This document shows positions 1-64,000 of a stretch of 64,000 nucleotides of DNA, piece by piece. Numbering within the stretch: position 1 is the first letter of the stretch; each line of letters begins with the position of its first letter. Below the pieces are notes generated by a model. That model saw nothing but the letters and a program-made list of their open reading frames with translations, ran no database searches and was not told the DNA's origin. The position numbers and the translations under genes were made by a program. Origin of the DNA: Candidatus Tenderia sp. (GTDB lineage Bacteria > Pseudomonadota > Gammaproteobacteria > Tenderiales > Tenderiaceae); contig JANOSY010000073.1 of the NCBI GenBank assembly GCA_031416075.1, positions 3,822-67,821 of the forward strand, in the 5' to 3' direction.

Positions 1-1671
1 ACACCACCCACAGCTGCAATCACCAATACACAAGTAACCAATAACAGCACACAGATTTATTATAGTTACACCTATAGCGGAGCCCCCACCTACAAGCGGG
101 CTTATATTGATACTGACCGTAATGCAGGGACGGGACTTCGAGTTGCTACAATTGGTGCCAATTTTCTCATTGAAAATGGGAATCTATATAAACACGCTGG
201 AGGGGGCTGGAACTGGCAGTTTATTAAATCCGTCAGTTATTCAAATGCCAGTAATATTGCAAAATGGACTGTTTTACGTGCTGATATTGGTGAGTCCGCG
301 CAGCCAAATGATGCTGATCTACTATTTCAGACAGAGTCGCCATTGGATACGTCAGCCAAAATAACACATATATATAGTGGCAATACAACGGTCTCTTACG
401 CAGCAGATAACACCTTGTTTATAAATCCTGAACGTGGTTTTTATCACCATACTGGAGACTGTGATAAAGATCTGTTTGATCTGAACACCTTAAAAAACTA
501 CCGGACCAATGAGGCTATCTCACTGGTTATGTGTGTGTTTTATCTTGATGGCTTTCAAAACAGCCTAATCAGCCAGGTCGCATTGGATCGACTTCAATCC
601 CAGTTGAATACAGTCCGCTCTGCGGGCTTAAAGGTTATTTTGCGTTTTGCTTATACGTCCCAGACGAGTGGTAATGATGCACCGCTTAGCCGTGTCTTAG
701 ACCATCTCAACCAACTGACCACTATCTTTCAAGGCAATAGCGATGTCATCAATGTTGTACAAGCAGGACTGATTGGTGCGTGGGGTGAATGGTATTACAC
801 ACAGAACTTTGGCAACGAAGGGAACGTATCAGCGGCCGACTGGCTTAATCGTAAGTTAGTTGCTGACAAATTACTCTCGGTGTTGCCTACATCACGTATG
901 ATTCAATTGCGTACCCCAACGATTAAACGCACCATGTATGGGACAACGGCGATAACAGCCAGTCAAGCTTACAATGGTTCTACTAATGCCCGCATTGGCC
1001 ATCATAACGACTGCTTTTTGGCAAGTGCCACAGATTTTGGAACGTATCAAAATATTACTGTTGAGTACCCATATCTGGCTGCCGAGACACAATACTTGCC
1101 TATGGGGGGCGAAAGCTGTGCAGTTAATCCACTCCGCTCCGAATGTGCCACAGCGATGGATGAACTTGCCAGATTTCACTGGTCATATTTAAACACGGAT
1201 TATAATCTGGGAGTGCTGAACAGCTGGCAAACAGGAGGGTGTTTAACTGAAATAAAACGACGGATGGGTTACCGATTTGAGTTAAAGAGTGGCACGTTTC
1301 CTACAACAACAAAAGCTGGTGGCTCACTGCCTTTTATCTTATCACTACAAAACATAGGATTTTCTGCCCCATTCAATGCACGTAATGTGGAATTAATACT
1401 GCGTAATACATCAACTGGTGCTTTATATCGATTCCCACTCCCCTTTGATCCACGTTTATGGCTGGCAAGCACTACGGTAAATCTAAGCCATGCCATCACA
1501 CTTCCGGCAAATATTCCTGCTGGTGACTACTCGCTGCTGCTCAACTTGCCTGACCCTGCAACAACACTGAAAAATTTGCCTGCGTATTCAATCAGGCTTG
1601 CAAATAATGGGGTTTGGGAGGCGGCAAGTGGTTTTAATAAGCTGTTACATATAGTGACTATTACACCTTAG
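1..1671 (+). CDS. Secreted glycoside-hydrolase-like protein with DUF4874/DUF4832-type domain. It is 5'-partial: frame 1 is open from window position 1, so the gene starts upstream of the window.
   Basis: Frame 1 has no stop between positions 1 and 343 and reads TPPTAAITNTQ...LFQTESPLDTSAKITHIY, running continuously into the listed 343..1671 ORF. The GAWGEWYY motif and the overall composition are typical of DUF4832 beta-galactosidase-like proteins. The N-terminal part is Asn/Thr/Ser/Gly-rich with no obvious start codon context inside the window. Confidence 0.55.
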   Translation, partial: TPPTAAITNTQVTNNSTQIYYSYTYSGAPTYKRAYIDTDRNAGTGLRVATIGANFLIENGNLYKHAGGGWNWQFIKSVSYSNASNIAKWTVLRADIGESAQPNDADLLFQTESPLDTSAKITHIYSGNTTVSYAADNTLFINPERGFYHHTGDCDKDLFDLNTLKNYRTNEAISLVMCVFYLDGFQNSLISQVALDRLQSQLNTVRSAGLKVILRFAYTSQTSGNDAPLSRVLDHLNQLTTIFQGNSDVINVVQAGLIGAWGEWYYTQNFGNEGNVSAADWLNRKLVADKLLSVLPTSRMIQLRTPTIKRTMYGTTAITASQAYNGSTNARIGHHNDCFLASATDFGTYQNITVEYPYLAAETQYLPMGGESCAVNPLRSECATAMDELARFHWSYLNTDYNLGVLNSWQTGGCLTEIKRRMGYRFELKSGTFPTTTKAGGSLPFILSLQNIGFSAPFNARNVELILRNTSTGALYRFPLPFDPRLWLASTTVNLSHAITLPANIPAGDYSLLLNLPDPATTLKNLPAYSIRLANNGVWEAASGFNKLLHIVTITP

Positions 1672-1855
1672 CCCTGTAGTGTTAGTAAGGAGAACTGCGT
1701 CATCCCGATAAAACCACCCATACAAAAATGGTTATCTATTGTCATTTTGGTAGCTCTTTAAGGTAATAACTTGTGATTTTATAGTAAATATTACCTTTTT
1801 TTAGAACTCTCATTGGGTCAGAATAAAGATAGATAATTATTGGAGGGGAGTATTT

Positions 1856-2638
1856 ATGTCATCACATATCAAGAAACTGGCACCATCTATGAGTTATATG
1901 GATGGTGAGTTGCCTCTGTCAGTAAGGATTAATGCCTTGGGTGATATCAGTGAGATATTCAATCATCACGTTGGAAATTTCTTTCCATACGATTTTTCTG
2001 TTATTGGCAAGGCATATTTAAGTGGTAATAGCATCGAGGTTAGTGATGTTTTTTTGCAGCAGGGCGAACTTCACAATACACATACACGTTTAATCACGGA
2101 CTGTAATTCACTGCTATCTATCTGGAGAGTTATGCGGCAGGTCTGTCTGCTGGACCTAGGCCCATGTGGCTGTATTGGGAGTTTACGCAATAGTAATACT
2201 GACATTAACAAACGAAGCTTTATGGTTCATGGGCACGGCACAGATGAGTTCCACGTTATATTCATTATTCTCAGCACCCATCAACGATCTTGTAATAATA
2301 CTGACAAACAATTTCTTCACGATGTTATGCCTGCTTTAGCACAAACATTAGAACAACTATCTCAGGAGGGTGTAACTGCCGAAGAAAAACTGATCGCATA
2401 TGATCAATTGCAGACCTCACAATCTATACCAGAATTAATGTCACCACTATCAGCAAGAGAGATAGAGATAGTCAACTGTCTTGCTGAGGGAAAGACAAAT
2501 AAGGAGATTGCCCGAAACCTAGGCACAAGCCCGCACACAGTGAGGAATCAGGTATCTCGTTTATCCCAAAAAGTAGGAGCACGAAACCGTACCCAAATAG
2601 TCTCTTTAACAGCACTTCTCCAACAAAAAAAAATTTAG
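1856..2638 (+). CDS. LuxR-family transcriptional regulator. It has a C-terminal GerE/LuxR helix-turn-helix and an uncharacterised N-terminal domain.
   Basis: C-terminal EIEIVNCLAEGKTNKEIARNLGTSPHTVRNQVSRLSQKVG is a canonical LuxR-type HTH. There is an AT-rich upstream region with a GGAGG-like RBS before the ATG. Confidence 0.7.
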   Translation: MSSHIKKLAPSMSYMDGELPLSVRINALGDISEIFNHHVGNFFPYDFSVIGKAYLSGNSIEVSDVFLQQGELHNTHTRLITDCNSLLSIWRVMRQVCLLDLGPCGCIGSLRNSNTDINKRSFMVHGHGTDEFHVIFIILSTHQRSCNNTDKQFLHDVMPALAQTLEQLSQEGVTAEEKLIAYDQLQTSQSIPELMSPLSAREIEIVNCLAEGKTNKEIARNLGTSPHTVRNQVSRLSQKVGARNRTQIVSLTALLQQKKI

Positions 2639-2681
2639 GATCCATCGAATGAGCTACGACTATTTAAATAACACCCTCATT

Positions 2682-3845
2682 TTAGAATCGCCACACCGCT
2701 TCCAATTTGATCCGGTCTAGCTCATCAAATGCAGAGGGTTCCGCGTTATGGTTCACATAAAACCAATCTACTTCCGTGCGCAATTCAAGATTCTTATCCC
2801 ACTCATAACCTAATTTAAGGGATAACCACTCTTCATCACCACCGATTTGATGCCACCAGAAGAGACGCATATTTCCACGATTTTGTAAAAACTTATATTG
2901 TGCTAGCAATGAGACATAGCGCTGGGAATAATTTGTCGTATTATATGAACCAGGCGTAGTAGCCTCCCAATAGAGTTGTGGGCTAAAGAAAAGATGGCCG
3001 TACTCCCAATCAAATCCAACAAGCGCTTGCTCTTGGCGTTGTGGTATGTATGAAAAATCCGTATTAAATGTATCCGTTTCGCTATACACCCATTCAGCAC
3101 GAATAATTCCCGGCCCTGCGGGCCAATCCGCACTTGCCCCCCATAAATATCGTCGTGCACTACCCATATCAAAATCACCATCTGAAAGAGGTTGCCATAA
3201 CGGTTCATGATTCCAACCATTTAGCCAATACAAACCAAGATCCAGCTCCCCCATCTGACGGCTCAGGCGTGCCCCAGTAACCCCATGCATTGATCTACCC
3301 TTAGGGGTCTCTAATGAGTGGTTAAAGGCGGGTTGCAATAGTGGAAAGCTCGGATCAACAGCATTGAGGCGTCGGTCAGGTCCAGCAAATAGCTGCCATT
3401 CCCACACACTCACTTGCCCATCCCATTGCACCATCCATAACGGGATTCGGGCATCCGCTGCAACCATATAAAAAGCATCCGGGTATCGCAATGGATTAAC
3501 AGTGTCTAACAAGCGAAAAGCATCCGCTCTCCCCCAAGCGATCTGTTGGCGGCCAATCCGTAATGTACTTTGATCAATCTGCCAGGTTAAATAAGCCTCG
3601 CGTAGTTCTATTTCTGAGTTTTCCCCCCAGGGAGTATCTATTGTTTCTGCACGTACACCAATATAGGCCCGGCCTCTAAGTAGATTCTCCCTCCAGTTCA
3701 GACGCAAATCACCACGCCCTGCCATCTCGTTTTTTTTTGCATCAGGATAATAGTCAAGGCCCGTGCGCATCTCAATATTAGCCTCTGAAGAAAAAGCGTG
3801 TGTTGCATATACTGCAATAAATATAACCAAAAACTTTAAAAACAT
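2682..3845 (-). CDS. Outer-membrane beta-barrel protein (putative porin/export channel).
   Basis: N-terminal signal peptide MFLKFLVIFIAVYATHAFS. Alternating amphipathic beta-strand pattern rich in W/Y/G. C-terminal ...LEAVWRF with a terminal aromatic typical of BAM-assembled barrels. Directly abuts the LolA-like gene. Confidence 0.5.
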   Translation of the reverse strand: MFLKFLVIFIAVYATHAFSSEANIEMRTGLDYYPDAKKNEMAGRGDLRLNWRENLLRGRAYIGVRAETIDTPWGENSEIELREAYLTWQIDQSTLRIGRQQIAWGRADAFRLLDTVNPLRYPDAFYMVAADARIPLWMVQWDGQVSVWEWQLFAGPDRRLNAVDPSFPLLQPAFNHSLETPKGRSMHGVTGARLSRQMGELDLGLYWLNGWNHEPLWQPLSDGDFDMGSARRYLWGASADWPAGPGIIRAEWVYSETDTFNTDFSYIPQRQEQALVGFDWEYGHLFFSPQLYWEATTPGSYNTTNYSQRYVSLLAQYKFLQNRGNMRLFWWHQIGGDEEWLSLKLGYEWDKNLELRTEVDWFYVNHNAEPSAFDELDRIKLEAVWRF

Positions 3846-4613
3846 TTAATCGGCACGTAAATAACGAGAAGAGACGTAATAATCGTCAAGCGTAATGTCC
3901 AACGCACGCTCTTTTATGGTTAATTGCGTCACTCTTTTATTAACCATATTTTCCATCTTAATCACTTGTGGCCTCCAATAATTACCCTCTCTTTTTATGC
4001 TACTGGCTGTCAATCTCTTTATTAATTCACCAGAATGGTCAAAATATTCGATAGCAACCGGATATTGAGAGGGTATGTCAATGTAGTATATCTTTTTAGA
4101 ATATCCAGATGCTTCACGCTCATGATTATTGTCAGGCTCCGCCAAAATAACAATACACCGGCTATCACCACACGCAGTCTCTTTTACAATACTGAATTTG
4201 TATAAATTAATTTTATAATCTTCAAAATCCTCATGCGTAAACTCTGTCCCCATAAACCAATTTGTTTTTTCACTACCAGATACCCGCCTAAATTTACGCG
4301 TTGCTGGCAAGTACAACCAAATATCATTGGCCTCCTTATTTCTGTCTTCAATTAACAGCCCCGTACCTTGTAAAATAGGAGGTGATATAAACTTTATAAG
4401 AGAGACCTCTTTGTCTGTCTCATGTTTATAAAAAAATTCCATATCACGCGACTGAACAAGTTTTTTATCTTGGTCAAAAATATCCATCTTAAATAAAGAT
4501 TTCTCTGTCAAACTCTTAGTGGTTTCTTCAGAACGTTCCATTAAATTACGTCCATCTTCTGAAAATGCAGGCATTGATGACATTAAAATTAAACACACAA
4601 TAATTATCTTCAT
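3846..4613 (-). CDS. Outer membrane lipoprotein-sorting (LolA-like) family periplasmic protein.
   Basis: Signal peptide MKIIIVCLILMSSMPAFS, about 255 aa of beta-rich sequence. Lies between the FtsX-type permease and the outer-membrane barrel gene with a 4-nt overlap. The LolA-like family call rests on size and context and on general recall of pfam17131-type proteins. Confidence 0.5.
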   Translation of the reverse strand: MKIIIVCLILMSSMPAFSEDGRNLMERSEETTKSLTEKSLFKMDIFDQDKKLVQSRDMEFFYKHETDKEVSLIKFISPPILQGTGLLIEDRNKEANDIWLYLPATRKFRRVSGSEKTNWFMGTEFTHEDFEDYKINLYKFSIVKETACGDSRCIVILAEPDNNHEREASGYSKKIYYIDIPSQYPVAIEYFDHSGELIKRLTASSIKREGNYWRPQVIKMENMVNKRVTQLTIKERALDITLDDYYVSSRYLRAD

Positions 4614-6982
4614 CCAAAACTTCTCCTACGTAACGTCTCTGACATTGTCATATTTTTGATCTTTTTAATAACAGGGATGGTAGTTACTGGTAATAAAGCC
4701 AGCGCCGGGATCATTACAAATATAGGATCACGCCAATCAAATAGTGTTGGCACATTAAACCATGCCTGACCCAATATACTATTTAGTATCATAGCCAGAA
4801 TATATCCCATCGGAAGCGATAAAATAATACCAATAACACCCAGAATACTCACTTCGACCTTTATCATTTTTGACAGTGTCTTCTGCTCAAATCCCAGTAT
4901 TTCAAGCAAAACAAAATCAGACTCGCGTTCCATGAAGGTAAAAGAGCTACTGGTAAACAGAAACAGTAGTGCAACACCAATACTAAAAGCGGCAGCAAGG
5001 TAGACAATACCCGCAATCTCTTTTAAGTGAGCGATTACCTCCGCAACAAGCTCTGAACGTACAGTGACCTTCCCTACTCGACTATCTTGATAAAACGCTG
5101 AACTAAGATTGCTATTTTGATTAGCAGAGACCAATACTCCTGTGTTCTGATCATTAAGATCTAACCAGTGTCGTGCTGCATTGATGGTTGTAAATGTTTC
5201 ACCCGGTAATGCACCAGAGAACACCCCCACTAAAACAGCCTCCACATCACCTTGTTTTCCCTCTACGGTGAGTGATTCACCAATGGTTATACCCAGGCTT
5301 GCGGCTAACTTTCTCTCCATAACCACTGAATTGGTATCAGAAGAGTTCAATCCTCTACCCTCTAATATTATCAAGGATCGTAAGCTATCGTCCGGAGACA
5401 CCCCAATTAGCAATCCACTTTCACGTTTATTATTCACAGCAAACCTGGCAGGACCACGGACAAACAGATCTAAACTCTGAACACCTGAAATATTATTCAG
5501 ATCCTCCAACTCGTCATCCCACACAGGTGATAAAAAGTCGACGGCATACTCCCAGTTATCCTTAGAGAATCCATTAACAATCGCCCCCTGAAAAGAGCTT
5601 AATGCAACAAAATAGGCCAGCGCTGGTGCCAATGCCAGAGCCACCGAGACAACCGTCATTAAACTTGCGTAACGGCGACGGAGTATTGATTGTATCGAAT
5701 AACGCCACACTGGAGAGCTCAATTTTGATGCCGAGGCACCGTGATCAGGAGCGGGAGACGGTGGGGAGTCACGCACAGCGCTGAGCGGTGTGATTTTCAA
5801 GGCCTGGCGCAATGGATAAGAGACCCCTGCTATACAGGCAAAGATAAGACCGAAAAAGGCCCACACAATATGTGGTGAAAAGAGTACTAAATTGGGTGAA
5901 GGTAAACCAATCGCGTTGGCATACTCCATTCCAAAACCGTACAGCATAACAAAAGATATACCAATACCACTTAATGTCCCACCAATAGCAATCACAGATA
6001 CCGGTACAAATACCCGTAATGCCATAGATCCTTTGCCATACCCTAATGCAGAGAACACACCTAGCTGTTGACGTTGCCGTGCGACCCATTGGTATAAGAG
6101 AAAAAATAGAATAGTCACCGCACACACAGCAAAAATTGCAACAATAGCGGGGGTAAATATTCTAAATGCACCTAAGTCGACATTAAGAAACATATGGCCA
6201 AATTGGTGTGATAGAGGAATATCCTCATCAATAGAGAGTTTGCTTTTTGACCGATTCAAAACCTCTTTTGCAATATTTTCAGGAAGATCATTAGCAGAGA
6301 GATTGCCCGTAAACAAAACACTATTGACAAGATCAAAACCCAAACGTTGATGCATTAATGTACGTGGGGCAAAAATAACACCTAAAGAGCCTTTTGATGG
6401 TAAGAAAAAATTAGGATTTGCGCCATCAACGAGGTGTTCTACACTAATAGCGATACCCCGTACTGTTAGGTTAAAGGTAGCTTTACCAATATTAAGGTGT
6501 AATTCATCCCCAATTTTATAGTCATAGTGGCGCGCTAAATTTCGATCTATAACAATTTCAGAGGGTTTTTCATTATCCAAATCCTCACCCTCTGTGATCA
6601 ATAATTTATTAATCTTTGCATCAGCTGTAACGGATACCATTAGACTAGAGAGTGGCATACCATCTTTAAGCACAATATTTCCCGGTAATAATAGTCTCTG
6701 TTCAATACTCTCTATACCTGAAATATCGCTCCAATTCGGAATGTTTTTACTATCTTCTGGCGTAAATCTTATTTCATGGGCAGCAATATTTGCTTGTTGA
6801 TAAAGACCATCTCGAAAAGAGAAGAGACTATCGATGGCAGAATATAATCCGGCATACATTCCAAAACCGGCCCCCATAATTAACATTACCGCAACAGTTC
6901 GCCAACGCATTCCCCATAATTCACGTATCGATGAACGGACTGGCAATAATCCACTCATGCTGGCACACATGCGTGAACACAC
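4610..6982 (-). CDS. ABC transporter permease, FtsX/MacB-like, with two permease modules. The true start is probably a few codons inside, because the listed start overlaps the ATPase gene by 28 nt.
   Basis: 790 aa with two groups of TM helices separated by large soluble domains, typical of duplicated FtsX-family permeases. Directly downstream of, and overlapping, an ABC ATPase. Confidence 0.7.
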   Translation of the reverse strand: MCSRMCASMSGLLPVRSSIRELWGMRWRTVAVMLIMGAGFGMYAGLYSAIDSLFSFRDGLYQQANIAAHEIRFTPEDSKNIPNWSDISGIESIEQRLLLPGNIVLKDGMPLSSLMVSVTADAKINKLLITEGEDLDNEKPSEIVIDRNLARHYDYKIGDELHLNIGKATFNLTVRGIAISVEHLVDGANPNFFLPSKGSLGVIFAPRTLMHQRLGFDLVNSVLFTGNLSANDLPENIAKEVLNRSKSKLSIDEDIPLSHQFGHMFLNVDLGAFRIFTPAIVAIFAVCAVTILFFLLYQWVARQRQQLGVFSALGYGKGSMALRVFVPVSVIAIGGTLSGIGISFVMLYGFGMEYANAIGLPSPNLVLFSPHIVWAFFGLIFACIAGVSYPLRQALKITPLSAVRDSPPSPAPDHGASASKLSSPVWRYSIQSILRRRYASLMTVVSVALALAPALAYFVALSSFQGAIVNGFSKDNWEYAVDFLSPVWDDELEDLNNISGVQSLDLFVRGPARFAVNNKRESGLLIGVSPDDSLRSLIILEGRGLNSSDTNSVVMERKLAASLGITIGESLTVEGKQGDVEAVLVGVFSGALPGETFTTINAARHWLDLNDQNTGVLVSANQNSNLSSAFYQDSRVGKVTVRSELVAEVIAHLKEIAGIVYLAAAFSIGVALLFLFTSSSFTFMERESDFVLLEILGFEQKTLSKMIKVEVSILGVIGIILSLPMGYILAMILNSILGQAWFNVPTLFDWRDPIFVMIPALALLPVTTIPVIKKIKNMTMSETLRRRSFG

Positions 6983-7650
6983 CCATCAATCAATGTTAGA
7001 GAACGATCTGTATGTCGCGCAATTTCTGGGTTATGGGTAACAATAATCAATGCCGACCCCGCTTTACGGCACTGATCAAGCAGTACTTTAAGCACCTGCT
7101 CTCCAGTATTGGGGTCTAGATTTCCGGTGGGTTCATCAGCCAGAATTAACGGTGAATTCTTCACAATTGCTCGTGCTATGGCAACCCTCTGTTGTTGTCC
7201 ACCAGACAGTTGTGATGGAAATGAGCGCTCATAATTAGACAATCCTACAAGGTCCAGGCTATTTAAGACCTTATCACGGGCCCCTTTAGGTAATGGTCCA
7301 GAGGCATCCAAACCCGTCAGTACATTTTCAAATACAGTTAACGATGAAATTAAGTTATAAAACTGAAATACAAATCCAACATTGTGGCGTCGATGGTCGG
7401 CTAAGTCTTGTGACTTCATATCAAGAAGCGCCCCATTAATATGCAACGTGCCTGAATCAGCCGTCTCAATTCCACCTAAGATGCTCAACAATGTTGACTT
7501 TCCAGTTCCCGACACACCTAATAACGCAATAGATTCGCCACTAGACATCGATAGATTGACATCTGACAATACCGTAGTTTCAGTAACCCCCTGAAAGTAT
7601 GATTTTTTAATTCCGGATGCCTGTATAAATGAAGATGTAGTACCTGTCAT
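6955..7650 (-). CDS. ABC transporter ATP-binding protein (LolD/MacB-type ATPase).
   Basis: Walker [13 protein letters not shown] signature [14 protein letters not shown], Walker [12 protein letters not shown]. Confidence 0.85.
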
Positions 7651-8138
7651 GATAGGGACTCATACTGTTCTGTTATCGTAGAGATAATTTTCCATTCCAC
7701 ACTCACCTTAATATCAATAGCCGGCTTTAGGGATGAGCTAACAGTGCAGTAATTTTGAAAAATGTCCTCACAACGTTGTCTACGCGGATTATCGACAGTT
7801 AAAATAGGCTTAAGTATCACTTCTACACGATTTATTCTGGGATTTCCTTCAGCATTAGGTATAACAACGGCAGTGGCTTCTGTTTCGATATTGACTATTT
7901 TAAGATGCGCACGTCTACTTGTTTCCAGTAAACTTGCACTTAAACAATGAGCCACTGCTGTGGCCAATAGTGCAGGTGTTGCCGGTCCTGATGCATCTCC
8001 TACTGGATCTGGCTCATCAGAAACATAAGGTAATCCATGAGGTTTTTGATCTTCACTGGCCTGGGTAACAAAACGATAACGATCCAGATATTTCATTGAA
8101 ATATCAAACCTTCGCTCTTGTTGATCACGCATTTCCAT
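7647..8138 (-). CDS. OsmC/Ohr family peroxiredoxin-like protein.
   Basis: ATPALLATAVAHCLSASL... pattern characteristic of the OsmC fold. Its stop overlaps the ABC ATPase start (ATGA). Confidence 0.7.
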   Translation of the reverse strand: MEMRDQQERRFDISMKYLDRYRFVTQASEDQKPHGLPYVSDEPDPVGDASGPATPALLATAVAHCLSASLLETSRRAHLKIVNIETEATAVVIPNAEGNPRINRVEVILKPILTVDNPRRQRCEDIFQNYCTVSSSLKPAIDIKVSVEWKIISTITEQYESLS

Positions 8139-8172
8139 ATATATCTCCTAACAATTCAATATTACTATTCTA

Positions 8173-8859
8173 TTACTCTGCAACAACTTTCCGTATGAAA
8201 TTAAATCTATTCTCTAACTTATAACCAATAAAACTAATGATCACACCCACTACAGCAAAACCTGCAGCCATCACTAAATAAGAGATTAACATTTTATTTG
8301 GATTACGCTCGGCCGCTATCAATCCAGACTGCATTAAATCAATAACACCTACAACATAGATAACAGCTGTATCTTTAAAAAGAGAAACAGCAAAACTTGC
8401 GCTTGCAGGTGTCATTCGACGTAACCCCTGAGGTATCACAACACTAATAAAAACTTGACTCTTTGATAACCCCGTTGCTTGTGCTGCTTCAACTTCACCT
8501 GAAGGTACTGAGGAAAAACCAGCACGAACAATTTCAGCTTGATACGCTGATGAATAGAGTGTTAATGCTATAAATGCACTCAATAATGGCGGTATATTGA
8601 TGCCAATCATGATAGGTAGTAAAAAATGGCACCAGAAGAGCAAAAGTATCAATGGTGTTGATCTTAGTACTTCAATAAATGCTGTGGCACAAAAACCGCT
8701 TATTCTCCCGCCTGCCATTCTCAATAGTGCAAGCGGAACCGCAAACATGAATCCCATTACAAAACAAGATACTGCTAATCCAATATTGATTAGAAGTCCC
8801 CCAGGGGGTCCATCCGGCCATCCGCCGATCATCATGAAACTCAACCAATCAAGACTCAT
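8173..8859 (-). CDS. Polar amino acid ABC transporter permease (HisM/GlnP family).
   Basis: Multi-TM protein, EAA-like loop region ...AQATGLSKSQVFISVVIPQGLRRM. Paired with a second permease and ATPase. Confidence 0.8.
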   Translation of the reverse strand: MSLDWLSFMMIGGWPDGPPGGLLINIGLAVSCFVMGFMFAVPLALLRMAGGRISGFCATAFIEVLRSTPLILLLFWCHFLLPIMIGINIPPLLSAFIALTLYSSAYQAEIVRAGFSSVPSGEVEAAQATGLSKSQVFISVVIPQGLRRMTPASASFAVSLFKDTAVIYVVGVIDLMQSGLIAAERNPNKMLISYLVMAAGFAVVGVIISFIGYKLENRFNFIRKVVAE

Positions 8860-9611
8860 GTTACTGGTACCGATAGAGATGGTTTATTGAGTACATCTTT
8901 AGTACTGTATCGACATAAATTGAGTCTGTTTTCCATTTTATGTGATACAGAACCCAATATTAAAGAGATGACAATATAAAAAATAGTTGCTACAAGCGTT
9001 GCCTCTAACCCTCTAAAACTTAACGACTCTATCTGCTGTGTTGCCCATGTCAGCTCAGTGACACCAATAACTATACATAGTGATGAATTTTTAAAATTAT
9101 GAATGGTTCTATTGGCTAATGCGGGAAGAACAATTCGAATTGCAAGGGGCAATAAACAACATATCCACTGTTGTTTTGATGTTAGTCCACAGCTTTTTGC
9201 CGCCTCTCTTTCACCAGAAGAGATGGCAAGTACGCCATTTCTTAATATATCTGATACATACGTTCCATTATCGATACTTAATGCAACTATTCCGGCTAAG
9301 AGTGCATAACTTCCCCAGCCATGCAAAATACTGCCTAGTGAATCAGGCAGTATCTCTGGAAAAACAAAATAAAAAAACAGTATCCAAAAAACTGCCGGGA
9401 TATGTCGTGCGACGCCGACCCATGCACTGCAGGGCCAGACAAAATATTTCACCGGTGATAGGCGCCCTGAAGCAATAACAATGCCTATCAGTATTGATAA
9501 AATAGTGCTAAAAAAGGCGATAATAAACGTGTGTGCAACGCCATAAAGTAGATAATCCCGATACTCATGACGGGCAATAACAGACCAGTCAAATTCGTAT
9601 GTAAACTCCAT
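8856..9611 (-). CDS. Polar amino acid ABC transporter permease (HisQ/GlnP family).
   Basis: Multi-TM, ...EAAKSCGLTSKQQWICCLLPLAIRIVLPAL... EAA motif. 4-nt overlap with the downstream permease. Confidence 0.8.
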   Translation of the reverse strand: MEFTYEFDWSVIARHEYRDYLLYGVAHTFIIAFFSTILSILIGIVIASGRLSPVKYFVWPCSAWVGVARHIPAVFWILFFYFVFPEILPDSLGSILHGWGSYALLAGIVALSIDNGTYVSDILRNGVLAISSGEREAAKSCGLTSKQQWICCLLPLAIRIVLPALANRTIHNFKNSSLCIVIGVTELTWATQQIESLSFRGLEATLVATIFYIVISLILGSVSHKMENRLNLCRYSTKDVLNKPSLSVPVT

Positions 9612-9620
9612 ATTATCTAC

Positions 9621-10361
9621 TTATACCATCTCTAACATCGATGATTGACGTACACTGTTTGCCAATCTTCCCACCCGATCAGTCGATTGACAGGCCAGAG
9701 TATTACAATCAACTTCAGTTAATGTTCCATTGTTGAGCATGAAAAAACGATTCCCTGTTGCACACGCAAAATCAAGATCATGGGTTACCACTATCTGCGC
9801 TATATTGAGATCTGCAAGTGATTTAATATTTTCTGATACTTCATCACGTAGACGCCAATCCAGTGCTGATGTAGGCTCGTCAAATAACATCACATCCGGG
9901 GACATGGCTAAACACCTTACAATCGCAATTCTCTGTTTTTCTCCACCAGAAAGGCTGTCTGGATATATATCTTTTCTATGAGAAACCGAAAATTTATCCA
10001 TTAGGTCAATAGCAATATTGATGGCTAATTTTTTAGTCAGTTTTTTCACCCTAATTAGCGGTAATGTTATATTTTCCAGTGCGGTCAAGTGGGAAAACAG
10101 ATTGCAATGTTGAAAAACAATACCTACACGTGACCGCAACTCACAAAGATTGATTCCTTCATCATAAAGAGATACTCCATCAATCATAATATCCCCGGAG
10201 TCGATAACCTCCATTCTATTAATCGTCCTTAATAGTGTTGTTTTGCCACTGCCGCTTGGGCCGCATATCATTGCAACCTCTCCACGCTGCAATGATAGCG
10301 TCACACTATTTAGGATTGTTTTTCCTGAGATTATCTTCCCCACTGATTTCAACTCAATCAT
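9621..10361 (-). CDS. Polar amino acid ABC transporter ATP-binding protein.
   Basis: Walker A GPSGSGKTT, signature LSGGEKQRIAIVRCLA, Walker B MLFDEPTSALD. Confidence 0.85.
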   Translation of the reverse strand: MIELKSVGKIISGKTILNSVTLSLQRGEVAMICGPSGSGKTTLLRTINRMEVIDSGDIMIDGVSLYDEGINLCELRSRVGIVFQHCNLFSHLTALENITLPLIRVKKLTKKLAINIAIDLMDKFSVSHRKDIYPDSLSGGEKQRIAIVRCLAMSPDVMLFDEPTSALDWRLRDEVSENIKSLADLNIAQIVVTHDLDFACATGNRFFMLNNGTLTEVDCNTLACQSTDRVGRLANSVRQSSMLEMV

Positions 10362-10379
10362 TGAAAGCTCCTCGAGTTA

Positions 10380-11252
10380 TTAATCGGGTAATACATAGGC
10401 CATATCACCAAACGTATCTGAAGGTAAGCGCGGGCGAGCATTATGTGGCATCGGATAGAGCCCTTTTTCACCAAACCATTTCTGGTATATTCTTTCGTAA
10501 CTACCATCTTTAATCATGTCTTGTAATACAAAGCTCACCGCATCCCGCCATTTACTGTCATTCGGTGGAACACCTATGCCATAAAGACCTGGACTAAAGC
10601 CGGTGCCTACAACCTCAAACTCTGAGGCTGACTCTCCAGCCAATGCCGCTATAATAGGGCTGTCTTGACAAAACACATCTATCTTCCCTTGCTTTAATGC
10701 CAAAATCCCCTCGGCATTTTTTTGAAATGCGATTATCTTTGGTTCTAATTTGCTGTATTTCATGATCTCCTGAGGTGCCGCTGTATAAGCATTTGACCCC
10801 TGATTAACACCAATTTTTTTTCCTGCCAGATCGGATATTTTCTTAAATTCATTTTTTCTCGCATAAAATATCTTGGCCGTCCAAAGATAAGGTGGTTCAG
10901 CATAATCTATCTGCTCTTCACGGCCCCGTGTTTGTGATAGATTTGAAATTGTCATATCAATCTTTCGGTTAGATAGATAGGCTATCCGTGTCTTATTGTT
11001 GACGACAACAAGCTCTACTTTCACACCGAGTTGTTTTCCTATTTCGTTACCTAAATCGACATCGAAACCTGTCCAGTTTCCTTTTTCGTCAATAAAGTTC
11101 ATCGGAGGTGTATCATTACCCGTTCCTATGCGAATAGTGTTTGATTTTTTTACTTGATCAAAAATTGATTCTGCATTAACAATACTTGAGTTAATCACAC
11201 AAGAGAAAAGGCCTATAAATAAAGTGTTTTTAAATAGCTGGTTCAATTTCAT
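10380..11252 (-). CDS. Periplasmic polar amino-acid-binding protein (SBP_bac_3 family).
   Basis: Signal peptide MKLNQLFKNTLFIGLFSCVINSSIVNA. Typical two-lobed binding-protein motifs (GFDVDLGNEIGKQLG...). Its 5' end overlaps the stop of the upstream reductase gene. Confidence 0.8.
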   Translation of the reverse strand: MKLNQLFKNTLFIGLFSCVINSSIVNAESIFDQVKKSNTIRIGTGNDTPPMNFIDEKGNWTGFDVDLGNEIGKQLGVKVELVVVNNKTRIAYLSNRKIDMTISNLSQTRGREEQIDYAEPPYLWTAKIFYARKNEFKKISDLAGKKIGVNQGSNAYTAAPQEIMKYSKLEPKIIAFQKNAEGILALKQGKIDVFCQDSPIIAALAGESASEFEVVGTGFSPGLYGIGVPPNDSKWRDAVSFVLQDMIKDGSYERIYQKWFGEKGLYPMPHNARPRLPSDTFGDMAYVLPD

Positions 11253-12432
11253 AGTGATTTATCTCTTTAATATTATTTTTCGGAAACTCTTTGCTAAACT
11301 TTTCTTTATAAAGAGCCATTTCTTTAGAGTTTTCAATAAATAGATTTTGACATCGCTCTACGCTATCCCCTGTTCCGTTATAAAAAACAAGACCTTTTTC
11401 TGATAAAGGCCCCATCCACTCTCTGCAAAAATTCCATTGGTGCGTCCCTATTTTTAGATTTACCTGTGCAAACGTAAGGTATGCACGTTGACGGATATCA
11501 ATCGATTTAAGATCAACATCCTCAAATTTTGAATAGTAGTGGACACGATGTGGTCTGACTATTTTTATCCACATCTCCCATAAATTTCTCATACTTGGCG
11601 AACTATTATTGTCTGATACCAAGTTACATATTGATGCATCAGGCAACCAGCGATGCGCATATAAAAATGACTCTTGAAACATATCTTGGTGTATTAAATT
11701 TAGTGGTTGATTGGGTGCCACAGTATGCATATCTGAATGGTATCTATCAGTCATCAACCGGGCTAATCCCATCCACTGTTGGTACAATCCGTAACGCTTA
11801 CCCGAGTATCGACCACTCTCCCAATCGCCGATCAAAATAGAGGGTCTAAGAATCAGATAAGGCAATCCACTCTGGGCAACCAACCATTCAGCCTTTCTTT
11901 TTGATGATGTGTAAGAAGTTGGGTCTTTTTCGGGGTCATCATGTAATATCTCTTTAACGTCTCCACTAATATAACCAGAGCTATAGGCTGTAGAAATAAA
12001 TGTAAAGCGCCGTACCCTCAAACGTTTACCGATAGAGAGCATCCATTTTGTTAATTGGATGTTAACCACGTCCAAATCGGCTTCATTGAAATAATCCAGG
12101 CATCCGGCACAGTGCACTATTTCATCTATCTCATAGGGTGTTAATGCCTCCTCAAAATCATCGTCACCAATGTCACTACTACCATTCCAGGGGATAATTT
12201 TTACATTACCATAAACACTCTCTAAAGATTCTCCAAATGCTGATAGCTCATTGTTAAGACGAAACAAAAAATTGTCTATGGATGATGATGCGCGTAATGG
12301 GATAACTATATTCTCTACTCCTGATGACAATAGTTTGGCAGCAATCAGAGTGCCTAGATAACCGCTCCCACCTGTTAGCAGCACTGTATCTGGACGAAAC
12401 TCTTTTGACCTTAGGTCATTAATTGTTTTCAT
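11230..12432 (-). CDS. NAD(P)-dependent thioester-reductase-type SDR (NAD_binding_4, male-sterility-domain-like). It may form aldehyde or alcohol from an acyl/aminoacyl thioester.
   Basis: Rossmann motif VLLTGGSGYLGTLIAAKL near the N-terminus and catalytic YTSSKRKAE (YxxxK). The 400-aa size fits stand-alone thioester reductase domains. Confidence 0.6.
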   Translation of the reverse strand: MKTINDLRSKEFRPDTVLLTGGSGYLGTLIAAKLLSSGVENIVIPLRASSSIDNFLFRLNNELSAFGESLESVYGNVKIIPWNGSSDIGDDDFEEALTPYEIDEIVHCAGCLDYFNEADLDVVNIQLTKWMLSIGKRLRVRRFTFISTAYSSGYISGDVKEILHDDPEKDPTSYTSSKRKAEWLVAQSGLPYLILRPSILIGDWESGRYSGKRYGLYQQWMGLARLMTDRYHSDMHTVAPNQPLNLIHQDMFQESFLYAHRWLPDASICNLVSDNNSSPSMRNLWEMWIKIVRPHRVHYYSKFEDVDLKSIDIRQRAYLTFAQVNLKIGTHQWNFCREWMGPLSEKGLVFYNGTGDSVERCQNLFIENSKEMALYKEKFSKEFPKNNIKEINHYEIEPAI

Positions 12433-12434
12433 CG

Positions 12435-12875
12435 TTACGCCACCTCTTCAGAAGGTAACAATTTCTTTTCAATTTTCTCTGGCTCTGGAATTCCGCCATA
12501 AAATGCAATTTTTCTATTAATAATTAATATAGGAAATATATTAAAACCCTGTGTCGATACAAGGGACTGTATCTGTTCAACCAGTCGATGCTCACTTGGT
12601 TCAAGATCACCACTCTTTATCTTTGACAGCGCTTTTCTGGCATCTGTAATTGAAATTGTCATCACTGAGATATTGGATCCGGAATTCTTTAAGGCAATAT
12701 CAACATTGTTTTTTAGCTTTTCATCACTCTGTGATGCTAATGGGGAGCAACATTTTGCAGAGACAATACCGATCCCGCCTTCATACATTACGGATCTTAA
12801 GTGAATCAGTGCATCCCCACTGTTGCTGTTCCCGCAAAAAAGTTTACATAGCGAATCAAACATATAACCCTCCAT
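12435..12875 (-). CDS. Thioredoxin-fold protein (redox-active disulfide protein-like).
   Basis: Paired cysteines (KCCSP). C-terminal ...FPILIINRKIAFYGGIPE resembles the cis-Pro/beta-strand/GG region of small thioredoxin_3-type proteins. Tightly packed between the permease and reductase with 1-2 nt gaps. Confidence 0.45.
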   Translation of the reverse strand: MEGYMFDSLCKLFCGNSNSGDALIHLRSVMYEGGIGIVSAKCCSPLASQSDEKLKNNVDIALKNSGSNISVMTISITDARKALSKIKSGDLEPSEHRLVEQIQSLVSTQGFNIFPILIINRKIAFYGGIPEPEKIEKKLLPSEEVA

Positions 12876-12876
12876 T

Positions 12877-13800
12877 TCAAAAATTAGGAATTGTCCACTG
12901 CGCGAGAAAACCCAATATCACAGCAGCTGTTACTACAGCGACAATATGAGCAACTATTAGTGGCCAACGAAACAGTCTTAAGAGCAGTATCATTTCAGGC
13001 AAGCTTGTTCCTGCACCAGAGATTAACAAGGCAACCAATGGTCCAGGATCCATCCCTTTCTCTATCAGTGCATAGCCGATAGGCACAATTGCCATAGGCG
13101 ATATGTATAGAGGAACAGCAATCAAGGCAACCAGTGGGATCAAGAAGTAGGGAGGAAAAGTATGATCCAGGTCTGTTAGTATGTTCTCTGGCATATAGCC
13201 GTGTATTAACCCGCCAATAATAATGCCTATCACTAGATAAGGCATGATCTGCCGTAATTCCATACGCGCCGCTCCCCATGAAAAAGAGAGCGCGGTACGA
13301 AATTTTGGGCGAGATACCTCTCCCGTGGAATCCCCCATATAACCTTCTGGAACAGCTACCGTGCCTAAAGGGCGCAGAAAACGTATCATGCCTGTGCGCT
13401 CTACAAGGATGCCGGCTAAAATGGAGAGAAGTGCTGCTGACAAAACAAATATCACAGCACTGCCAAACCCTGGACCACTGACCAATAATATAATGACACC
13501 TTCATTAATCACGGGGGATGAGATCAGAAAAGTAAAACATGAAGCCAAACCAATTTTTGACCTCAACATCCCACTTAGCACAGGTACCGTGGAACATGAA
13601 CAGAAAGGGGTAACGGCCCCACCAATGGCGGCTAATGTTGCGCCGTTCCAAGATGATGCGTTGGCAAGTTTTACCTCTATTGAGCGCCCTAACGAAAATT
13701 GCTGCGCCAGAAATATCAACATTGATATACCCAAAAACAGTATGACCAACATTAAGCCATCCAAAAGAATGAAATTTATAACGTCAACAACTTTATCCAT
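12877..13800 (-). CDS. DUF318/ArsP-type permease with the TPFCSCS thiol motif.
   Basis: Motif AVTPFCSCSTVPVLSG matches the conserved TPFcSCSxxP signature recalled for ArsP organoarsenical efflux permeases and DUF318 two-repeat permeases. About 8 TM segments. Confidence 0.65.
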   Translation of the reverse strand: MDKVVDVINFILLDGLMLVILFLGISMLIFLAQQFSLGRSIEVKLANASSWNGATLAAIGGAVTPFCSCSTVPVLSGMLRSKIGLASCFTFLISSPVINEGVIILLVSGPGFGSAVIFVLSAALLSILAGILVERTGMIRFLRPLGTVAVPEGYMGDSTGEVSRPKFRTALSFSWGAARMELRQIMPYLVIGIIIGGLIHGYMPENILTDLDHTFPPYFLIPLVALIAVPLYISPMAIVPIGYALIEKGMDPGPLVALLISGAGTSLPEMILLLRLFRWPLIVAHIVAVVTAAVILGFLAQWTIPNF

Positions 13801-13850
13801 AACAGCGCTCTTGAACAGGTATTGTTTTTTGTATGTTAAAAATTAGATTA

Positions 13851-14702
13851 TTAACAACACGATTCAGTGGTGGCACTGTTTTTTGTTTGCGCCAAACGTA
13901 AATCGGCAGATGGCATTCCACCATAACTGGACATGCTTGCTATCAGTGGTGTTGTGACTTTTACATCAAACCCAACTTCATCTAACGTTTCAATATAGGC
14001 ATCAAGCGCTTCTATACGAATATCTTCGATGTCTGTACGTATGCTATCCAAACCAATATCACCACAATTCACGCCAAGCTCACCACAAAGAGAGTGGCAG
14101 CTGGTGCTAATCATGCTGAAAAGTTCTGGCATGACACGATGGTGTGCCCAGACAAGGCTGTCATGAACACCATCATAGTCACTGGAGAGCATCTCTTTAA
14201 GCCGTCTGATACCGATGCCAAGATGTTCAATTTCATCGCTCAATATGGACTTTGCAAGGTCGCGTGTATCCGGGTCTGTATCGCGCTGAAGAATTTTATA
14301 CAACACAATGGCCATTGTCTCTGTCATCAGGTCTTGAATAATTAGGCATGCGGCCAGATCCTTTTTTGCGACTGCTGCAGAGAACTGTTTGCGTATATGC
14401 AACCACTGAGGTTCGACAATTCGTTGTTCAACAGGAAAGTCGAGTCTGCGCCCAAGGCTGGAGAGCATTTTGATATGTTTGGTCTCTTCAAAGGCCTGTT
14501 TTGCAGTCTCAATTTTTGAGTTGGTATCTTTCCATAAGGGCACCATCTCGGAATAGTTCTCTACAGCCATAATCTCGCCAGCTACTGCATTTGAGACTAT
14601 GTAGGCCATCAAGTCATAATATCTTTGGTCTTTACCGTGCCGCTGATTGCGCATCTCTTTGACTTCATTTCTATCCAATTCGTTAATATTCACACTATTC
14701 AT
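13851..14702 (-). CDS. Ferritin-like di-iron carboxylate protein (putative oxygenase/oxidase). First gene of the long minus-strand cluster.
   Basis: Two E...ExxH-type segments (AGEIMAVENYSEM... and DEIEHLGIG) spaced as in di-iron four-helix-bundle enzymes. No signal peptide. Confidence 0.5.
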   Translation of the reverse strand: MNSVNINELDRNEVKEMRNQRHGKDQRYYDLMAYIVSNAVAGEIMAVENYSEMVPLWKDTNSKIETAKQAFEETKHIKMLSSLGRRLDFPVEQRIVEPQWLHIRKQFSAAVAKKDLAACLIIQDLMTETMAIVLYKILQRDTDPDTRDLAKSILSDEIEHLGIGIRRLKEMLSSDYDGVHDSLVWAHHRVMPELFSMISTSCHSLCGELGVNCGDIGLDSIRTDIEDIRIEALDAYIETLDEVGFDVKVTTPLIASMSSYGGMPSADLRLAQTKNSATTESCC

Positions 14703-15229
14703 TTCTCTATCTCCGTTATGGGATGCCTGGAAATGTTGGTTCCCCGATTTTTTTGAGACCCGATAATTTGGGCGTGATACATACTCTCATCTGTCAGAGA
14801 TCTGTTAAATAGTACAAATGTACCCATCTGAATATTTATAGTGCCGCGGACTGATGCTATCGACAAACAACATGATGTTTGTAAGAGAAGTATGATTTTT
14901 TTCAATATTAAACTTTAATCCTTCCAATACCTCCATTGACTTGATAATGATCGCCCTCCTTAACCAAAGAAAATACTTTACGGACATTAACTGCCATATG
15001 GCCGCTCTCTTCTGGTTTTTTTATCAAACGGGTATTAGTCTCAGCACCACCTATTGCAGCACCAATACCGTGTCACTTATGTTTTTTCTCATATGTAGTG
15101 GCTGAGGTATATTGGAACTAGCCGCAGTAATCGCGACGACGATAAGATTCCAGTGACCTAACATATTGTATTTATACCTATTAATAGTGAATCAAGGTTC
15201 TGTTAGTTGACAACATCCGCCACCTCACT

Positions 15230-15445
15230 TACAGTGCGCTCCTGCTTCAGGTGTCCTAAGGGCTATCGCCTAATGGATGAAACGGGAAGCCGGTGCGCTC
15301 TGGTAATAACCAGCGCTAACCCGGCACTGCCCCCGCAACGGTAAACGAGTTTAAGGTTCTGCTTACGCCACTGTGTTCTGCACGGGAAGGCGCAAACCTT
15401 GGGAAAAGACCCCCACTCGTGAGTCCGGAGACCGGCCTGCGGCAT
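15230..15445 (+). ncRNA. Cobalamin (adenosylcobalamin) riboswitch in the btuB leader.
   Basis: Conserved core gaaacGGGAAgccGGTGcg...ccGGCACTGCCCCCGCAACGGTAAacg. B12 box GCCACTG at 15367..15373. Downstream gagtCCGGAGACCGGCC element. Sits immediately upstream of a TonB-dependent receptor gene and cob biosynthesis genes. Confidence 0.85.
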
Positions 15446-15586
15446 AAGTTCGGCATTGCGGAGGGCGATGCACCGGCATGTGTGGCCTATTTTTCACCCC
15501 TCCACCCTTGCTATCACTCCTCCTCCATTTGCCATATGGCCTTTAATTATTCAGTTCGTGCCCCGATGTGCACGAAGGAGAGAGAT

Positions 15587-17416
15587 ATGCAGTTGCGTTC
15601 ATTGTCAGCAGCGGTAGCGCTGTTGAGTGCCCTTCCCCTTTACTCCGTTACAGCCATTGCTGCGGATGCGGACGCTGTGATTGTGACAGCAACACGTACA
15701 GCTCAGACCGTTGATGACTCACTTGCATCTGTTAGTGTCATTACTCGTGCTGATATCGAGCGACTTCAGGCCCAATCCTTACAAGATCTGCTACGTGGTA
15801 TAGCAGGTATCTCCGTTGCCAATAATGGCGGCGCAGGTAAATACACTGCACTATTTATGCGTGGTACCGAGTCTGACCACGTACTGGTTTTGATTGATGG
15901 TGTAAAAGTTGGTTCTGCCACCTCAGGCAGCACTGCATTTCAAGACATTCCACTGGCTCAAATAGAACGTATTGAGATTGTACGTGGACCGCGCTCCAGT
16001 CTGTACGGTTCAGAGGCCATTGGCGGTGTGATTCAGATCTTCACCCGTAAAGGAAAAGGCCAGATCACCCCTTCCATGAGTATTGGCGCTGGCAGTTACG
16101 GTACCTACAGCGCCCAGGCGGGTGTCACCGGGGGTAACGATAGTCGCTGGTTCAGTGCCAATCTTAACAGCCTCAATACCAAAGGTTTTAATGCCTGTAA
16201 TGGTTCCGCCATCAGTGGTTGTTATACAGTTGAGCCTGATAAGGATGATTACCACAATGTGGCGGCATCACTGCGTGGTGGATTCCGTTTTGGCAGCAGT
16301 GGTACCGCAGAACTAAATGCTTTACGTAGTGAAAGCGATACATCCTATGATGGATCATTCTCCAATGAGTCATCATCCGTGCAACAGGTATTGGGTGGCA
16401 ATGTCAGTTTTGCGGCAGCACCATCCTGGCAGGTAAGTTTGGCGGCAGGCCAGAGCCGTGATATGTCTGATGGATTTAAGGATGGCAATTTCAAAGGCGA
16501 TTTTAATACTCGCCGCAAAAGTGCTACCTGGCAGAACGACATCACTGTAAGTGACAACAACCTGTTAACAGTCGGTCTGGATCGTCAGCTTGATTTTATT
16601 GAAAGCACCACAAACTTTGCTGTCACCTCTCGTGGCAACAAGGCTGTTTTTGCTCAGTATCAATCTGCGGTCAGTGATACCTTTGATATGCAGCTATCGT
16701 TACGTCGTGATAGCAATGAGCAGTTTGGTAATCAGGGCACTGGCGGTGTGGCATTTGGCGCTGATATCGGCCATTCGATGCGCGCTACCTACGCCTATGG
16801 GACTGCTTTTAAGGCCCCCACCTTTAATGAGCTCTACTATCCTGGATACGGTACTGCCACACTGGTTCCGGAAGATTCGCGCAATATTGAGGTGGGTTTG
16901 GAAGGTAAAACAACACAGGGACACTGGGCTGTTAACCTCTACGAAAACCGCATCAGTAATCTGATTGCCTATGACGCCTCAATTTTTGCCCCTAACAATC
17001 TCGATCAAGCTAACATTCGTGGCATTGAGGCCATCTGTGGTGTTGATATGAACGGTTGGGCCATGAATGCAAACCTGACATTGCTCGATCCTGAGAATCG
17101 TGCCAGCGGTAGCAATTACGGCAAAGTACTACCACGCCGTGCTAAAAAATCGTATCGCCTTGATGCTGACCGTGCTTTAGGTGCGTACCAGGTAGGTGCC
17201 AGTTTACGTGCCGAAGGTAGCCGCTATGATGATCTGGCCAATAACCGTCGCCTGGGTGGCTACGCCACTGTTGATCTGCGCGCCGGTTACGACATCAGCG
17301 ATGATTGGCAGGTTCAGGCACGGGCTGAAAACCTGCTTGATAAAGGGTATGAGACCGCTGCCTTTTATAACCAGCCAGGCCGTAGCCTGTTTGTCACACT
17401 GCGTTACCAGCCGTAA
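15587..17416 (+). CDS. btuB: TonB-dependent outer-membrane vitamin B12 receptor.
   Basis: The ATG at 15587 is preceded by AAGGAGAGAG. Signal peptide MQLRSLSAAVALLSALPLYSVTAIA. TonB box DAVIVTATR. Plug and barrel motifs. Downstream of the B12 riboswitch. The listed ORF start at 15419 lies inside the riboswitch and is not the real start. Confidence 0.85.
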   Translation: MQLRSLSAAVALLSALPLYSVTAIAADADAVIVTATRTAQTVDDSLASVSVITRADIERLQAQSLQDLLRGIAGISVANNGGAGKYTALFMRGTESDHVLVLIDGVKVGSATSGSTAFQDIPLAQIERIEIVRGPRSSLYGSEAIGGVIQIFTRKGKGQITPSMSIGAGSYGTYSAQAGVTGGNDSRWFSANLNSLNTKGFNACNGSAISGCYTVEPDKDDYHNVAASLRGGFRFGSSGTAELNALRSESDTSYDGSFSNESSSVQQVLGGNVSFAAAPSWQVSLAAGQSRDMSDGFKDGNFKGDFNTRRKSATWQNDITVSDNNLLTVGLDRQLDFIESTTNFAVTSRGNKAVFAQYQSAVSDTFDMQLSLRRDSNEQFGNQGTGGVAFGADIGHSMRATYAYGTAFKAPTFNELYYPGYGTATLVPEDSRNIEVGLEGKTTQGHWAVNLYENRISNLIAYDASIFAPNNLDQANIRGIEAICGVDMNGWAMNANLTLLDPENRASGSNYGKVLPRRAKKSYRLDADRALGAYQVGASLRAEGSRYDDLANNRRLGGYATVDLRAGYDISDDWQVQARAENLLDKGYETAAFYNQPGRSLFVTLRYQP

Positions 17417-17500
17417 ATATTGGCACAGTACCCTCCTCTGTTTAGGGAGGGTGTTGTGATCACATTGAAACACACTTACTTTTAAAACAGGCGCGATACT

Positions 17501-18082
17501 ATGTTAACGCTCTCTACCCGACATCAAATTTTTATTGGTCTGTCGCTATTGTTGTTGATGATCACCACCCGTGGTCACCACTTTGCAACACTGGAGCATC
17601 TGCCAAGTGCTTCATGGGCGGTGTTTCTGCTGGCGGGACTCTATCTGCGCCCGGTGTGGGTTTTTCCTGCGCTGTTAGCGTTGGCCGGTTCGCTCGACTA
17701 TGCAGCGATCACCTGGGGTGGTGTCTCTAATTTTTGCGCCAGCCCGGCGTATCCGATGTTACTGCCCGCCTACGGTTCACTCTGGCTGGCGGGGCGCTGG
17801 TATGCCAAACAGTACCATGCTCACTGGAGTACACTTGTACCTGCATCGCTGGCCATTTTATTGGGTGCAACGGTGTGTGAGCTCTTCTCCAGTGGGGGTT
17901 TCTATTTTCTATCAGGCCATTTTGTCGATCCAACACTGACTGAGTTTGGGGCGCGGTTTATTCAATATTTTCCCGGTTCCTTACAATCACTGCTGTTCTA
18001 CATCACCATCGCTGCTGTGATACATCTGCTGTTGGTATCGATACAGAACATCACTACCAAACATAATAGAACCGGGGGTTAA
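17501..18082 (+). CDS. Small polytopic membrane protein of unknown function embedded in the B12 regulon.
   Basis: 193 aa with about 5-6 hydrophobic helices and no recognisable motif. Located between btuB and cobO in the same orientation. Confidence 0.45.
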   Translation: MLTLSTRHQIFIGLSLLLLMITTRGHHFATLEHLPSASWAVFLLAGLYLRPVWVFPALLALAGSLDYAAITWGGVSNFCASPAYPMLLPAYGSLWLAGRWYAKQYHAHWSTLVPASLAILLGATVCELFSSGGFYFLSGHFVDPTLTEFGARFIQYFPGSLQSLLFYITIAAVIHLLLVSIQNITTKHNRTGG

Positions 18083-18086
18083 TGCC

Positions 18087-18692
18087 ATGGATGACACTGA
18101 CAAATCCGTACGCCATCGTAACCGTATGCAGCGTAAAAAAGAGGTGGTGGATGCCTCCATCGCCCGTGCTGATCAAGACAAAGGGTTACTGCTGGTACTC
18201 ACGGGCAACGGCAAGGGTAAATCAAGTTCTGCTTTTGGCATGGTGGCGCGTGCCCTTGGGCACGGTATGCAGGTGGGTGTGGCGCAATTTATCAAAGGGC
18301 GCTCTGATACGGGTGAAGAGGCCTTTTTTCGTCAGCAACCCGGTGTGGTGTGGCATGTGCTGGGTGAGGGGTTTACCTGGGATACACAGAACTTGGAACG
18401 TGATATCGAAACGGCCAATCGTGGTTGGAGCATTGTGCGTGAGATATTGCAAGATCCCACCATCGGTCTGGTAGTACTGGATGAACTCACCTATCCGATC
18501 AAATATGGCTGGCTCGATATTGACATGGTATTGAGTGATCTCGCCGCCCGCCCACCTATGCAGCATGTGGTGATCACCGGTCGCGGTGCAGCCGAGGCGC
18601 TCTGTGATGTGGCCGATACGGTGACTGAGCTCGACGATGTAAAACATGCCTTTCGTGCCGGGGTGCGGGCACAAAACGGGATTGATCTATGA
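18087..18692 (+). CDS. cobO: Cob(I)yrinic acid a,c-diamide adenosyltransferase (CobO/BtuR).
   Basis: P-loop LLLVLTGNGKGKSSSAFG and a conserved CobA/BtuR core. About 200 aa. Confidence 0.9.
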   Translation: MDDTDKSVRHRNRMQRKKEVVDASIARADQDKGLLLVLTGNGKGKSSSAFGMVARALGHGMQVGVAQFIKGRSDTGEEAFFRQQPGVVWHVLGEGFTWDTQNLERDIETANRGWSIVREILQDPTIGLVVLDELTYPIKYGWLDIDMVLSDLAARPPMQHVVITGRGAAEALCDVADTVTELDDVKHAFRAGVRAQNGIDL

Positions 18693-19987
18693 GCCAAGGG
18701 GAAAGGCAGTGCCCTGCACTGTTTATCTCGGCTCCCGCCTCTGGTCAAGGCAAAACCACTGTCACTGCGGCACTGGCGCGCTACCATCGCAACAGAGGAT
18801 GTAAGGTCCGTATCTTTAAAACCGGTCCTGATTTTTTAGATCCGATGATTCTGGAGCAGGCCGCTGGCGCGGCGGTATACCCACTGGATCTCTGGATGGG
18901 CGGCGCTGACCACTGCCGGGCGCTGCTCTATCATGCAGCGGCTGATGCCGATCTGATTCTGATTGAAGGGGTCATGGGGCTGTTTGATGGCTCCTCCTCT
19001 AGTGCGGATCTGGCACGATTTTTTGGCATTCCCGTTATGGCGGTGATCGATGGTTCAGCCATGGCACAAACCTTTGGTGCCTTGGCACACGGCCTTGCTA
19101 CCTATTGTGATGATCTCCCCTTCGCCGGTCTCTTTGCCAACCGGGTTGGCAGTGAAGGCCACTATCAGATGTTGGCCGACAGTGTGCGACCACCGCTTAC
19201 CGCTGTTGGCTGGCTGGCGCATGATGATGAAATCAAACTACCGGAGCGCCACCTCGGTCTGGTGCAGGCAGATGAGGTGGCTGATCTTGAGTCACGTATC
19301 AATCGTGCGGCCGCTGCACTCAACCATGTTCCCGATCAATTGCCACCTGCTGTTACCTTTACCCCTGCCGCTACCCACTCAAACGTCACTCCATCACTAC
19401 AAGGAGTGCAGATTGCCGTGGCCAAGGATGCCGCATTTGCTTTTATCTACCACGCCAATCTTGATCTGTTACGTGCTCACGGTGCCGAGATAACATTTTT
19501 TTCACCCCTGAGTGATACCACACTGCCCGCTGCGGATGCGCTCTATCTGCCCGGCGGTTATCCAGAGTTACACTTAAATACGTTGGCAAGCAATCAACCG
19601 ATGAAAGTGGCAATCACCCAACACCAGATGGAGCAAAAGCCGATCGTTGCCGAGTGTGGCGGTATGCTCTATCTGCTTAACGCACTCACTGCTGTTGATG
19701 GTCAACGGGCGACAATGGTTGGATTATTGCCAGGAGAGGCCACTATGCAAAAGTCGCTCTCCAATATTGGTATGCAGAGTGTGCAACTGCCGGAGGGTGA
19801 GTTGCGTGGCCATACCTTCCACCACTCATCAACAACGTCTGAGATGGTGCCTTTGACCCACTCTTTGCCAGCCCGACATCACGGCAAGCCGGAGGCTGTT
19901 TATCGCAGATCACGGCTGACTGCCTCATATCTGCATCTCTATTTTCCATCCAACCCGGATGCAGCGGTAAAACTGTTTCAACCATGA
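18689..19987 (+). CDS. cbiA: Cobyrinic acid a,c-diamide synthase (CobB/CbiA).
   Basis: N-terminal ATPase ISAPASGQGKTTVTAALAR and a C-terminal glutamine amidotransferase region. 4-nt overlap with cobO. Confidence 0.9.
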   Translation: MSQGERQCPALFISAPASGQGKTTVTAALARYHRNRGCKVRIFKTGPDFLDPMILEQAAGAAVYPLDLWMGGADHCRALLYHAAADADLILIEGVMGLFDGSSSSADLARFFGIPVMAVIDGSAMAQTFGALAHGLATYCDDLPFAGLFANRVGSEGHYQMLADSVRPPLTAVGWLAHDDEIKLPERHLGLVQADEVADLESRINRAAAALNHVPDQLPPAVTFTPAATHSNVTPSLQGVQIAVAKDAAFAFIYHANLDLLRAHGAEITFFSPLSDTTLPAADALYLPGGYPELHLNTLASNQPMKVAITQHQMEQKPIVAECGGMLYLLNALTAVDGQRATMVGLLPGEATMQKSLSNIGMQSVQLPEGELRGHTFHHSSTTSEMVPLTHSLPARHHGKPEAVYRRSRLTASYLHLYFPSNPDAAVKLFQP

Positions 19988-20643
19988 GCCGCTACAGCGA
20001 TGCTGAAATTGCCGCACTCTACCGTGTGATCCGTAAACGACGCGACATGCGCCACTTTCTGCCAGACCCTATCGATCCAGAGATGCTGAACCGACTGTTA
20101 CATGCGGCACACTGTGCGCCCAGTGTTGGACTGATGCAGCCGTGGCGTTTTGTCCGTGTAACTGATCATGCGTTGCGCCAGCAAATACATCAGCTCGTGG
20201 AAGGCGAACGTATTCAAACTTCTACCGCGCTGAATGAGCGTAGCGATGCCTTTATGAAACTCAAGGTTGAAGGCATTTTAGAGTGTGGTGAATTGATTGT
20301 GGCGGCCTTGATGGAGCAGCGAGAGCAGCACATCTTTGGCCGTCGCACATTGCCAGAGATGGATATCGCCTCTGTGGCCTGTGCCATTCAAAACCTCTGG
20401 CTGGCCGCTCGTGCCGAAGATATCGGTATGGGCTGGGTCTCGCTCTTTGATCCTGTTACTTTGGCCACACTACTCAACATGCCAGCAGGGAGTAAACCGG
20501 TGGCCATCCTCTGCATCGGTCATGTAAAACAGTTCTACTCTGCCCCCATGTTAGAACTGGAAGGTTGGGCCAAGGGTCGACCATTGGAAGAGCTGCTTTT
20601 TCATAACAGCTGGGGCAATACTATGACGGAGAGTTCAACATGA
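19984..20643 (+). CDS. bluB: 5,6-dimethylbenzimidazole synthase (BluB, nitroreductase fold).
   Basis: RRDMRHFLPDPIDPEMLNRLLHAAHCAPSVGLMQPWRFVRV matches the BluB/nitroreductase signature. Located in the cob operon. Confidence 0.85.
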   Translation: MSRYSDAEIAALYRVIRKRRDMRHFLPDPIDPEMLNRLLHAAHCAPSVGLMQPWRFVRVTDHALRQQIHQLVEGERIQTSTALNERSDAFMKLKVEGILECGELIVAALMEQREQHIFGRRTLPEMDIASVACAIQNLWLAARAEDIGMGWVSLFDPVTLATLLNMPAGSKPVAILCIGHVKQFYSAPMLELEGWAKGRPLEELLFHNSWGNTMTESST

Positions 20644-21452
20644 CATTTAGCAGTGCCACAGGTCCGCAACGGATTATCTGCCTGACGGAAGAGACCACCG
20701 AAACACTCTATTTATTAGGCGAGCAGGATCGTATTGTTGGCATCTCCGGTTACACAGTGCGCCCCCCGGAGGCGCGCAAAAACAAACCCAAAGTCTCCGC
20801 CTTTACCAGCGCCAAGATAGACAAAATTTTAGCGCTTGAGCCAGATCTGGTATTGGGTTTTTCCGATATGCAGGCGGATATCGCCGCCCAGCTGGTCCGT
20901 GCTGGCGTGCAGGTACACATTTTTAATCAGCGCAGCATTGCCGAAATATTTGAGATGATTTATATGGTGGGGGCCATGGTGGCAGCTCCGGCTAAAACGG
21001 AGCAGCTGATCACTCGATTAAAAACTGAGTTACAACAGATTAAAGAGTCCGCCAATCTCTTGCCACGCCGTCCATTGGTCTATTTTGAAGAGTGGAACGA
21101 TCCACTGATCTCCGGTATTCGCTGGGTATCAGAGCTGATTCATATTGCCGGTGGTAAAGACTGTTTTGCTGATCTGGCTACCTCTGCGGGGGCCAAAGGA
21201 CGCATTATTGCCGATGGCAACGAAGTGGTTCGTCGTGCCCCCGACATCATCATCGGCTCCTGGTGTGGCAAACGGTTTCGGCCCGATGAGATCAGGGCCC
21301 GTGCCGGTTGGCAGGCAATCCCTGCCGTGCGTGATGGTCACATCTACGAAATCAAATCCCCCGACATTCTGCAACCTGGCCCCGCAGCGCTGACTGATGG
21401 TGTGCAGCAGATTCACGCCTATATTCTACAGTGGGCTGCCACTCAGCCGTGA
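20640..21452 (+). CDS. Periplasmic cobalamin-binding protein (BtuF-like, class III SBP).
   Basis: RIICLTEETTETLYLLGEQDRIVGISGYT N-terminal motif typical of BtuF/FecB-type binding proteins. No cognate BtuCD in the window. Confidence 0.7.
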   Translation: MTFSSATGPQRIICLTEETTETLYLLGEQDRIVGISGYTVRPPEARKNKPKVSAFTSAKIDKILALEPDLVLGFSDMQADIAAQLVRAGVQVHIFNQRSIAEIFEMIYMVGAMVAAPAKTEQLITRLKTELQQIKESANLLPRRPLVYFEEWNDPLISGIRWVSELIHIAGGKDCFADLATSAGAKGRIIADGNEVVRRAPDIIIGSWCGKRFRPDEIRARAGWQAIPAVRDGHIYEIKSPDILQPGPAALTDGVQQIHAYILQWAATQP

Positions 21453-22336
21453 TCACTGTGTTCATCGTCATAGCAGCACTACTGCTGGATGCGGCGTTAG
21501 GAGAGCCTCGCCGTTACCACCCACTGGTCGGTTTTGGCCGACTGGCACAGGCGGTTGAACAACGACTCTATGGTGACTCTTTGATACGCGGCGCAGTTGC
21601 AATAACAATATTGCTACTGCCGCTGGTAGTCATCACGATGATGATCTCTATACATTGGTTCGTTGAAGTCATACTGCTCTACCTGGCCCTCGGTTGGAAG
21701 AGCCTGGGTGAACACGCCAACCGTGTTGTTACGGCCTTAGATACCAATGATCTTCCCGCCGCCCGACAACGGGTTGGCGATATGGTGAGCCGCGATACCA
21801 CCACGCTGAATGAGAGTGATGTTGCCAAGGCAACCGTTGAGTCGGTACTGGAAAATGGTAACGATGCCGTCTTTGGTGCCCTCTTCTGGTTTGTGGTGGC
21901 CGGTGCACCTGGTGTGGTTCTGTTTCGCCTCAGCAATACACTTGATGCCATGTGGGGTTATCGTACTCAACGATATCTACGTTTTGGGTGGGCGGCGGCG
22001 CGGCTGGATGATCTTTTAAATTACATCCCGGCACGACTCACAGCACTCAGTTACGCACTGGTAGGCAACTACTCACGTGCCATGCGCTGTTGGCGACATC
22101 AAGGCAGTAGCTGGAAGAGCCCCAATGCCGGCCCGGTAATGGCGGCGGGGGCTGGCAGTATTGACGTACAACTGGGCGGTACAGCCACTTACCAGGGCAC
22201 TCAACAACAACGCCCGCCACTGGGTGAAGGTGATCCCCCCACAACTGAACACATTGGTGCGGCACTGCAACTGATTAAACGTGCCCTGCTCCTCTGGGTA
22301 ATTGTGTTGTTACTGGGCGGTTGGTTTGTCTCTTAA
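21431..22336 (+). CDS. cbiB: Adenosylcobinamide-phosphate synthase (CbiB/CobD).
   Basis: IAALLLDAALGEPRRYHPLVGFGRLA N-terminal motif and a membrane protein of about 300 aa. The start is an alternative GTG codon. Confidence 0.85.
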   Translation: MGCHSAVITVFIVIAALLLDAALGEPRRYHPLVGFGRLAQAVEQRLYGDSLIRGAVAITILLLPLVVITMMISIHWFVEVILLYLALGWKSLGEHANRVVTALDTNDLPAARQRVGDMVSRDTTTLNESDVAKATVESVLENGNDAVFGALFWFVVAGAPGVVLFRLSNTLDAMWGYRTQRYLRFGWAAARLDDLLNYIPARLTALSYALVGNYSRAMRCWRHQGSSWKSPNAGPVMAAGAGSIDVQLGGTATYQGTQQQRPPLGEGDPPTTEHIGAALQLIKRALLLWVIVLLLGGWFVS

Positions 22337-23351
22337 TCTTCAGACAACACCTCCTCATCACGGTGGCAAACTACGTGCTGCTGCTGAACAGTACGCGATT
22401 CCATTAGCAGAGTGGCTTGATCTCTCCACCGCTATCAACCCCAACGGTTGGCCCGTGCCCACTATCCCGGCAGAGTGCTGGGCGCGTCTGCCAGAAGCGT
22501 GCGATGGCCTGGAAGAGGTGGCACGTCTCTACTACGGTGCAACATCCTTACTCACGGTAGCCGGTTCACAAGCCGCCATACAGGCGCTGCCACAACTGCG
22601 CCCCCCTTCACGGGTAGGCCTGCTTGCCCCGGCCTATGCTGAACATGGTTACGTCTGGCAGCGTAGTGGTCATACTGTTGTCTCTTATTCTATAGATGAG
22701 ATAGAACGTGCCGTGGCTACATCTGATGTTCTGATACTCATCAACCCCAACAATCCAACCGGTGTGCGATTTAGCCAGGCGCAGCTGCTTGGCTGGCACA
22801 AAATAGTTGCCCGCCGGGGTGGCTGGTTAATTGTGGATGAGGCCTTTATGGATAGCACCCCTGACGAGAGTCTCTGTCACCATAGCCATCACACCGGTTT
22901 AATTGTTTTACGATCGTTGGGAAAGTTTTTTGGCCTGGCAGGGGCACGCATCGGCTTTGTCTGTGCAGCACCACCACTACTGATGCAACTCAGCCACCTG
23001 CTTGGGCCTTGGGCCACTAACGCCCCGGCCCGTTATGTTGCCACCCTGGCCTTACAAGACAAGGTGTGGCAACAGCAGGCACAACAACAGCTACAGCTGG
23101 CCAGCATACAGATGCAACAACTGTTGCGGGAACACCATCTACCCCCCGCAGGAGGCTGCCCCCTATTTCAATGGATACTCAACCCTGATGCAGAAAAAAT
23201 ACACCAACACCTAGCCAAACAGGCCATTCTCACACGGCTCTTTATCGAACCCATGAGTCTGCGTTTTGGACTACCAAAAAATACCGCTGATTGGCAACGA
23301 CTAGCAATAGCGTTAACCTCGATCCCCGGGTTAAAGCAGCAACAGCGATAA
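22302..23351 (+). CDS. cobD: L-threonine-O-3-phosphate decarboxylase (CobD/CobC, PLP aminotransferase class I/II fold). The start is uncertain: the listed TTG is likely too far upstream.
   Basis: [15 protein letters not shown]...[11 protein letters not shown] near the N-terminus is the conserved CobD opening. PLP-enzyme fold and length. Confidence 0.8.
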
Positions 23352-23365
23352 ACAGAAGAGATAAT

Positions 23366-24430
23366 ATGAACAGACCCACCGAGATCGAATGGCTTAATAT
23401 TCCCGTCGCCACACCTAACAGCACCACCCAACGGGCAGCCGAAGCACGCCAGGCAGTACTGACTAAACCGCCAGGGGCGTTGGGTCGCCTGGAGGAGATC
23501 GCCATTCGTCTTGCTGCACTGCAAGGGACCACCACACCCAGTGTTGAGCAGATACAGATTACCGTTTTTGCCGGAGATCATGGCATCGCTGCAGAGGGTG
23601 TCTCTGCCTTTCCCCAGGCAGTCACCGCTGAAATGGTTAAAAACTTTGCCCGTGGCGGCGCCGCCATCAGCGTTGCTGCCCGCAAACTCGGTGCAGCGCT
23701 GGAGGTAATTAACCTCGGCACCGCATTTGATACAGGACCACTGGAGGGGGTAAAAAATTATGCACTTGGCCCCGGCACAGCTAACTTCGCCGTTGAAGCC
23801 GCCATGAGCGAACATCAACTGGCCTGTGCACTGGCCGCTGGCCGCCACGCTGTCGAACGGGCCAAGCTCAACGGTGCGCAGCTTTTTATCGGTGGTGAGA
23901 TGGGCATCGCCAATACCAGCGCAGCCACCGCACTCGCCAGCCTGCTACTGAATATCGCCCCAACACAACTCACAGGACCAGGCACAGGGCTAGATGCTAC
24001 CGGCGTCACCCACAAAGCAGCAGTCATTGAAGCTGCATTAGCGCTGCATAAACCGTATATCCAGTCACCACTGGAGGGACTGCGTAGAGTGGGTGGATTT
24101 GAAATCGCCGCACTTGCCGGGGCCTACATCAGCTGTGGCCACATAGGCATCCCTGTATTGGTGGATGGTTTTATCAGCAGCAGCGCAGCACTTGTCGCAA
24201 GCCAGCTCTGCCCCGCTGTAAAGGAGTGGCTACTCTACTCCCACACCTCTGCGGAACCGGGACATCGATTAATTTTAGAATCACTCGACGCCCTCCCACT
24301 ACTCGATCTTGGCATGCGGTTAGGTGAAGGCAGTGGTGCAGCCATTGCAGTACCATTACTACGCATGGCCTGTGATCTACATAATGAGATGGCAACCTTT
24401 GCCGAAGCAGCAGTGTCAGAAAAGTCCTGA
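23366..24430 (+). CDS. cobT: Nicotinate-nucleotide--dimethylbenzimidazole phosphoribosyltransferase.
   Basis: [34 protein letters not shown] and [11 protein letters not shown] motifs. ATG at 23366, in frame with the listed 23291 ORF. Confidence 0.9.
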
Positions 24431-24448
24431 TACGTTAAACGAGCTAAA

Positions 24449-24486
24449 ACCGCCACAACCCTATAGATAATCGGTGCCGTGGCGGT
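24449..24486. terminator. Putative bidirectional terminator hairpin between the convergent cobT and outer-membrane-protein genes.
   Basis: ACCGCCAC (24449..24456) pairs with GTGGCGGT (24479..24486), an 8-bp GC-rich stem. The loop is long, so the structure is only moderately convincing. Confidence 0.3.
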
Positions 24487-24500
24487 GTAAACGGTAATAG

Positions 24501-25037
24501 TTAGAACTGAAAAATCCCGTTCAGCGAGAACATGTCGATGTTGGTATCAGAGACATCCTGGTAACGATCCCAGCCGCCACGCACAGAGAAATTACTCCCC
24601 ATGATCACCTTCATACCCAAACCGATCGTCAGGCTGGTACCGCTATCACCTGTTGTCAGATTGTCATCCAGATCCCAGTTATAAAAGCCAAAACTACCAT
24701 AACCGTTCAAACCCTTACTGAGAAACAGCTCACCAATTGCGTTCAGCTGAACACCATCAACAGAGTAGTTGTTAATGCTGTTCTGTTTAAATCGACCAAG
24801 ATTGACGTAGGCCAACTCCATACCAAACCCTTCCGCATTGGCACCAACAAAAAACTTTGAGCTGCCTGCATTATCGTAACCACTACGATCAGTACTGGCA
24901 CTACCCAGGCCACCCCCCAGATAAACGGTTGGCTCGGCTGCGGCAACAGAAGCACCAACAGTAAATAGGGTTAATAGTAACGTGGACTTTAATGTTAGTT
25001 GTTTCACACACATCTCCTTCAGCACAATTTTAGCCAC
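24501..25037 (-). CDS. Small outer-membrane beta-barrel protein (OmpA-like N-terminal barrel / OmpW/opacity-type porin family).
   Basis: Signal peptide ...LLLTLFTVGASVAAA. Short alternating strands and C-terminal ...LNGIFQF. Confidence 0.6.
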   Translation of the reverse strand: MAKIVLKEMCVKQLTLKSTLLLTLFTVGASVAAAEPTVYLGGGLGSASTDRSGYDNAGSSKFFVGANAEGFGMELAYVNLGRFKQNSINNYSVDGVQLNAIGELFLSKGLNGYGSFGFYNWDLDDNLTTGDSGTSLTIGLGMKVIMGSNFSVRGGWDRYQDVSDTNIDMFSLNGIFQF

Positions 25038-25153
25038 AAAAATCGTATCATACCAAAGTATCAGGTGTGTAACAGCGGTTATTAATATCGGTAGTCAGGG
25101 GGTATAGCAGAGAGAAAATTCACCATTTGAACCAATTTTATAATCGAAATCAG

Positions 25154-26128
25154 CTACGAGGACACCTCAATAACACAGTTCCTACCACATTTTTTAGCCT
25201 TGTATAGCGCTTGATCGACACGTTCCATCAACAGAGAACCCACCTCACCATCTTCAGGAAAAGTAGCAACCCCCATGCTAACACTAACGCGCCCGAGTGG
25301 CTGTGCATCGCCTCCCTTGAAATCCGTAGACTCGATCAGCTTTCGTAAATTTTCCGCCACAATAATAGCGCCCTGCTTTGGGGTTTCCGGTAATAAAAGT
25401 ACAAACTCCTCACCTCCATAACGGCAAGCAAGATCTGCATGACGTAAACGTTCTTGCATCAACTGACTAAGATGTATCAACAGGGCATCTCCATCAGGAT
25501 GGCCGTGTGTATCATTGTATATTTTGAAGTTATCAACATCGATAAAAATCAATGAAAATTCTCGCTTATGGCGGAATGAACGAGCAACCTCCACTTCCAG
25601 GCTATCTTTAAAGTGACGATAGTTGTAAAGCCCCGTCAACCCATCACGAACTACCTTTTCACACAGCTCTACATTAAACTCAGAGAGTGCTTCGTTGTTA
25701 TTTTTAAGTTCCTGTAACAGCACCCGATTACCAACAAGCTCACTGCGTTTTTCCAACCCCCTCTTAACAACAGACGAGATATCCTCAAGTTCATTAAACG
25801 GTTTTACCAGATAATCAAAAGCTCCCTGCCGCAATGCAGAGACCGCCGATTCAAGTGAGGCATGGCTGGTAATAATAACGACCTGAACATCATCACTTAA
25901 CTCCCGGAGTCTATTCAGTAACTCAAGGCCGCTCATACCTTCCATCCGGACATCTGTAATAACCAAGGGAAAGGGTTCATTTATAAATAGAGCCATTGCC
26001 TCTTCGGCACTCTCTGCCGTGGTCACATCATAGTTATCATCCGTCAGAACCTCCGCAATCAGATTGCGTAGACTCATCTCATCATCCACCACTAAAATAC
26101 GGGACCCACAACTCATGATTAACCTCAA
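25154..26128 (-). CDS. Response regulator with a REC domain fused to a GGDEF diguanylate cyclase (PleD/WspR-like).
   Basis: REC: RILVVDDEMSLRNLIAEVL...ITDVRMEGMSG. GGDEF: GLTGLYNYRHF...RYGGEEFVLLLPET with an intact GGEEF active site. Confidence 0.85.
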   Translation of the reverse strand: MRLIMSCGSRILVVDDEMSLRNLIAEVLTDDNYDVTTAESAEEAMALFINEPFPLVITDVRMEGMSGLELLNRLRELSDDVQVVIITSHASLESAVSALRQGAFDYLVKPFNELEDISSVVKRGLEKRSELVGNRVLLQELKNNNEALSEFNVELCEKVVRDGLTGLYNYRHFKDSLEVEVARSFRHKREFSLIFIDVDNFKIYNDTHGHPDGDALLIHLSQLMQERLRHADLACRYGGEEFVLLLPETPKQGAIIVAENLRKLIESTDFKGGDAQPLGRVSVSMGVATFPEDGEVGSLLMERVDQALYKAKKCGRNCVIEVSS

Positions 26129-26219
26129 CGCATCTATCGTTTTTATTATAAAACTCTAATAAAAACAAATCCCCTCACCTACAAGGTTTTCGGCAACATC
26201 GGCAAAGCCTTAAGCCACA

Positions 26220-28061
26220 TTAAGCAGTAACACTCTCACCCAGATAAACAGACTGCTCATCATACGCTGGAAGAGTCACTATAAAAGCGGCCCCTTTACC
26301 GGGTTCACTCTCAATCTCCACCGTACCTTGATGATCTCTAATGATGCCAAACGTGACAGAAAGTCCCAACCCAGTCCCTTTGCCTGCTGCCTTAGTGGTG
26401 AAAAAAGGCTCAAACACACGTGCTTTCACCTCATCGGTCATGCCAGGCCCACTATCAGCGACACGGACTTCCACCCTACCTGAAACCAACAGACAACTGC
26501 TTATTCTCACTTCACCCGGCACACCATCCATAGCCTGTTGAGCGTTAATCATAAAGTTAATTAATGCCTGCTTTATCTGGTTACCATCGGCATAAATTTC
26601 CGGCACCTGATTATCCAGCACCTTCACTATTTTTACCTGATTAACACTTAACTGGTGATCGACTATGGCAATAGTCTCCTCAATAATCAGGTTAACATCG
26701 GTTGGTTCTTTCTTAACATCCTCTTTGCGAGCAAATTTCATCAAATTTTCGATAATATCTTTACAGCGTTTTGTCTCTTTTTCTATAACAACAAGGTTGT
26801 TATATACTGGGCCATCTTTTTCGACCTTACGCTTTGAAAGCTGTGCATAGCCAAGGATTCCCGCCAGTGGATTTTTTATTTCGTGGGCAATACCTGCCCC
26901 CAGCTGGCCAAAAGCGGCCATTTTTTCAGATTGAACAAGGGCAGATTGTGCCGATTCCAAAGCCACTTCACGACTATGCAACTCCGTCGTCATAGTATTA
27001 AATGAACTAGCCAGAGCACCTAATTCATCCCGTGACTCCACATCAAGTCGTATATCAAATCCACCTTGCCCAACTGCCTTGGCCGCTTCGGATAGTCGTT
27101 CAATCGGTCTGGTAATACGTTGTGCCCATATAATCCCTAACAACGCAGCAAGAATTAGCAGCCCTAACGCAACCCAAAGAAGGTTTCCCAGCAGTTCTCG
27201 TGCCGTCAGATATGCAGCACTTTTAGGCACTTGAACGCCCGCTATCAGCGAACCATGTTTGACACGGGCACGGGCATATCCGGCAACAACCGGCTCCCCT
27301 TTTACCACATACTCCACTATGGTGGCAGTACTCTGCATATCTGTCAGAACCTTCAGTTTTTCACGAGCCTCTAGTGGTATCCAATCTACTATAGTGTGTG
27401 CCACAATCAGATTCAGATCTTTATGTGCCAAAATGGAACCCTTATTATCCATTAAAAAAGTCTCAAAAACTGAAGATCGATTCACTACATTTAATAGCCT
27501 TTCCATGCGAACCATGGCAGAGACAATATGGGAATTACCCGTTTCAGGTGATTTTATTAATATGGCAATAGTTAATGTGGGTAGCGATTCATTTAGAGTC
27601 GAGTTAACTATGTAGCCCTCTTCATCAATAACCTTATCACCAGGCAAGGGGTTAGATTGACGATAATTGGATAATTCTTCTCTACTTAATCCAGCCTTTG
27701 TTAAAGAATCACTATCATAAATGGTTACCTGCTCTTTACCATTCTCATAAAGCGAAACTGAAACAAATTCCCCAATATCCTCAAATAGCCGCTGCAAAAG
27801 AATATTTTTCTCATTCTGTGGCAAACCAGAATCGATCATTATTCTTGAAAACAGACTCAACTTCTCTTCATACCCAAGATGCAAAGAGTAAGACTCTTCA
27901 GCTACATGCTGAGCAATAATAGAGGTCATATCATAAATGTAGGTTGTTTTATCAGTATGAAATAGGGCAGCCATCGTATACGTTATGATGCTCACAACCA
28001 GTGTAATCACTAGTAGCAATATACTCATCAATTTAAATCTGATGGGAAAACGTAAGTTCAC
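26220..28061 (-). CDS. Sensor histidine kinase with an N-terminal TM segment, a periplasmic Cache-like sensor, a second TM/HAMP region, HisKA and HATPase_c domains.
   Basis: H-box AGIAHEIKNPLAGILGYAQL and G-boxes DSGPGM / GKGTGLGLS. Two hydrophobic segments flank about 280 aa. Its start overlaps the FecR-like gene stop by 1 nt. Confidence 0.85.
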   Translation of the reverse strand: MNLRFPIRFKLMSILLLVITLVVSIITYTMAALFHTDKTTYIYDMTSIIAQHVAEESYSLHLGYEEKLSLFSRIMIDSGLPQNEKNILLQRLFEDIGEFVSVSLYENGKEQVTIYDSDSLTKAGLSREELSNYRQSNPLPGDKVIDEEGYIVNSTLNESLPTLTIAILIKSPETGNSHIVSAMVRMERLLNVVNRSSVFETFLMDNKGSILAHKDLNLIVAHTIVDWIPLEAREKLKVLTDMQSTATIVEYVVKGEPVVAGYARARVKHGSLIAGVQVPKSAAYLTARELLGNLLWVALGLLILAALLGIIWAQRITRPIERLSEAAKAVGQGGFDIRLDVESRDELGALASSFNTMTTELHSREVALESAQSALVQSEKMAAFGQLGAGIAHEIKNPLAGILGYAQLSKRKVEKDGPVYNNLVVIEKETKRCKDIIENLMKFARKEDVKKEPTDVNLIIEETIAIVDHQLSVNQVKIVKVLDNQVPEIYADGNQIKQALINFMINAQQAMDGVPGEVRISSCLLVSGRVEVRVADSGPGMTDEVKARVFEPFFTTKAAGKGTGLGLSVTFGIIRDHQGTVEIESEPGKGAAFIVTLPAYDEQSVYLGESVTA

Positions 28062-29353
28062 TAAAATTTTCCGTAAACCATTTTCGAATTATATGTTACG
28101 TTTCCGGCCATATCAACAGCTTCAACAACCAATATATTTATCCCCTGTTGCAATGTTAAAGCTTTAGAAAAAGTTCCATCACCTGCTATCGATATAGGTT
28201 CCCCTGTCACAAAAATATTGACACCAGGCTCACTTACACCCGTCAATATAAAATCAGAATTATTGATTATCTTATTAGGGAAATTAACCTTTAATAGTGG
28301 AGGAACTTTGTCCTGAATAACGCTTATTTGTCCAGTTTTACTATATGGTCCGTGCACCCATGAATGGGATGCATTAACTCGCCAGAAATAATCCCCTATG
28401 TATAAATTTCCCAAACTAAAATTGTTTGACATGACAACATCATCAACTATCAAAATATTAAAATCTTTATCTTTCGATATTTGGATACGATAATTATCTG
28501 ATTGTTTTACATTCTTCCATTTAAAATAAATTTTTGTGGGTAAGTCACGATAATAAAAAATGGATTTATGAGATGGGCTATCTAGTTTAACCTCTGGAGG
28601 TAACTCTTCTGAGTTCCGCATAGGAACACCGTCTTTCGCTGTTATGGACTGATTTTCAGTCACCACAACCCGCTGTCCCATAGAGGTGAATTCTGCTGTT
28701 CCAGAGTAGACAGTTAACGTTGATGATTTATCAGGATTCACTTTTATTGTAAATTCGGCCACTTCTCCCTCACCAGAAACGGCAGCCACTGCATTTGAGG
28801 TGGCCACTTCAACCCGCAATCCCTGTTTATTTGATCCGCTAATAGTGCCACTCAGCTCACCATCAACAACTATGATCTGAGAACGCCTCTCATTACGGAA
28901 CATACCCTTTTCCAGATGCTGAACGATAATCAGTGAATTTTCGCCAATAGAGAGGCGGTTACTTTTATCAAAAACAATATTTGCTCCTGATCCACGGAAA
29001 GTTTGTATTGCATCCTGATCAAACAGAGGAGTGCCTGAATCAACACTTTCCCATGCCATCCCACCAGCGGGTTTCCGTTTAACTGTCTGTTTTGTTCTAT
29101 CCAATACAGCCGTCAACCCCTTAATATCAAGCAGTCCTGCCTCATAGTCCCCCACACTGACAACCATATTGCGCTTTCCAACTTCATCTTTTTTATGGTC
29201 TTTGTTGAGAATTCCAATCAAACCACTACCAGTAGGAAAAACATTATTAATCAACATCATAATAATGCCAAATGCAATAAGGACCAAAATCAAGGCAATT
29301 AATACCTCGACTATACGAACAGATACAGACATTGAGTTTGTTTTTTCTGTCAC
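28061..29353 (-). CDS. Membrane-anchored FecR-domain protein with a C-terminal Ig-like region, a putative periplasmic signal-transducing or surface-associated partner.
   Basis: N-terminal TM VRIVEVLIALILVLIAFGIIMMLI, a central beta-rich region resembling FecR, and a C-terminal Ig-like stretch. Overlaps the histidine kinase start. Confidence 0.45.
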   Translation of the reverse strand: MTEKTNSMSVSVRIVEVLIALILVLIAFGIIMMLINNVFPTGSGLIGILNKDHKKDEVGKRNMVVSVGDYEAGLLDIKGLTAVLDRTKQTVKRKPAGGMAWESVDSGTPLFDQDAIQTFRGSGANIVFDKSNRLSIGENSLIIVQHLEKGMFRNERRSQIIVVDGELSGTISGSNKQGLRVEVATSNAVAAVSGEGEVAEFTIKVNPDKSSTLTVYSGTAEFTSMGQRVVVTENQSITAKDGVPMRNSEELPPEVKLDSPSHKSIFYYRDLPTKIYFKWKNVKQSDNYRIQISKDKDFNILIVDDVVMSNNFSLGNLYIGDYFWRVNASHSWVHGPYSKTGQISVIQDKVPPLLKVNFPNKIINNSDFILTGVSEPGVNIFVTGEPISIAGDGTFSKALTLQQGINILVVEAVDMAGNVTYNSKMVYGKF

Positions 29354-29641
29354 GGGTCATAGTTACAGCCCAATCATATATTCAGGCTGATCCCCCCTGT
29401 AAAATAGATAAAACCAATAAGAGCTTATGGTATGTATCGGCATTGGAAGGCCAGCCATGAACACAGGATTACAATAATTCACAACTAACTAAGTATGGAT
29501 GGAGTATTGTTTATAAAATAGTACGGATATTATGAATAGAAAATATTTAATCTTTAATAGCCAAAAACTTCACTGAAAAAATTATATTCTTAAATGCAAA
29601 TTAAGTCACCACCGGAAAATCCGGGGGACTGCCTTATTTAT

Positions 29642-32600
29642 TTAATACTTACCCTGAAGTCTCAAGAACCAGCCATAAACAGAGTAATCATTATCAGATC
29701 GTTCATTGTCTGAAAAGTCAGTAAAGTTAAATCCAACGCCCAGACGCACGTGTCGGTTTGCACGCCACATCAATTCTGTCAGCCAGCCATCACGCTGATC
29801 TTTTGCTTCGCGTTGTGACAGACTACGATATTCCATTCCAAGATCCCAATCAGTAATGAACTGATAATTCAGACGATGAATAGAGAGCCAAGTATGACTA
29901 GTAAATGGAGATTGTTCATTGTCATTCTGACTTTTACGTTTGTAAGCAAGTTTATCTACCCATTCAATATTTGGCGTTAACTCGTAGGACCATTCAGAAG
30001 AAAGTATTTCTACCTGTGATTCCTGATCATCCTGAACATGCAGTGTTAATGGTCGTTTATCATAAATACCAGTATAACGGGCCAACATATTAAACCGGTC
30101 ACTTTCTACCGGTCGATACGCAAAACCGATACTATGTTCATTAAGTTCAGATTCTGTTACACCCAGATTTAGATCCTTGGTTTGGCTAATCAAATATTTA
30201 AAAATAAACGTATAATCTGGATTAATTTTTAGTTCCAATAGAGTATTACTAAGATATTGAATGCGTTCTTTATCACCACTCTCACGTCTGATCTCATTTT
30301 TTGTTGAGCCGCTTAATCCTGACACACCTTTGTAACTTAAGCGGGTTGATAGTGTATAACGTTCACTGTCATTCAAGGCACCATTGATAACACCCTTCTC
30401 AACTGCCAGCTTCAGACGAAATCCTTGCTGTATATCCCAAAAGCGGTCTATTCCTACCATTGAGACCTGTCGATCACCAGCAGTGGAATTCTCAATCTGA
30501 TACTCACTATATATCCGGCTATTTTTAGCTAACTGATTCTCTCCACCTATAACTGTACTCAATGAGGATTGACCCAGTGTATTTTGGCGCATACGCTCAT
30601 CCAGATATATTCGCCCACCATCAAACAACCATTGCACTCCCACTTTTGCCGCTGTGCCTTGAGTTCCATTTGCGAGACGGCCAATCAACTCAGTTGATTG
30701 GCCTATTTTATAATCGGCACCGATAGTTGTCTGATCATCTTCATCGCCGGATAGTGTCTGCTGCTGTTCAATCTGTGTATCTAAACTATCGTTCACCTTA
30801 TATCGAAGTTGACCGCTTATATAATCGCCACTTGATACACTATCACCCACTGAGTTGACTGCATCGCGGTTTTGATACTCAGTACTGACTCCCCAGTCTT
30901 TAGCGTCATAACGCCACTGCAGAGAGAGTTTTTTTGTCTCTACAATAGAATTGGGATTTATTGTCGTTATTGAACTCTCCTCCATACTGCTGCTTGCCAA
31001 TAGTTTGCTCTGATTACTCAAGGTATACAGCATCGTTATCCCGATCTTACGTGTTCCTTTTTCAAGGAAATTACCACTAGATAGAAAACCTTCACCCAGT
31101 TGTTTAGCATAGCCATTTATCAACATGCGACCTGGATCATTCAGAAGCTTACCTATATCCAACTCCATGGCTGCTTTCCAAGCTTGGCCTTCCAAGGTTC
31201 CCGCAGGTGTCAGGTCATCAAAGCTTAAACCACCGTCTTGACTGTAATACGTATGGCTGGCAATGCCTCTGCTTTGCGCCAGCTCCGTCACTATTCTCAA
31301 ACCACGTCCAATATCTATTTCAGCATCTATTCCTGTAAGTTGATATTCACCATTATTGATCTCATCATTAATCTGTGTGATGCCCACTGCAACATTTTTA
31401 CCCAATGCCTTACTAGCCCGTACGCCGTAGGATTTTTTGTCAAAGCTGCTTAGATTTGTCTCATAGTCAACCGTTAATATTGTTGGATTTCCTGACAACA
31501 AAGAGCTATCAAATAGAGAGTGGCTATCCACCACGCTGGCAATAGGGTCGCTGGTGATCAACCGTCCTTGATCATAATAGATCCGATAATCAATATTTCT
31601 TTGCAAAGTTTTACGGCTCAATATCAAACCGGTATCACGATCTCTTACCACAATAGATACCTGCTCACTTCCTTCAATGATATCGCCGTGACTAAGGTAA
31701 TAGAGTGACCCACCTGTTCCATTTAATTCATCATGAATGGGGACCTGTTTTACTTCTGCCGCAAATATAATTGCCTGAGCATTAGGCCGCTCATTTATGT
31801 TTTTGGCTATTGAGGTATAAATGCCACGTATGCCATAAAGTGTACGCTGATAACTTGCTAGCTCTGTTTTATCAAAACCAATCGCATAGTTACCCACAAA
31901 AACACTCATTTCATCACTTGTTAATGCAAGATAGAACTTTCCTTGACTATTAATTTCATCTACCAAAGTGCTTGAATCACCATAAACAGGATAATATTTA
32001 TCAGGATCAAGATTGGTGAAAAGCCTTGAACTCTCCTGCTTGTCAATATTATTCATAAATGAATCATTATCACCGGTATCAAAAGATGAAGTGATCAGGT
32101 ATTTACCTTTAATCACGCCCTTTAAATAGTAAGCCACCCTCCCCTCACTATAAAATGAATTACTCTTTTGCAATCCGGATGCCTCAAGATAGCCACTACC
32201 TTTTAACTGCCCAAATTTCCCATCTGCAAAGGCCATAAAAAACATGCGATCATCGCTAATTTCAATGTTCCGCTCAATCACCCCGCTATAACCTTCCGGA
32301 TCAGTTACCTCAACCCGGACGCTATTTTCACCTTTAGGTAAAACCAGGTTTGCTACAAAGTGACCGTTAGGATCAACAGTAATACGTTCACCATTAATGG
32401 TTATCTTGTTAAGCGGATTGGTCACGCCCGAGACAGGCAGTTCAGGGACGGTTCTTAATACCCCCATCTGTGGTAACTTGACGGTTAGGCTTGGTATTGG
32501 GTCCACCAACAACATTAACTTACCATCAACATTTCGATCACTTAATGTGGCTTGTAAATCGGCAATGCGGCTATAACCTTGCGCATTGGTGACTATAACA

Positions 32601-35539
32601 GAAACGCTGTTCTTTCCTGAATGTAACATCAATGAATGATTGAAAACTCCATCATCGGTTATTGATACGCCGATACCATCTATTTCTAAACTATTTCCAG
32701 GGTCGGTACGACCACGTAATTCGTACGGCATTAAGAACCCATGTTGACTTTCACTATTAGTTCCCACTATTCCAACGTCATTATAGATTTCTGGATATGG
32801 AAGTGTCTCTTTACCCTTCATTGTATAAAATACTAATGATGGAATATTTACAATCGCTTTGAATTCACTACCACTACTGCTGACCATCTCCATAGTTAAC
32901 TGAGAGGTCTCTTCATAAGAGTAACTACGCTGAAAGCGTCCAAGGCCATCTAACGGCAACAACTCTCCATTTATTTTTACCTGTGGCATCGTTCTATATT
33001 GGTCATAAAGCTTAACATCAGACTCCGTGCTAAAATCACCCTTTATCTCAACACGACGGTTAATCTCCCTACCCATATCAGTATTATTACTAACAATTGG
33101 GCTGCTCTCACCAAACCAACGGATAATCAGCTGTTCACGAGGTACGCCTTCTATATCAACCAGGAAATGGGCGGCCGCTTCTGCACGCCGTTGTGACAGA
33201 ATCATGTTAACGTTATCATCCCCTCTATTATCACTATGCCCTTCTACTAACACCTGTTCACCTGGGAACTGTTTTAATACTTTGGCCGCACCAGATAATA
33301 TTTTCTTTGCATCGTCTGAAAGCTCTGTTGATCCTGTCTTAAATGCACCGCCAGACATATTGACAGATAATACTTCTGTACGATTAACTCCAAACAGCTG
33401 GCGAGATGTTTTAATACTCACTCCATCTGAATAGTTAATTAGAAGTTGATACTGGAATATTTTTCCGCCTTTAACAGTTTTTCCAGAATCATCTCGGCCA
33501 TTCCATTCTAATATACTGGGAAGAGGACCTCGCCCAGACAATGTATATACATGTTTTCCATCGGAATCATTAATGACAAAACTCCACGATTCAACTCTAT
33601 CATTATCATCAATTTGCACATTAAAAATGGCCGGCGTCTCAAGTTCTCCGCCCTTTATTTTGATTGTATTATCCATATTCAAACTATTCAAATTAACATT
33701 TGAATTAGAAAGATGTTTAACCGTACCATTGATGACTGCAAGCATAACTTCAGCATAGCCTTGTATCTGGATTGGCTTTTGGCTGCTATCACCCTCCATG
33801 GTGACTCCTTTTACTAAATCTCGGCCAATGCTATTTTTCTCAAATATATAACGTACACCAAAGTTCGCTTTTGCTAACAAACCTGGTGTTACCGAGACAA
33901 TTAGGGCCTCTTCCGTAGTAACTACAGCATTATCCGCCAAATGGGGTAAATTTATTTTTAGTAGTCGATGTCCAGGTGCTACGGCGGAAAAGTGGTAACG
34001 ACCATATTCATCAGTAAGAACATAGCTGCCATTATCAAGCACCACCATAGCACCACCAATACCAATCTCTCCCTTTGATTGATGGCCATCGCCATCATGA
34101 TCTCCAAATACTTTTCCAATGATAGTTCCAAGATCAAATATTGGGTCAATCACCACTTCAACTTTTGATTCAACCCTATTTGATATCAGGCAGCGATTAC
34201 ACACATCAATCGCATACGCGTTATTAATGTAATCACCTGGCTTTGCACCAGAACCTATAATAAGTTGATAACTCAACATCTGATAGCCAGATTCCCCTGC
34301 ATCAGCTTGACCATTACCATTTTTATCAGACAGTGCATCAATGTTACCAATTAAGAAATTAAGCTGATGTATCCCTGATGGATCTTGAGTTTGAATACCA
34401 TTTATTCGGCTGCTGCCGGGTAAATATTTAAAGTTTGGTGGGATACGGTCTAACAAAGAGACCTGCTCAATAGTTTTATCAGTACTATTTTTTATCTCCA
34501 CATAATAAGTCACCAGGTCTCCAATCATCGCCTTTTCTTTGTTTGCACGTTTAGTCAAACGTAATATTTCACCTTGGCTAAAATATATTAATGGACGTGA
34601 TAACAGATCAAATCCATCGTTTATATTAGTAGCTGATACAGTAGAAATACCTGGCTTATTTGAGTATATTTTTCCTATAGCGCTGCCATTGGTCAGAGTT
34701 ATACCTATAGGCTGCTCAATATTGTCAAAAACACCTCTATTAGTTGATAAAGCTATCTTTTTATCAGTGACTGGAGAACCATTTGAATCTAAAAGGGTGA
34801 CAGTTACTTGGCTGTTACTAATGCCGTCTGCAATGACAATATCGGGTACTACGACAATTGTAGAGAGCAAAGGATCCGCACTGGTGACAACAGCAACCTG
34901 ACGGCTATTATTATCCGTCACATCACCATCAGCACTTCCATCAACGCTTTCCATTGAGCTAATATCTGGTGTATTAACATCATCTACGTAACTAAAAAAT
35001 AATCCAACACCTGCCTCAAGCGGTGTATCAGCCTGTATTTCAGCACTAATTCTAGACTTGTCTACCATTACTTTGATGCCAAGATCAATAGTCAGCTTAG
35101 TTCCATCTGATATTGCACAGAATGTATTGGCAGAAACTGCGGGGCATGTTTGTGACCATAGATCTCCAGCTATAGAGAGCCAATTCAACGAGATATTTTT
35201 ATATCCTGATGGTGAAACTATAGTAATTCTATTTATTCCAGTATCATTAACTCCTATTGAAGGCAATAAATCATAGATAAAAACTTTTGATTTTATATTA
35301 GCAGGAACACTATTTGGATATATTTCAGCGTGAACGATAGTCGCAGCATTATTGCCACCAAGAACATCAAATGAAACCGTTGCTTGACTCAGGTCTAGCG
35401 GGTAACCATTAAATGTTCCTGTTACACCACTTTGAACAACTGCTGCCTGTGAAACACAGATAACAAGATTTGCCCATAGGAAAAATAACAGAGTTCCCAT
35501 GAGTATCTTTGACTTACTAAGCATGTGCCTTTTTAACAC
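29642..35539 (-). CDS. Giant (1,965 aa) secreted cell-envelope protein. It has a signal peptide, a Big_1 Ig-like domain, a DUF11 (conserved repeat) domain, a CarboxypepD_reg/Cna-B-like domain, an internal OmpA-type peptidoglycan-binding domain and a C-terminal beta-rich region of about 1,100 aa (putative outer-membrane barrel).
   Basis: Signal peptide MLKRHMLSKSKILMGTLLFFLWANLVICVSQA. Big_1-like ADGISNSQVTVTLLDSNGSPVTDKKIALSTNRG. DUF11 signature LTKRANKEKAMIGDLVTYYVEIKNSTDKTIEQVSLLDRIPPNFKY. Cna-B-like GTIIGKVFGDHDGDGHQSKGEIGIGGAMVVLDNGSYVLTDEYGRYHF. OmpA motif ...VLVEGHSDNRGDDNVNMILSQRRAEAAAHFLV...EINRRVEI. C-terminal ...YSVYGWFLRLQGKY with a terminal aromatic. Markedly AT-rich. Confidence 0.7.
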   Translation of the reverse strand: MLKRHMLSKSKILMGTLLFFLWANLVICVSQAAVVQSGVTGTFNGYPLDLSQATVSFDVLGGNNAATIVHAEIYPNSVPANIKSKVFIYDLLPSIGVNDTGINRITIVSPSGYKNISLNWLSIAGDLWSQTCPAVSANTFCAISDGTKLTIDLGIKVMVDKSRISAEIQADTPLEAGVGLFFSYVDDVNTPDISSMESVDGSADGDVTDNNSRQVAVVTSADPLLSTIVVVPDIVIADGISNSQVTVTLLDSNGSPVTDKKIALSTNRGVFDNIEQPIGITLTNGSAIGKIYSNKPGISTVSATNINDGFDLLSRPLIYFSQGEILRLTKRANKEKAMIGDLVTYYVEIKNSTDKTIEQVSLLDRIPPNFKYLPGSSRINGIQTQDPSGIHQLNFLIGNIDALSDKNGNGQADAGESGYQMLSYQLIIGSGAKPGDYINNAYAIDVCNRCLISNRVESKVEVVIDPIFDLGTIIGKVFGDHDGDGHQSKGEIGIGGAMVVLDNGSYVLTDEYGRYHFSAVAPGHRLLKINLPHLADNAVVTTEEALIVSVTPGLLAKANFGVRYIFEKNSIGRDLVKGVTMEGDSSQKPIQIQGYAEVMLAVINGTVKHLSNSNVNLNSLNMDNTIKIKGGELETPAIFNVQIDDNDRVESWSFVINDSDGKHVYTLSGRGPLPSILEWNGRDDSGKTVKGGKIFQYQLLINYSDGVSIKTSRQLFGVNRTEVLSVNMSGGAFKTGSTELSDDAKKILSGAAKVLKQFPGEQVLVEGHSDNRGDDNVNMILSQRRAEAAAHFLVDIEGVPREQLIIRWFGESSPIVSNNTDMGREINRRVEIKGDFSTESDVKLYDQYRTMPQVKINGELLPLDGLGRFQRSYSYEETSQLTMEMVSSSGSEFKAIVNIPSLVFYTMKGKETLPYPEIYNDVGIVGTNSESQHGFLMPYELRGRTDPGNSLEIDGIGVSITDDGVFNHSLMLHSGKNSVSVIVTNAQGYSRIADLQATLSDRNVDGKLMLLVDPIPSLTVKLPQMGVLRTVPELPVSGVTNPLNKITINGERITVDPNGHFVANLVLPKGENSVRVEVTDPEGYSGVIERNIEISDDRMFFMAFADGKFGQLKGSGYLEASGLQKSNSFYSEGRVAYYLKGVIKGKYLITSSFDTGDNDSFMNNIDKQESSRLFTNLDPDKYYPVYGDSSTLVDEINSQGKFYLALTSDEMSVFVGNYAIGFDKTELASYQRTLYGIRGIYTSIAKNINERPNAQAIIFAAEVKQVPIHDELNGTGGSLYYLSHGDIIEGSEQVSIVVRDRDTGLILSRKTLQRNIDYRIYYDQGRLITSDPIASVVDSHSLFDSSLLSGNPTILTVDYETNLSSFDKKSYGVRASKALGKNVAVGITQINDEINNGEYQLTGIDAEIDIGRGLRIVTELAQSRGIASHTYYSQDGGLSFDDLTPAGTLEGQAWKAAMELDIGKLLNDPGRMLINGYAKQLGEGFLSSGNFLEKGTRKIGITMLYTLSNQSKLLASSSMEESSITTINPNSIVETKKLSLQWRYDAKDWGVSTEYQNRDAVNSVGDSVSSGDYISGQLRYKVNDSLDTQIEQQQTLSGDEDDQTTIGADYKIGQSTELIGRLANGTQGTAAKVGVQWLFDGGRIYLDERMRQNTLGQSSLSTVIGGENQLAKNSRIYSEYQIENSTAGDRQVSMVGIDRFWDIQQGFRLKLAVEKGVINGALNDSERYTLSTRLSYKGVSGLSGSTKNEIRRESGDKERIQYLSNTLLELKINPDYTFIFKYLISQTKDLNLGVTESELNEHSIGFAYRPVESDRFNMLARYTGIYDKRPLTLHVQDDQESQVEILSSEWSYELTPNIEWVDKLAYKRKSQNDNEQSPFTSHTWLSIHRLNYQFITDWDLGMEYRSLSQREAKDQRDGWLTELMWRANRHVRLGVGFNFTDFSDNERSDNDYSVYGWFLRLQGKY

Positions 35540-35703
35540 TTTTAATGCGGACTATCTGTTTATCTGAGACTACCTTTAAACAACAAAATTCTGCCGCCTA
35601 TAAACGAACAAAATCAGCACAGGGCTGGTATTACAGTCCGGCTTGTTGTTCTCATCATCACGAGGATAATCTCAATAAAAACATTATTGCCCGACTCCAC
35701 CCG

Positions 35704-36315
35704 TCAATTAATACGCGCACGAAACATGAACGAAACAACTTTACCAGCAGGAATATTAACCACTCCATTGGTCTGCCCTGTATGCGCCCCCATGGTAATT
35801 AAATCAGGTGAGACCGCAACATTAGCAGAGGCCACATCCGCATTAATGGCATCACTCAAAGAAATTCCGCTACCACTTGCATTGGTATCGTTAAATATTG
35901 TGGCTAAAGATGCAGCGCTATTGGTAGTGTTGTTATTCCATGTTAAAGAGCCTGCTTGATAGGTAAAGTCCGTATCATTGAGTTGATCCTCAAGCCTGAC
36001 ATCAGATGATTGCGTACTAGTTGAGTTATCTATATAAATAATAAATTTTACGATACTGCCCTTTACAACGGAGCTGCCACTAACAATTTCCGTGCCCGTG
36101 TTATCATCCAGAAATGCTTTTTTTACTACGGCTAACGTAGCACTGGTAATTGTTAGCGTTGCAGAGTCTGTAATGTAATCGGTGTCTGACAATGTAGGGT
36201 CAGCGCCTAAATTAGCCCGCCCGATATTAGTCGCAGACCACGCTAATGAAGATGCTGAAAGCAAGTACAAAGAGAATATAGAGCAGACTAACTGTGTTTT
36301 TAAATTTGGTCTCAT
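35704..36315 (-). CDS. Small secreted DUF11-like protein, paralog 1. Putative surface/fibre subunit.
   Basis: Signal peptide MRPNLKTQLVCSIFSLYLLSASSLAWSA. Ser/Thr/Asn-rich. DUF11-like core VVKKAFLDDNTGTEIVSGSSVVKGSIVKFIIYIDNSTSTQSSDVRLEDQLNDTDFT. C-terminal FMFRARIN. Paralogous to the 36432..37067 product. Confidence 0.5.
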   Translation of the reverse strand: MRPNLKTQLVCSIFSLYLLSASSLAWSATNIGRANLGADPTLSDTDYITDSATLTITSATLAVVKKAFLDDNTGTEIVSGSSVVKGSIVKFIIYIDNSTSTQSSDVRLEDQLNDTDFTYQAGSLTWNNNTTNSAASLATIFNDTNASGSGISLSDAINADVASANVAVSPDLITMGAHTGQTNGVVNIPAGKVVSFMFRARIN

Positions 36316-36431
36316 AGGAAACCCCTTATACTTCTTTCAGAGAAAAAATCCTTCGTTCTCTGGCACTGTTAATATGTGTAAAAATCCATGTAATACACAA
36401 CAAACAACGTATTTAAATAGCTGTATTAAAC

Positions 36432-37067
36432 TTAATTCATTGTGACTCTGAAACGAACAGCAACTCGACGCGGGTCAACTACAGGGTCAGCTTGTGTTGA
36501 CTTCACTATATTAAGCACAGCATTACCACCACCAAGCCCCACGGTCACCTGATTGGCTGTTGAGACATTCCAGTTAAGTTGATCGGCATCAACAGCCGCC
36601 GTCATAGCATTCCATGTCAAACCATTCCATGTTCCCCCACCTGTTCCAGCAGTTGTCCACGCAGTGTCGTTGCCTGCTGTCATCTCTATTCCTGGTGATG
36701 CAACTGTGTTAAGAATTTCGAAACTGGTGGGTACAACAGTAAAGGCACCCGTATCGATAGCATCTATAAAACGCACATCACTAATATCCACAGATGAGCT
36801 GTTATCCACATAGAGTACAAAATAGAACTGCATCCCTGAAGGAATGCTGGCACTGGCACCTAGATTGTTACCATTAAGATTGCGCGCCTCTTTGGTAATT
36901 CCAAGCGCTGCTGCATTAATTGTGATAACCCCTGAATTAGTTAAACTAACCCCGCCCCCTCCTGGATAAGTGGCCTGATTGGTTGCGGCAAAGGCCGATG
37001 TCCCAAGAAGCATGGGTAAACTTGCTATGCCACTTAACCATAGTTTTCTACTTCCAACCCCGCTCAT
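36432..37067 (-). CDS. Small secreted DUF11-like protein, paralog 2. Putative surface/fibre subunit.
   Basis: Signal peptide ...LPMLLGTSAFAA. Core ITKEARNLNGNNLGASASIPSGMQFYFVLYVDNSSSVDISDVRFIDAIDTGAFT follows the same pattern as paralog 1 and as the DUF11 segment of the giant protein. C-terminal RFRVTMN. Confidence 0.5.
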   Translation of the reverse strand: MSGVGSRKLWLSGIASLPMLLGTSAFAATNQATYPGGGGVSLTNSGVITINAAALGITKEARNLNGNNLGASASIPSGMQFYFVLYVDNSSSVDISDVRFIDAIDTGAFTVVPTSFEILNTVASPGIEMTAGNDTAWTTAGTGGGTWNGLTWNAMTAAVDADQLNWNVSTANQVTVGLGGGNAVLNIVKSTQADPVVDPRRVAVRFRVTMN

Positions 37068-37379
37068 AATTCATCTCCTGTTTTTTTAACTACATCCAAT
37101 ACAGATCCAAGCCTCATATCTCTATAAATGCTTAAAGTGTCACATGTTTTTAACGACACTAATTAGCGGTATCTTAAGTAAGATCCGCATAGAAATAGGG
37201 AGAAAAACCATTAACTTGAAAAGTTCATTAAGAAATTTAGAGGTGCTGCCGACAGATAGAGACAACCTGTACTTTAAGGCATTATCGTTAAACAGCTAGT
37301 TTCAGAAAAAAAGTGGGATAGAGAAAGAACTATTTGTATCAGAGATAGTGTGTGGGTCAGTGAGTGTAGATTATAAACC

Positions 37380-37406
37380 CTCCAGACCAATAGGATTGGT
37401 CTGGAG
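37380..37406 (-). terminator. Rho-independent terminator of the dsbA-like gene.
   Basis: Perfect 12-bp inverted repeat CTCCAGACCAAT-agg-ATTGGTCTGGAG immediately after the stop codon. On the transcribed strand it is followed by TTTATAAT. Confidence 0.6.
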
Positions 37407-37430
37407 CGGATGTTGTTTCACAGATTAGCC

Positions 37431-38087
37431 TTAATAGTTCGCTTTAATCTCAGCATCAACCAAATTGACTAACTGCTCATAACCAAAGCTGGGAAGTGGT
37501 TTGCCGTTAACAAAGAACGTTGGAGTCTTGGTAGCTCCCAACAATTGACCATCACTAATATCCTGTCTAATTGCATTGGCTACTGCTTGGCTGTTCATAT
37601 CTTGTTGTAACTTAAAGAAGTCGATTGTAGTTTGCGTCCGGTTCAGATGGTTCCAAAATACTTCTGGCTGGGCGACATGATTGATTGTCCAATTGCGCTG
37701 AGTAGAAAACATTAGCTCCAGCACTGGCCAGAACTGCCCTTGCAGTTTGGCTGCTTCAAGAATAGCGACCATTTGGTCGGATCCTTGATGTAATGGTGCA
37801 TAACGAACCACTAGATTAACCTTGCCACTATGTTTTTCAAGCAGCTTTTTAACTAGCGGATGAAATTTTGCACAGGTTTCACAGGCTGGATCCATAAATT
37901 CAACTATGGTTACTTTGGCATTAGAGCTTCCTTCTCTGACTGAGTGGTCTCGTATCAATGACTCCCTGTTTTTTGTGGCTTGCTGTTCAGCTTTTTCACC
38001 TTGTTCTGAATTATACACAACGGCTACCAATGTAAAAGCAATGCCTATCAAAAGAATGGCGATGATCGTAAAGTGACTCTGTTTCAT
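37431..38087 (-). CDS. Thiol:disulfide interchange protein, DsbA/BdbD family (thioredoxin fold, CxxC).
   Basis: N-terminal membrane anchor/signal MKQSHFTIIAILLIGIAFTLVAVV. Active site FMDPACETCAKFHP (C-E-T-C). Confidence 0.75.
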   Translation of the reverse strand: MKQSHFTIIAILLIGIAFTLVAVVYNSEQGEKAEQQATKNRESLIRDHSVREGSSNAKVTIVEFMDPACETCAKFHPLVKKLLEKHSGKVNLVVRYAPLHQGSDQMVAILEAAKLQGQFWPVLELMFSTQRNWTINHVAQPEVFWNHLNRTQTTIDFFKLQQDMNSQAVANAIRQDISDGQLLGATKTPTFFVNGKPLPSFGYEQLVNLVDAEIKANY

Positions 38088-38126
38088 TATTGAAGTCCTA
38101 GCGAGTATGTGGTGATATTTTTACAA

Positions 38127-38567
38127 CTATAGCCGATTACTAAACGTACGTGTCTTTAACAACAAGGCTATTATGATGATAAACGATAACAATGACAGCA
38201 ATGGGATGGGTAAAAAACCAAATAATTCCATTGAGGCGTCGGCACAGGAGACTCCTTGACTACATGGTTGCATGTTTTCAGGAATGAATCCGTAAAACAG
38301 TAAACAATGGTAGAGGGTAAAGAGCAGTCCAATGACGGCTAGAGGTAACGCATAACGCACCACTTTAAGATCTAAAGGGTGCAGTCCTAATAGTAGAATA
38401 ATTGCCAGAGGGAACATAAATATTCGCTGGAACCAGCAAAGAATACAGGGCACAAGATCCATCACTTCGCTAAAAAAAAGACTTGCCACGGTAGATACCA
38501 TGGCAATCAGCCAAGCACTCGATAAATATGGCCAACCAGCCTGTTTCATACCTGACTTATCTGTCAT
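38127..38567 (-). CDS. Disulfide bond formation protein B, short BdbC-like form.
   Basis: 146-aa four-TM protein with the paired cysteine motif LVPCILCWFQRIFMFPLA. Adjacent to the DsbA-like gene. Confidence 0.7.
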   Translation of the reverse strand: MTDKSGMKQAGWPYLSSAWLIAMVSTVASLFFSEVMDLVPCILCWFQRIFMFPLAIILLLGLHPLDLKVVRYALPLAVIGLLFTLYHCLLFYGFIPENMQPCSQGVSCADASMELFGFLPIPLLSLLSFIIIIALLLKTRTFSNRL

Positions 38568-38596
38568 TAATGCACCTCATATTGAAAATATTGGGG

Positions 38597-39070
38597 TTAT
38601 GCGCCGTCAGGGATTTCAGGTTCAACTATATATGACAGGAGTGTCAGTGACTCCTGCCAGCCGAGATAACAGAGTTCTAACGGAATAACTGATGGCACCC
38701 CCTCTTGAGTGATGGTCAGTTCGCTGCCACAAACCACTCCCCTTAATGACACCGTCACCAACATCTCACCGGGGAGGTGAGGGTCATCAAATTTATTCTC
38801 ATATCTAATCTGTTTGTAGGGTAAAAGTTCAATGTACTTGCCACTGAAGGAGTGGCTGTTTCCTGTACTGAAGTTTATAAACGACATATGGTAACCATGA
38901 TCAATGCGGGCATCCATGTGATGGACTTTACCAATGAATCCATAAGGTGGCAGCCATTTCACCATGGCATCCGGATCAATAAACGCCCGATAAATACGTT
39001 CCGGTTTGGCTCGAATCACACGATGAAGATGGATGGTATTTGTTGTATGGCTCATAACAGACTCCTTCAC
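38597..39070 (-). CDS. SRPBCC-superfamily protein (AHSA1/Aha1-like activator-of-Hsp90-ATPase domain).
   Basis: IHLHRVIRAKPERIYRAFIDPDAMVKWLPP matches the AHSA1/SRPBCC opening. About 157 aa. Confidence 0.65.
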   Translation of the reverse strand: MKESVMSHTTNTIHLHRVIRAKPERIYRAFIDPDAMVKWLPPYGFIGKVHHMDARIDHGYHMSFINFSTGNSHSFSGKYIELLPYKQIRYENKFDDPHLPGEMLVTVSLRGVVCGSELTITQEGVPSVIPLELCYLGWQESLTLLSYIVEPEIPDGA

Positions 39071-39103
39071 GAAGTGGGTTATATGGTGGTTGGTTTAATC
39101 AAA

Positions 39104-40027
39104 CTAATCTCTACCTTTTTTATCTTCATTGTTTAACTCACCCTGCTCGGTATTTTGGAGTACCTCTTTCTGTTGCCGCTCAATACGGGCAGCTTCCACC
39201 ATGCTGGGGGTCTCCAACGTAATGCGGCCAATAGCACCTGCCCGGTAATCGTGCAGCAGCACTTCAGATGCCTTATGTAGATCGATAATGCCACCTGTCC
39301 TCAGTCCACCACGTTTGCTGCCAATAAGCTCCAATAGCTCTACTTCGCTTTTGGGCAGCTCTTTTAGTTTATACCGTGCTATTAATGCATCAGGGTATGT
39401 CTGCAATAAAAACTGGGCGGCATACATCGCAACATCTTCATACTCCATGGCGGTATTACGAATAGCACCGGAAATCGCCAGTCGATAGCCGCTATTAATA
39501 TCTTCCATACGTGGCCAGAGAATGCCTGGAGTATCTGACAGATCCATGCCTTCACAAAGACGAATCCGCTGCTGCTTTTTAGTCACTGCTGGCTCATTGC
39601 CAACTTTGGCCAATACCCTGCCCGCCAACGCATTCATTAGGGTTGATTTGCCGACATTAGGAATACCGATGATCATGATACGTGTCGGTTTAAGTGCACT
39701 GTTACGTTCAGGTACAAGCTTGCGCACCAGATCCAGCAGCTGTCGTGTTTGACCTTTCTGTTCTGCGACTAGCGCGACGGCCTTAACGCCTGCTTCCTTC
39801 TCAAAATAGTTTAGCCAGAGCTGGGTCACCAGTGGATCTGCCAGATCATTTTTATTCAGGACCTTGATACAAGGGCGATGTTGTCGTAACTCTGTCACTA
39901 CCGGATTTTCACTGCTATAAGGGATACGCGCATCCATCACTTCGATAACAATATCGATCTGAGGCATGACCTTTTTAATCTCTTTGCACGCCTTGTGCAT
40001 GTGTCCGGGGTACCACTGTACTGCCAT
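39104..40027 (-). CDS. ylqF: Ribosome biogenesis GTPase YlqF/RbgA (circularly permuted GTPase).
   Basis: MAVQWYPGHMHKA N-terminus, permuted G-motifs (VLNKNDL ... GIPNVGKSTLMN ... DTPG). Confidence 0.85.
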   Translation of the reverse strand: MAVQWYPGHMHKACKEIKKVMPQIDIVIEVMDARIPYSSENPVVTELRQHRPCIKVLNKNDLADPLVTQLWLNYFEKEAGVKAVALVAEQKGQTRQLLDLVRKLVPERNSALKPTRIMIIGIPNVGKSTLMNALAGRVLAKVGNEPAVTKKQQRIRLCEGMDLSDTPGILWPRMEDINSGYRLAISGAIRNTAMEYEDVAMYAAQFLLQTYPDALIARYKLKELPKSEVELLELIGSKRGGLRTGGIIDLHKASEVLLHDYRAGAIGRITLETPSMVEAARIERQQKEVLQNTEQGELNNEDKKGRD

Positions 40028-40098
40028 AGCGCTTCTCGTTATTTATAATTGAAGAGGTGGTACGAAATTGACCTGCCAGCGCTGATGATTGAAGACCT

Positions 40099-40587
40099 TT
40101 AACGCCTCAAACCACCAAAAACCTCTGCAAGATTGATATCCCCTTCCTGGGAAAAAGGCAGTGCCATGGCAGACCCGGACAGATGGGCCTTACCGGAGAG
40201 TTTATAACTCACCACTTCTGCCTTTGTGGCTGTCACCCCTTTGAGCTGCTGCAGCAACCCGGCAAGGGTACTCACCGCTTCAACCTCAACCAGCGCCGTA
40301 CCAAAACGAGGCACGGTGACTGGGGCTGCGCTCACGGCTGTCACAAAAGGTTGATTATTAAGTTCCAGGCGCATCTGCAAACCATCAATAGGCAGATCAA
40401 AGTTATTCGGGTTTTGAACACGTACCTGCACACGGTAGCGCTGCTCCAACAGCGTACTCTCTATTAGCGTGATATTGGTTAGGCTAACCTCAGGTCGCTC
40501 AGCCTGTTTCATCATACTGGCGCAACCCGCCAGCAACAGCGCTGCTGCCACAACAAACAGACCTTTCAACAGATTTTCATGCCGCAT
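40099..40587 (-). CDS. LEA_2 / WHy-domain lipoprotein.
   Basis: Lipobox LLLAGCAS. Beta-sandwich-like sequence ...RYRVQVRVQNPNNFDLPIDGLQMRLELNNQPF. Confidence 0.5.
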   Translation of the reverse strand: MRHENLLKGLFVVAAALLLAGCASMMKQAERPEVSLTNITLIESTLLEQRYRVQVRVQNPNNFDLPIDGLQMRLELNNQPFVTAVSAAPVTVPRFGTALVEVEAVSTLAGLLQQLKGVTATKAEVVSYKLSGKAHLSGSAMALPFSQEGDINLAEVFGGLRR

Positions 40588-40692
40588 ATATCATCTCCAG
40601 ATAACCATTAGCCTGCTATTTTACATCACATCAGACAACACAGTACGATCATCCGCCCTTGCAGAGGCCTGTTGCCGGTATAATGCGGTCCT

Positions 40693-42819
<2,127 letters not shown>

Positions 42820-42827
42820 CCCATAAC

Positions 42828-42858
42828 AACCACCCTCCCCTTGCAATATAAAGGGGAA
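42828..42858. terminator. Putative bidirectional terminator between the convergent recQ and minE genes.
   Basis: CCCCTT ... AAGGGG inverted repeat with flanking T-rich sequence. Short stem, moderate support. Confidence 0.3.
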
Positions 42859-42871
42859 GGTGTTTAAGGCG

Positions 42872-43156
42872 TTAACGTCGTGCAGCGGCCTTCGCCTTTT
42901 TTTCATTCTCTGGCAGGGTGATATTCAACTCCAGAATATCAAACCCACCTTCGCGATCCAGATTAACCTTAATGTCACCCAGATCGATATTGGCATATTT
43001 GCTGACAACCGCCAGTAGCTCCTGTTTGAGGGCTGGCAGATAGTCTGGCGCATCATCATTGGTATGTTCATGGGCAAGGATGATCTGCAAACGCTCCTTG
43101 GCGACAGAAGCGCTTTTCTTGTTGCGATTGCGTGTTAGGTAATCGAGGATAGACAT
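42872..43156 (-). CDS. minE: Cell division topological specificity factor MinE.
   Basis: [30 protein letters not shown] is the conserved MinE N-terminus. Confidence 0.9.
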
Positions 43157-43159
43157 GGC

Positions 43160-43969
43160 TTAGGTCCCAAACAGTCGTTGCAGAAAACCCTTTTTCTCGG
43201 GTCCCATAAAGCGCATCGGACGCTCTTCGCCCAGGAAACGCGCCACCAGATCCTGATAAGCCTGACCACTGTTACTGTCATCATCACGCACGACCGGCAC
43301 GCCAGAGTTGGAGGCCTGCAACACTGCGGGGGATTCAGGGATGATACCGAGCAGTTTGATGCCCAGCAGCTCCTGGATATCATCGATGCTAAGCATCTCG
43401 CCACTCTCAACACGGCTGGGTGAGTAGCGTGTGACAACCAGATGTTCCTTGATTGGGTCCAGACCATCTTCAGCACGTTTTGACTTGGCGCTAAGGATAC
43501 CGAGAATGCGGTCAGAGTCACGCACTGACGAAACCTCGGGGTTGGTAACAATCAACGCCTCATCGGCAAAATAGAGCGCCATCAATGCACCACGTTCAAT
43601 ACCGGCAGGTGAGTCACAAACGATAAAATCAAAGCTCTCTTTCAGCTCGTCAATCACCTTACCCACACCCTCTTTGGAGAAGGCATCTTTATCGCGGGTT
43701 TGCGAGGCTGGCAGAATGTAAAGATTGTCGTAGGCCTTATCGCGAATCAGTGCCTGTTTCAGCGTTGCCTCACCATTGATGACGTTGACAAAATCATAGA
43801 CCACACGACGCTCGCACCCCATGATAAGGTCCAAGTTGCGCAGTCCAACATCAAAATCAATAACAACCGTTTTATGACCACGCATGGCCAGACCGGTAGA
43901 AAAACTTGCGCTGGTAGTAGTCTTGCCTACCCCACCCTTGCCTGACGTGACGACAATTACCTTGGACAA
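43160..43969 (-). CDS. minD: Septum site-determining ATPase MinD.
   Basis: MSKVIVVTSGKGGVGKTTTSA deviant Walker A and a C-terminal amphipathic helix ...KKGFLQRLFG. Confidence 0.95.
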   Translation of the reverse strand: MSKVIVVTSGKGGVGKTTTSASFSTGLAMRGHKTVVIDFDVGLRNLDLIMGCERRVVYDFVNVINGEATLKQALIRDKAYDNLYILPASQTRDKDAFSKEGVGKVIDELKESFDFIVCDSPAGIERGALMALYFADEALIVTNPEVSSVRDSDRILGILSAKSKRAEDGLDPIKEHLVVTRYSPSRVESGEMLSIDDIQELLGIKLLGIIPESPAVLQASNSGVPVVRDDDSNSGQAYQDLVARFLGEERPMRFMGPEKKGFLQRLFGT

Positions 43970-44077
43970 GGTTGCCTCCTTAATTCACTCAAAATGGACT
44001 CAATCACTGTTGCATCTATTCGATGCAACGACCGTTTTATTATTCGCTTCCTAACACCTGCTAACCACACACGCACC

Positions 44078-44872
44078 TTAAAGCAGTGGTGCGACTAACA
44101 GCTGCGTGCCCTCAAGGTACGCCTGCACAGGTTTGCCACGTAGCGTGGCTGGCTGTGACGCTTCATAAACCTGATAGTTACCCGCAATAGCCAGCAGCTC
44201 CGCCTCCATGGACTGGGTAAAGATACGGGCACTCTCATCCCCCAATACCCCCGCCATCGCACGACCACGCAAAGGGGCATATATATGGATGTTGCCGTCA
44301 GCAATCACCTCAGCCCCTGCGTTAACCTGAGCCATCACAATAAGATCACCGCCCTGGGCATAAATCTGCTGACCCGAGCGTACCGGTTGCCGTATCACAC
44401 GGGTAGGACGGGTCACCGCCTGTGCCAGAACCGGCGCTTCAACCTTGGGAGACTCTTCTGTCTGCTTTTTAGTCGCTGTCGTTGGCACAGCCCCACCCTT
44501 AAGCACAGCCAAACCGGCGGCTATTGCTGCCGCGTTTTGCATCTCTGTTCCGTGACGAATTCCAACGGGGACCAACTGATGGCAACGTAGCAACGTCGCC
44601 AGTGTCGATAACTCAAGCACACCATCATCATCCCGCAGGTGCTCAAGATCAATCACAACCGGGGCATTTTCAAAAAATGCGAGATGTTTGGCCAGCTGCT
44701 GGGAGAGCGTTTCACCAATCTCCTGCACATCAGCGCTATACAGCCGCAGTACAGGCAGTGTAAACATCGATCCTTTAATTTCGACTGCACGATGAGTGTC
44801 AGGTGTCACGGATGCCTCTATTTTCCTAGCATCGGATTGCAACGTTGCAAACCCTCCAAGTTGTTCAGCCAC
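44078..44872 (-). CDS. minC: Septum formation inhibitor MinC. The listed start is probably too far upstream; the true start is likely about 25 codons in.
   Basis: ...IKGSMFTLPVLRL... aligns with the extreme N-terminus of MinC in other bacteria. C-terminal beta-helix region ...GNIHIYAPLRGRAMAG. Confidence 0.8.
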   Translation of the reverse strand: MAEQLGGFATLQSDARKIEASVTPDTHRAVEIKGSMFTLPVLRLYSADVQEIGETLSQQLAKHLAFFENAPVVIDLEHLRDDDGVLELSTLATLLRCHQLVPVGIRHGTEMQNAAAIAAGLAVLKGGAVPTTATKKQTEESPKVEAPVLAQAVTRPTRVIRQPVRSGQQIYAQGGDLIVMAQVNAGAEVIADGNIHIYAPLRGRAMAGVLGDESARIFTQSMEAELLAIAGNYQVYEASQPATLRGKPVQAYLEGTQLLVAPLL

Positions 44873-45064
44873 TTTAGTTAAGCCTGACGAACGCCAGAAT
44901 TTGCGGCTACTTTAACATAGCCACGACTACGACTGGAACCATATTGTCCTAGCCACAACAATCGAACAGACACACTCACACACTTAAGCGAAGCTTTATA
45001 ACCGCACCGCAACTTCCGCAACTACTTTATAATGAGTTCAAGTGTGTGAAGATCGAGTAGCCTG

Positions 45065-45988
45065 ATGGCCATCCCTATCAACAAAGTCCAAACCGAAAAC
45101 CTGCTGAAGCTGGCAACCTATGCTTCTGTTGGCACGGCGCTATTACTAATTTCAGCCAAAACAGTCGCTTATTGGCACACCGATTCTGTCAGTATTCTGG
45201 CGTCACTCATTGACTCCCTCATGGATGCGGGCGCATCGCTGATCAACCTGCTGGCGGTGCACTACGCCCTGTCGCCACCAGACAAAGAACATCGCTACGG
45301 TCACGGCAAGGCTGAATCGGTGGCGGGTTTGGCGCAGGCCACCTTTATTGCTGGTTCTGGGGTCTATCTCATCGTGCACTCGGTTGAGCGGCTGCTTAAC
45401 CCGCAACCGATCATGGCGCTCGATATCGGTCTCTGGGTCATGGGATTCTCTATTATTGCCACCACCATATTGATGTTTTTTCAACATCACGTCATTCGTC
45501 AGACCCAATCCACAGCGATTCGGGCCGATGCCCTGCATTACAAAACCGACCTATTTACCAATGTGGCCATCATTGCCGCACTGCTGCTGTCGCAGATTGG
45601 CTGGCTGGGTATTGACCCACTCTTTGCCCTGGGAATTGCCGCTTACGTCCTCTATAGCTCATGGCAGATTGGTAACGAGGCCTTTCATGACCTAATCGAC
45701 CACGAACTGCCCGATGAGAAACGCAAACAGATCATCCAGATTGCCAAATCACAACAGGGTGTTCTGGGTGTGCACGATCTACGTACCCGACTCTCAGGTC
45801 GTACCGAATACATACAGATGCATCTGGAGCTGCCCGATGAGTTATCCCTGATACAGGCACATATCATCGCTGACGGTGTGGAAAAAGCGATTAAACGGGC
45901 CTTCCCAGCAGCAGACATTGTCATTCATCAGGATCCCATCAGCACGGTTAACCTGGACCTGGTGCCTGTTACAGGTAAAAACGGCTAG
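45065..45988 (+). CDS. fieF: Cation diffusion facilitator family metal efflux transporter (FieF/YiiP-like).
   Basis: Six-TM N-terminal domain with SLIDSLMDAGASL and HYKTDLFTNV metal-site motifs, plus a C-terminal cytoplasmic domain. Confidence 0.85.
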   Translation: MAIPINKVQTENLLKLATYASVGTALLLISAKTVAYWHTDSVSILASLIDSLMDAGASLINLLAVHYALSPPDKEHRYGHGKAESVAGLAQATFIAGSGVYLIVHSVERLLNPQPIMALDIGLWVMGFSIIATTILMFFQHHVIRQTQSTAIRADALHYKTDLFTNVAIIAALLLSQIGWLGIDPLFALGIAAYVLYSSWQIGNEAFHDLIDHELPDEKRKQIIQIAKSQQGVLGVHDLRTRLSGRTEYIQMHLELPDELSLIQAHIIADGVEKAIKRAFPAADIVIHQDPISTVNLDLVPVTGKNG

Positions 45989-45995
45989 ACAACCG

Positions 45996-46736
45996 TTATT
46001 CATAGCCGCCATCACTAATGATCTTGCGCCCTTCAGCGCTACCGATAAATTGCCACAACTGTGTCGCCACCGGATTTTTCTTGCCGGTTTCCAACACCAC
46101 CATCTGCTGTTCGATGGGGTTATGCAGGGTTGCCGGCACCAGCCAATAGCTCCCTTTACCCGTCCACTCCGCCTGTTTAATCTGCGCCAGTGCAATAAAT
46201 GCGCTATCAGCACTGCCACTGATTGCAAATTGAAATGCCTGGGCGATGTTCTGGCCACGTATCAGGGTTTTTTGTAATCCACGCCACTGATTAAGCTGTA
46301 TCAATGTCTGCTGTGCAGCCAGACCGTAAGGGGCCGTTTCGGGGTTGGCAATCGCCACCCGGCCAGCCAACCCTTTTTTCAACACCCCCCCTTCACTATA
46401 TATATAGCTAGGATTACTGCTCCAAAGCACCAGACGCCCCACCGCGTAGCGTATGCGGGTAGCGGCCAGCGCTTTGCCTTGTAATACCAGCTTTTCAGGA
46501 CGCTCCGCATCGGCGGAAAGAAACAGCTCATAGGGGGCTCCATTCATGATCTGTGCGTATAACGCACCGGTAGAGCCAAAGCTGGTGGCTACCTTGTGGC
46601 CTGTTTTCTCTGTAAAACGGTCGGCCAGCCGCTCAAAGGTGGCCCCAAAATTAGCCGCCACCGCAACACTCACCTCGCCCGCCCAACCGCTTCCATTACC
46701 CACAAAAAGCAATACCACTGCCAACCACCGCTTCAT
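45996..46736 (-). CDS. modA: Molybdate-binding periplasmic protein ModA. It is an orphan: no modBC adjacent.
   Basis: Start taken at MKRWLAVVLLFVGNGSGWA (signal peptide). The mature protein begins GEVSVAVAANFGATFERLADRF...ATSFGSTGALYAQIMNGAPYELFLSAD, typical of ModA. Confidence 0.8.
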   Translation of the reverse strand: MKRWLAVVLLFVGNGSGWAGEVSVAVAANFGATFERLADRFTEKTGHKVATSFGSTGALYAQIMNGAPYELFLSADAERPEKLVLQGKALAATRIRYAVGRLVLWSSNPSYIYSEGGVLKKGLAGRVAIANPETAPYGLAAQQTLIQLNQWRGLQKTLIRGQNIAQAFQFAISGSADSAFIALAQIKQAEWTGKGSYWLVPATLHNPIEQQMVVLETGKKNPVATQLWQFIGSAEGRKIISDGGYE

Positions 46737-46862
46737 CAACCACTCCCGATTTTTGCAATACCGGCAGACTGGCGATACACATCCCGTCCTAATCATTCCC
46801 GGCCATATCGATTACAATGCCACTAATATTGATCTGATTGCTATTTTTAAGGACACCCCCCT

Positions 46863-48248
46863 TTGAACGACACCCCCTTCTCCACCCTGAAGCTCAACCC
46901 GGCCCTGCTGGATAACGTCCTATCACTGGGATATGAGGCCATGACCCCCATACAGGCCCTCAGCCTACCACCCATTCTGGCTGGGAAAGATGTCATTGCC
47001 CAAGGCAAAACAGGCTCTGGCAAAACAGCTGCCTTCTCCCTGGGGCTGCTCCAAGGGCTTAATATCAGACGCTTTTGCATTCAGGCACTCATCCTCTGCC
47101 CAACACGGGAGCTGGCAGACCAGGTCGCCAACGAAATCCGCAAACTAGGCAGAACCCTCAACAATTTAAAGGTACTGACACTCTGCGGCGGCACGCCGTT
47201 TGGGCCACAGGTCGGCTCTCTGGAACACGGCACCCACGTAGTGGTGGGTACCCCAGGACGTATCGCCGACCACCTGCGTCGAGAAACACTGGACCTAAGC
47301 AACCTGCAAATATTGGTGCTGGATGAGGCGGACCGCATGCTTGATATGGGATTTCAGGCGGAGATCGAGGCGATTATCAAGCAGACTCCCACACAGCGTC
47401 AAACCCTGTTATTCAGCGCCACCTTTCCGGAACAGATTGATACCATCGCCCAGCGGATCATGAACGACCCCGTCACCGTGCAGGCCATCAGCACCCATGA
47501 CAACAGCACCATCCAGCAGCACTTCTATCAGGTAGAGGATAGCGACCGGCTGACAGCCCTGCGTCTGCTGTTATTAGAGTTTCGCCCCGCCTCGGCGGTT
47601 GTCTTTTGCAACACCAAAATCAACACCGCAGCGGTGGCCGACGAACTGCGTGGCCACGGTTTTAGCGTGTTGGCACTGCACGGTGATCTGGAGCAGCGAG
47701 ACCGCGACCAGACCCTGGCACGGTTTGCCAACAAAAGCGCCTCCATCCTGGTCGCCACCGATGTGGCCGCCCGCGGCCTCGACATCGACACCCTCGATGC
47801 CGTCATTAACTACGACATCGCCCGCGACGCCGAAACCCACGTCCACCGCATTGGTCGCACGGGCCGGGCAGGCAGCAATGGCATCGCCTGCACCCTTTAT
47901 AGTGAAAAAGAACGTGGCAAAATCGCCCGCATTGAACTCTACCTGGATCAGGCAATGGAGAGTCAGCCACTGCCACCACTCACCCTGCTCGACCACCCCC
48001 CCTACACACCGCCCATGACAACGCTGCAGATCGATGGTGGCAAAAAACAGAAAGTACGCCCCGGTGACATCCTCGGGGCGTTAACCGGTGAGGCCGGCAT
48101 CACCGGCCAACAGGTAGGCAAAATTCAGGTCTTTGAAAACTTTGCCCTGGTTGCCGTCAACCGCGATGCAACCAAAGCAGCGCTCCAGAAACTGACCGAC
48201 GGCAAACTCAAGGGGCGCTCATTCCGGGTAAGAGAGATACGGGGCTAA
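46863..48248 (+). CDS. dbpA: ATP-dependent RNA helicase DbpA (DEAD-box) with a C-terminal 23S rRNA-binding domain.
   Basis: Q-motif/Walker A AQGKTGSGKTAAF, DEAD (LDEADRML), SAT, HRIGRTGRAG. The C-terminal DbpA RNA-binding domain ends ...KGRSFRVREI. Confidence 0.9.
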   Translation: MNDTPFSTLKLNPALLDNVLSLGYEAMTPIQALSLPPILAGKDVIAQGKTGSGKTAAFSLGLLQGLNIRRFCIQALILCPTRELADQVANEIRKLGRTLNNLKVLTLCGGTPFGPQVGSLEHGTHVVVGTPGRIADHLRRETLDLSNLQILVLDEADRMLDMGFQAEIEAIIKQTPTQRQTLLFSATFPEQIDTIAQRIMNDPVTVQAISTHDNSTIQQHFYQVEDSDRLTALRLLLLEFRPASAVVFCNTKINTAAVADELRGHGFSVLALHGDLEQRDRDQTLARFANKSASILVATDVAARGLDIDTLDAVINYDIARDAETHVHRIGRTGRAGSNGIACTLYSEKERGKIARIELYLDQAMESQPLPPLTLLDHPPYTPPMTTLQIDGGKKQKVRPGDILGALTGEAGITGQQVGKIQVFENFALVAVNRDATKAALQKLTDGKLKGRSFRVREIRG

Positions 48249-48257
48249 TCCCCCACC

Positions 48258-49148
48258 TCACGGCTCTACCGGGTCAGCGGGGTGGATTTTGGGTTCCTGG
48301 TAGGCGGTGTTGATGGTATACCCCTGTGCCGCCAGGGCTTTTTCCTTGGCGTAACGTTCCCGTTTCATCCCTTTAATCTTCTCAACCCAAAGGGTTTGCC
48401 ACTGCTCACGCTGTTCACCGGCAAACTGCCGTTTGGCCTCTTCCACTTTACTATTGATAGAGAAGCTCAGCAGATAGGCACCGGGTTTATCGGGGTCCAT
48501 CCGTTTAATGTCGCGGCGGATGGCAAGCGTCATAAACAGGTCATCGGCATAGAGGTACCAGGTACCTTCAACGGACATCCACTCCTCCAGGGTGGGGACG
48601 TAATCAACGGGAAGTCCCAGCCCCATGCTCTCTTCGGCGACATAATGGTAGGCCTCTTCGCCACTCAGCCTAGGGTCGTCATAAAAGAGATTCTGTTTCC
48701 ACCCCGCCTTAAGCAGTTTCTGCAGGAACAGAATGAGATGTTTTCTGGCATCGTCGTGGGAGATGAGACCTGTAGGGGTAATACTGGCAGATATATGGAA
48801 TTTATATATTCCCTCTTGCGGATTGCTGAGATCTTCCGTGCCCATCACACCAAGCGCCCGGGGGACATCAAAGCTATGCTCCCCATGCTCGAGGTAGACG
48901 GTGCCAGGTTTTTTTGTCTCCCAATCGAGGCTATAGAAATTGAGGCCAGCGGGCTGGCGGTCGATGTTGTTGCTGTCCAGCCCGGTACGTTCGAGGAACT
49001 GGGGGCCGGTTTCACCAATCCTGATACGGATGCTGGTCGGTTTCATGGTGTGCATGGCGTTGTACATGGGTGTCTCTCCAGGAGAAGTATTGTTGCAGGC
49101 GACTGGCAGCAGCGGAAACAGTAATAGGCCAAGAATCCAGCAGCGCAT
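48258..49148 (-). CDS. Lipoprotein of unknown function; candidate immunity protein for the upstream putative effector.
   Basis: Start taken at MRCWILGLLLFPLLPVAC (lipobox LPVAC). Begins 1 nt after the stop of the 337-aa gene. No recognisable enzymatic motif. Confidence 0.45.
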   Translation of the reverse strand: MRCWILGLLLFPLLPVACNNTSPGETPMYNAMHTMKPTSIRIRIGETGPQFLERTGLDSNNIDRQPAGLNFYSLDWETKKPGTVYLEHGEHSFDVPRALGVMGTEDLSNPQEGIYKFHISASITPTGLISHDDARKHLILFLQKLLKAGWKQNLFYDDPRLSGEEAYHYVAEESMGLGLPVDYVPTLEEWMSVEGTWYLYADDLFMTLAIRRDIKRMDPDKPGAYLLSFSINSKVEEAKRQFAGEQREQWQTLWVEKIKGMKRERYAKEKALAAQGYTINTAYQEPKIHPADPVEP

Positions 49149-49149
49149 C

Positions 49150-50163
49150 TCAGTAGACCCAGCGGGCGTCGGGTGAGTCAACCCAGCGGGCGATGGTGGC
49201 TAGTTCGTCCACCATATGGTCTGTTCGTCCCAGCATTAAGTCATGGAACAGTGTAGCTGCCTTCTCAATCCACTTCATACGACTCTCAAAATCCTCCACC
49301 ACCATGTCGTCGGGGGCTACCGATTTGAGTTGTGGATTGCGGGTGGAGCAGGCGTGGGTAAAGACGATCTGGTAGGTGGGGGCGGCCCAGCGCCAGTAGG
49401 TACGTTCCCGTACCAGCCATTTTTTGAAGATGGGGTCTTCGTAGATCAGCGGTTGCAGCACCTCATCCTGCTCATGGTTGGCGATGGCCATCAGGTGTTT
49501 GAGTTGAATGTCTTCTCGTCTTTTTGAAGGGACCATCTTCTCGATCTGCACCACATAGCGGAACCCCTCTATCAAGTGTGATGTAGCCTGAAAATGGTCA
49601 ACTTTGTCCAGGGATTTGCTGGCCCAGGGCAGATCATTGACGGCCTGTTTGACTGGCGACTCCAGCTGATTGGCGTGGCGTTTGTCGATGCAGGCCATGC
49701 CGCTGAAGAAGTGGTGTGGATAGTGGTTGTAAAACCAGTGGGCGGGGGCGATGTCGCTGTAGAGCCAGAGGTTGCCCTGCCCCAGGCCGTTGGCAACCTC
49801 CTCGGCATCAAGCGGGGTGATATTGCCAACCAGATAAGCGGACTGTATCTGGAAGGTGTCGAGCAGGCAGGCGACGGTTTTGCTGGCAAAGGCGGCCAGC
49901 GCCATCCAGTAGTAGCGGCCCCGTTTGCTGGGGTCACCGCCCGCCTCTGTCTCCAGATAGAAACGGGCGTAGGTGGCGGCAATGCGACGGGCGCGGGCGG
50001 CATACAGGCCGATCAGCTTGTATTGGCCATTGCCCTTTTTATCCGATAGACGCAGATAGGAGAACTGCTGCGCCTGTGACCAGAGCAGGTCGCAGTTGGC
50101 GGTGATTGTATGTTGCTTGTTGGGGGCGTCGTTGCGGGCGTTGATCGGGTATTCAAGTGGCAT
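49150..50163 (-). CDS. Hypothetical 337-aa protein; candidate cargo effector delivered via the adjacent PAAR-like protein.
   Basis: Starts 5 nt after the stop of the DUF4150 gene. No signal peptide. No motif recognised (His-rich patch WFYNHYPHHFF). Followed by a lipoprotein gene, which is the classic effector/immunity arrangement. Confidence 0.4.
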   Translation of the reverse strand: MPLEYPINARNDAPNKQHTITANCDLLWSQAQQFSYLRLSDKKGNGQYKLIGLYAARARRIAATYARFYLETEAGGDPSKRGRYYWMALAAFASKTVACLLDTFQIQSAYLVGNITPLDAEEVANGLGQGNLWLYSDIAPAHWFYNHYPHHFFSGMACIDKRHANQLESPVKQAVNDLPWASKSLDKVDHFQATSHLIEGFRYVVQIEKMVPSKRREDIQLKHLMAIANHEQDEVLQPLIYEDPIFKKWLVRERTYWRWAAPTYQIVFTHACSTRNPQLKSVAPDDMVVEDFESRMKWIEKAATLFHDLMLGRTDHMVDELATIARWVDSPDARWVY

Positions 50164-50168
50164 TGCCG

Positions 50169-50831
50169 TTACCCCTCCTGGCCATCTGGGGTGGCACTGA
50201 AGTTTTCCCAGAGGATGTAGCAGTCGATGCTCTCATCCTTTTCGGTGGAGGCGATGGTGGTTTTGCCGTAGAGGGTGGTTTTTTGCGGATTCTCCTGCCC
50301 GTCCACGGGCGTGGCGGCGGCCACGGTCTGGTATTTGATCCCCTGCAGGGGTTGCCCCAGCTCATCCACCACCTGAAAGCGCAAGGTGTAGAGGGGTTCG
50401 ATCACATCATCGGGGATATCCACCGGCGCGGTGGCGGCACCGTAGGTCATGCCGATGGTATTGCGGTTGTTCATGGTGGTGGCGTCCATGTGCCGTACTA
50501 CCCCCTCCCCTTCGGCCTTGACGTCGAAGGAGTAGCTGACAAAGTGGGTTTTGTCGCCGGTGGTGCCGGAGGCCACCCCGGTGGCGCTGCCTGCCTGGTC
50601 GCCGCTGCACCGGGTGTGAATGGAGCTGGCGATGGCGGTGGGGTGGCCGTCGATGGTGACGGTGGTGGTGGCCCCGGCCAGATCACCCGCCTGGCTGCTG
50701 ACACCGTAGGGGATCGGCGGGATGCTATTGCCCATGGGGGTTTTGCAGACATCCGGCGCACTGGAGAGTGAGGTATCACCACTGCCGACGTGGCTGAAGT
50801 TGCGGTTGTTGGCAAATACGCTGCGGGTCAT
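50169..50831 (-). CDS. DUF4150 (PAAR-like) domain protein, a T6SS spike-tip adaptor/effector carrier.
   Basis: PDVCKTPMGNSIPPIPYGVSSQ ... HPTAIASSIHTRCSGDQAGSATGVASGTTGDKTHFVSYSFDVKAEGEGVVRHMDATTMNNRNT is the DUF4150 signature recalled from Tse7 (PA0099)-type proteins. Has an extra C-terminal tail of about 90 aa. Confidence 0.65.
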   Translation of the reverse strand: MTRSVFANNRNFSHVGSGDTSLSSAPDVCKTPMGNSIPPIPYGVSSQAGDLAGATTTVTIDGHPTAIASSIHTRCSGDQAGSATGVASGTTGDKTHFVSYSFDVKAEGEGVVRHMDATTMNNRNTIGMTYGAATAPVDIPDDVIEPLYTLRFQVVDELGQPLQGIKYQTVAAATPVDGQENPQKTTLYGKTTIASTEKDESIDCYILWENFSATPDGQEG

Positions 50832-50873
50832 GGAGGCTCCCTGCCTGTTGGTTATCTAGCTGTGGCGAACAGT

Positions 50874-51911
50874 TTATACCGCCGTCAGGCAGAGTGCACT
50901 CCGATAACCGCCATCGGAAGAGGCATATACCAGGGTGCTGTTATTGCCCCCTGCTTTTATATCCAGCGTCGCCAGACCGATAGCCACCGGGGCGGAGGCT
51001 GCGCCGATGTCGCCAAAATATTCCGCCGGGCGGTAGATTTTGCAATCAGCGGTGATGCGGTGTTGCAGCCGCTGGCGGGCGACGGTCAACTCCTTGGTGT
51101 AGTGCATCTCGCCATTTTCTGAGCTGTACAGGGCACTGATCATGCCCGCGGTGGCGCTGGTCGCGTGCTGAAAGGCGGTGGCCAGTGCCTCTGCGGTGTA
51201 GGGGGCGCTCCCCAGCAGGTGGCCTGGTTCATAGACGGTGGCGGGCAGGTGCAGCACCAGCTGGCTGTTGGCACGTACCGCCGCGGGGGCGTGGGGGGAG
51301 GTCAGGAGCAGAAACCCAGCCCCTTCCCCCGGTACAAAACCATCAAAATTGCCGTTACCGCTCAGCCGTCTGGTGTCACCCAGTATGCCGAGTGTGCGGA
51401 GGTCATAAAAGCTGTCGATGCCCCCCACCAGGGCATAGTGTGCGTCGGTGGCACTGAAAAACTTAAGGGCGGTGGCAATCGCTTCGATCGACCCGGCACG
51501 CCCCAGGCTGATGCAGCGGCTGTTGCCAATATCCAGCATGACACCGGTGGCCTTGGCCAGATGGTTAAGAAAACCCTGGTTGAGGGCGGTGTGTCCATAA
51601 TAAGGTTCGGGACCGGCGAGAAAGAGTGGCAGGGGGACGTTGGGCAGTTGTGGTGCCAGATCGGCCAGTGCAAACGCCGCCAGTCTGAGCAGGCGGATGT
51701 GGGGGGGCGACATGCCTGGCAGCCTATCGGGGAGGCGGATTTTCAAGGCCCCCTCCGGCACCGGTGAAAACTGGATGGGCGGCTCATCTCCACCGGCCAG
51801 GGGGCAGTACTGGTAACTGCTGATGCCTGCATCGATGGCTGTCTTGACCATCACTGGATCGGCCCCCAGGGGGGTCAACATGCTCACGCCACTCAGGTAT
51901 AGCTGCGTCAT
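50874..51911 (-). CDS. Beta-ketoacyl-synthase-like (thiolase-fold) protein, the PA0098-type T6SS-associated KAS-like protein.
   Basis: Condensing-enzyme-like fold with an N-terminal ...LYLSGVSMLTPLGA and a GGxDS region. Its position between the DUF2169/helical protein and the PAAR-like gene mirrors the P. aeruginosa vgrG1b locus. Confidence 0.6.
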   Translation of the reverse strand: MTQLYLSGVSMLTPLGADPVMVKTAIDAGISSYQYCPLAGGDEPPIQFSPVPEGALKIRLPDRLPGMSPPHIRLLRLAAFALADLAPQLPNVPLPLFLAGPEPYYGHTALNQGFLNHLAKATGVMLDIGNSRCISLGRAGSIEAIATALKFFSATDAHYALVGGIDSFYDLRTLGILGDTRRLSGNGNFDGFVPGEGAGFLLLTSPHAPAAVRANSQLVLHLPATVYEPGHLLGSAPYTAEALATAFQHATSATAGMISALYSSENGEMHYTKELTVARQRLQHRITADCKIYRPAEYFGDIGAASAPVAIGLATLDIKAGGNNSTLVYASSDGGYRSALCLTAV

Positions 51912-53191
51912 TGCCCTCTCCTTTGGTAGAGTGTCGCCTTGGCGTTTGGGTAGGCGGCGGCAGGTGCCAGCAGGGCCAGCTCAATGGCGGCGGCCATCCT
52001 GTGGCGCTGCCGTCCGCGCATCAGGATGTACTGAAGCCACTCCGGTTGCGGTGGCCGCCCCAGCAGATAACGCTCCCCTTTATTAAAGTGCTGGCCTATC
52101 TGTTGCCAATGCTGCTGGACTTTGTCTGCGTCTGGCTGGGGCAGGTTGGTATCTTCAGCAAAAATGGGGGATACATCCTCCATCACTGTCTCATCCAGGG
52201 TTTCATTTAGGGGTTCATCAGGCTCAACTGGCGACGGGGCAGTCAGAGACATCTGCAACAGATCAACACCGGTGATGGTGCTGAACGCCGCCCCTGCCGC
52301 CTTGGCGTACTGCGGCAGCTGCATACGCCCCAAGAGCCACTCCATCCCCAGGGGGTCGCCATGGGTGGCCACGGCGGTCATCGCCTGCCGTGTCTGCTCC
52401 GGGGCCAGTATCAAGCCGTTTAACCATGACCAGAGTGGGGTGTTACGTTTCTGCCGGAAGACCAGATCAATCGCGGCGGCCTGCCAGGGGCCGGGCTGCA
52501 TCACGTAAGGTTCAAGGCCCGCCAGTGCACCCTGCTCCCCCAGCAGCAGGGCTGACCAGCCGCCCCAAAAGGCGATGGCCGGTTCGCTACTGCGCTGGGC
52601 ATCCATCAGTCGCGGCAGCAGATCGTGACGTTTGATTTCGCCCGCCAGCCGTAACATCCGGCTATACAGGGGGATGTTTGCCACTGCCTGTTCGTTGTTA
52701 AACAACATATCTAAATAGTGAAGCGGGTCCAGACGCCGGACACTACAGGTGGCGATGGCAAGATAGTGGTACATCCCGTCCGAGTCCCCTATCCATAGCT
52801 TTAACCAGGGGTAGATACACGCCTCCGGCAGCCAGCCCAGGGCCGATACCAATCCTTTAAGTGTCTCGCTGTTCTCCGTGCCGATCGCCAGTGCCGTCTC
52901 TATGTTGCCTTGATCGTGGCTGCTGAATGCCAACATCGCCAGAACAAAACATTCACCGCCCTCTTTAAACTCCGCCGCTTGCAGGGCGTACCCCCACGCC
53001 GCTGTCGGCGCAGCCATCAACCCCTTGAGATGGGCGTTAATACGGTGCTCCAGTTTTTCAATGGTGGCGGCCGTAGGGTCTGTGCCATCGCAGGCCTGGG
53101 CGCGCAACATCCAGAGAAACGCGGCGTCGCTGGCGTGCTGTTCAATCACATAGCTAAACAGCGCTGTTTTATCGATAAGCAGATTCACCAT
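51908..53191 (-). CDS. Hypothetical 427-aa alpha-helical protein (TIGR02270-like / HEAT-like), T6SS-effector-module associated.
   Basis: Helical repeat-like composition with no catalytic motif. Translationally coupled to DUF2169 upstream and the KAS-like gene downstream. Confidence 0.45.
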   Translation of the reverse strand: MVNLLIDKTALFSYVIEQHASDAAFLWMLRAQACDGTDPTAATIEKLEHRINAHLKGLMAAPTAAWGYALQAAEFKEGGECFVLAMLAFSSHDQGNIETALAIGTENSETLKGLVSALGWLPEACIYPWLKLWIGDSDGMYHYLAIATCSVRRLDPLHYLDMLFNNEQAVANIPLYSRMLRLAGEIKRHDLLPRLMDAQRSSEPAIAFWGGWSALLLGEQGALAGLEPYVMQPGPWQAAAIDLVFRQKRNTPLWSWLNGLILAPEQTRQAMTAVATHGDPLGMEWLLGRMQLPQYAKAAGAAFSTITGVDLLQMSLTAPSPVEPDEPLNETLDETVMEDVSPIFAEDTNLPQPDADKVQQHWQQIGQHFNKGERYLLGRPPQPEWLQYILMRGRQRHRMAAAIELALLAPAAAYPNAKATLYQRRGQ

Positions 53192-53195
53192 GGTT

Positions 53196-54191
53196 TCAAC
53201 GCCGAAGATAGAGCGCGATGGTGCGGATCAGGGGGAAAAGATTGCTGCATGGGTAACAGGCCTTCCAGGTGAACGAGAGCTGCATAGTATTCAGGTCGAT
53301 GATGACGGTCTCCATCACAAAGTACAGCGCCTGCTGCGGCTGCCGGATGGCTTGAACATTACCCGCCAGGCCGACCCGTGGTAACAGAAACTGGATCACA
53401 CCAGAGGGGTGCATGTTATTGAGCACCACCTCTTCTCCACCGGTCAGGGGGCTTTTGCATATTAGCCCCTCTGGCGCAGCGTTTTGAAAACGCGGCTGGT
53501 AATCCAGCGGTAGATAGGGTGCCCGGCTGCGCTGCCACGACTCATCATAGGTACCGGCATAGTCAGCACGGGGTGACCAGTGTGGTGCAATGAAACCAGA
53601 CCCCGCAGGGGCGGGCTGGTCATTGAGCTGCTGGATCAGCGCAGCTGGATCTTCAATATTAGGCAGTGGCTGTCCCTCCATCGCCGCCGCTGAGCGCCCC
53701 CCACAATACCCTTTGCCAACCGGGTTTCTCGGCTCCAGGCTGATCAATATATCCTCCACCCGCACCTCGCCACCAAAGGCGTTTTCATAACAGATGGGCA
53801 TCTCGGTAAAGGCCTCTGGCGGGGTGATGCGCCCCTGTCGCCAGAACCGGTCGCCAAATACCCGCAGGCTCTTCTTGCAGGGGCCAATGGCGAGGGCGAC
53901 GTCCAGTTGTCGCACCGCCTTACCCACCGCTGCCCAGGCGCTGCCCAACACCGCAATGTCAGTCCCCCGCTTGCCGGGATGTACATCACTGGGGTATTTA
54001 AGGCTCGACTGCCCAGGTGCCCCCCAATAGATATCCTCACCCACTGGCGCGGGCTGCGGCTGGCTTAATATCCACTCTGGCCCGATATCAAAGGTCGCTT
54101 TAACGTTGACGTACAGGGTATCTATCCCCTGTTCATTAGGTAGCAATACATAGTGGGCCGCAAAAGGGGTACTGTTCTTTAACGCTAACAT
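53196..54191 (-). CDS. DUF2169-domain protein, a T6SS-associated adaptor family.
   Basis: N-terminus MLALKNSTPFAAHYVLLPNEQGIDTLYVNVKATFDI matches the DUF2169 opening (PF...D.L.V.VKATF), from recall. First gene of the six-gene minus-strand island. Confidence 0.55.
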   Translation of the reverse strand: MLALKNSTPFAAHYVLLPNEQGIDTLYVNVKATFDIGPEWILSQPQPAPVGEDIYWGAPGQSSLKYPSDVHPGKRGTDIAVLGSAWAAVGKAVRQLDVALAIGPCKKSLRVFGDRFWRQGRITPPEAFTEMPICYENAFGGEVRVEDILISLEPRNPVGKGYCGGRSAAAMEGQPLPNIEDPAALIQQLNDQPAPAGSGFIAPHWSPRADYAGTYDESWQRSRAPYLPLDYQPRFQNAAPEGLICKSPLTGGEEVVLNNMHPSGVIQFLLPRVGLAGNVQAIRQPQQALYFVMETVIIDLNTMQLSFTWKACYPCSNLFPLIRTIALYLRR

Positions 54192-54409
54192 TCCGTTGAG
54201 CCTTCTCTCCTGTGGCGGGTAGTATTACCTATCCAGCCGTTTGTTTGCCACATTTCAAAAAACCAAATGGCGCGGCGGCGTTACTATTCCCCAGCGGTCA
54301 ATCGTCTCTCACTAAAGAGTCTGGTACTCTTCACCCCATCTATTAACCTGTTAAATAAGTAACACCAACAGAGCCTGCCACACGCTCAGGCGATATCTGC
54401 GAGGTAAAT

Positions 54410-55750
54410 ATGGAAAAAATCGATACCCTGATTCAAGGACGCTGGGTGATTCCTGTAGAACCACAAGAGGTTGTACATGAGCACCACGCCATTGCAATTC
54501 GCGATGGCCGCGTCATCGACATCCTGCCCACCGCCGTGGCGACACAAAAATATCAGTCCACTACCACACACCACTTTGAAAACCACGCCCTGCTGCCGGG
54601 CATGATCAATACCCATACCCATGCGGCCATGTCACTCTTCCGTGGTCTAGCCGACGATCTACCGCTGATGGAGTGGCTCAACAACCACATCTGGCCCGCA
54701 GAGTCGACCTGGGTGAGCCGTGAGTTTGTGCGGGACGGCAGCCGTCTGGCCATCGCTGAGATGTTGCGCGGCGGTACCACCTGTTTCAACGATATGTACT
54801 TCTTTCCTGATGAGACCGCTCGGGTAGCGGCTGAGGCCCACATCCGCGCCACTGTCGGCATGATTCTGATCGACTTCCCAACGGTCTGGGCCAGCAACGC
54901 CGATGAATATATCCACAAAGGGTTGGCACTGCACGATGAGTATCGCCACCACCCACTGATCCGCACCGCCTTTGCACCACACGCCCCCTATACCGTCTCC
55001 AATGCGCCGCTAGAGCGGGTACGGGTTCTAGCGGAAGAGCTGGACATCCCCATCCATATCCATCTGCACGAAACGGCCGATGAGGTAAGTGGCAGCCTTA
55101 AACAGTACCAACTGCGCCCTATGGCACGATTAGAACAGCTTGGTCTGCTCTCACCACGACTGCTGGCAGTGCACATGACCCAGCTCACCGAGAGTGAAAT
55201 CAGCCGTCTCGCCCAGGCCGGCGGCCATGTGATCCACTGCCCGGAGTCCAATCTCAAACTGGCCAGTGGTTTCTGCCCGTTGGCCAAGTTGCTCAAGGCC
55301 GGTATCAACGTGGCCATCGGCACGGACGGTGCCGCCAGCAATAACGATCTGGATATGTTTAGCGAGATGCGTAGCGCCGCCTTGCTAGCCAAGGCAGTAG
55401 CCCAGGACGCCAGTGCCGTGCCTGCCGCAACCGCCTTAAGCATGGCCACCCTCAATGGTGCCAAAGCATTGGGCATTGATAATGAGGTGGGGTCGTTAGT
55501 GGTAGGTAAAGCCGCTGATGTTATCGCCGTCGACCTCGGCCAGCTGGAGAGCCTGCCCATCTACAACCCCATCTCACAACTGGTCTACGCTACCAGCCGT
55601 GACCGTGTCAGCGACGTCTGGATCGGCGGCAAGCAGGTGGTCAGGAGTGGTACACTGACGACCCTGGACGGCCCCGCCATCCAGCGCCGCGCCCGTGAAT
55701 GGGGGGCAAAAATTAACGCTGAAAATCATAAACTAAACCACAGTAGTTAA
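54410..55750 (+). CDS. mtaD: 5-methylthioadenosine/S-adenosylhomocysteine deaminase (amidohydrolase, TRZ/ATZ family).
   Basis: [30 protein letters not shown] metal-binding HxH motif and amidohydrolase fold. Conserved synteny upstream of ubiG. Confidence 0.8.
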
Positions 55751-55761
55751 AGGAATATATT

Positions 55762-56478
55762 ATGACTACCACCCAGCAACGGACCAACGTTGACCCCGCC
55801 GAAGTGAGTAAATTTGAAGCGCTGGCCTCCCGTTGGTGGGACCCGCAAAGCGAGTTCAAGCCGCTGCATGAGATCAACCCACTACGCCTCAACTATATAG
55901 ATGAACGCGCCCACCTCCCCGGCAAAACGGTGCTGGATGTTGGCTGTGGTGGCGGCATTCTGGCCGAGAGCATGGCGCGGCGTGGCGCGCAGGTCACCGG
56001 TATCGATGCGGGGCAGGCCCCCCTGACCGTGGCAAAACTGCACGCCCTTGAGTCCGGCATCCAGGTCCAGTACCGCAACATCACCGCCGAGGATATGGCC
56101 GCAGAAGCGCCCGCTAGCTACGACGTGGTCACCTGCATGGAGATGCTGGAGCATGTACCCGATCCCGCCTCGGTCATCGCCGCCTGCGCCCAGCTGGTAA
56201 AACCGGGCGGTCAGCTCTTTTTCTCCACCATCAACCGTACCCCTAAGGGGTATCTGTTTGCCATTCTTGGCGCTGAGTACCTGTTGCAGATGCTGCCCAA
56301 AGGCACCCATGATTATCACAAGTTCATCCGTCCCCATGAGATGGATAGCTGGATGCGCAGCGCCGGGCTGGAGATGCAGGATATCTGTGGCATGAGTTAC
56401 AACCCGCTCACCCGTCGCTACACCCTTGGCAAACAGATCCAGGTCAACTATCTGATACATGCTGTTAGCCCGCAGTGA
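55762..56478 (+). CDS. ubiG: Bifunctional 2-polyprenyl-6-hydroxyphenol / 3-demethylubiquinol 3-O-methyltransferase.
   Basis: SAM motif [13 protein letters not shown]. The full length aligns with UbiG, including the conserved [16 protein letters not shown] region. Confidence 0.9.
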
Positions 56479-56943
56479 TCAAGATGAATCATCGTCCGAA
56501 ATGGATAGCCCATGACCTACGTCAAGTCCAAACAGCGCGTCGCCGACCTTTGCCGAATGGATTTATCTGGGCAAGGGCAAGTTTCAGCGCCGCGACTTCC
56601 GCTTTGACGTGTTCACTGGTTCGTCGGCCTACAGTCAGGAATAATCGCTTTGCCCACCTCGGCAAACACGAAATATGCATGCCGACGAAGAGCTACCCGC
56701 CGATGACGATGAGCGAGCTGGCCGGTGGCAAAGGGGAATGGCCATGGCGAAAACCAACATGAAAGATGCAACAATAGCTCTTTAATCTCTATTAAATACG
56801 AGGGGTTGGGGTTAAATTATGGCGGATTCGCCACAGTTGGAAACAGGGGTTTCTGATGAGCAAAAACAGCCAGACTACTCATGGAACCATGAGCACCAAA
56901 TAATTTCGGCAACATGCCATAAAAAGATGGAACAGGAGTTGTT

Positions 56944-59049
56944 GTGTCACGACTAACCGATTTGATTGCACAAGCCAAAGCCAAAGACTCCAAACTTGGG
57001 GCAGACCTGGACAGGGAGTTCAAGGTTCTGTCTTCGCGTTTGCCTTTCGGCCTGAATTTCGAGCGGCATAGTCCAGAGGCGGTTGAATTGCCGCTGCGCC
57101 CCATTCGCAAGGGCGACAAGGTGCGGGTGCTGCCGGAGCGCGGTTCGACCAAGAGGGGTGACCAGCGACTGTGGCAGGTCAAGGCCATCTACAAGGCGAG
57201 GAAACTGGCCGATTTGGAACTGCTGGGTGCTGCGAAAGCAGAAACGAAATCTGTGGCGCTTGAGGATATGGTGGTTGTGGCCGAGTTCCGCGACACGATC
57301 TATCCGGGCTTGGTGAGTACAGGAAAAGTGGTTCGTGGCGACGACCAGCCGTTTCACTCGGTCATCAATGGCGAGAACTACCATGTGCTGAAGGCGCTGA
57401 CCTATACCCACCGGGGCAAAGTGGACGCCATCTACATCGACCCACCGTACAACACAGGCGCGAAAGATTGGAAATACAACAACGACTACGTCGAGGGGGA
57501 CGACCTTTATCGGCACAGCAAGTGGCTAGCGATGATGGAGCGGCGCTTGCTTGTGGCCAAGGAATTGCTGAATCCTTCGGATTCGGTGCTGATCGTCACC
57601 ATAGATGAAAAGGAATACATGAGGCTTGGGCTGTTGCTCGAACAGACATTTCCTGAGGCGCGGATTCAGATGGTGAGTTCTGTCATCAACCCCAAAGGTG
57701 TTCCTCGAGATGGATTTTCCCGTGTGGACGAATACATCTTCGTTGCACAATTTGGTTCGTCGGAGATTGTTGGTGACATCAAAGAAGGAAGTGGAGGCAC
57801 GGAAGTTCGTTGGCGCGGTCTGACAAGAACGGGTGCAAACGGCATCCGCAGTAAGTCACCCGGCGCGTTCTATCCAATTTTTTTCAACAAGGCCGGCATG
57901 ATTATCGATGTTGGCGATGCTCTGCCAATCGAGCACGACGCAAGCTCCGTGCCCCCCCGAAAGGGGGTAATTGCCGTGTGGCCTACACCTCGTCCCGATG
58001 GGGAGGATGGGCGATGGTCCGTCGTTCCCGAGCGATTGAGGGAATTAATCAAGATTGGGGCGGTCAGAGTCGGACGCGTAAAGCCCGACGAAGGGCAATT
58101 CCCAATCTTCTACCTCACATCCGAACAGCTTGCGGCAATCGAGTCGGGAAAACTGGAGGTACGAGGTAAATCTCAAAAGGGCGTACTGCAAGTCTTCTTC
58201 CGTGAGGATGGAGGACGGGTTTCCTCGCCTCGAACCGTGTGGGATAAGGTAAGTCATAGCGCGAGTGAACATGGTTCTGGCCTGCTGAAGGCATTGCTCC
58301 CTGGGCGCAAGTTCCCATATCCAAAATCGCTCTATGCGGTTGAGGACGTGCTTCGGCTTGCCGTTCGAGATAAGCCCGAAGCTGTCATCCTCGATTTCTT
58401 TTCCGGCTCTGGCACCACCGCCCATGCCGTCATGCGCCTAAACCGACAGGATAGCGGAAACCGTCAATGCATTTCCGTCACCAACAACGAAGTCGCCGCT
58501 GATGAGCAGAAAGCGTTGCGCGAACAAGGCTTGCGCCCCGGCGACGCCGAGTGGGAAAAGCACGGCATCTGCGACTACATCACCAAGCCGCGTGTGGCTG
58601 CCGCGATCACTGGCAAAACACAGGACGGCGAACCGATCAAGGGCGACTACAAGTTCACCGATGAATTCCCGATGGCCGAGGGCTTTGAGGAAAACGCCGA
58701 GTTTTTTACCCTGACCTATGAGGCCAAGGACGCGGTCAACCATAATCTCGCCTATGCCCGCATTGCTCCAATGCTGTGGTTGCGTGCAGGTGCGCGCGGC
58801 AAGCGCATCGACAAGCTGCCTGCCGATGGCTGGGCAGTGGCCGACACCTATGGTCTGCTGACCGAAGTGGACAGAGCCACGCCATTCATCAAGGCGGTGA
58901 AAAAGGGCAAAGCGTTGCGCGTCGCCTATATCGTCACCGACGACGACCGCCGCTTTCAGGCCATCGCCAAGCGATTGCCCGATGGCGTGGAGCCGGTGCG
59001 CCTGTACGAGTCCTACCTGACCAATTTCAGTTTTACTAACGGGGAATAA
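56944..59049 (+). CDS. mod: Type III restriction-modification system methyltransferase (Mod; N6-adenine, DPPY family) with an N-terminal extension of about 150 aa.
   Basis: Motif X/IV ENYHVLKALTYTHRGKVDAIYIDPPYNTG, and an AdoMet motif FFSGSGTTAHAV later in the sequence. Immediately followed by a helicase-type Res gene. Confidence 0.8.
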   Translation: MSRLTDLIAQAKAKDSKLGADLDREFKVLSSRLPFGLNFERHSPEAVELPLRPIRKGDKVRVLPERGSTKRGDQRLWQVKAIYKARKLADLELLGAAKAETKSVALEDMVVVAEFRDTIYPGLVSTGKVVRGDDQPFHSVINGENYHVLKALTYTHRGKVDAIYIDPPYNTGAKDWKYNNDYVEGDDLYRHSKWLAMMERRLLVAKELLNPSDSVLIVTIDEKEYMRLGLLLEQTFPEARIQMVSSVINPKGVPRDGFSRVDEYIFVAQFGSSEIVGDIKEGSGGTEVRWRGLTRTGANGIRSKSPGAFYPIFFNKAGMIIDVGDALPIEHDASSVPPRKGVIAVWPTPRPDGEDGRWSVVPERLRELIKIGAVRVGRVKPDEGQFPIFYLTSEQLAAIESGKLEVRGKSQKGVLQVFFREDGGRVSSPRTVWDKVSHSASEHGSGLLKALLPGRKFPYPKSLYAVEDVLRLAVRDKPEAVILDFFSGSGTTAHAVMRLNRQDSGNRQCISVTNNEVAADEQKALREQGLRPGDAEWEKHGICDYITKPRVAAAITGKTQDGEPIKGDYKFTDEFPMAEGFEENAEFFTLTYEAKDAVNHNLAYARIAPMLWLRAGARGKRIDKLPADGWAVADTYGLLTEVDRATPFIKAVKKGKALRVAYIVTDDDRRFQAIAKRLPDGVEPVRLYESYLTNFSFTNGE

Positions 59050-59052
59050 AGC

Positions 59053-61644
59053 ATGAAGTTCACCCTCAAAGACTACCAACGGGACGCTGTGCGCGATGCA
59101 TTGGCCAATATCAGAAAAGGGCATCGCCTTTGGCACGCTGAGTCCGACAAGACTGCGTTTTCCCTGACCGCTGTAACGGGTGCGGGTAAAACAGTGATGG
59201 CCGCCGCCGCATTCGAGGCGCTATTCCATGGTGATGACGAATTTGATTTCGATGCTGACCCCGGCGCAGTGGTGATCTGGTTCAGTGATGATCCTTCGTT
59301 GAACGAGCAGACCCGCTTCCGCCTGATGGAAGCCAGCGACCGCATCAACTACACCGATCTGGTGGTGGTGGAAAACACCTTCAACCGCCCCAGGTTTGAT
59401 GCCGGGAAAATCTATTTCCTTAACACGCAGAAGCTGAGCAAAAACAGCTTGCTGGTTCGCGGCCACGATCAGGAGGAGATGGAGGCCAAGGCCGGTAATC
59501 TGCTGCCGGAAACCCGTCCCGACCTGCGTGCTTACACTATCTGGGACACGATCCAGAACACCATCGAAGACCCTGAGTTGACGCTTTATCTGGTGCTGGA
59601 CGAGGCGCATCGAGGCATGGGCAAGCCGACCACTGCGGCGGAAAACTCAAAAAGCACCATCGTGCAGCGGCTCATCAATGGCTCCGGTAGCGTGCCCGGC
59701 ATCCCTGTGGTATGGGGTATATCGGCGACGGTCGAGCGTTTCAACAAGGCCATTGAGTTTGCAGGCAAGCACATCAAGCTGCCGAACGTGGTGGTGGACG
59801 CCGACAAGGTGCAGGAGTCCGGCCTCATCAAGGACACCATCCTGCTGGATATTCCGGACGAGACCGGTGATTTTGATACCGTACTGGTGCGACGCGCGAC
59901 CGACAAGCTGAAGGACTCGACCGTTGCCTGGAACGAGTATGCCAAGCAACAGCAGGAGGCGCGCGTTGTTGTTCCGCTGATGGTGTTGCAGGTACCCAAT
60001 ACACCCGACCCGAACGAGATCGGTCGCGCGCTGGATACCATCTTCCAGCGTTACCCCGAGTTGCCTGCGGCCAGCGTGGCACATGTGTTCGGCGACCACA
60101 CCACACAGCGGTTTGGCAACCGTGATGTGCCCTACATCGAGCCGCAGCGCGTCCAGGAATCCACCTGGGTGCGTGTGCTGATTGCCAAAGATGCCATCAG
60201 CACCGGCTGGGATTGCCCGCGCGCTGAGGTGATGGTCTCTTTCCGTGCCGCCAATGATCGCACCCATATCACCCAGTTGTTGGGACGCATGGTGCGCTCG
60301 CCGTTGGCGCGCCGCATACCCGGCAATGACCGGCTGAATGCAGTGGACTGCCTGCTGCCGAAGTTCAACAAAAAAACCGTAAGGGAAGTGGTAGATGCCT
60401 TGATGTCTGGTGACGACTCAGCGCCACCATCCGGGCGCATCCTTGTCGACTACGTGGAGCTGAAGCCGAACCCGGACGCATCCTCTGCCATATGGGTAGC
60501 ATTCGAGGCATTGCCATCGCAAACCCGTCCGCAGCAAGGCGCGAAACCAGCGAAGCGCTTGACCGCGTTGGCTCACGAGTTGGCGTCTGATGACATTCTC
60601 ACAGGCGCAGGCAGGCTGGCCCATGGCGAGATGCACAAAGCGCTGGATGCCTTTCAGGAAAGCCAGCAGGAGAAGATCGAGGCCAAGCGCAAGTCAGTAA
60701 TGACGGTAGAGGGCAAGACCGTGATCGCCGACCTGAAGGGCAAGGAAAAGAGCTTCGATGAATTCTGGGAAGACGCCGACATGGCGGTGATTGACGATGC
60801 CTACCGGCGTGCAGCACGCGTTTTCAGTCCGGACATTGCACGCACCTATGTCGATCATCTGGCACAGAAGGTTGCCAGCATGGACGACGACCCGGAGGAA
60901 TATCTGGAGGCCATCGTTGAGGCGCGTGTCACTGTCGCGGGCTTGGGCCTGGTTACGGAGGTGCAGGGCTACTTTGATGCGGAAGCCGACAAGCTGGCAA
61001 AAGCATGGATCGCGAAGTATGCGCCGCAGGTCAAGCTGCTGACCGACGACCGCAAAGAGTCCTACCGGCAGATCATCGAAATGAGCACCGAGCCGCAAAG
61101 CGTGGATTTGGCCAAACCCGAATCGCGCTATGAGGCAACCAAGGCGCGTGAAAAGGATAAGGAGATTGTTTTATCGACATGGAAAAACCATCTGCTTTGC
61201 GACAAGGATGGAAAGTACCCTGCCGAACTGAACGAGTGGGAGCGTACGGTTGTCGAGACCGAGACCAAACGTACCGGCTTCCGCTTCTGGTACCGCAATC
61301 CGCAGCAGCCGGGACAATCTTCGCTGGGCATCGCCTATATCGAGAATGAAGAATACAAAATCGTCCGCCCGGACTTTCTTTTCTTCGCCGAGCAGGACGG
61401 CAAGGTGGTGGTGGATCTGGTTGACCCGCACGGCTTGCATCTCGCTGACGCATTGACCAAGCTGCAAGGTTTGGCGTTATACGCCGAGAAGCATGCCAAG
61501 GCATATCGTCGTATCGAGTCCATTGCACAGGCAAAGGGGAAACTGCGCGCGCTTGATTTGACTAACGAGGATGTGCGCAAGGGTATTGCCGCAGCAACAA
61601 GCGCGGAGGGCCTCTTTTGTGGGATGTTGGCAAGAGACTACTGA
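59053..61644 (+). CDS. res: Type III restriction enzyme Res subunit (SF2 helicase-nuclease).
   Basis: Walker A AVTGAGKTVMAAA, DEAH box LVLDEAHRGM, and further helicase motifs (ISATVERF, QLLGRMVRSP). Starts 3 nt after the mod stop. Confidence 0.8.
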   Translation: MKFTLKDYQRDAVRDALANIRKGHRLWHAESDKTAFSLTAVTGAGKTVMAAAAFEALFHGDDEFDFDADPGAVVIWFSDDPSLNEQTRFRLMEASDRINYTDLVVVENTFNRPRFDAGKIYFLNTQKLSKNSLLVRGHDQEEMEAKAGNLLPETRPDLRAYTIWDTIQNTIEDPELTLYLVLDEAHRGMGKPTTAAENSKSTIVQRLINGSGSVPGIPVVWGISATVERFNKAIEFAGKHIKLPNVVVDADKVQESGLIKDTILLDIPDETGDFDTVLVRRATDKLKDSTVAWNEYAKQQQEARVVVPLMVLQVPNTPDPNEIGRALDTIFQRYPELPAASVAHVFGDHTTQRFGNRDVPYIEPQRVQESTWVRVLIAKDAISTGWDCPRAEVMVSFRAANDRTHITQLLGRMVRSPLARRIPGNDRLNAVDCLLPKFNKKTVREVVDALMSGDDSAPPSGRILVDYVELKPNPDASSAIWVAFEALPSQTRPQQGAKPAKRLTALAHELASDDILTGAGRLAHGEMHKALDAFQESQQEKIEAKRKSVMTVEGKTVIADLKGKEKSFDEFWEDADMAVIDDAYRRAARVFSPDIARTYVDHLAQKVASMDDDPEEYLEAIVEARVTVAGLGLVTEVQGYFDAEADKLAKAWIAKYAPQVKLLTDDRKESYRQIIEMSTEPQSVDLAKPESRYEATKAREKDKEIVLSTWKNHLLCDKDGKYPAELNEWERTVVETETKRTGFRFWYRNPQQPGQSSLGIAYIENEEYKIVRPDFLFFAEQDGKVVVDLVDPHGLHLADALTKLQGLALYAEKHAKAYRRIESIAQAKGKLRALDLTNEDVRKGIAAATSAEGLFCGMLARDY

Positions 61645-61738
61645 ATCTTCTGGCATCTCTTCGCAGTGGTCGTCGATCTTGATGCTGTGCAATCTCAAGT
61701 CGCCCGAGATCTATTTTCAGGCACTGAATTTACCACCT

Positions 61739-61763
61739 CCCCCCTTCCTTGAAGGGGGGGGGG
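61739..61763. repeat. Perfect GC hairpin (9-bp stem, 3-nt loop) that runs into a G10 homopolymer tract, at the right-hand junction of the RM islet.
   Basis: CCCCCCTTC-ctt-GAAGGGGGG followed by four additional G residues. There is no downstream T-tract. Confidence 0.6.
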
Positions 61764-61841
61764 AACAAAAGCGAAAATCAAAAACAGTAACGAATCGCGC
61801 CATAGCGCCGATACCCTGAAGAATATTTTGAGACAATTTTC

Positions 61842-62540
61842 ATGACAAGCAGCCACATCCGCACGGTTTTATTTGATCTGGACGGGACTTTGGCCGACAC
61901 CGCTCCTGATCTTGCTGATGCCCTGAACCAGGTGCTGGAGGAGCGCTGCCGCCGGACGCTCTCCTTTGATACCATTCGCCCCATCGTCTCTCACGGCAGC
62001 CATGCCTTGATCTATCTCGGTTTTGAGCTTGCCCCCGGTGATGAGGGTTTTGCCGAGATTCAACAGCGGCTGCTGGAGATCTACCGTAACAACATCGCCA
62101 ACAAAACCCGGCTCTTTCCCGGCATGGCCGAAGTGCTTGATGAGATTGAGCGCCGTGGCCTGAATTGGGGTGTTGTCACCAACAAACCGAGCTCCTTTAC
62201 CGATCCACTCATGGAGGCGTTGCAGCTGCATCAACGTGCTGTCTGCACCATCTCCGGCGATACCACCACCAACCGCAAACCACATCCGGAACCGATGCTG
62301 TTGGCGGCCTCACAGGCCGGCACCGATCCTGTCCACTGTCTATATATAGGTGATGCAGAGCGGGACATCATCGCTGGCCGTGCCGCGGGTATGTTCACGC
62401 TGGCGGCGCTATTTGGTTATGTTGGCGACCACGACACCCCTGGCCAGTGGGGCGCTCACGGCATGATAGAGCAGCCACACGAGATCCTGCACTGGCTGGG
62501 CAAAGAGATTCCACCCCTCAGCAAACAGGCTGTCTCATGA
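61842..62540 (+). CDS. HAD-family phosphatase (phosphoglycolate phosphatase / MurNAc-6-P phosphatase MupP-like).
   Basis: HAD motif I VLFDLDGTLADT, motif II VVTNKPS, motif III/IV ...KPHPEPM...YIGDAERDIIAGRAAG. Confidence 0.75.
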   Translation: MTSSHIRTVLFDLDGTLADTAPDLADALNQVLEERCRRTLSFDTIRPIVSHGSHALIYLGFELAPGDEGFAEIQQRLLEIYRNNIANKTRLFPGMAEVLDEIERRGLNWGVVTNKPSSFTDPLMEALQLHQRAVCTISGDTTTNRKPHPEPMLLAASQAGTDPVHCLYIGDAERDIIAGRAAGMFTLAALFGYVGDHDTPGQWGAHGMIEQPHEILHWLGKEIPPLSKQAVS

Positions 62541-63718
62541 GCGAAACCCTTGTTTACACCGCGTTGACCATCATTGGTATCATCGCCACCGCCCTGGGTT
62601 ATACCCTCTCTGCACTACGTAACCGCATCCAGCTCGATACCATGAAGGAGAAGTATGTCTCCCTTAACGAACGGCTGGACCAGCAGCGTACTGAAACCAG
62701 CGAAAAGTTCTCTTCCGTCGAGCGGGTTAAACATGGACTGGAACAGACCCTCTCCTCTTACACACCGCCCGATCTGTCACTCAGCAATAAAGAGAAGTTT
62801 ACCCAGGCGATGTTGCAGCCGCTGCAAGAGACCCTCAAAAGCGCCGACATTCAGGTTAAACGGATCAAACGTGAGGAGGAGAAGGCACAGCAGTTGATCG
62901 AAAAACAGCTGGCCCTGCTGCAGGCCCCTGAACAGCTGGGACGTGGCAATCCCAAGGCCGCCACTGCCTCACTAAGCGATAGCGAAGCGCGCCGTCAATG
63001 GGGCTTTACCACGTTAAAGATGCTGCTCGAAGTCACCTACATGACCGACCACTACCGAATTTGCAACAGCAAAGAGGGCGAACCTGATAAAGGGGATAAA
63101 ACACATCCGCCCTGCCTGATTCAGATGATGGGCAACCGCCAGATCGCCATCGACATCAATACCCCATTGGAGGCCTATGTCAACGTCTGCCACGCCCCCG
63201 ACTCATCGGTAAGGAGCTGGCACCAGGAGAGCCACGCCCGGAAATTGCGAGATAGGATCATGACCCTCTCCAGCCGCGCCTACCTGTCACGTTTCGAGCA
63301 GCCACCAGAACTGACCATCCAGCTGATTCTCAATGACCACTACCTCACCACCGCCATGGAGAGTGACAGCGACCTGATTCAGCTGGCCGCCAACCAGAAG
63401 ATCATCCTCGCCACACCCTCAGACCTGCTCACCCTGCTACAAGCCATCTCCTTCAGCTGGCAGCAACAGCTCTTTGCCAAAGATGCACACAAACTGCGGG
63501 AGACCGGCATCCAGCTCTATCGCCACTTTGGCACCTTTATCAAACTGATTGCCGAACTGGGGTCAGAACTCTCCGGCGTAGTCGACAGCTACAAGCGGGC
63601 CGTTAACTATTTTGAGTCCGACGCCAGCAACCCACCCGCCACAACTACCGAAACAGAAACAGAGACCGAAACAAAAACCACCACGGCTGCCCCTGCCACA
63701 GAGAAAAAAACCGCCTGA
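62537..63718 (+). CDS. rmuC: DNA recombination protein RmuC.
   Basis: The ATG at 62537 overlaps the HAD gene stop (ATGA). N-terminal TM MSETLVYTALTIIGIIATALGY, a long coiled-coil, and a conserved RmuC C-terminal domain (...IILATPSDLLTLLQAI...). Acidic Thr/Glu repeat tail. Confidence 0.8.
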   Translation: MSETLVYTALTIIGIIATALGYTLSALRNRIQLDTMKEKYVSLNERLDQQRTETSEKFSSVERVKHGLEQTLSSYTPPDLSLSNKEKFTQAMLQPLQETLKSADIQVKRIKREEEKAQQLIEKQLALLQAPEQLGRGNPKAATASLSDSEARRQWGFTTLKMLLEVTYMTDHYRICNSKEGEPDKGDKTHPPCLIQMMGNRQIAIDINTPLEAYVNVCHAPDSSVRSWHQESHARKLRDRIMTLSSRAYLSRFEQPPELTIQLILNDHYLTTAMESDSDLIQLAANQKIILATPSDLLTLLQAISFSWQQQLFAKDAHKLRETGIQLYRHFGTFIKLIAELGSELSGVVDSYKRAVNYFESDASNPPATTTETETETETKTTTAAPATEKKTA

Positions 63719-63811
63719 CCCCCCACTCTTCCCCTACAACATAGAGTTGATTCGCTTCAACCCTGTGGCTGCGTTATCCTATGTCTCTCACAAAGCAACT
63801 GAACAAGACCC

Positions 63812-64000
63812 ATGACCCCAGATCAATACTGTCAGGATAAAGCGGCCAAGAGCGGCTCCAGCTTCTATTACAGTTTTATGTTTCTACCCCCCGAGCAGCG
63901 CCAGGCAATTGTTGCCCTGTACGCCTTCTGCCGTGAAGTGGATGATGTGGTGGATGAGTGCAGTGACCCCACACTGGCCCAGACCAAACTGGCGTGGTGG
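63812..64000 (+). CDS. hpnD: Presqualene diphosphate synthase / squalene-phytoene synthase family (HpnD-like), 3'-partial at the window edge.
   Basis: MTPDQYCQDKAAKSGSSFYYSFMFLPPEQRQAIVALYAFCREVDDVVDE matches the N-terminus of HpnD/CrtB-type trans-isoprenyl diphosphate synthases. Confidence 0.65.
   Translation, partial: MTPDQYCQDKAAKSGSSFYYSFMFLPPEQRQAIVALYAFCREVDDVVDECSDPTLAQTKLAWW

Follow-up and report, generated by a model that had tools for sequence, protein, structure and literature searches.

Six co-oriented genes were found on the minus strand between positions 25154 and 37067 of the window, a stretch of 64,000 nucleotides from a contig of Candidatus Tenderia sp. (Table 1), in agreement with an earlier note on this DNA, the ORFs lying at exactly the coordinates it had claimed. 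They encode two small secreted proteins (sp211 and sp203), a giant protein (identical to the recorded protein P0001), a FecR-like protein, a histidine kinase (HK) and a REC-GGDEF response regulator/diguanylate cyclase. The hairpin that follows the upstream dsbA-like gene is the 5' boundary of the transcription unit beginning with sp211. The downstream genes had been described as overlapping, which holds for the FecR-like and HK genes only, the start of HK overlapping the FecR-like stop by 1 nt; 288 nt separate the giant gene from the FecR-like gene, and 91 nt the HK gene from the cyclase gene. The promoter-like site in the longer gap could be a separate promoter of the signalling genes.

Table 1. 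Features of the locus. Coordinates are positions in the window; residues are numbered within each protein.
Feature	Coordinates	Strand	Description
Terminator-like hairpin	37380..37406	-	12-bp stem, after upstream dsbA-like gene
sp211	36432..37067	-	211 aa; small secreted subunit, clade A
sp211 signal peptide	36987..37067	-	residues 1-27
sp211 N-terminal extension	36909..36986	-	residues 28-53, ATNQATYPGGGGVSLTNSGVITINAA; class I
sp211 CLIPPER-like domain		-	residues 54-211
sp203	35704..36315	-	203 aa; small secreted subunit, clade B'
sp203 parts, in order		-	signal peptide, extension ATNIGRANLGADPTLSDTDYITDSATLTITS, CLIPPER-like domain
Giant protein	29642..35539	-	1,965 aa; signal peptide, N-terminal extension, stalk domains, OmpA, two Ig-like, barrel
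Giant N-terminal extension	35360..35443	-	residues 33-60, mature N-terminus, AVVQSGVTGTFNGYPLDLSQATVSFDVL; class II; class II extension HMM 48 bits
Giant N-terminal stalk domain	34880..35359	-	residues 61-220; no family assignment; ~1-5 copies in orthologs
Giant Big_1/Invasin_D3 Ig-like domain	34574..34879	-	residues 221-322; Pfam Big_1 44.1 bits, Invasin_D3 33 bits; matched span 223-305
Giant CLIPPER (DUF11) domain	34130..34573	-	residues 323-470; isopeptide triad K330/D364/N439, CNRC motif
Giant SdrD_B (CnaB-like) domain	33830..34129	-	residues 471-570; Pfam SdrD_B 33.2 bits; SdrD_B/CarboxypepD_reg span 476-538
Giant middle region	33365..33829	-	residues 571-725; weak FlgD_ig-like Ig domain (Pfam FlgD_ig E 7e-4, below cutoff)
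Giant OmpA-type peptidoglycan-binding domain	33035..33364	-	residues 726-835; Pfam OmpA 76 bits, span 733-828
Giant Glucodextran_B-type Ig-like domains (two)	32258..33034	-	residues 836-1094; Pfam 55 bits, 2 stretches, ending at residue 1090
Giant predicted outer-membrane beta-barrel region	29645..32257	-	residues 1095-1965; 871 aa, ~42 strands, undescribed family, end ...GWFLRLQGKY
Promoter-like site	29581..29609	-	GTGACT-17-TATAAT, in giant/FecR-like gap; consensus match only, such sites being rarer than in shuffled sequence
FecR-like protein	28061..29353	-	430 aa
FecR-like domains (Pfam)		-	N-terminal membrane anchor; FecR 114-220; Ig/Fn3-like region; Glucodextran_B Ig 352-426
Histidine kinase (HK)	26220..28061	-	613 aa
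HK domains (Pfam)		-	two transmembrane segments, periplasmic domain, HAMP, HisKA, HATPase_c
REC-GGDEF response regulator/diguanylate cyclase	25154..26128	-	324 aa
Cyclase domains (Pfam)		-	Response_reg 101 bits, GGDEF 152 bits

The two small proteins are paralogs, as had been claimed (34% identity over 71 aa, E 5e-10 in BLASTP); sp203 matched the HMM of the small-protein family with E 2e-52 and grouped with L002 9121-9747 in the domain tree. They had also been called DUF11-like, a likeness that is visible only at the profile and fold level, no Pfam or NCBIfam model being matched. The small proteins were shown to be remote CLIPPER-like, CnaA-type single domains keeping the Lys/Asp/Asn isopeptide triad. 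An N-terminal extension of ~25 residues lies between the signal peptide and the domain. In the AF2 monomer of sp211 it packs on its own domain with high confidence, and this predicted cis packing fits a closed self-complemented form and also a plain cis element. In the domain tree the small proteins split into distinct clades of ancient origin, and a locus has one to three of the genes, a pattern that fits ordered adaptor/cap subunits better than a polymerising major pilin.

The domains first read in the giant from the letters alone (Big_1, DUF11, SdrD_B/CarboxypepD_reg and a mid-protein OmpA domain) matched those found in Pfam/NCBIfam searches. Residues 61-220 matched no Pfam or NCBIfam model and are unrelated to the small-protein family (hhalign probability 0.9%). 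The DUF11 segment scored 39.2 bits with TIGR01451 of NCBIfam (cutoff 24) and, over residues 326-385, 24.3 bits with Pfam DUF11 (cutoff 24.6); the profile of the CLIPPER segment matched the CLIPPER structure 9IFR with E 6.5e-9, the Lys/Asp/Asn triad aligning with the 9IFR residues reported as K715, D748 and N806. The middle region is kept in orthologs, and the OmpA domain matched OmpA-family, YfiB, Pal and PomB structures in the PDB (E 4e-15 and weaker). The two Ig-like domains that follow matched residues 341-417 of the FecR-like protein (E 2e-5 and 1e-4, BLASTP), and are by sequence homologous to its C-terminal Ig domain. The part N-terminal to DUF11 has a length of ~930 to ~3,300 aa in orthologs, and some of its modules are repeated. 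Identity between the giant and its orthologs was highest in SdrD_B (65-85%), followed by DUF11 (52-70%) and the barrel (43-68%), and lowest in the N-terminal part (29-53%), which evolves fastest.

The C-terminal region had been taken for a barrel of about 1,100 residues. Its barrel-type nature is supported by fold matches and by an AF2 model (pLDDT 80.7, pTM 0.72, ~42-43 strands by DSSP on the model), which points to a very large all-beta protein; its length is ~870 aa, and it is separated from OmpA by the two Ig-like domains. The region has no matching model in Pfam or NCBIfam and no close relative in the PDB, where only generic large outer-membrane barrels match, among the weak fold matches being FimD and PapC. 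Relatives of the barrel are encoded in at least 574 species genomes. Those that stand alone fall into at least 1,978 clusters, and 'hypothetical protein' is the only name that NCBI gives to any of them. The barrel is unusually large, and its family is widespread and without description.

In related loci the barrel goes together with a CLIPPER(DUF11)/SdrD_B adhesin whose last domain is OmpA: the two are fused, or the barrel gene comes immediately after that of the adhesin. The fused form was found in 45 of the 80 loci and the split form in 12, the barrel ORF (1,208-1,256 aa) starting at -55 to +113 nt from the adhesin ORF, whose OmpA domain stands at its end. All nine split barrel ORFs whose N-termini were read have their own signal peptide. 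In Lysobacter antibioticus a CLIPPER/OmpA adhesin of 3,843 aa precedes a barrel of 1,231 aa. This comparison of ORFs shows that the window giant unites two units which other bacteria encode in separate, neighbouring genes. Since its N-terminal part is variable and fast-evolving, and since adhesin and barrel are split in 12 genomes, the giant seems to be the actual stalk of the fibre, with its barrel fused on.

All giant orthologs that were inspected begin, in their mature form, with an N-terminal extension. Some have the small-protein motif there (class I): the HMM of the small-protein extension matches giants P0010, P0014 and P0019 at this position, with E 5e-7 to 6e-6. The remaining giants, that of the window included, carry at the N-terminus a class II extension, whatever domain follows, and this is the positional homologue of class I. 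The class II extension of the window giant has no significant HMM similarity to any small-protein extension and is tied to these through its positional homology with the class I giants. The extension HMM matched 107 of the 121 stand-alone small proteins and 1 of the 45 large proteins that bear the domain at the C-terminus, with no other match among 5,016 locus ORFs. These large beta-helix/lectin proteins of other genomes, which also carry Beta_helix/NosD, Laminin_G_3 and SdrD_B domains, have the CLIPPER-like domain alone, at their extreme C-terminus and without extension; in about half of them the alignment starts at profile position 20-40, and some of the extension region may therefore be retained in cis.

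The class of the extension was shown to co-vary across loci with the acceptor clade, in counts that take no account of shared ancestry among the loci. A clade A small gene is present with all 11 class II-extension giants, and is missing with all five class I-extension giants, whose acceptors are only of clade C. In the clade A protein, the type of extension in turn tracks whether the acceptors present are of clade B or clade C. P0110 is a natural fusion of a clade B domain, a clade A-type extension and a clade A domain. Neither a large tip protein nor a clade C acceptor for the class I extension of sp211 is encoded in the window.

Among the signalling proteins, the FecR domain scored 28 bits against a Pfam cutoff of 24, and the cyclase has a GGEEF active site and an RxxD I-site. 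The kinase had been called Cache-type; it was confirmed as a histidine kinase by its HAMP, HisKA and HATPase_c domains, but the Cache call for its periplasmic domain is weak (dCache_1 18 bits, cutoff 45). A FecR-like gene comes straight after the giant in 24 related loci, from Nitrospirota, Gammaproteobacteria, Acidobacteriota and Desulfobacterales, usually accompanied by HK and GGDEF genes, and the order giant, FecR-like, HK, REC-GGDEF was found in nearly all close orthologs; the downstream FecR-like and HK genes are absent from the close orthologous loci L002, L004 and L006. The synteny search named in the earlier note found the gene set conserved together across phyla. That note had held that a separate signalling transcript with unrelated homologue contexts would count against one system. 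The 288-nt gap and its promoter-like site indicate that transcription of the signalling genes may be separate, from a promoter of their own, yet their linkage to the giant is conserved.

We propose that the locus encodes a modular fibre on the cell surface (a fibrillar adhesin), anchored in outer membrane and peptidoglycan and served by a c-di-GMP signalling arm of its own, a reading to which we give a probability of about 0.45. No published description of such a system was found, in agreement with the earlier impression that the architecture is undescribed. The synteny is strongly conserved, and we infer the following mechanism of assembly. The stalk would run through the lumen of the barrel; the variable N-terminal part would be extracellular, and OmpA would fix the base of the fibre to the cell wall. 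Subunits would be joined head to tail, the extension of one protein being inserted as a strand into the next CLIPPER-like domain, and neither a chaperone nor a sortase would be required; Pfam/NCBIfam searches of the locus found no known chaperone or secretion ATPase, as had been claimed, and no known usher. The chain in the window would run from the giant to sp211 and possibly to sp203, the latter step being the weakest because the window has no acceptor clade that pairs with the extension class of sp211; elsewhere, a large tip protein would end the chain. The membrane-anchored FecR-like protein, with an Ig domain common to the base of the giant, may report the state of the envelope-spanning protein to the HK, which would activate the REC-GGDEF cyclase and thereby c-di-GMP production.

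Instead, the extension could be a signal for export across the outer membrane, of the kind formed by the N-terminal 22 residues in curli CsgA; it would guide the passenger of the giant, and likewise the small proteins, through the barrel, and the small proteins would form an unattached secreted matrix or coat. Such a signal would account for an extension found solely at free mature N-termini (those 107 small proteins, all giants and none elsewhere among the locus ORFs), and every component has a Sec signal peptide and no other known outer-membrane route. We consider it unlikely, since it leaves unexplained the export and locus linkage of the large proteins that have only the C-terminal CLIPPER-like domain, the co-variation of extension class and acceptor clade, the class I extension on giants exactly when clade A is absent, and the P0110 fusion, where the extension is inside a protein. 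A model along the lines of the earlier note has small proteins that polymerise like pilins, with the giant as an usher-like assembly/anchor platform whose Ig-like N-terminal part is periplasmic. Chaperone-usher logic is indeed mirrored by small Ig-like subunits that have N-terminal extensions and by tip-like proteins whose C-terminus carries a subunit domain, Ig-like domains adjoin the barrel, and the fold matches to FimD and PapC point the same way. We rate this somewhat lower still, and the giant is probably not mainly such a platform: no PapD-like chaperone or Usher family was matched in Pfam/NCBIfam, an N-terminal part of this length, variability and adhesin-type repeat content does not suit the periplasm, and OmpA-terminated adhesins with a separate barrel (the split form of the 12 genomes) occur without any small genes. 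Moreover, the small-protein clades, with one member each per locus, offer no obvious single major subunit, and the giant bears an N-terminal extension as a fibre component would.

Two further explanations dispense with a fibre. The giant might serve mainly as a structural connection of the outer membrane to peptidoglycan, or as a large channel, in the manner of Deinococcus SlpA or Negativicutes OmpM, with the small proteins and two-component genes as envelope accessories; this is very improbable given the consistent coupling of the barrel, fused or adjacent, to CLIPPER/SdrD_B/cadherin-type adhesin stalks, the small-protein module in lectin/beta-helix tip proteins and the variable N-terminal repeats. 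That the genes are unrelated neighbours gathered in an AT-rich island, as the deviating composition of the block and the promoter-like site before the FecR-like gene might suggest, is scarcely credible: the gene order recurs in more than 20 loci of at least four phyla, and the extension is a sequence module common to the giant and the small proteins, as the Ig domain is to the giant and the FecR-like protein. The conserved synteny largely refutes it.

The block had been described as AT-rich, consistent with horizontal acquisition. It has a GC content of 38-47%, against 52-60% in the flanks, and a GC3 of 0.32-0.43 against 0.50-0.53; per-kilobase GC was 0.37-0.44 over 25-39 kb and 0.50-0.63 in the cob genes and the downstream flank. 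No tRNA, integrase or flanking repeat was found at the block, and composition, the sole basis for horizontal acquisition, may suggest it. The window is likewise AT-rich over 1-15 kb, so that the block is not its sole low-GC stretch.

The six co-oriented genes that the earlier note had placed at 25154-37067 were recovered there as six minus-strand open reading frames (ORFs) lying head-to-tail, with intergenic distances, in order, of 116, 164, 288, -1 (a 1-nt overlap) and 91 nt. The cluster encodes two small secreted proteins (sp211 and sp203), a giant protein, a FecR-like protein, a histidine kinase (HK) and a REC-GGDEF protein.

Coordinates of the cluster and its signals, of the domains of the giant protein and of the split-form genes of Lysobacter antibioticus 76
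Feature	Position	Strand	Length	Remarks
sp211	36432-37067	minus	211 aa	
sp203	35704-36315	minus	203 aa	
giant	29642-35539	minus	1,965 aa	
FecR-like	28061-29353	minus	430 aa	
HK	26220-28061	minus	613 aa	
REC-GGDEF	25154-26128	minus	324 aa	
Terminator-like hairpin	37406-37380		12-bp stem	between upstream dsbA/dsbB-like pair and cluster
Promoter-like site	288-nt gap upstream of FecR-like gene			GTGACT-17-TATAAT
Big_1/Invasin_D3	giant residues 223-305			Pfam/NCBIfam
SdrD_B	giant residues 476-532			
FlgD_ig	giant residues 638-693			weak match
OmpA (PF00691)	giant residues 733-828			76 bits; Pfam cutoff 27.2
Two Glucodextran_B-type Ig domains	giant, end at residue 1090			
L. antibioticus 76 adhesin			3,843 aa	SpaA_2, CLIPPER_2, CLIPPER, OmpA
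L. antibioticus 76 barrel LA76x_0950	12 nt downstream of adhesin		1,231 aa	
L. antibioticus 76 third gene			1,143 aa	CshA_NR2, GEVED, CLIPPER

The GC content of the cluster was 0.38-0.47 per gene (GC3 0.32-0.43), compared with 0.54-0.56 (GC3 0.50-0.53) in the cob genes on one flank and up to 0.52-0.63 on the other; window positions 1-15 kb were AT-rich as well. Orthologous clusters in other genomes were not AT-rich relative to their own flanks. No tRNA, convincing flanking repeat, mobility gene or tandem repeat was found at the cluster borders. The low GC relative to the flanks, which the earlier note had found consistent with horizontal acquisition, is borne out, and judged by composition a recent gain from a lower-GC donor is plausible.

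Searches of Pfam (2025) and NCBIfam (June 2026) confirmed most of the domains previously assigned to the giant by eye. Its DUF11 segment (residues 326-385) was matched by TIGR01451 with 39.2 bits (cutoff 24) and fell just under the cutoff of Pfam DUF11 (24.3 against 24.6 bits). The OmpA domain, the only part of the giant to find a match in a PDB sequence search, matched OmpA-family proteins, YfiB and Pal. Three pieces had no Pfam or NCBIfam family: the small proteins, residues 61-220 and the last 871 residues of the giant. With lax thresholds, the same databases gave only a sub-threshold Porin_4 match for the small proteins, the N-terminal domain of the giant and the barrel region. Residues 61-220 were also considered as a paralog of the small proteins, and this was rejected (best BLAST E 0.12; hhalign probability 0.9%).

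The preprint in which DUF11 was renamed CLIPPER describes B9T28_05395 of Acinetobacter silvestris as a fibrillar adhesin with an "OmpA-like anchoring domain", and reports that the CLIPPER domain (PDB 9IFR) contains a Lys715-Asn806 isopeptide bond catalysed by Asp748 (bioRxiv 10.1101/2025.04.25.650565). The DUF11 segment of the giant did not match the PDB as a single sequence; a profile built from it retrieved 9IFR (E 6.5e-9), with K330, D364 and N439, near-invariant in 44 sequences, falling on the triad positions. This alignment indicates that the giant carries the conserved Lys/Asp/Asn triad residues of a CLIPPER domain, with a putative isopeptide bond.

The paralogs sp211 and sp203 had no direct CLIPPER/DUF11 match in Pfam or NCBIfam, and a PDB search with the profile of their family gave no match of any kind. 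When this profile was compared by hhalign with the CLIPPER segment of the giant, the two were related with a probability of 92-95% (E 5e-7 to 4e-8, 59 columns), so that their description as DUF11-like is correct in the sense of remote homology. Among 97 aligned members K59, N89 and D102 were invariant, and aligned with the Lys, Asn and Asp of CLIPPER, and N30 and N182 were conserved in at least 90%. By analogy, an intramolecular K59-N182 isopeptide bond is predicted in the small proteins. A search of 1.84 billion representative proteins with the family profile returned 473 clusters (E ≤ 0.001). Some are stand-alone proteins of about 200 aa; the others are 400-2,900 aa long and have the domain at the extreme C-terminus.

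The C-terminal region of the giant (residues 1095-1965, 871 aa) was modelled with AF2 from a 38-sequence alignment. The model was all-beta, with a mean pLDDT of 80.7, a pTM of 0.72 and about 42-43 strands, in agreement with the barrel proposed in the earlier note. Its strands formed an antiparallel meander with turns mostly of 2-5 residues, its last residue was aromatic, and its fold resembled those of solved outer-membrane barrels. On this model the region is a very large predicted outer-membrane barrel of an undescribed and widespread family.

A pattern scan of one genome per species, for which part of the most conserved motif of the family (DPDKYYPVYGDSS) served as the pattern, revealed at least 574 loci encoding a barrel relative. 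Of these loci, 80 were kept for comparison; the highest identity, 72% over the first 238 query residues, was that of a locus in a Candidatus Tenderia MAG. For a stand-alone barrel of Halopseudomonas pelagia, the homologues with E ≤ 1e-20 made up at least 1,978 clusters; in the 120 best of these, each protein named by NCBI was a "hypothetical protein" and none was from Acinetobacter. Carriers of the family included culturable Lysobacter, Stenotrophomonas, Halopseudomonas and Kangiella. The motif DPDKYYPVYGDSS itself (window about 31967-32008, giant residues about 1178-1191) falls within model residues 63-104, the one extended part of the model where confidence is low (pLDDT below 50), and could represent a functional loop or a contact with a plug. 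Since several MAGs contained two separate barrel-family loci (L009/L011, L007/L027, L015/L019 and L047/L063), the family can be multi-copy per genome. Omnitrophota (loci L045, L059, L065, L074 and others) have a shorter fused form of about 1,560 aa with SdrD_B, Ig domains and the barrel, in a conserved housekeeping neighbourhood (dapF, dapA, dapB, uvrA) that suggests a constitutive envelope role.

The distant relatives matched the giant in two pieces, namely its barrel and its CLIPPER-SdrD_B pair. Both were in one ORF in 45 of the 80 kept loci; in 12 others an adhesin ORF (up to about 3,000 aa) was followed, at a spacing of -55 to +113 nt, by a barrel ORF of 1,208-1,256 aa. All nine split barrel ORFs whose N-termini were read had their own signal peptide, and three of the four split adhesins checked ended in an OmpA domain preceded by CLIPPER. 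These arrangements indicate that in the giant an adhesin and its barrel are combined in one polypeptide. The split form is present in the culturable organism Lysobacter antibioticus 76 (locus L087, CP011129.1 1098505-1122200), which would be a handy experimental entry point.

Among orthologs of the giant the part from CLIPPER through the barrel was constant. The part N-terminal to CLIPPER ranged from about 930 to 3,300 aa with repeated modules and was the least conserved (29-53% identity, against 65-85% for SdrD_B and 52-70% for CLIPPER); the number of these repeats had no visible relation to the number of small genes. A peptidoglycan-binding domain is necessarily periplasmic, and exposed stalks are typically long, variable and fast-evolving repeat regions. 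For these reasons the simplest topology is one in which the stalk would lie outside the cell and the chain would cross the barrel lumen once, between SdrD_B and OmpA, leaving OmpA and the two Ig domains in the periplasm to lead into the first barrel strand. The earlier note had regarded the giant as an assembly platform for a pilus of the small subunits; we consider that it is better seen as a fibre plus its anchor.

How the small proteins might join this fibre was suggested by an N-terminal extension of about 25 residues, located right behind the signal peptide (typically A|ATNxATDPGGGGxxLxxSGxVTV) and followed by the CLIPPER-like domain, which begins at LxLVK. An HMM of the extension matched 107 of 121 stand-alone small proteins and one of 45 large proteins with a C-terminal domain, the latter being a tandem fusion whose own N-terminus bears the extension. 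Outside the small proteins and the giants, no further match was obtained in the 5,016 ORFs of the related loci. The mature N-terminus of three giants (P0010, P0014 and P0019) was matched with E 5e-7 to 6e-6, and this motif (class I) was seen by eye in three more (P0025, P0031 and P0032). The giant of the window (AVVQSGVTGTFNGYPLDLSQATVSFDV) and all remaining giants carried a positional variant (class II), highly conserved (23-55 bits) and always at the mature N-terminus, the next domain being the N-terminal module or Big_1; the class II HMM had no match at E < 0.01 in the small proteins. Large proteins without the extension had Beta_helix/NosD (some with a CSLREA-type start), Laminin_G_3 or SdrD_B domains. 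Since the extension is present on small proteins and giants, and the large proteins have the C-terminal domain without it, the proteins thus appear to form three classes: acceptor only (the large tip proteins), donor and acceptor (the small proteins) and donor only (the giant), the donor being the extension and the acceptor a CLIPPER-like domain proposed to take up its strand.

A tree of the CLIPPER-like domains gave three groups. Clade A comprised sp211 and, in most loci, the product of the gene adjoining the giant; clade B took in C-terminal domains of large proteins from the same loci and had a sister group to which sp203 belongs; clade C also had large proteins of its own. Counted without regard to shared ancestry, a clade A small gene accompanied class II giants in 11 of 11 loci, and clade A was absent from all five loci with class I giants (L004 and L083-L086), where the small and large proteins were of clade C only. 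The extension of clade A proteins was of class I alongside clade C acceptors and of a third type alongside clade B acceptors. In loci without clade A, the extension that a clade A protein would have offered to clade C is thus found on the giant instead. Behind its single signal peptide, the metagenomic protein P0110 (367 aa) has a domain of clade B, immediately after which come an extension of the clade A type and a domain of clade A. By its domain order it is a natural tandem fusion of two small subunits, with a layout like that of engineered donor-strand-complemented pilins.

The co-variation across loci, uncorrected for ancestry, is compatible with a lock-and-key chain in the order tip, then B or C, then A, then giant. 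Together with the extension pattern and the acceptor-only tips it fits putative donor-strand joining through the extension. In the window, which lacks both a large tip protein and a clade C acceptor, the chain would run from the giant to sp211 and then possibly to sp203, the sp203 step being the weakest.

The FecR-like protein has about 14 residues ahead of its membrane anchor and a FecR domain (28 bits, cutoff 24), the only part of a FecR-type transducer that was matched. At its C-terminus is a Glucodextran_B Ig domain, to which both Ig domains of the giant are homologous (E 2e-5). No sigma factor gene was found in the locus, and the complete FecR-type set of cytoplasmic anti-sigma domain, ECF sigma factor and TonB-dependent transducer was not found. 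The HK has HAMP, HisKA and HATPase_c domains and a periplasmic domain with only a weak dCache_1 match. The last protein contains Response_reg (100.7 bits) and GGDEF (152.1 bits) domains, GGEEF and an RxxD I-site, and RHADLACRYGGEEF is visible in the translation; all features of a PleD/WspR-type REC-GGDEF diguanylate cyclase are present, and its activity is predicted from them.

A FecR-like gene followed the giant in 24 related loci from Nitrospirota, Gammaproteobacteria (Woeseiaceae, Acidiferrobacterales and the window organism), Acidobacteriota and Desulfobacterales, usually with an HK gene and one to three REC-GGDEF genes. Both the conserved gene order and the c-di-GMP link anticipated in the earlier note were therefore seen in several phyla. 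Exceptions among close orthologs were L002, L004 and L006, and none of the distant barrel loci without OmpA had a FecR-like gene or small genes. Entirely by analogy with FecA-FecR and YfiB-YfiR-YfiN, we infer that the FecR-like protein might contact the periplasmic base of the giant and modulate the HK; the contact is proposed because of the Ig domain in common, the membrane anchor and the 1-nt overlap with the HK gene. In two loci a REC-GAF-HD/HD_5 protein is encoded between the tip-protein and small-subunit genes (L083 7472-9043, L084 7604-9130). It may be an HD-GYP-type c-di-GMP phosphodiesterase, which would provide a degradative arm beside the downstream cyclases.

When compared with known systems, the cluster was closest in parts to several of them. 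Like B9T28_05395, the giant combines a CnaA-like CLIPPER domain bearing the Lys-Asn-Asp triad with an Ig-like repeat stalk and a basal OmpA-type domain, and its split relatives have CLIPPER/CLIPPER_2 repeats, a C-terminal OmpA domain and a neighbour gene with CshA_NR2 and GEVED; unlike B9T28_05395, it continues into a fused barrel some 870 aa long, which places OmpA in mid-protein. The available text on B9T28_05395 makes no mention of a barrel partner, small single-domain subunits, an N-terminal extension or signalling genes (bioRxiv 10.1101/2025.04.25.650565). Type V systems (Va, Vb and the intimin/invasin type Ve) also combine passenger and barrel in one polypeptide, with split two-gene versions elsewhere, a Big_1/Invasin_D3 stalk and a peptidoglycan-binding domain beside the barrel (LysM in intimin, OmpA here). 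The topology proposed for the giant would be that of a classical autotransporter with periplasmic domains inserted ahead of the barrel, whereas the domain order of intimin is different. However, type V barrels have 12-16 strands, against about 42 in some 870 aa here, and no match to the Autotransporter, IAT_beta, ShlB/Omp85 or POTRA families was found; the cluster does not qualify as a type V system.

Chaperone-usher pili (Fim, Pap) likewise have small Ig-like subunits with an N-terminal extension, tip proteins with a C-terminal subunit domain and no extension, an outer-membrane barrel at the base and an ordered head-to-tail chain, as is implied here. Their barrel has 24 strands, whereas that of the giant has about 42 and is fused to the stalk, and their pilin folds are incomplete, whereas the small proteins have complete CnaA-type folds with the isopeptide triad and a strand exchange that is putative. 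No PapD-type chaperone, Usher, PapC_N or PapC_C family was matched, and the cluster does not belong to this group. Type IX secretion resembles it in the very large single-chain outer-membrane barrel (SprA, 36 strands) and in diverse large proteins with a common beta-sandwich domain at the extreme C-terminus. The window proteins included no T9SS component and had no match to SprA, or to Por_Secre_tail/CHU_C at threshold; the barrel model was only weakly similar to SprA in Foldseek (TM ≤ 0.25), and we know of no N-terminal extension logic in T9SS; the cluster falls outside this group as well. Sortase pili and isopeptide adhesins (BcpA, RrgB, AgI/II, PrgB) differ in that here there is neither sortase nor LPXTG, and anchoring, in a diderm organism, is by an outer-membrane barrel. 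The signalling arm, judged from the genes alone, would be like FecA-FecR, YfiBNR and Wsp/WspR in that a component located in the outer membrane or bound to peptidoglycan is linked to a partner in the periplasm or the inner membrane; YfiBNR and Wsp also act through a GGDEF cyclase, and the OmpA domain of the giant resembles YfiB. It differs from FecA-FecR in that the FecR-like protein lacks the cytoplasmic anti-sigma part and there is no ECF sigma factor, and from all three in an output through a classical HK and REC-GGDEF pair.

The cluster is a real, conserved system, and we regard it as a variant of the outer-membrane-anchored fibrillar adhesin, itself a known kind. By analogy, it would work like a hybrid of a self-anchored adhesin (type V, OmpA-anchored CLIPPER) with the extension logic of chaperone-usher pili, its subunits probably having the fold and the isopeptide chemistry of Gram-positive pilins. 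No published description was found of the gene set or of either protein family, barrel or small proteins, in keeping with the initial impression that this is not a described system. More tentatively, with a probability of about 0.3, the barrel family and the extension-mediated assembly constitute an undescribed pathway for display and assembly of surface fibres in diderms. In such a pathway a pore of about 42 strands would pass and hold an isopeptide-stabilised adhesin stalk whose base is bound to peptidoglycan, with or without small extension-bearing CLIPPER-like subunits. The fibre would be lengthened outside the cell by insertion of N-terminal strands into CnaA-type domains, free of chaperone and sortase, and the FecR-like/HK/GGDEF relay would turn its mechanical or assembly state into c-di-GMP.

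Gram-negative CLIPPER/DUF11 adhesins with an OmpA-like base have been recognized only recently, and how they cross or stay in the outer membrane is not stated in the preprint on B9T28_05395 (bioRxiv 10.1101/2025.04.25.650565). The locus and its relatives in hundreds of species point to a dedicated partner of the adhesin, a very large barrel either fused to it or encoded right behind it, and the pathway, if true, would also account for the outer-membrane crossing of those adhesins. A common N-terminal peptide appears to connect the small subunits and the tip proteins; if so, this would be a new means of building heteromeric fibres on the surface of diderms, and self-assembling protein parts might be derived from it. 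Because the connection with c-di-GMP synthesis is conserved, surface sensing by the giant adhesin is directly testable.

Several other genes were noted in the window. Just upstream of sp211, in the same AT-rich block and set off by the strong terminator-like hairpin, are genes for a DsbA-like thioredoxin (218 aa) and a DsbB-like protein (146 aa) at 37431-38567 (minus strand), a pair not seen beside the cluster in the other genomes inspected. The gene that comes next after the GGDEF gene, at 24501-25037 (also minus strand), encodes a 178-aa small barrel protein (OmpA_membrane/OMP_b-brl) with an intermediate GC of 0.46, not conserved among the other loci inspected. A 665-aa ORF (15419-17416) and the cob-type genes flanking the cluster are immediately preceded by a cobalamin riboswitch (15232-15454, plus strand; Rfam RF00174, 103.6 bits). 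Within the AT-rich first 15 kb, an NAD_binding_4 ("male sterility") reductase-like gene and an Ald_deCOase match are located at 11230-12432 and 13851-14702 (both minus). Ald_deCOase is the long-chain fatty aldehyde decarbonylase family, and the pair is reminiscent of cyanobacterial alkane synthesis. Genes for DUF1302-like, LolA_like/DUF1329-like, MacB/FtsX-type permease and ABC ATPase proteins at 2682-7650 (minus; GC 36-46%) form a second low-GC region of the window, unconnected with the six-gene cluster.

Follow-up and report, generated by a model that had tools for sequence, protein, structure and literature searches.

A giant protein of Candidatus Tenderia with an internal OmpA-like domain is a probable fused form of a two-part adhesin-plus-barrel system

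The window analysed here, a stretch of 64,000 nucleotides from Candidatus Tenderia sp. (contig JANOSY010000073.1), encodes a giant protein that, judged by its sequence, is the fused form of a two-part adhesin-plus-barrel system. The system is previously undescribed in the literature found; searches returned no description of the barrel family or of the adhesin-barrel gene pair. From its N-terminus, the protein comprises a signal peptide, a pilin-like beta-sandwich, Big_1, CLIPPER (DUF11), SdrD_B and Ig-like domains, an OmpA-like domain, two to three further Ig-like domains and a C-terminal domain of 875 aa.

A giant reading frame with an OmpA-like domain in mid-chain

The reading frame and its parts are listed below.

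29642..35539, minus strand: giant open reading frame, 1,965 codons, first codon GTG
34874..35443, minus strand: N-terminal repeatable beta-sandwich with a conserved Cys pair (aa 33-222; AF2 pLDDT 90)
34625..34864, minus strand: Big_1 / Invasin_D3 Ig-like domain (aa 226-305, match from 223; E 2e-11 and 9e-8)
33830..34564, minus strand: CLIPPER(DUF11)-SdrD_B module (aa 326-570; Pfam and TIGR01451)
33383..33829, minus strand: linker with a weak FlgD_ig-like Ig domain (aa 571-719; profile matches)
33041..33382, minus strand: OmpA-like peptidoglycan-binding domain (aa 720-833; Pfam, PDB-sequence matches, conserved residues)
33056..33343, minus strand: Pfam OmpA core (aa 733-828; PF00691)
32270..33022, minus strand: two to three Ig-like domains with two Glucodextran_B matches (aa 840-1090; profile matches)
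29645..32269, minus strand: predicted C-terminal outer-membrane beta-barrel domain (aa 1091-1965), ending ...GWFLRLQGKY (AF2, Foldseek)
31490..31717, minus strand: conserved insertion of ~75 aa in the barrel (aa 1275-1350), starting GTGGSLYYLSH (family conservation)

Translation likely begins at the ATG at 35524 (M6); a protein starting there has a typical Sec signal peptide, MLSKSKILMGTLLFFLWANLVICVSQA. It is extremely improbable that the long reading frame is an artefact, two genes joined by misassembly or a frameshift. Versions split into two genes do occur, and one related locus (L023) resembles the fused type broken in two. However, an identical protein (P0001) is present on a Logan contig from an independent assembly, a GenBank MAG holds a full-length copy that is 94% identical, the same domain order is common to 27 fused loci, and the junction has neither a signal peptide nor a start context. 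A scan of genome contigs returned one locus, in a source-like MAG.

The first-pass annotation had noticed an OmpA-type domain in the middle of the protein by the motif VLVEGHSDNRGDD...EINRRVEI, and this motif is indeed present within the 1,965-aa minus-strand reading frame (29642-35539). The OmpA-like fold proposed for the segment was borne out by a Pfam scan, in which PF00691 matched far beyond chance (E 3.2e-21, 76 bits versus a cut-off of 27.2, model positions 2-98 of 98). The domain had been placed at 32335-32700, ~700 nt from its actual location. That interval encodes residues 947-1069, which belong to Glucodextran_B-type Ig-like domains; read on both strands it contained no OmpA motif, and the plus strand was full of stops. 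The annotation had itself marked these coordinates as approximate.

In a phmmer search against PDB sequences, 34 solved OmpA-like domains matched the segment at E <= 1e-8, including 5wtp (8.5e-17), YiaD, OprF, YfiB, Omp38 and Pal. D770 (in GHSD) aligns with the D of GHTD in solved OmpA-like domains and R785 (in SQRRA) with the R of LSxxRA, and both residues were invariant in all 30 family members aligned. We take them to be the counterparts of D271 and R286 in A. baumannii OmpA, which hold the diaminopimelate of the peptide stem. The mid-chain domain is thus a bona fide OmpA-like domain and, going by these conserved residues, a predicted peptidoglycan binder. Its surroundings had been described correctly: Big_1/Invasin_D3 and one DUF11/CLIPPER domain lie upstream, and 1,137 residues follow, the last 875 of them forming a beta-rich domain.

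The C-terminal domain resembles a large outer-membrane barrel

No Pfam or NCBIfam model matched the 875-aa domain, and phmmer against PDB sequences returned nothing at E <= 1. The AF2 model (pLDDT 84, pTM 0.78) consisted of ~42 consecutive antiparallel strands, counted from the DSSP string of the predicted model, with almost no helix. The top Foldseek matches in the PDB were all large outer-membrane barrels (LptD, BtuB, MtrB, SlpA and FimD), with TM-scores of at most 0.35 against every known barrel; the fold class is clear, the geometry being without a validating template. A terminal Y or F was kept in closer homologues and in the barrel proteins of cultured strains, and OMP_b-brl scored 42 bits in the homologue P0175. 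Together with the Foldseek matches, these features point to a membrane-barrel-type fold and not to soluble repeats, in agreement with the earlier proposal.

Hydrophobic alternation in the predicted strands was 1.71, weakly above the 1.40 +/- 0.17 of shuffled sequence (z ~1.9), and many strands were polar on both faces. When mean-field direct coupling analysis was applied to 324 sequences, 13 of the top 25 couplings fell between neighbouring strands, where ~1 was expected. One coupling connected the first to the last strand (0.03 expected), although the ladder score of this pairing ranked 77 of 819 and was not significant. The couplings thus support a hairpin meander and, weakly, barrel closure. 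Both ends of the barrel appear to be periplasmic. In two homologues further domains lie C-terminal to the barrel, an OmpA domain in P0044 and a TPR in P0136. Some of the family's best-conserved motifs lie in the insertion at aa 1275-1350, which may serve as a plug or gate. As modelled, the last 875 residues are a large outer-membrane-barrel-type domain from a big family that has no curated model.

Adhesin and barrel occur as one gene or as neighbouring genes

The barrel family comprised 7,511 cluster representatives at E <= 1e-3 and 4,420 at E <= 1e-10, and we give its size as at least 4,400 clusters at 50% identity. It was found in Pseudomonadota and many other phyla, the barrel always being C-terminal in proteins of up to 7,402 aa. 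Its genetic context was surveyed in 86 related loci and in cultured genomes; the loci are mutually related and their counts are not independent events. Fused genes with OmpA were found at 27 loci, fused genes without OmpA at 29, and split forms, in which an adhesin gene is followed by a barrel gene, at 18. The remaining 12 were left unclassified: no adhesin module was found beside the barrel in 11, and one was a 5'-truncated OmpA-plus-barrel reading frame.

The split barrel proteins have signal peptides of their own. The OmpA-like domain lies either at the C-terminus of the adhesin (for example L010, L055, L056, L062, L078, L079 and L087) or at the N-terminus of the barrel protein (L081, L086 and L066). 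Throughout, the domains follow one another as variable fibrillar stalk, CLIPPER-SdrD_B, OmpA, Ig-like and barrel, with the gene boundary after OmpA, before OmpA or missing. Hence the internal position of OmpA in the giant protein is explained by gene fusion or fission with domain order held constant. A terminal position of the OmpA-like domain, described earlier as the normal one, is thus retained in the split forms; the internal arrangement, in turn, is no one-off and represents the fused version of a large family. Database entries of 1,300-1,500 aa consisting of 'OmpA + barrel' might have been a natural form without a stalk, but this reading was rejected: they have no signal peptides, the reading frame of one of them (P0125) is open upstream to its contig end, and they therefore resemble truncated gene calls.

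Gene pairs of this kind were also found among RefSeq calls for cultured strains, in Croceibacterium atlanticum (WYH_RS16105 then WYH_RS16110), Eleftheria terrae (N7L95_RS29305 then N7L95_RS29300), S. meliloti T073 (CDO28_RS34120 then CDO28_RS34125), Leucothrix arctica and Kangiella spongicola. These data bear on whether the barrel could be a porin or transporter merely fused or adjacent to adhesin genes, with the adhesin exported otherwise or not at all. RefSeq names some homologues TonB-dependent receptor or outer membrane transport protein, and the family shows weak similarities to Porin_4, BBP2 and KdgM. However, the CLIPPER-SdrD_B adhesin is tied to the barrel within the same reading frame at 56 of the 86 loci and as the adjacent upstream gene at 18, and the pairing was seen in isolates of Alpha-, Beta- and Gammaproteobacteria. 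No TonB plug or other transporter domain was found. The adhesins carry Sec signal peptides and end in the OmpA domain; secretion signals of type 1, type 5 or type 9 are absent. An unrelated channel therefore has the slimmest chance of being the correct functional reading.

Genes surrounding the giant reading frame

The following genes flank the giant reading frame.

28061..29353, minus strand: FecR-like protein of 430 aa with an N-terminal membrane anchor and a C-terminal Ig domain (PF04773, 28 bits versus a cut-off of 24)
26220..28061, minus strand: sensor histidine kinase (weak Cache-like match, HAMP, HisKA, HATPase_c)
25154..26128, minus strand: response regulator with a GGDEF diguanylate cyclase domain (GGEEF and RxxD site present)
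35704..36315, minus strand: small secreted CLIPPER-like protein of 203 aa (profile comparison)
36432..37067, minus strand: small secreted CLIPPER-like protein of 211 aa, paralogue of the 203-aa protein (profile comparison)

Specifically the OmpA-bearing fused form is followed by the FecR-like protein, the histidine kinase and the diguanylate cyclase. A FecR-like gene was found after 23 of 26 OmpA-bearing fused genes versus 1 of 14 without OmpA (Fisher p 6e-7, with loci treated as independent of phylogeny). The C-terminal Ig domain of the FecR-like protein is homologous to the Ig domains of the giant protein, and synteny of the cluster persists down to 39% identity. In a promoter and terminator scan, a hairpin separated the DsbA gene from the cluster; the scan returned fewer promoter-like sites than were found in shuffled sequence.

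The two paralogous small proteins encoded directly upstream recur in related loci, and small DUF11/NEW3 genes also lie upstream of a distant Acinetobacter haemolyticus cluster. A relationship of the small proteins to the N-terminal repeat was rejected (hhalign probability 0.2%), whereas hhalign identified them as CLIPPER-like (probability 95.6%, E 1e-8). Their presence could indicate usher-like assembly, in which the barrel and the periplasmic Ig domains export and polymerise the small proteins and the giant stalk serves as fibre base or adaptor. FimD is an usher and appears among the Foldseek matches of the barrel, albeit as a low-TM structural match only, and the conserved insertion within the barrel would recall the plug of ushers. 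However, no Usher (PF00577) or PapD-like chaperone matched in the giant protein or its neighbours. The small genes were seen at 5 of 11 OmpA-bearing fused loci with the upstream region visible and at 1 of 17 OmpA-less fused loci, and were absent from split systems. Fused genes lacking OmpA are surrounded by housekeeping genes and have no partner, and the lack of homology to the N-terminal repeat argues in the same direction. An usher-like function is accordingly given a small chance.

The N-terminal stalk is of pilin and adhesin type

All N-terminal domains of the giant protein are of pilin or adhesin type. The first beta-sandwich (aa 33-222) has no Pfam match; Foldseek related it to the Gram-positive pilins GBS80 and BcpA, to CNA, to CARDB and to CLIPPER 9ifr (TM ~0.45), and homologues contain from one to nine or more copies. 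The CLIPPER match at aa 326-385 scored 24.3 bits, marginally below the Pfam cut-off of 24.6, and 39 bits with TIGR01451 (cut-off 24). Of the adhesin parts, CLIPPER-SdrD_B alone is invariably found with the barrel, in fused and split forms alike. It holds a candidate isopeptide triad (K330/D364/N439) and a C447-x-x-C450 motif, both conserved; the CLIPPER domain matched no PDB sequence, and hence the triad is proposed from conservation alone. The Ig-like region following OmpA, a conserved stretch of ~200 residues that shows up in the barrel profile as additional N-terminal positions, likewise comes before the barrel in split-form barrel proteins. Split-form adhesins contain GEVED, CshA_repeat, cadherin and beta-helix domains.

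Among relatives the stalk ranges from ~1,770 to >4,200 aa, varying by repeat number. Since such a range is hard to fit into the periplasm, the stalk is probably external. It could alternatively be that the N-terminal 1,060 residues are all periplasmic and that the protein is an envelope tether or scaffold with no surface display, connecting outer membrane and peptidoglycan like SlpA/OmpM, with its Ig-like domains as a sensor platform for the FecR-like protein and the kinase. There is firm precedent for a peptidoglycan binder placed before a very large C-terminal barrel: SlpA comprises SLH, a coiled coil and a 30-strand barrel, its connecting segment being periplasmic (PMC9388160). SlpA was among the better Foldseek matches, both barrel ends seem to face the periplasm as do the FecR-like protein and the kinase, and the sequence has no obvious marker of a membrane-crossing linker. 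However, SlpA forms trimers and has no adhesin-type stalk before its wall binder, whereas the giant protein's stalk domains are of kinds found in surface pilins and adhesins. In homologues such repeats can extend over several thousand residues, and split partners carry the adhesive domains named above. Repeat number varies among close relatives, which is unsuited to a space of fixed width. Finally, 29 of the 86 loci are fused forms without OmpA, and therefore tethering cannot be the core function. We regard the wholly periplasmic arrangement, sensor platform included, as unlikely. Given the domain types and the length variation, the stalk is most likely outside the cell.

Comparison with known surface systems

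Fibrillar adhesins of Gram-negative bacteria that end in an OmpA-like 'anchoring' domain have been described, among them Acinetobacter silvestris B9T28_05395, the source of the CLIPPER domain in PDB 9IFR; the papers deal with the adhesin by itself and mention no path through the outer membrane (PMC10952558, PMC12617251). These proteins have a Sec signal and a stalk of CLIPPER, SdrD_B, CshA-type and cadherin-like beta-sandwiches followed by OmpA, and the same holds for the split-form adhesins (2,126 aa in L010; WYH_RS16105). The giant protein shares the signal peptide, a beta-sandwich stalk with CLIPPER and an OmpA-like domain after the stalk. In contrast, its OmpA is not C-terminal but is followed by Ig-like domains and the 875-aa barrel, which in split forms are encoded by the next gene. 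A search with the C-terminal module of a split adhesin did not have the published A. silvestris adhesin among its matches.

Classical autotransporters (type Va) are single chains in which a surface passenger at the N-terminus precedes an outer-membrane barrel at the C-terminus, the chain presumably passing through the lumen. The giant protein is likewise a single chain with N-terminal passenger and C-terminal barrel, and the OmpA-less fused genes stand alone as well. It has no Autotransporter (PF03797) match at E <= 1, however, and its barrel of ~875 aa has ~42 predicted strands and almost no helix, instead of 12 strands and an alpha-helical linker in the pore. Its passenger consists of Ig-like beads rather than a beta-helix, and a folded OmpA-Ig cassette precedes the barrel. 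Inverse autotransporters such as intimin and invasin (type Ve) contain a periplasmic peptidoglycan-binding LysM domain, a barrel and a passenger of Big_1/Invasin-type Ig domains. The giant protein has Big_1 and Invasin_D3 in common with them, but no LysM or intimin-type barrel matched in it; its order is the reverse of theirs, the passenger being N-terminal and the barrel C-terminal, and its wall binder is OmpA-like. The earlier view that the protein fits neither type is thus upheld, on the absence of matches to either barrel family and on domain order.

The occurrence as one fused gene or as adhesin gene plus barrel gene is like the relationship of types Va and Vb. The system differs from two-partner secretion (type Vb) in that the adhesin gene comes first, followed by the barrel gene, and the conserved module lies at the adhesin's C-terminus; no TPS domain, POTRA or Omp85 barrel was found in the giant protein or in split-form adhesins.

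In RcsF threaded through OmpA/C/F, in FecA-FecR and in YfiB-YfiR-YfiN, an outer-membrane component informs an inner-membrane partner. The window locus has comparable elements, namely a FecR-domain protein, a YfiB-resembling OmpA domain and diguanylate cyclase output. However, the giant protein contains no plug, TonB_dep_Rec or STN domain, no ECF sigma factor, YfiR or YfiN homologue is found among its neighbours, and the output differs from FecA-FecR-FecI and YfiBNR in being a classical two-component kinase and a REC-GGDEF protein.

With respect to size, the type 9 secretion translocon SprA is the largest solved single-chain barrel, with 36 strands (bioRxiv 10.64898/2026.03.07.710327), and barrels of 38 strands have been predicted in Deinococcus (PMC9388160). 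Like SprA, the giant protein would link a single-chain barrel of very large size to the export or display of large surface proteins, but no sequence or good structural match connects the two, and the type 9 system is multi-protein and energised.

Discussion

Taken jointly, the observations are best explained by a fused adhesin-plus-giant-barrel system with surface display, wall anchoring and signalling, an explanation that we hold with slightly better than even confidence. After Sec export, the barrel would be inserted into the outer membrane by BAM, while the OmpA-Ig-Ig cassette would remain periplasmic and grip the peptidoglycan. The chain would cross its own barrel lumen once, probably at or just past the CLIPPER-SdrD_B module, and the pilin-like stalk would thereby be shown on the cell surface. 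A pull on the adhesin would then go to the cell wall and not to the membrane. It had been proposed that the wall tether lies at the middle of the protein, flanked by large segments. We prefer a different topology, in which the C-terminal part would be an outer-membrane barrel directly above the wall, OmpA and the Ig-like domains would be periplasmic and the N-terminal ~700 residues would lie outside.

In the OmpA-bearing fused form, the periplasmic cassette may further contact the membrane-anchored FecR-like protein that shares its Ig domain. This protein could modulate the histidine kinase and the response-regulator diguanylate cyclase, tying the state of the adhesin to c-di-GMP. The link is suggested by synteny only.

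More tentatively, and at somewhat less than even odds in our estimation, the 875-aa domain may represent a new, widespread class of outer-membrane translocator and anchor with ~42 strands, fused and two-gene versions and one signalling branch. The lumen of the barrel would hold the C-terminal CLIPPER-SdrD_B module of the adhesin and so display Sec-exported fibrillar adhesins, which the OmpA-like domain would lock to the cell wall. The fused version would be autotransporter-like, the two-gene version two-partner-like, and the branch with FecR-like protein, kinase and diguanylate cyclase might be a sensor of surface contact or force.

Barrels of this family are labelled 'hypothetical protein' or 'TonB-dependent receptor' in RefSeq, an annotation that the model, if right, would correct. 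The system occurs in culturable Sinorhizobium meliloti T073, Croceibacterium atlanticum, Kangiella spongicola, Leucothrix arctica and Eleftheria terrae. OmpA-like domains figure in two recent surveys as the 'anchor' of Pseudomonadota fibrillar adhesins, with the route to the surface left unexplained (PMC10952558, PMC12617251). The conserved coupling of adhesin, OmpA and barrel offers a concrete, testable answer to how wall-anchored, Sec-exported adhesins reach the surface. If true, it would push the size limit of single-chain barrels from the 36 strands of SprA to ~42, would link an adhesin physically to c-di-GMP signalling in the branch found in the window, and would constitute a new barrel-based display route beside type V secretion, unrecognised until now.

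An OmpA-like domain lies in the middle of a giant protein

The giant open reading frame (29642-35539, minus strand) comprises 1,965 codons. Judged from sequence, its true start is likely the ATG at 35524, which yields MLSKSKILMGTLLFFLWANLVICVSQA, a standard Sec signal peptide. The domain layout of the product is as follows.

Domains of the giant protein (29642-35539, minus strand)
Residues 33-222: N-terminal repeat unit, repeated 1 to 9 or more times in homologues; no match in a Pfam search
Residues 226-305: Big_1/Invasin_D3 (Pfam)
From residue 326: CLIPPER (DUF11), one copy (Pfam and NCBIfam)
Residues 476-532: SdrD_B (Pfam)
Residues 638-693: FlgD_ig-like domain, weak match (Pfam)
Residues 733-828: OmpA (Pfam)
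Ending by residue 1090: Glucodextran_B Ig-like, two matches (Pfam)
Residues 1091-1965: predicted outer-membrane barrel

The first-pass annotation had proposed an internal OmpA-type domain at 32335-32700. The domain is real, far beyond chance, but its site was wrong by about 700 nt. The motif quoted for it corresponds to residues 763-832 (window 33044-33253), whereas 32335-32700 encodes residues 947-1069, which are Glucodextran_B-type Ig-like domains outside the OmpA motif. The comparison with Pfam OmpA, suggested at the same time, returned a full-domain match (E 3.2e-21, 76 bits against a cut-off of 27.2) spanning model positions 2-98 of 98. Partial matches to the NCBIfam models YiaD, PA1041, YfiB, Pal, MotB and TssL were obtained on residues 719-834, and residues 700-850, compared with PDB sequences by phmmer, matched 34 solved OmpA-like domains at E ≤ 1e-8. 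In the phmmer alignments GHSD and SQRRA of the giant protein align with the GHTD and LSxxRA motifs of the solved domains, which provide the Asp and Arg that bind peptidoglycan diaminopimelate (D271 and R286 in A. baumannii OmpA). D770 and R785 of the giant protein are invariant across 30 family members.

For the N-terminal unit, an AF2 model built from 20 repeat sequences reached a pLDDT of 90. Its best PDB matches, at TM about 0.45, were Gram-positive pilins (GBS80, BcpA, EbpB and SpaD), CARDB, the collagen-binding domain of CNA and the CLIPPER domain solved as 9IFR.

The C-terminal region is predicted to form a large outer-membrane barrel

The final 875 residues have no family match in Pfam, the sole exception being Porin_4 at E 0.6. 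A search with residues 1091-1965 identified 369 relatives, 60 of which were used to build a barrel profile. The profile retrieved 7,511 cluster representatives at E ≤ 1e-3, 4,420 at ≤ 1e-10 and 2,646 at ≤ 1e-30; among the matches listed, the barrel domain lies at or near the C-terminus of host proteins of up to 7,402 aa.

An AF2 model from an alignment of relatives (pLDDT 84, pTM 0.78) displayed a near-continuous run of about 42 antiparallel strands with short turns between them; in addition there are a single long loop and a single insertion, about 75 residues in length and composed of short strands. The top Foldseek matches in the PDB were all large outer-membrane barrels (LptD, BtuB, MtrB, SlpA, Cir and FimD), with a probability of 1.0 yet a TM score of at most 0.35 under either normalisation, a pattern that we read, at the level of the model, as a shared fold class of another size. 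The chain terminates in ...RLQGKY, and a terminal Y or F is kept in closer homologues and in cultured barrel proteins. Some homologues exceed the OMP_b-brl threshold; hydrophobic alternation of the predicted strands was only weakly above shuffled controls. In a coupling analysis (324 sequences, Meff 293, reduced alphabet), 13 of the top 25 couplings linked neighbouring predicted strands, with about 1 expected, and 28 of 41 neighbouring strand pairs scored above the 95th percentile of non-neighbours. The first-pass annotation had named soluble repeats as the alternative to a membrane barrel here; the AF2 model, the Foldseek matches, the terminal aromatic residue, the OMP_b-brl matches and the couplings all argue for the barrel.

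Closure of the domain as a single barrel of about 42 strands is a prediction from the model. Residues 15 and 869 of the barrel domain, in its first and last strands, form a single coupling within the top 25 (0.03 expected), but the ladder score of this strand pair is unremarkable (rank 77 of 819). SprA, with 36 strands, is the largest solved single-chain barrel (bioRxiv 10.64898/2026.03.07.710327), and barrels with 38 strands are predicted for Deinococcus (PMC9388160).

Two motifs are among the most conserved of the family: GTGGSLYYL, which opens the 75-aa insertion (window 31490-31717, aa 1275-1350), and DPDxxYPVYG (aa ~1177-1186), which sits in a low-confidence loop of the AF2 model. Neither falls within a predicted transmembrane strand, and their positions may correspond to a plug, a gate or a site where a partner binds. 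In RefSeq, several barrel homologues are named 'TonB-dependent receptor' or 'outer membrane protein transport protein' (L091-L093; plasmid hits H4, H5, H7, H10, H12, H16 and H19). Because a Pfam search of the window protein, the one barrel so searched, found no plug or TonB-dependent receptor domain, these names are probably misannotations.

Adhesin and barrel occur in fused and split forms

Full-length relatives at 36-65% identity retain the domain order of the giant protein. More distant relatives share two blocks only, residues ~326-570 (CLIPPER-SdrD_B) and ~1100-1965, and in one distant relative, P0044, the OmpA domain is located after the barrel. On contigs of barrel proteins that have no N-terminal adhesin-type stalk, a large adhesin gene adjoins each barrel gene looked up.

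Adhesin genes beside stalk-less barrel genes
L010: 2,126-aa adhesin with GEVED, SdrD_B, CshA_repeat and OmpA, directly upstream of the barrel gene
L005: adhesin of >1,605 aa with Calx-beta, cadherin, CshA, SdrD_B and CLIPPER, upstream of the barrel gene
L008: 1,216-aa adhesin with beta-helix, CLIPPER and SdrD_B, downstream of the barrel gene

For a wider survey, 80 metagenome loci were retrieved by the barrel profile and their ORFs were called; parts of the giant protein, together with an iterated OmpA profile, served as queries against these ORFs. The non-redundant set came to 86 loci. The unusual architecture recognised in the first-pass annotation, with OmpA in mid-chain between N-terminal Ig-like and DUF11 domains and a long C-terminal beta-rich region, is both real and conserved. 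Of the 86 loci, 27 are fused with OmpA as in the window. A further 29/86 are fused without OmpA, the CLIPPER-SdrD_B module ending about 20 residues ahead of the Ig-plus-barrel block, and in 18/86 the adhesin and the barrel have separate genes, that of the adhesin coming first. The remaining 12 were unclassified: in 11, no adhesin module was detected beside the barrel, and the other locus has an OmpA-plus-barrel ORF truncated at its 5' end. Split loci carry one or two copies of the OmpA-like domain at either of two places, the extreme C-terminus of the adhesin (L010, L055, L056, L062, L073, L074, L077-L079, L083, L087 and L005) or the N-terminus of the barrel protein (L081, L086 and L066). Split barrel proteins have signal peptides of their own. 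Adhesin-barrel pairs were also present in isolates, where the genes come from independent RefSeq or GenBank calls.

Adhesin-barrel gene pairs in isolates
Croceibacterium atlanticum: WYH_RS16105 ('OmpA family protein', 2,037 aa, two C-terminal OmpA-like domains), then WYH_RS16110 (1,232-aa barrel)
Eleftheria terrae: N7L95_RS29305 (SdrD_B protein, 2,647 aa), then N7L95_RS29300 ('OmpA family protein', 1,405 aa, OmpA plus barrel)
S. meliloti T073: CDO28_RS34120, then CDO28_RS34125
Leucothrix arctica and Kangiella spongicola: adhesin-barrel pairs as well

In a distant cluster on plasmid p4 of Acinetobacter haemolyticus (L095, CP085288 191166-203531), the OmpA protein is encoded by a separate third gene. 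Four small proteins of the DUF11/NEW3 type and a 2,008-aa DUF11 protein with the barrel are encoded there, followed by the separate 360-aa OmpA protein and an additional 978-aa DUF11 protein.

As the fused and split loci and the isolate pairs demonstrate, the order adhesin, CLIPPER-SdrD_B, OmpA, Ig, barrel is kept while the gene boundaries shift. The window protein is the all-in-one version, and gene fusion within this large adhesin-plus-barrel family, which is unannotated, explains why its OmpA domain is internal.

The CLIPPER-SdrD_B module accompanies the barrel

Of the adhesin segments, CLIPPER-SdrD_B alone always accompanies the barrel; by BLAST, residues 325-563 of the giant protein map to the C-terminal end of the adhesins of L010, L005 and L008. 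In the CLIPPER domain of the giant protein (window 34130-34564, minus strand; aa 326-470), K330, D364 and N439 are kept at 84-86% in 50 homologues, and a C447-N-R-C450 tetrapeptide (CxxC) is present. A direct sequence search of this domain against the PDB gave no matches. The arrangement matches that of the CLIPPER structure 9IFR, with its isopeptide triad K715/D748/N806 and CTTC disulfide (PMC12617251), and an isopeptide bond via K330, D364 and N439 is probable from these residues.

Neighboring genes

Genes flanking the giant gene
28061-29353, minus strand: FecR-domain protein, with N-terminal membrane anchor and C-terminal Glucodextran_B Ig domain
Downstream of the FecR-like gene, minus strand: histidine kinase with HAMP, HisKA and HATPase_c, and a weak Cache-like match N-terminally
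Downstream of the kinase gene, minus strand: REC-GGDEF protein with GGEEF and RxxD motifs
35704-36315, minus strand: small secreted protein, 203 aa, upstream of the giant gene
36432-37067, minus strand: small secreted protein, 211 aa, paralogue of the 203-aa protein

The FecR-like, kinase and REC-GGDEF genes form a trio directly downstream of the giant gene on the same strand, which is retained in relatives down to 39% identity. Its FecR-like gene follows 23/26 fused genes with OmpA versus 1/14 of those without it (p 6e-7, with no correction for phylogeny); the latter have housekeeping surroundings and no dedicated partner. The Ig domain of the FecR-like protein (aa 341-417) is homologous to those preceding the barrel in the giant protein (aa 939-1083), and the homologous domains may mark a contact surface. 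The same cross-match recurs in many related loci.

The 203-aa and 211-aa proteins had no match in Pfam; profile comparison identified them as single CLIPPER-like domains (95.6%, E 1e-8). Such small genes are present in 5/11 OmpA-bearing fused loci with a visible upstream region. Between a DsbA-like gene and the first of them lies a strong hairpin with a perfect 12-bp stem (37380-37406, minus strand), which sets the adhesin cluster apart from DsbA and DsbB, whose genes lie further upstream. No T-run follows the hairpin, which may act as a terminator or have some other regulatory role.

The block from 24.4 to 40.6 kb (24400-40600) has 38-46% G+C versus 52-61% in its flanks, and looks horizontally acquired; no tRNA was found within the 64-kb window. 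Besides the adhesin cluster it contains LEA_2, GTPase, AHSA1, DsbB and DsbA genes. At the cluster end, 24501-25037 (minus strand) encodes a small 8-strand OmpA_membrane/OMP_b-brl protein, whose membership of the adhesin-barrel system is doubtful because the gene is not conserved in related loci. A second low-G+C block (2682-14702, minus strand) carries genes for an outer-membrane protein (DUF1302), a LolA-like/DUF1329 protein, an ABC exporter of the MacB/FtsX type and an amino-acid ABC transporter. Further products of this block are a fatty acyl reductase (NAD_binding_4) and, two genes on, an aldehyde-decarbonylase-like di-iron protein (PF11266), a pairing that recalls, by analogy, cyanobacterial alkane synthesis.

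Proposed topology and relation to known systems

The C-terminus of outer-membrane barrels faces the periplasm. In homologues, OmpA (P0044) or TPR (P0136) domains follow the barrel, and OmpA can also directly precede it, on either polypeptide; we would hence place both barrel ends, together with the OmpA and Ig-like domains, in the periplasm. The N-terminal stalk consists of pilin or adhesin-type beta-sandwiches only, its length varies from ~1,770 to >4,200 residues across relatives, and split-form adhesins bear recognised adhesive heads, which together suggest a location outside the cell. With an external stalk and a periplasmic OmpA domain, the chain would cross the outer membrane once, between the two. 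CLIPPER-SdrD_B is always present with the barrel, and this module or the linker after it is proposed to occupy the lumen; the probable CLIPPER isopeptide bond would lend the module mechanical strength. The OmpA domain would act as both stopper and wall anchor.

Among described proteins, the nearest counterparts are fibrillar adhesins of Gram-negative bacteria that have an OmpA-like 'anchor' at the C-terminus (PMC10952558, PMC12617251); neither paper mentions a partner barrel or an outer-membrane route for them. SlpA and OmpM, in which a wall-binding domain precedes a big barrel in the chain, show that such a design works (PMC9388160). The family is like type V secretion in design, being fused like Va and split like Vb, and like intimin in having a wall-binding domain. 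Pfam searches found none of the defining domains of the type V families (Va, Vb, intimin) in the giant protein or the split-form adhesins, in agreement with the first-pass view that it fits neither classical nor inverse autotransporters. Literature searches, covering sources other than subscription journals, returned no description of the barrel family or of the adhesin-barrel gene pair.

The adhesin's route across the membrane, the closure of the barrel as one structure of about 42 strands and the sensing of the adhesin by the FecR-like/kinase/cyclase trio are all well-motivated hypotheses drawn from sequence. A barrel-anchored surface adhesin with a wall anchor is an already known kind of object, and there is a substantial chance that the adhesin-plus-barrel family represents a new class of display system.

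Follow-up and report, generated by a model that had tools for sequence, protein, structure and literature searches.

How could a cluster of T6SS accessory genes without a vgrG of its own deliver a toxin, and which of its products would that toxin be? This question is raised by positions 48258-54191 of the window, by which we mean the whole 64,000-nucleotide stretch of Candidatus Tenderia DNA that was analysed. The region holds six co-directional minus-strand ORFs, and the features of the island and its borders are as follows.

46863-48248, flank, convergent with the lipoprotein gene: DbpA helicase (relatives' annotations)
48239..48256, minus strand: weak terminator-like hairpin in the gap/overlap of the lipoprotein and dbpA 3' ends (consensus match only)
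48258..49148, minus strand: lipoprotein, candidate immunity protein, 296-aa precursor, start at ATG 49148 and not at TTG 49181
49095..49148, minus strand: lipoprotein signal peptide MRCWILGLLLFPLLPVA followed by C (Cys18, Asn at +2), from the sequence
49150..50163, minus strand: DUF2515 protein, candidate T6SS cargo effector, 337 aa (PF10720, 2.9e-60)
50169..50831, minus strand: PIPY (DUF4150, 'PAAR-like') spike-tip protein with C-terminal TTR-like domain, 220 aa (PF13665, 2.8e-33)
50187..50426, minus strand: TTR-like (transthyretin-like) effector-docking domain, aa ~136-215 (recurrence and profile match to VgrG1)
50451..50765, minus strand: PIPY/Tox-PAAR-like domain, aa 23-127 (PF13665)
50874..51911, minus strand: thiolase/KAS-like PRK06147 homologue, TvpD-type accessory, 345 aa (NF004798)
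51908..53191, minus strand: TIGR02270 helical-repeat (HEAT/armadillo-like) accessory protein, 427 aa (231.3 bits, cutoff 206.8)
53196..54191, minus strand: DUF2169 protein, 331 aa (PF09937, 2.2e-87, 293.6 bits)
54192..54409: intergenic region between the divergent DUF2169 and mtaD-like genes, presumed operon promoter region by position only
54410-55750, flank, divergent from the DUF2169 gene: Amidohydro_1 MtaD-like gene (relatives' annotations)

The six genes are tightly coupled, as originally predicted, with inter-ORF gaps of 4, -4, 42, 5 and 1 nt, and the island is indeed GC-rich (GC 0.586; window 0.486, flanks 0.53-0.56). It is also bounded by dbpA and mtaD as proposed, the identities of the flanking min, recQ, dbpA, mtaD and ubiG-like genes being taken from relatives' annotations. 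No sigma-70 site was found by a consensus scan of the presumed promoter region. A Pfam scan of the ~44 window ORFs of at least 150 aa returned no VgrG, DUF6484 or T6SS core families. This result, together with the position of the island, wedged among housekeeping genes with only 9 nt between the 3' end of the lipoprotein gene and the convergent dbpA, would fit an inactive remnant that has lost vgrG and DUF6484 and delivers nothing, yet we regard such a remnant as very improbable. None of the six ORFs is broken, and their translation is coupled. Their VgrG-less six-gene layout recurs, with 50-96% protein identity, in at least five further species-level genomes where the chromosomal surroundings differ, and it has even been duplicated in tandem; this conservation argues for selection. 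Further points against a remnant are that an orphan operon of PAAR and effector genes need not lie in a T6SS cluster to work, as in C. violaceum CV_2124-2126 (PMC13324451), and that Cellvibrionaceae relatives have an H1-like T6SS plus extra orphan vgrG genes (PMC2699552). A point against a functional loading module is that its nearest six-gene relatives, L008-L010 and L014, likewise have no local vgrG or DUF6484 where the sequence upstream of DUF2169 is available, so a VgrG partner of the module is assumed. Comparative genomics supports the original idea of a T6SS accessory and effector-immunity island without a local vgrG, and we consider it quite probable that the island is a VgrG-less ('orphan') T6SS loading module with an effector-immunity pair, its DUF2515 protein being loaded via PIPY-TTR.

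The family assignments follow directly from profile matches. Those to DUF2169 and DUF4150 are far above threshold, and DUF2169 is a TvpA-type chaperone of PIPY domains (PMC11883445, PMC13373197). The TIGR02270 assignment also held, the score exceeding the cutoff; a faint HEAT_2 match was seen in homologues of this protein. Among PRK06147-containing proteins, 3.8% are reported to be fused to TIGR02270 (PMC7714669). We take the island gene to be the counterpart of the one described as 'armadillo-like repeat' in DUF2169 synteny type A (PMC11883445). The protein originally called KAS-like is a thiolase-like PRK06147 homologue (NF004798, 1e-42 over residues 2-343; 146.7 bits, below the equivalog cutoff of 342), but a bona fide ketoacyl synthase was rejected, since the PF00109 match is marginal (21.2 bits against a cutoff of 20.8) and covers aa 139-204 only, and the profile search gave no Ketoacyl-synt_C match.

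Going by these matches, the accessory genes correspond to the published DUF2169 synteny type A / Tvp class II set. The P. aeruginosa vgrG1b cluster (PA0095-PA0100; Tse7/Tsi7) represents the same synteny type A (Sachar 2025, PMC11883445) or Tvp class II (Monlezun 2026, PMC13373197), and it shares with the island the series of DUF2169 (TvpA), PRK06147 (TvpD), DUF4150/PIPY tip and immunity gene; synteny type A includes an armadillo/TIGR02270-type repeat protein, as the island does. The likeness to PA0096-PA0101 that had been proposed is correct for this gene set, but the mapping was shifted (PA0096 is DUF6484 (TvpC), PA0097 is DUF2169 and PA0098 is PRK06147; PMC13373197), and both vgrG and DUF6484 are missing from the island locus. 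Unlike the vgrG1b cluster, moreover, the island has a PIPY protein with a TTR-like docking domain instead of a fused Tox-GHH2 nuclease, a toxin candidate that is a separate cargo protein, and an immunity candidate that is an exported lipoprotein rather than cytoplasmic, implying a periplasmic target and not DNA.

The 220-aa PIPY protein carries its PIPY motif at aa 39-42, as read from the sequence. What had been described as its short tail is actually a separate TTR-like domain of ~70 aa at the C-terminal end, which no Pfam model matches. A profile built from 44 copies of this domain matched residues 781-830 of E. coli VgrG1 (6sjl_A; 6.5e-6) and residues 10-57 of P. aeruginosa VgrG2b (6h56_A; 1.1e-4). 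On this profile evidence the domain is a homologue of the C-terminal part of E. coli VgrG1 that docks the effector. The TTR-like domain has been implicated in the specific interaction with Tle1 (PMC13324451), and in the island it is the predicted key to loading.

The 337-aa protein, previously thought to contain no recognisable toxin motif, keeps its status as a separate cargo candidate of an undescribed family but is not domain-less, as it matches PF10720 over its full length (model positions 2-293 of 294, 204.5 bits). The Pfam entry for DUF2515 has no functional annotation, and in the literature searched we found neither a paper naming DUF2515 or linking it to T6SS spikes nor toxicity, secretion or interaction data on any member. 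The AF2 model is confident and all-alpha (pLDDT 89.5), and structure searches turned up neither a relative in the PDB nor a recognisable likeness to enzymes or toxins. The protein is soluble and has neither a signal peptide nor a TM segment. Its only Cys residues, four in number, occupy the four Cys positions conserved in DUF2515 and probably form two disulfides, which would arise only in the periplasm; many Arg, Glu, His, Tyr and Trp residues are invariant in the family, including the cluster E71/E73/H230/E231. None of 363 cluster representatives has DUF2515 in a fusion, which fits a cargo effector and not a polymorphic-toxin tip.

Immediately downstream, ORF 48258-49181 carries MRCWILGLLLFPLLPVAC. 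Its lipobox is atypical, with Pro at -3, and the position of the Cys is conserved across the lipoprotein family. In two divergent loci, the same in-frame signal and Cys (LLGC, LIAC) stand right after the DUF2515 stop codon, so the signal peptide is real and ATG 49148 the true start; the lipoprotein originally predicted is thereby upheld, the start of its ORF being moved from TTG 49181. Public gene calls in these two loci start downstream of the signal peptide. A scan of 93 full-length homologues scored 64 with a lipobox, 22 with an N-terminal hydrophobic anchor and 7 as unclassified. Six of these seven have a lipobox-like Cys by eye and the remaining one is a truncated ORF call, which leaves one homologue only without a visible signal. 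Asp occupies +2 in 14 of the 64 lipobox-scored homologues, suggesting inner-membrane retention of these putative immunity proteins, and most homologues have other residues there.

[quoted passage not shown] We nevertheless doubt that DUF2515 acts in this way, because the protein has no membrane-spanning hydrophobic segment (maximum Kyte-Doolittle 19-residue window 1.27, GRAVY -0.40), its invariant residues and four conserved Cys resemble an active site plus disulfides, and most immunity homologues have a residue other than Asp at +2. An exported lipoprotein immunity implies a periplasmic target, and DUF2515 is most likely a periplasm-acting T6SS cargo effector with the lipoprotein as its immunity protein.

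Gene order was compared across 80 species-representative loci with a DUF2515 gene, and it was directly observed to be fixed as TTR-like domain, DUF2515 and lipoprotein homologue. The TTR-like domain lies just 5' of DUF2515 in 78 of the 80 loci, ending a median of 38 nt before it with any carrier; the domain either closes a VgrG, PAAR or PIPY protein at its C-terminal end or forms a stand-alone 95-97-aa ORF. The gene directly upstream is a VgrG (Phage_base_V, T6SS_Vgr, DUF2345) in 43/80 loci and a member of the TTR-tail protein cluster in 24/80, these 24 being mostly PIPY, with canonical PAAR in four and stand-alone TTR ORFs or other carriers in the rest. Locus L013 has a fifth canonical PAAR, at position -2 relative to DUF2515. 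Two of the most distant DUF2515 representatives also stand directly after a VgrG, and in nearly every locus compared a VgrG, PAAR or PIPY gene immediately precedes the homologue of the 337-aa protein, in line with the original effector prediction. The lipoprotein homologue is directly 3' of DUF2515 in 78/80 loci, the contigs ending there in the other two, which supports the earlier reading of a lipidated immunity protein and a periplasm-acting effector. Linkage to the T6SS was likewise observed in other genomes, with TssJ, TssK, TssM, ClpV and TagF within 10 kb of DUF2515 in several loci.

Furthermore, at least two copies of the lipoprotein homologue occur in 19/77 loci (up to 3-fold), and L004, L005/7, L012, L016, L056, L069 and L071 contain truncated DUF2515 fragments with a complete lipoprotein gene behind them; together this is the pattern of orphan toxin-immunity arrays. 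This bears on a different role for DUF2515, that of a non-toxin spike accessory or structural factor (cap, chaperone or TTR-bound adaptor), in which case the toxicity proper would have another source and the lipoprotein would aid firing or recycling as part of the envelope. Multiplication is unusual for accessory factors, each truncated fragment precedes an intact lipoprotein gene, the DUF2515-lipoprotein pair travels as a unit behind three carrier types with or without Tvp genes, and an exported partner of a signal-less protein is unlike cytoplasmic chaperone/client pairs. Such a role thus seems unlikely to us, even though DUF2515 resembles no recognisable enzyme or toxin, accessory proteins abound in the island, and an S. 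marcescens gene beside a VgrG-linked immunity gene proved not to be the effector (PMC13373197).

For the favoured loading module we propose the following mechanism, in which we infer that the proteins bind one another, that DUF2515 is toxic, where it acts, and that the Candidatus Tenderia genome encodes a T6SS. The PIPY domain of the 220-aa protein would cap a VgrG trimer encoded elsewhere in the genome, while DUF2169 (TvpA), the TvpD-like PRK06147 homologue and the TIGR02270 protein would keep the PIPY protein secretion-competent. The C-terminal TTR-like domain would dock DUF2515 non-covalently, as the TTR of E. coli VgrG1 docks Tle1. Upon firing, the spike tip would deliver DUF2515 to the periplasm of an adjacent Gram-negative cell, where this protein may be a soluble enzyme that attacks part of the envelope. 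In the producer and its kin, the lipoprotein would be membrane-anchored, facing the periplasm, and would bind and neutralise incoming DUF2515.

This arrangement resembles enteroaggregative E. coli VgrG1-Tle1/Tli1 (PDB 6SJL/6SK0), in which a C-terminal TTR on a spike component likewise stands just before the cargo-effector gene. Tle1 acts from the periplasm, as proposed for the island effector. The Tle1 immunity protein is a lipoprotein. However, the TTR carrier in the island is a PIPY protein (VgrG being the carrier in 43 related loci), and DUF2515 is all-alpha without a solved relative, not an alpha/beta-hydrolase phospholipase. The C. violaceum operon CV_2124-CV_2126, an orphan three-gene operon of PAAR, uncharacterised cargo and signal-peptide putative immunity protein (PMC13324451), is similar in lying outside T6SS clusters and in combining a PAAR-type protein, a cargo and an exported immunity protein. 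Its cargo CV_2125, described as having no predicted domains, is secreted T6SS-dependently, and the authors suggested a cell-wall target (PMC13324451). No C. violaceum proteins were among the best 120 homologues of a Chromobacterium DUF2515 protein; by this and by its description, CV_2125 probably belongs to a different family.

A point against a toxin is that the Pfam DUF2515 family was, we presume, seeded on YppC-like proteins of Firmicutes, which are not known to possess a T6SS; the ancestral role of the fold may therefore have been other than that of a toxin. Taken at the level of the family, DUF2515 is widespread, so far uncharacterised and a candidate toxin family.

As the original prediction had claimed, six tightly coupled ORFs were found on the minus strand at 48258-54191, with junctions of 4, -4, 42, 5 and 1 nt. 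Therefore, they almost certainly form a single operon.

Genes of the island (window coordinates, strand, identity).
53196-54191, minus: DUF2169 protein (TvpA), 331 aa, PF09937 at 2.2e-87, single-domain and without a pentapeptide extension
51908-53191, minus: TIGR02270 protein, 231 bits, which exceeds the curated cutoff
50874-51911, minus: thiolase-like protein (TvpD-like), NF004798/PRK06147 at 1e-42, whole-length alignment
50169-50831, minus: Tox-PAAR-like/DUF4150 (PIPY) protein, 220 aa, PF13665 at 2.8e-33 over aa 23-127
49150-50163, minus: DUF2515 protein, 337 aa, whole-length member of PF10720 at 2.9e-60
48258-49148, minus: lipoprotein, candidate immunity protein, no family match in profile searches

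The island is GC-rich as proposed (0.586 vs 0.486 for the whole window), and a sigma-70 promoter scan across it returned zero sites. Its flanks are also those expected, with a convergent DbpA helicase gene 9 nt away and a divergent MtaD-like amidohydrolase gene 218 nt away (the flanking min, recQ, dbpA, mtaD and ubiG-like genes were named via the annotations of relatives). In the nearest relative of the window, the island is likewise flanked by mtaD and dbpA, and one orphan unit of a DUF2515 fragment and an immunity gene is present in addition.

HMM searches with PF09937 and PF13665 upheld the DUF2169 and DUF4150 assignments, and the DUF4150 protein contains a literal PIPY motif at residues 39-42, which fits the P(I/V)P(Y/F) criterion. 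The gene placed between the DUF2169 and PIPY genes had been described as KAS-like. This stood in so far as its product aligns with the thiolase-like PRK06147, at an NF004798 score under the NCBI equivalog cutoff, but the protein is not a true beta-ketoacyl-ACP synthase: all NCBIfam KAS models scored far under their cutoffs, PF00109 matched only aa 139-204 at threshold, and a Ketoacyl-synt_C match was absent. A Tla3_C identity (E 0.023, under cutoff) was dismissed as well. The 337-aa protein had been thought to lack a recognizable toxin motif; it matches DUF2515 with 204.5 bits against a gathering threshold of 24.3, covering model positions 2-293 of 294.

To place DUF2515 in its genomic context, we took one genome per species, which gave 80 loci (numbered with the prefix L) from gammaproteobacteria, betaproteobacteria and two Sulfurovum, called the ORFs, clustered the neighbours and named the clusters via Pfam. 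The position directly after DUF2515 (+1) was occupied by a homologue of the lipoprotein in 78/80 loci, and the remaining two contigs end there. The position before it (-1) held a VgrG in 43/80 loci and, in 24/80, a member of a cluster sharing the tail of the PIPY protein. These were mostly PIPY proteins; a canonical PAAR lay at -1 in four loci (L025, L026, L027 and L032) and at -2 in L013, and the remaining members of the tail-sharing cluster were short stand-alone ORFs or other carriers. In total, 78 of the 80 loci have a TTR-bearing (transthyretin-like) spike protein or a TTR ORF upstream, bearing out the expected neighbourhood of PAAR or VgrG genes. TssJ, TssK, TssM, ClpV and TagF were found within 10 kb of DUF2515 in several loci, and the order in Oleispira is TssM, TagF, ClpV, DUF6484, DUF2169, thiolase-like, PIPY, DUF2515, lipoprotein. 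A profile was also run against 1.8 billion proteins, and two DUF2515 representatives from among the most distant ones retrieved directly follow a VgrG of 970-981 aa. Among the best 150 of 363 DUF2515 cluster representatives the longest was 535 aa, and none was long enough for a fusion to Rhs, VgrG or a large PAAR, which argues for a cargo protein rather than a polymorphic-toxin tip. By its genomic context, DUF2515 is thus a predicted T6SS cargo.

The PIPY protein had been said to end in a short tail in place of a fused nuclease. The nuclease is indeed absent, but the tail is a separate TTR-like domain at aa ~136-215. Iterative searching over 838 neighbour ORFs placed this domain at the very C-terminal end of the protein encoded upstream, irrespective of the carrier, and a frame-independent search recovered it in 78/80 loci, with a median distance of 38 nt from its end to DUF2515. 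In three loci, a stand-alone ORF of 95-97 aa constitutes the domain. A natural "split" version of the module is L022, from a Colwellia MAG (4976-12550), where PIPY (126 aa) and TTR-like (95 aa) occupy two ORFs separated by the thiolase-like gene, TIGR02270 is encoded past the immunity genes, and both VgrG and DUF6484 are found upstream. Pfam models searched with 44 of the tails gave sub-threshold Ig-like matches only, and no Pfam model covers the domain. The profile built from the 44 copies matched the C-terminal TTR domain of E. coli VgrG1 (6sjl/6sk0; 6sjl_A 781-830, E 6.5e-6) and the TTR-like region with which the effector domain of P. aeruginosa VgrG2b begins (6h56_A 10-57, E 1.1e-4). Given these matches, we read the 220-aa protein as a putative PIPY-TTR carrier that would dock DUF2515. 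On a more speculative reading, the ~70-aa TTR-like domain would act as an effector-specific, portable "address tag", which evolution would have moved among VgrG, PAAR, PIPY and stand-alone adaptor ORFs; if true, a single small domain suffices to load chosen cargo onto any spike. In two Acinetobacter loci (L039 14294-14839 and L043 14310-14855), a 181-aa ORF with a TTR-like domain (E about 1e-9) lies four genes past the DUF2515 pair and is followed by other small genes; this could represent a further TTR-linked cargo module, carrying a different effector.

The last gene of the island does encode a protein with the claimed LPVAC lipobox: the signal peptide is MRCWILGLLLFPLLPVA, with the lipobox C directly after it, and this Cys is conserved in frame. 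The lipobox is atypical in having Pro at -3. Public gene calls systematically begin the lipoprotein 27-38 codons late, giving products of 264-271 aa (L001 6198-7007; L002 11095-11889; L003 11079-11879; L005 11101-11916); since these starts are placed after the signal peptide, the exported nature of the protein is hidden in databases. An ATG is located 1-3 nt past the DUF2515 stop in the window and in two divergent loci, from Marinimicrobium and Endozoicomonas, and the in-frame signal peptides end in LPVAC, LLGC and LIAC. Our sample of lipoprotein homologues comprised 100 proteins from 77 loci, of which 93 were full length. A lipobox was assigned to 64 of the 93 by an automated criterion, and another 22 have an N-terminal hydrophobic anchor without Cys; of the seven left unclassified, six show a lipobox-like Cys by eye and one, a truncated ORF call, has no visible signal. 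Export signals in nearly all of the homologues argue that the partner of DUF2515 is an extracytoplasmic protein. The idea of a lipidated, periplasm-facing immunity candidate agrees with this near-universal lipobox or anchor, the lipidation itself being predicted.

Judged from its gene content, the DUF2515/lipoprotein arrangement has features typical of effector-immunity pairs. Of 77 loci, 19 had between two and four ORFs of the lipoprotein family, and truncated copies of DUF2515, in every case with an intact lipoprotein gene behind them, were found in L004, L005/L007, L012, L016, L056, L069 and L071. In L004 (a gammaproteobacterial MAG, 1765-18482), the six-gene module is tandemly duplicated and flanked on both sides by additional copies of the DUF2515 and lipoprotein genes and by fragments of DUF2515; this tandem module also lies near a dbpA gene. 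We consider it probable that the island is a T6SS effector-immunity module loaded via the TTR domain, and the overall interpretation originally proposed was essentially right once corrected for DUF2515 and the TTR-like tail.

The DUF2515 protein has neither a signal peptide nor a membrane-spanning segment. Many polar and aromatic residues are invariant in the family alignment, including R57, R60, R67, E71, E73, R83, D137, H142, R162 and an H230-E231-Q232 motif, and four Cys are conserved, the window protein having no other. Together with the exported immunity protein, these residues point to a putative soluble enzyme in the prey periplasm, probably stabilised by disulfides. A periplasmic target for DUF2515 is, in our estimate, likely. 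More speculatively, a substrate that bears phosphate or carboxylate groups, for example a lipid-linked precursor, would be in keeping with the invariant Arg, Tyr, Glu and His, and the protein might be active only once its disulfides form in the prey periplasm. We regard it as rather unlikely that the full combination holds, namely a new-fold enzyme acting on an envelope target new for T6SS toxins, activated by disulfides and delivered by a portable TTR-like tag.

The absence of a local VgrG had also been claimed, and a Pfam scan of the 64-kb window ORFs of at least 150 aa gave no VgrG-family match. Among the same ORFs there was no match to DUF6484, Hcp or other T6SS core families; TvpC-type (DUF6484) proteins in related loci are 157-179 aa long. 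The upstream neighbour of the DUF2169 gene is the divergent amidohydrolase gene, not vgrG. The DUF2169 "synteny type A" combines vgrG and DUF6484 with DUF2169, an armadillo-like repeat gene, a thiolase-like gene and a DUF4150 effector gene, and PIPY domains were shown to require DUF2169 (Sachar et al., PMC11883445). Monlezun et al. named these components TvpC (DUF6484), TvpA (DUF2169) and TvpD (PRK06147), assigned P. aeruginosa PA0095-PA0099 to Tvp class II, and modelled a TvpC pre-complex that forms first and later gives way to VgrG (PMC13373197). PRK06147 has been proposed as an adaptor, and TIGR02270 fusions have been noted (Liu et al., PMC7714669). The window module resembles synteny type A and Tvp class II in its single-domain DUF2169 (TvpA), TvpD-like protein, PIPY/DUF4150 protein and repeat protein, but differs in having no DUF6484 (TvpC) gene and no adjacent vgrG. 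The Colwellia and Oleispira versions do contain a DUF6484 gene. Six genes in this VgrG-less layout were also found in L008-L010, L014 and L004, and in L007 save for one antisense ORF mis-call, and these loci occupy differing chromosomal contexts. Therefore, the layout seems to be a conserved variant and not the product of a local deletion. The Cellvibrionaceae relatives T. turnerae and S. degradans have an H1-like T6SS plus additional orphan vgrG genes (PMC2699552), and by analogy a VgrG partner supplied in trans is plausible for the present module.

Several other loci of the window were recorded. A type III restriction-modification pair (56944-61644, plus strand; N6_N4_Mtase of 701 aa and ResIII helicase of 863 aa) lies between the ubiG-like methyltransferase and HAD hydrolase genes; L005, an 85%-identical relative, carries KilA-N and SEC-C genes at this spot, which indicates a variable hotspot about 3 kb from the T6SS island. 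An Ald_deCOase-like di-iron protein (11230-12432, minus; PF11266, 1.6e-19) is encoded near a "male sterility" NAD_binding_4 reductase (13851-14702, minus), a pairing that resembles the cyanobacterial acyl-ACP reductase/aldehyde-deformylating oxygenase alkane pathway and would be unusual in a gammaproteobacterium. At 15419-24430 (plus) there is a cobalamin salvage/remodelling cluster with a TonB-dependent receptor, CobO/BtuR, CobQ-like, a BluB-like nitroreductase, a periplasmic binding protein, CobD, an aminotransferase and CobT. At 26220-35539 (minus), genes for a FecR/Glucodextran_B protein, a HAMP histidine kinase and a response-regulator diguanylate cyclase come after that of a 1965-aa surface protein with Big_1, Invasin_D3, SdrD_B, OmpA and Glucodextran_B domains; the set may represent an adhesin together with a dedicated signalling module. 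Two adjacent ORFs at 35704-37067 (minus; 203 and 211 aa) matched no Pfam family within an E-value limit of 0.001.

A literature search on DUF2515, PF10720, IPR019658 and YppC returned nothing relevant, and the supplements of a PAAR survey make no mention of DUF2515. The closest experimental analogue, by operon organization, is CV_2124-2126 of C. violaceum, which encodes a PAAR protein, a hypothetical protein secreted by the T6SS and an immunity protein with a signal peptide (PMC13324451). CV_2125 was considered as a DUF2515 member and rejected: its authors report no domains, and no C. violaceum homologue occurred among the top 120 matches. It probably belongs to a different family. Cargo effectors that dock on the spike and are paired with a periplasmic immunity protein are already well known; the candidate DUF2515 effector family and the PIPY-TTR carrier without local vgrG or tvpC are new.

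These results place a functionally uncharacterized Pfam family in a functional context. The family has hundreds of sequence clusters in gamma- and betaproteobacteria, and its carriers include Acinetobacter, Ralstonia, Herbaspirillum, Collimonas, Chromobacterium and marine Cellvibrionaceae. The six-gene module is carried, for example, by Cellvibrionaceae MAG OZ252214.1, Marinimicrobium locisalis ISL-43 and Teredinibacter sp. ISS155, and M. locisalis, Herbaspirillum and Acinetobacter nematophilus are cultured examples of DUF2515 carriers. A new antibacterial activity is predicted, in a fold without a solved relative, and the order TTR-like domain, DUF2515, exported immunity protein offers a testable rule. 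The Tvp and DUF2169 classifications gain a PIPY-TTR carrier that lacks local vgrG or tvpC, and a docking domain common to three spike components is relevant to the encoding of cargo specificity and to the engineering of T6SS delivery.
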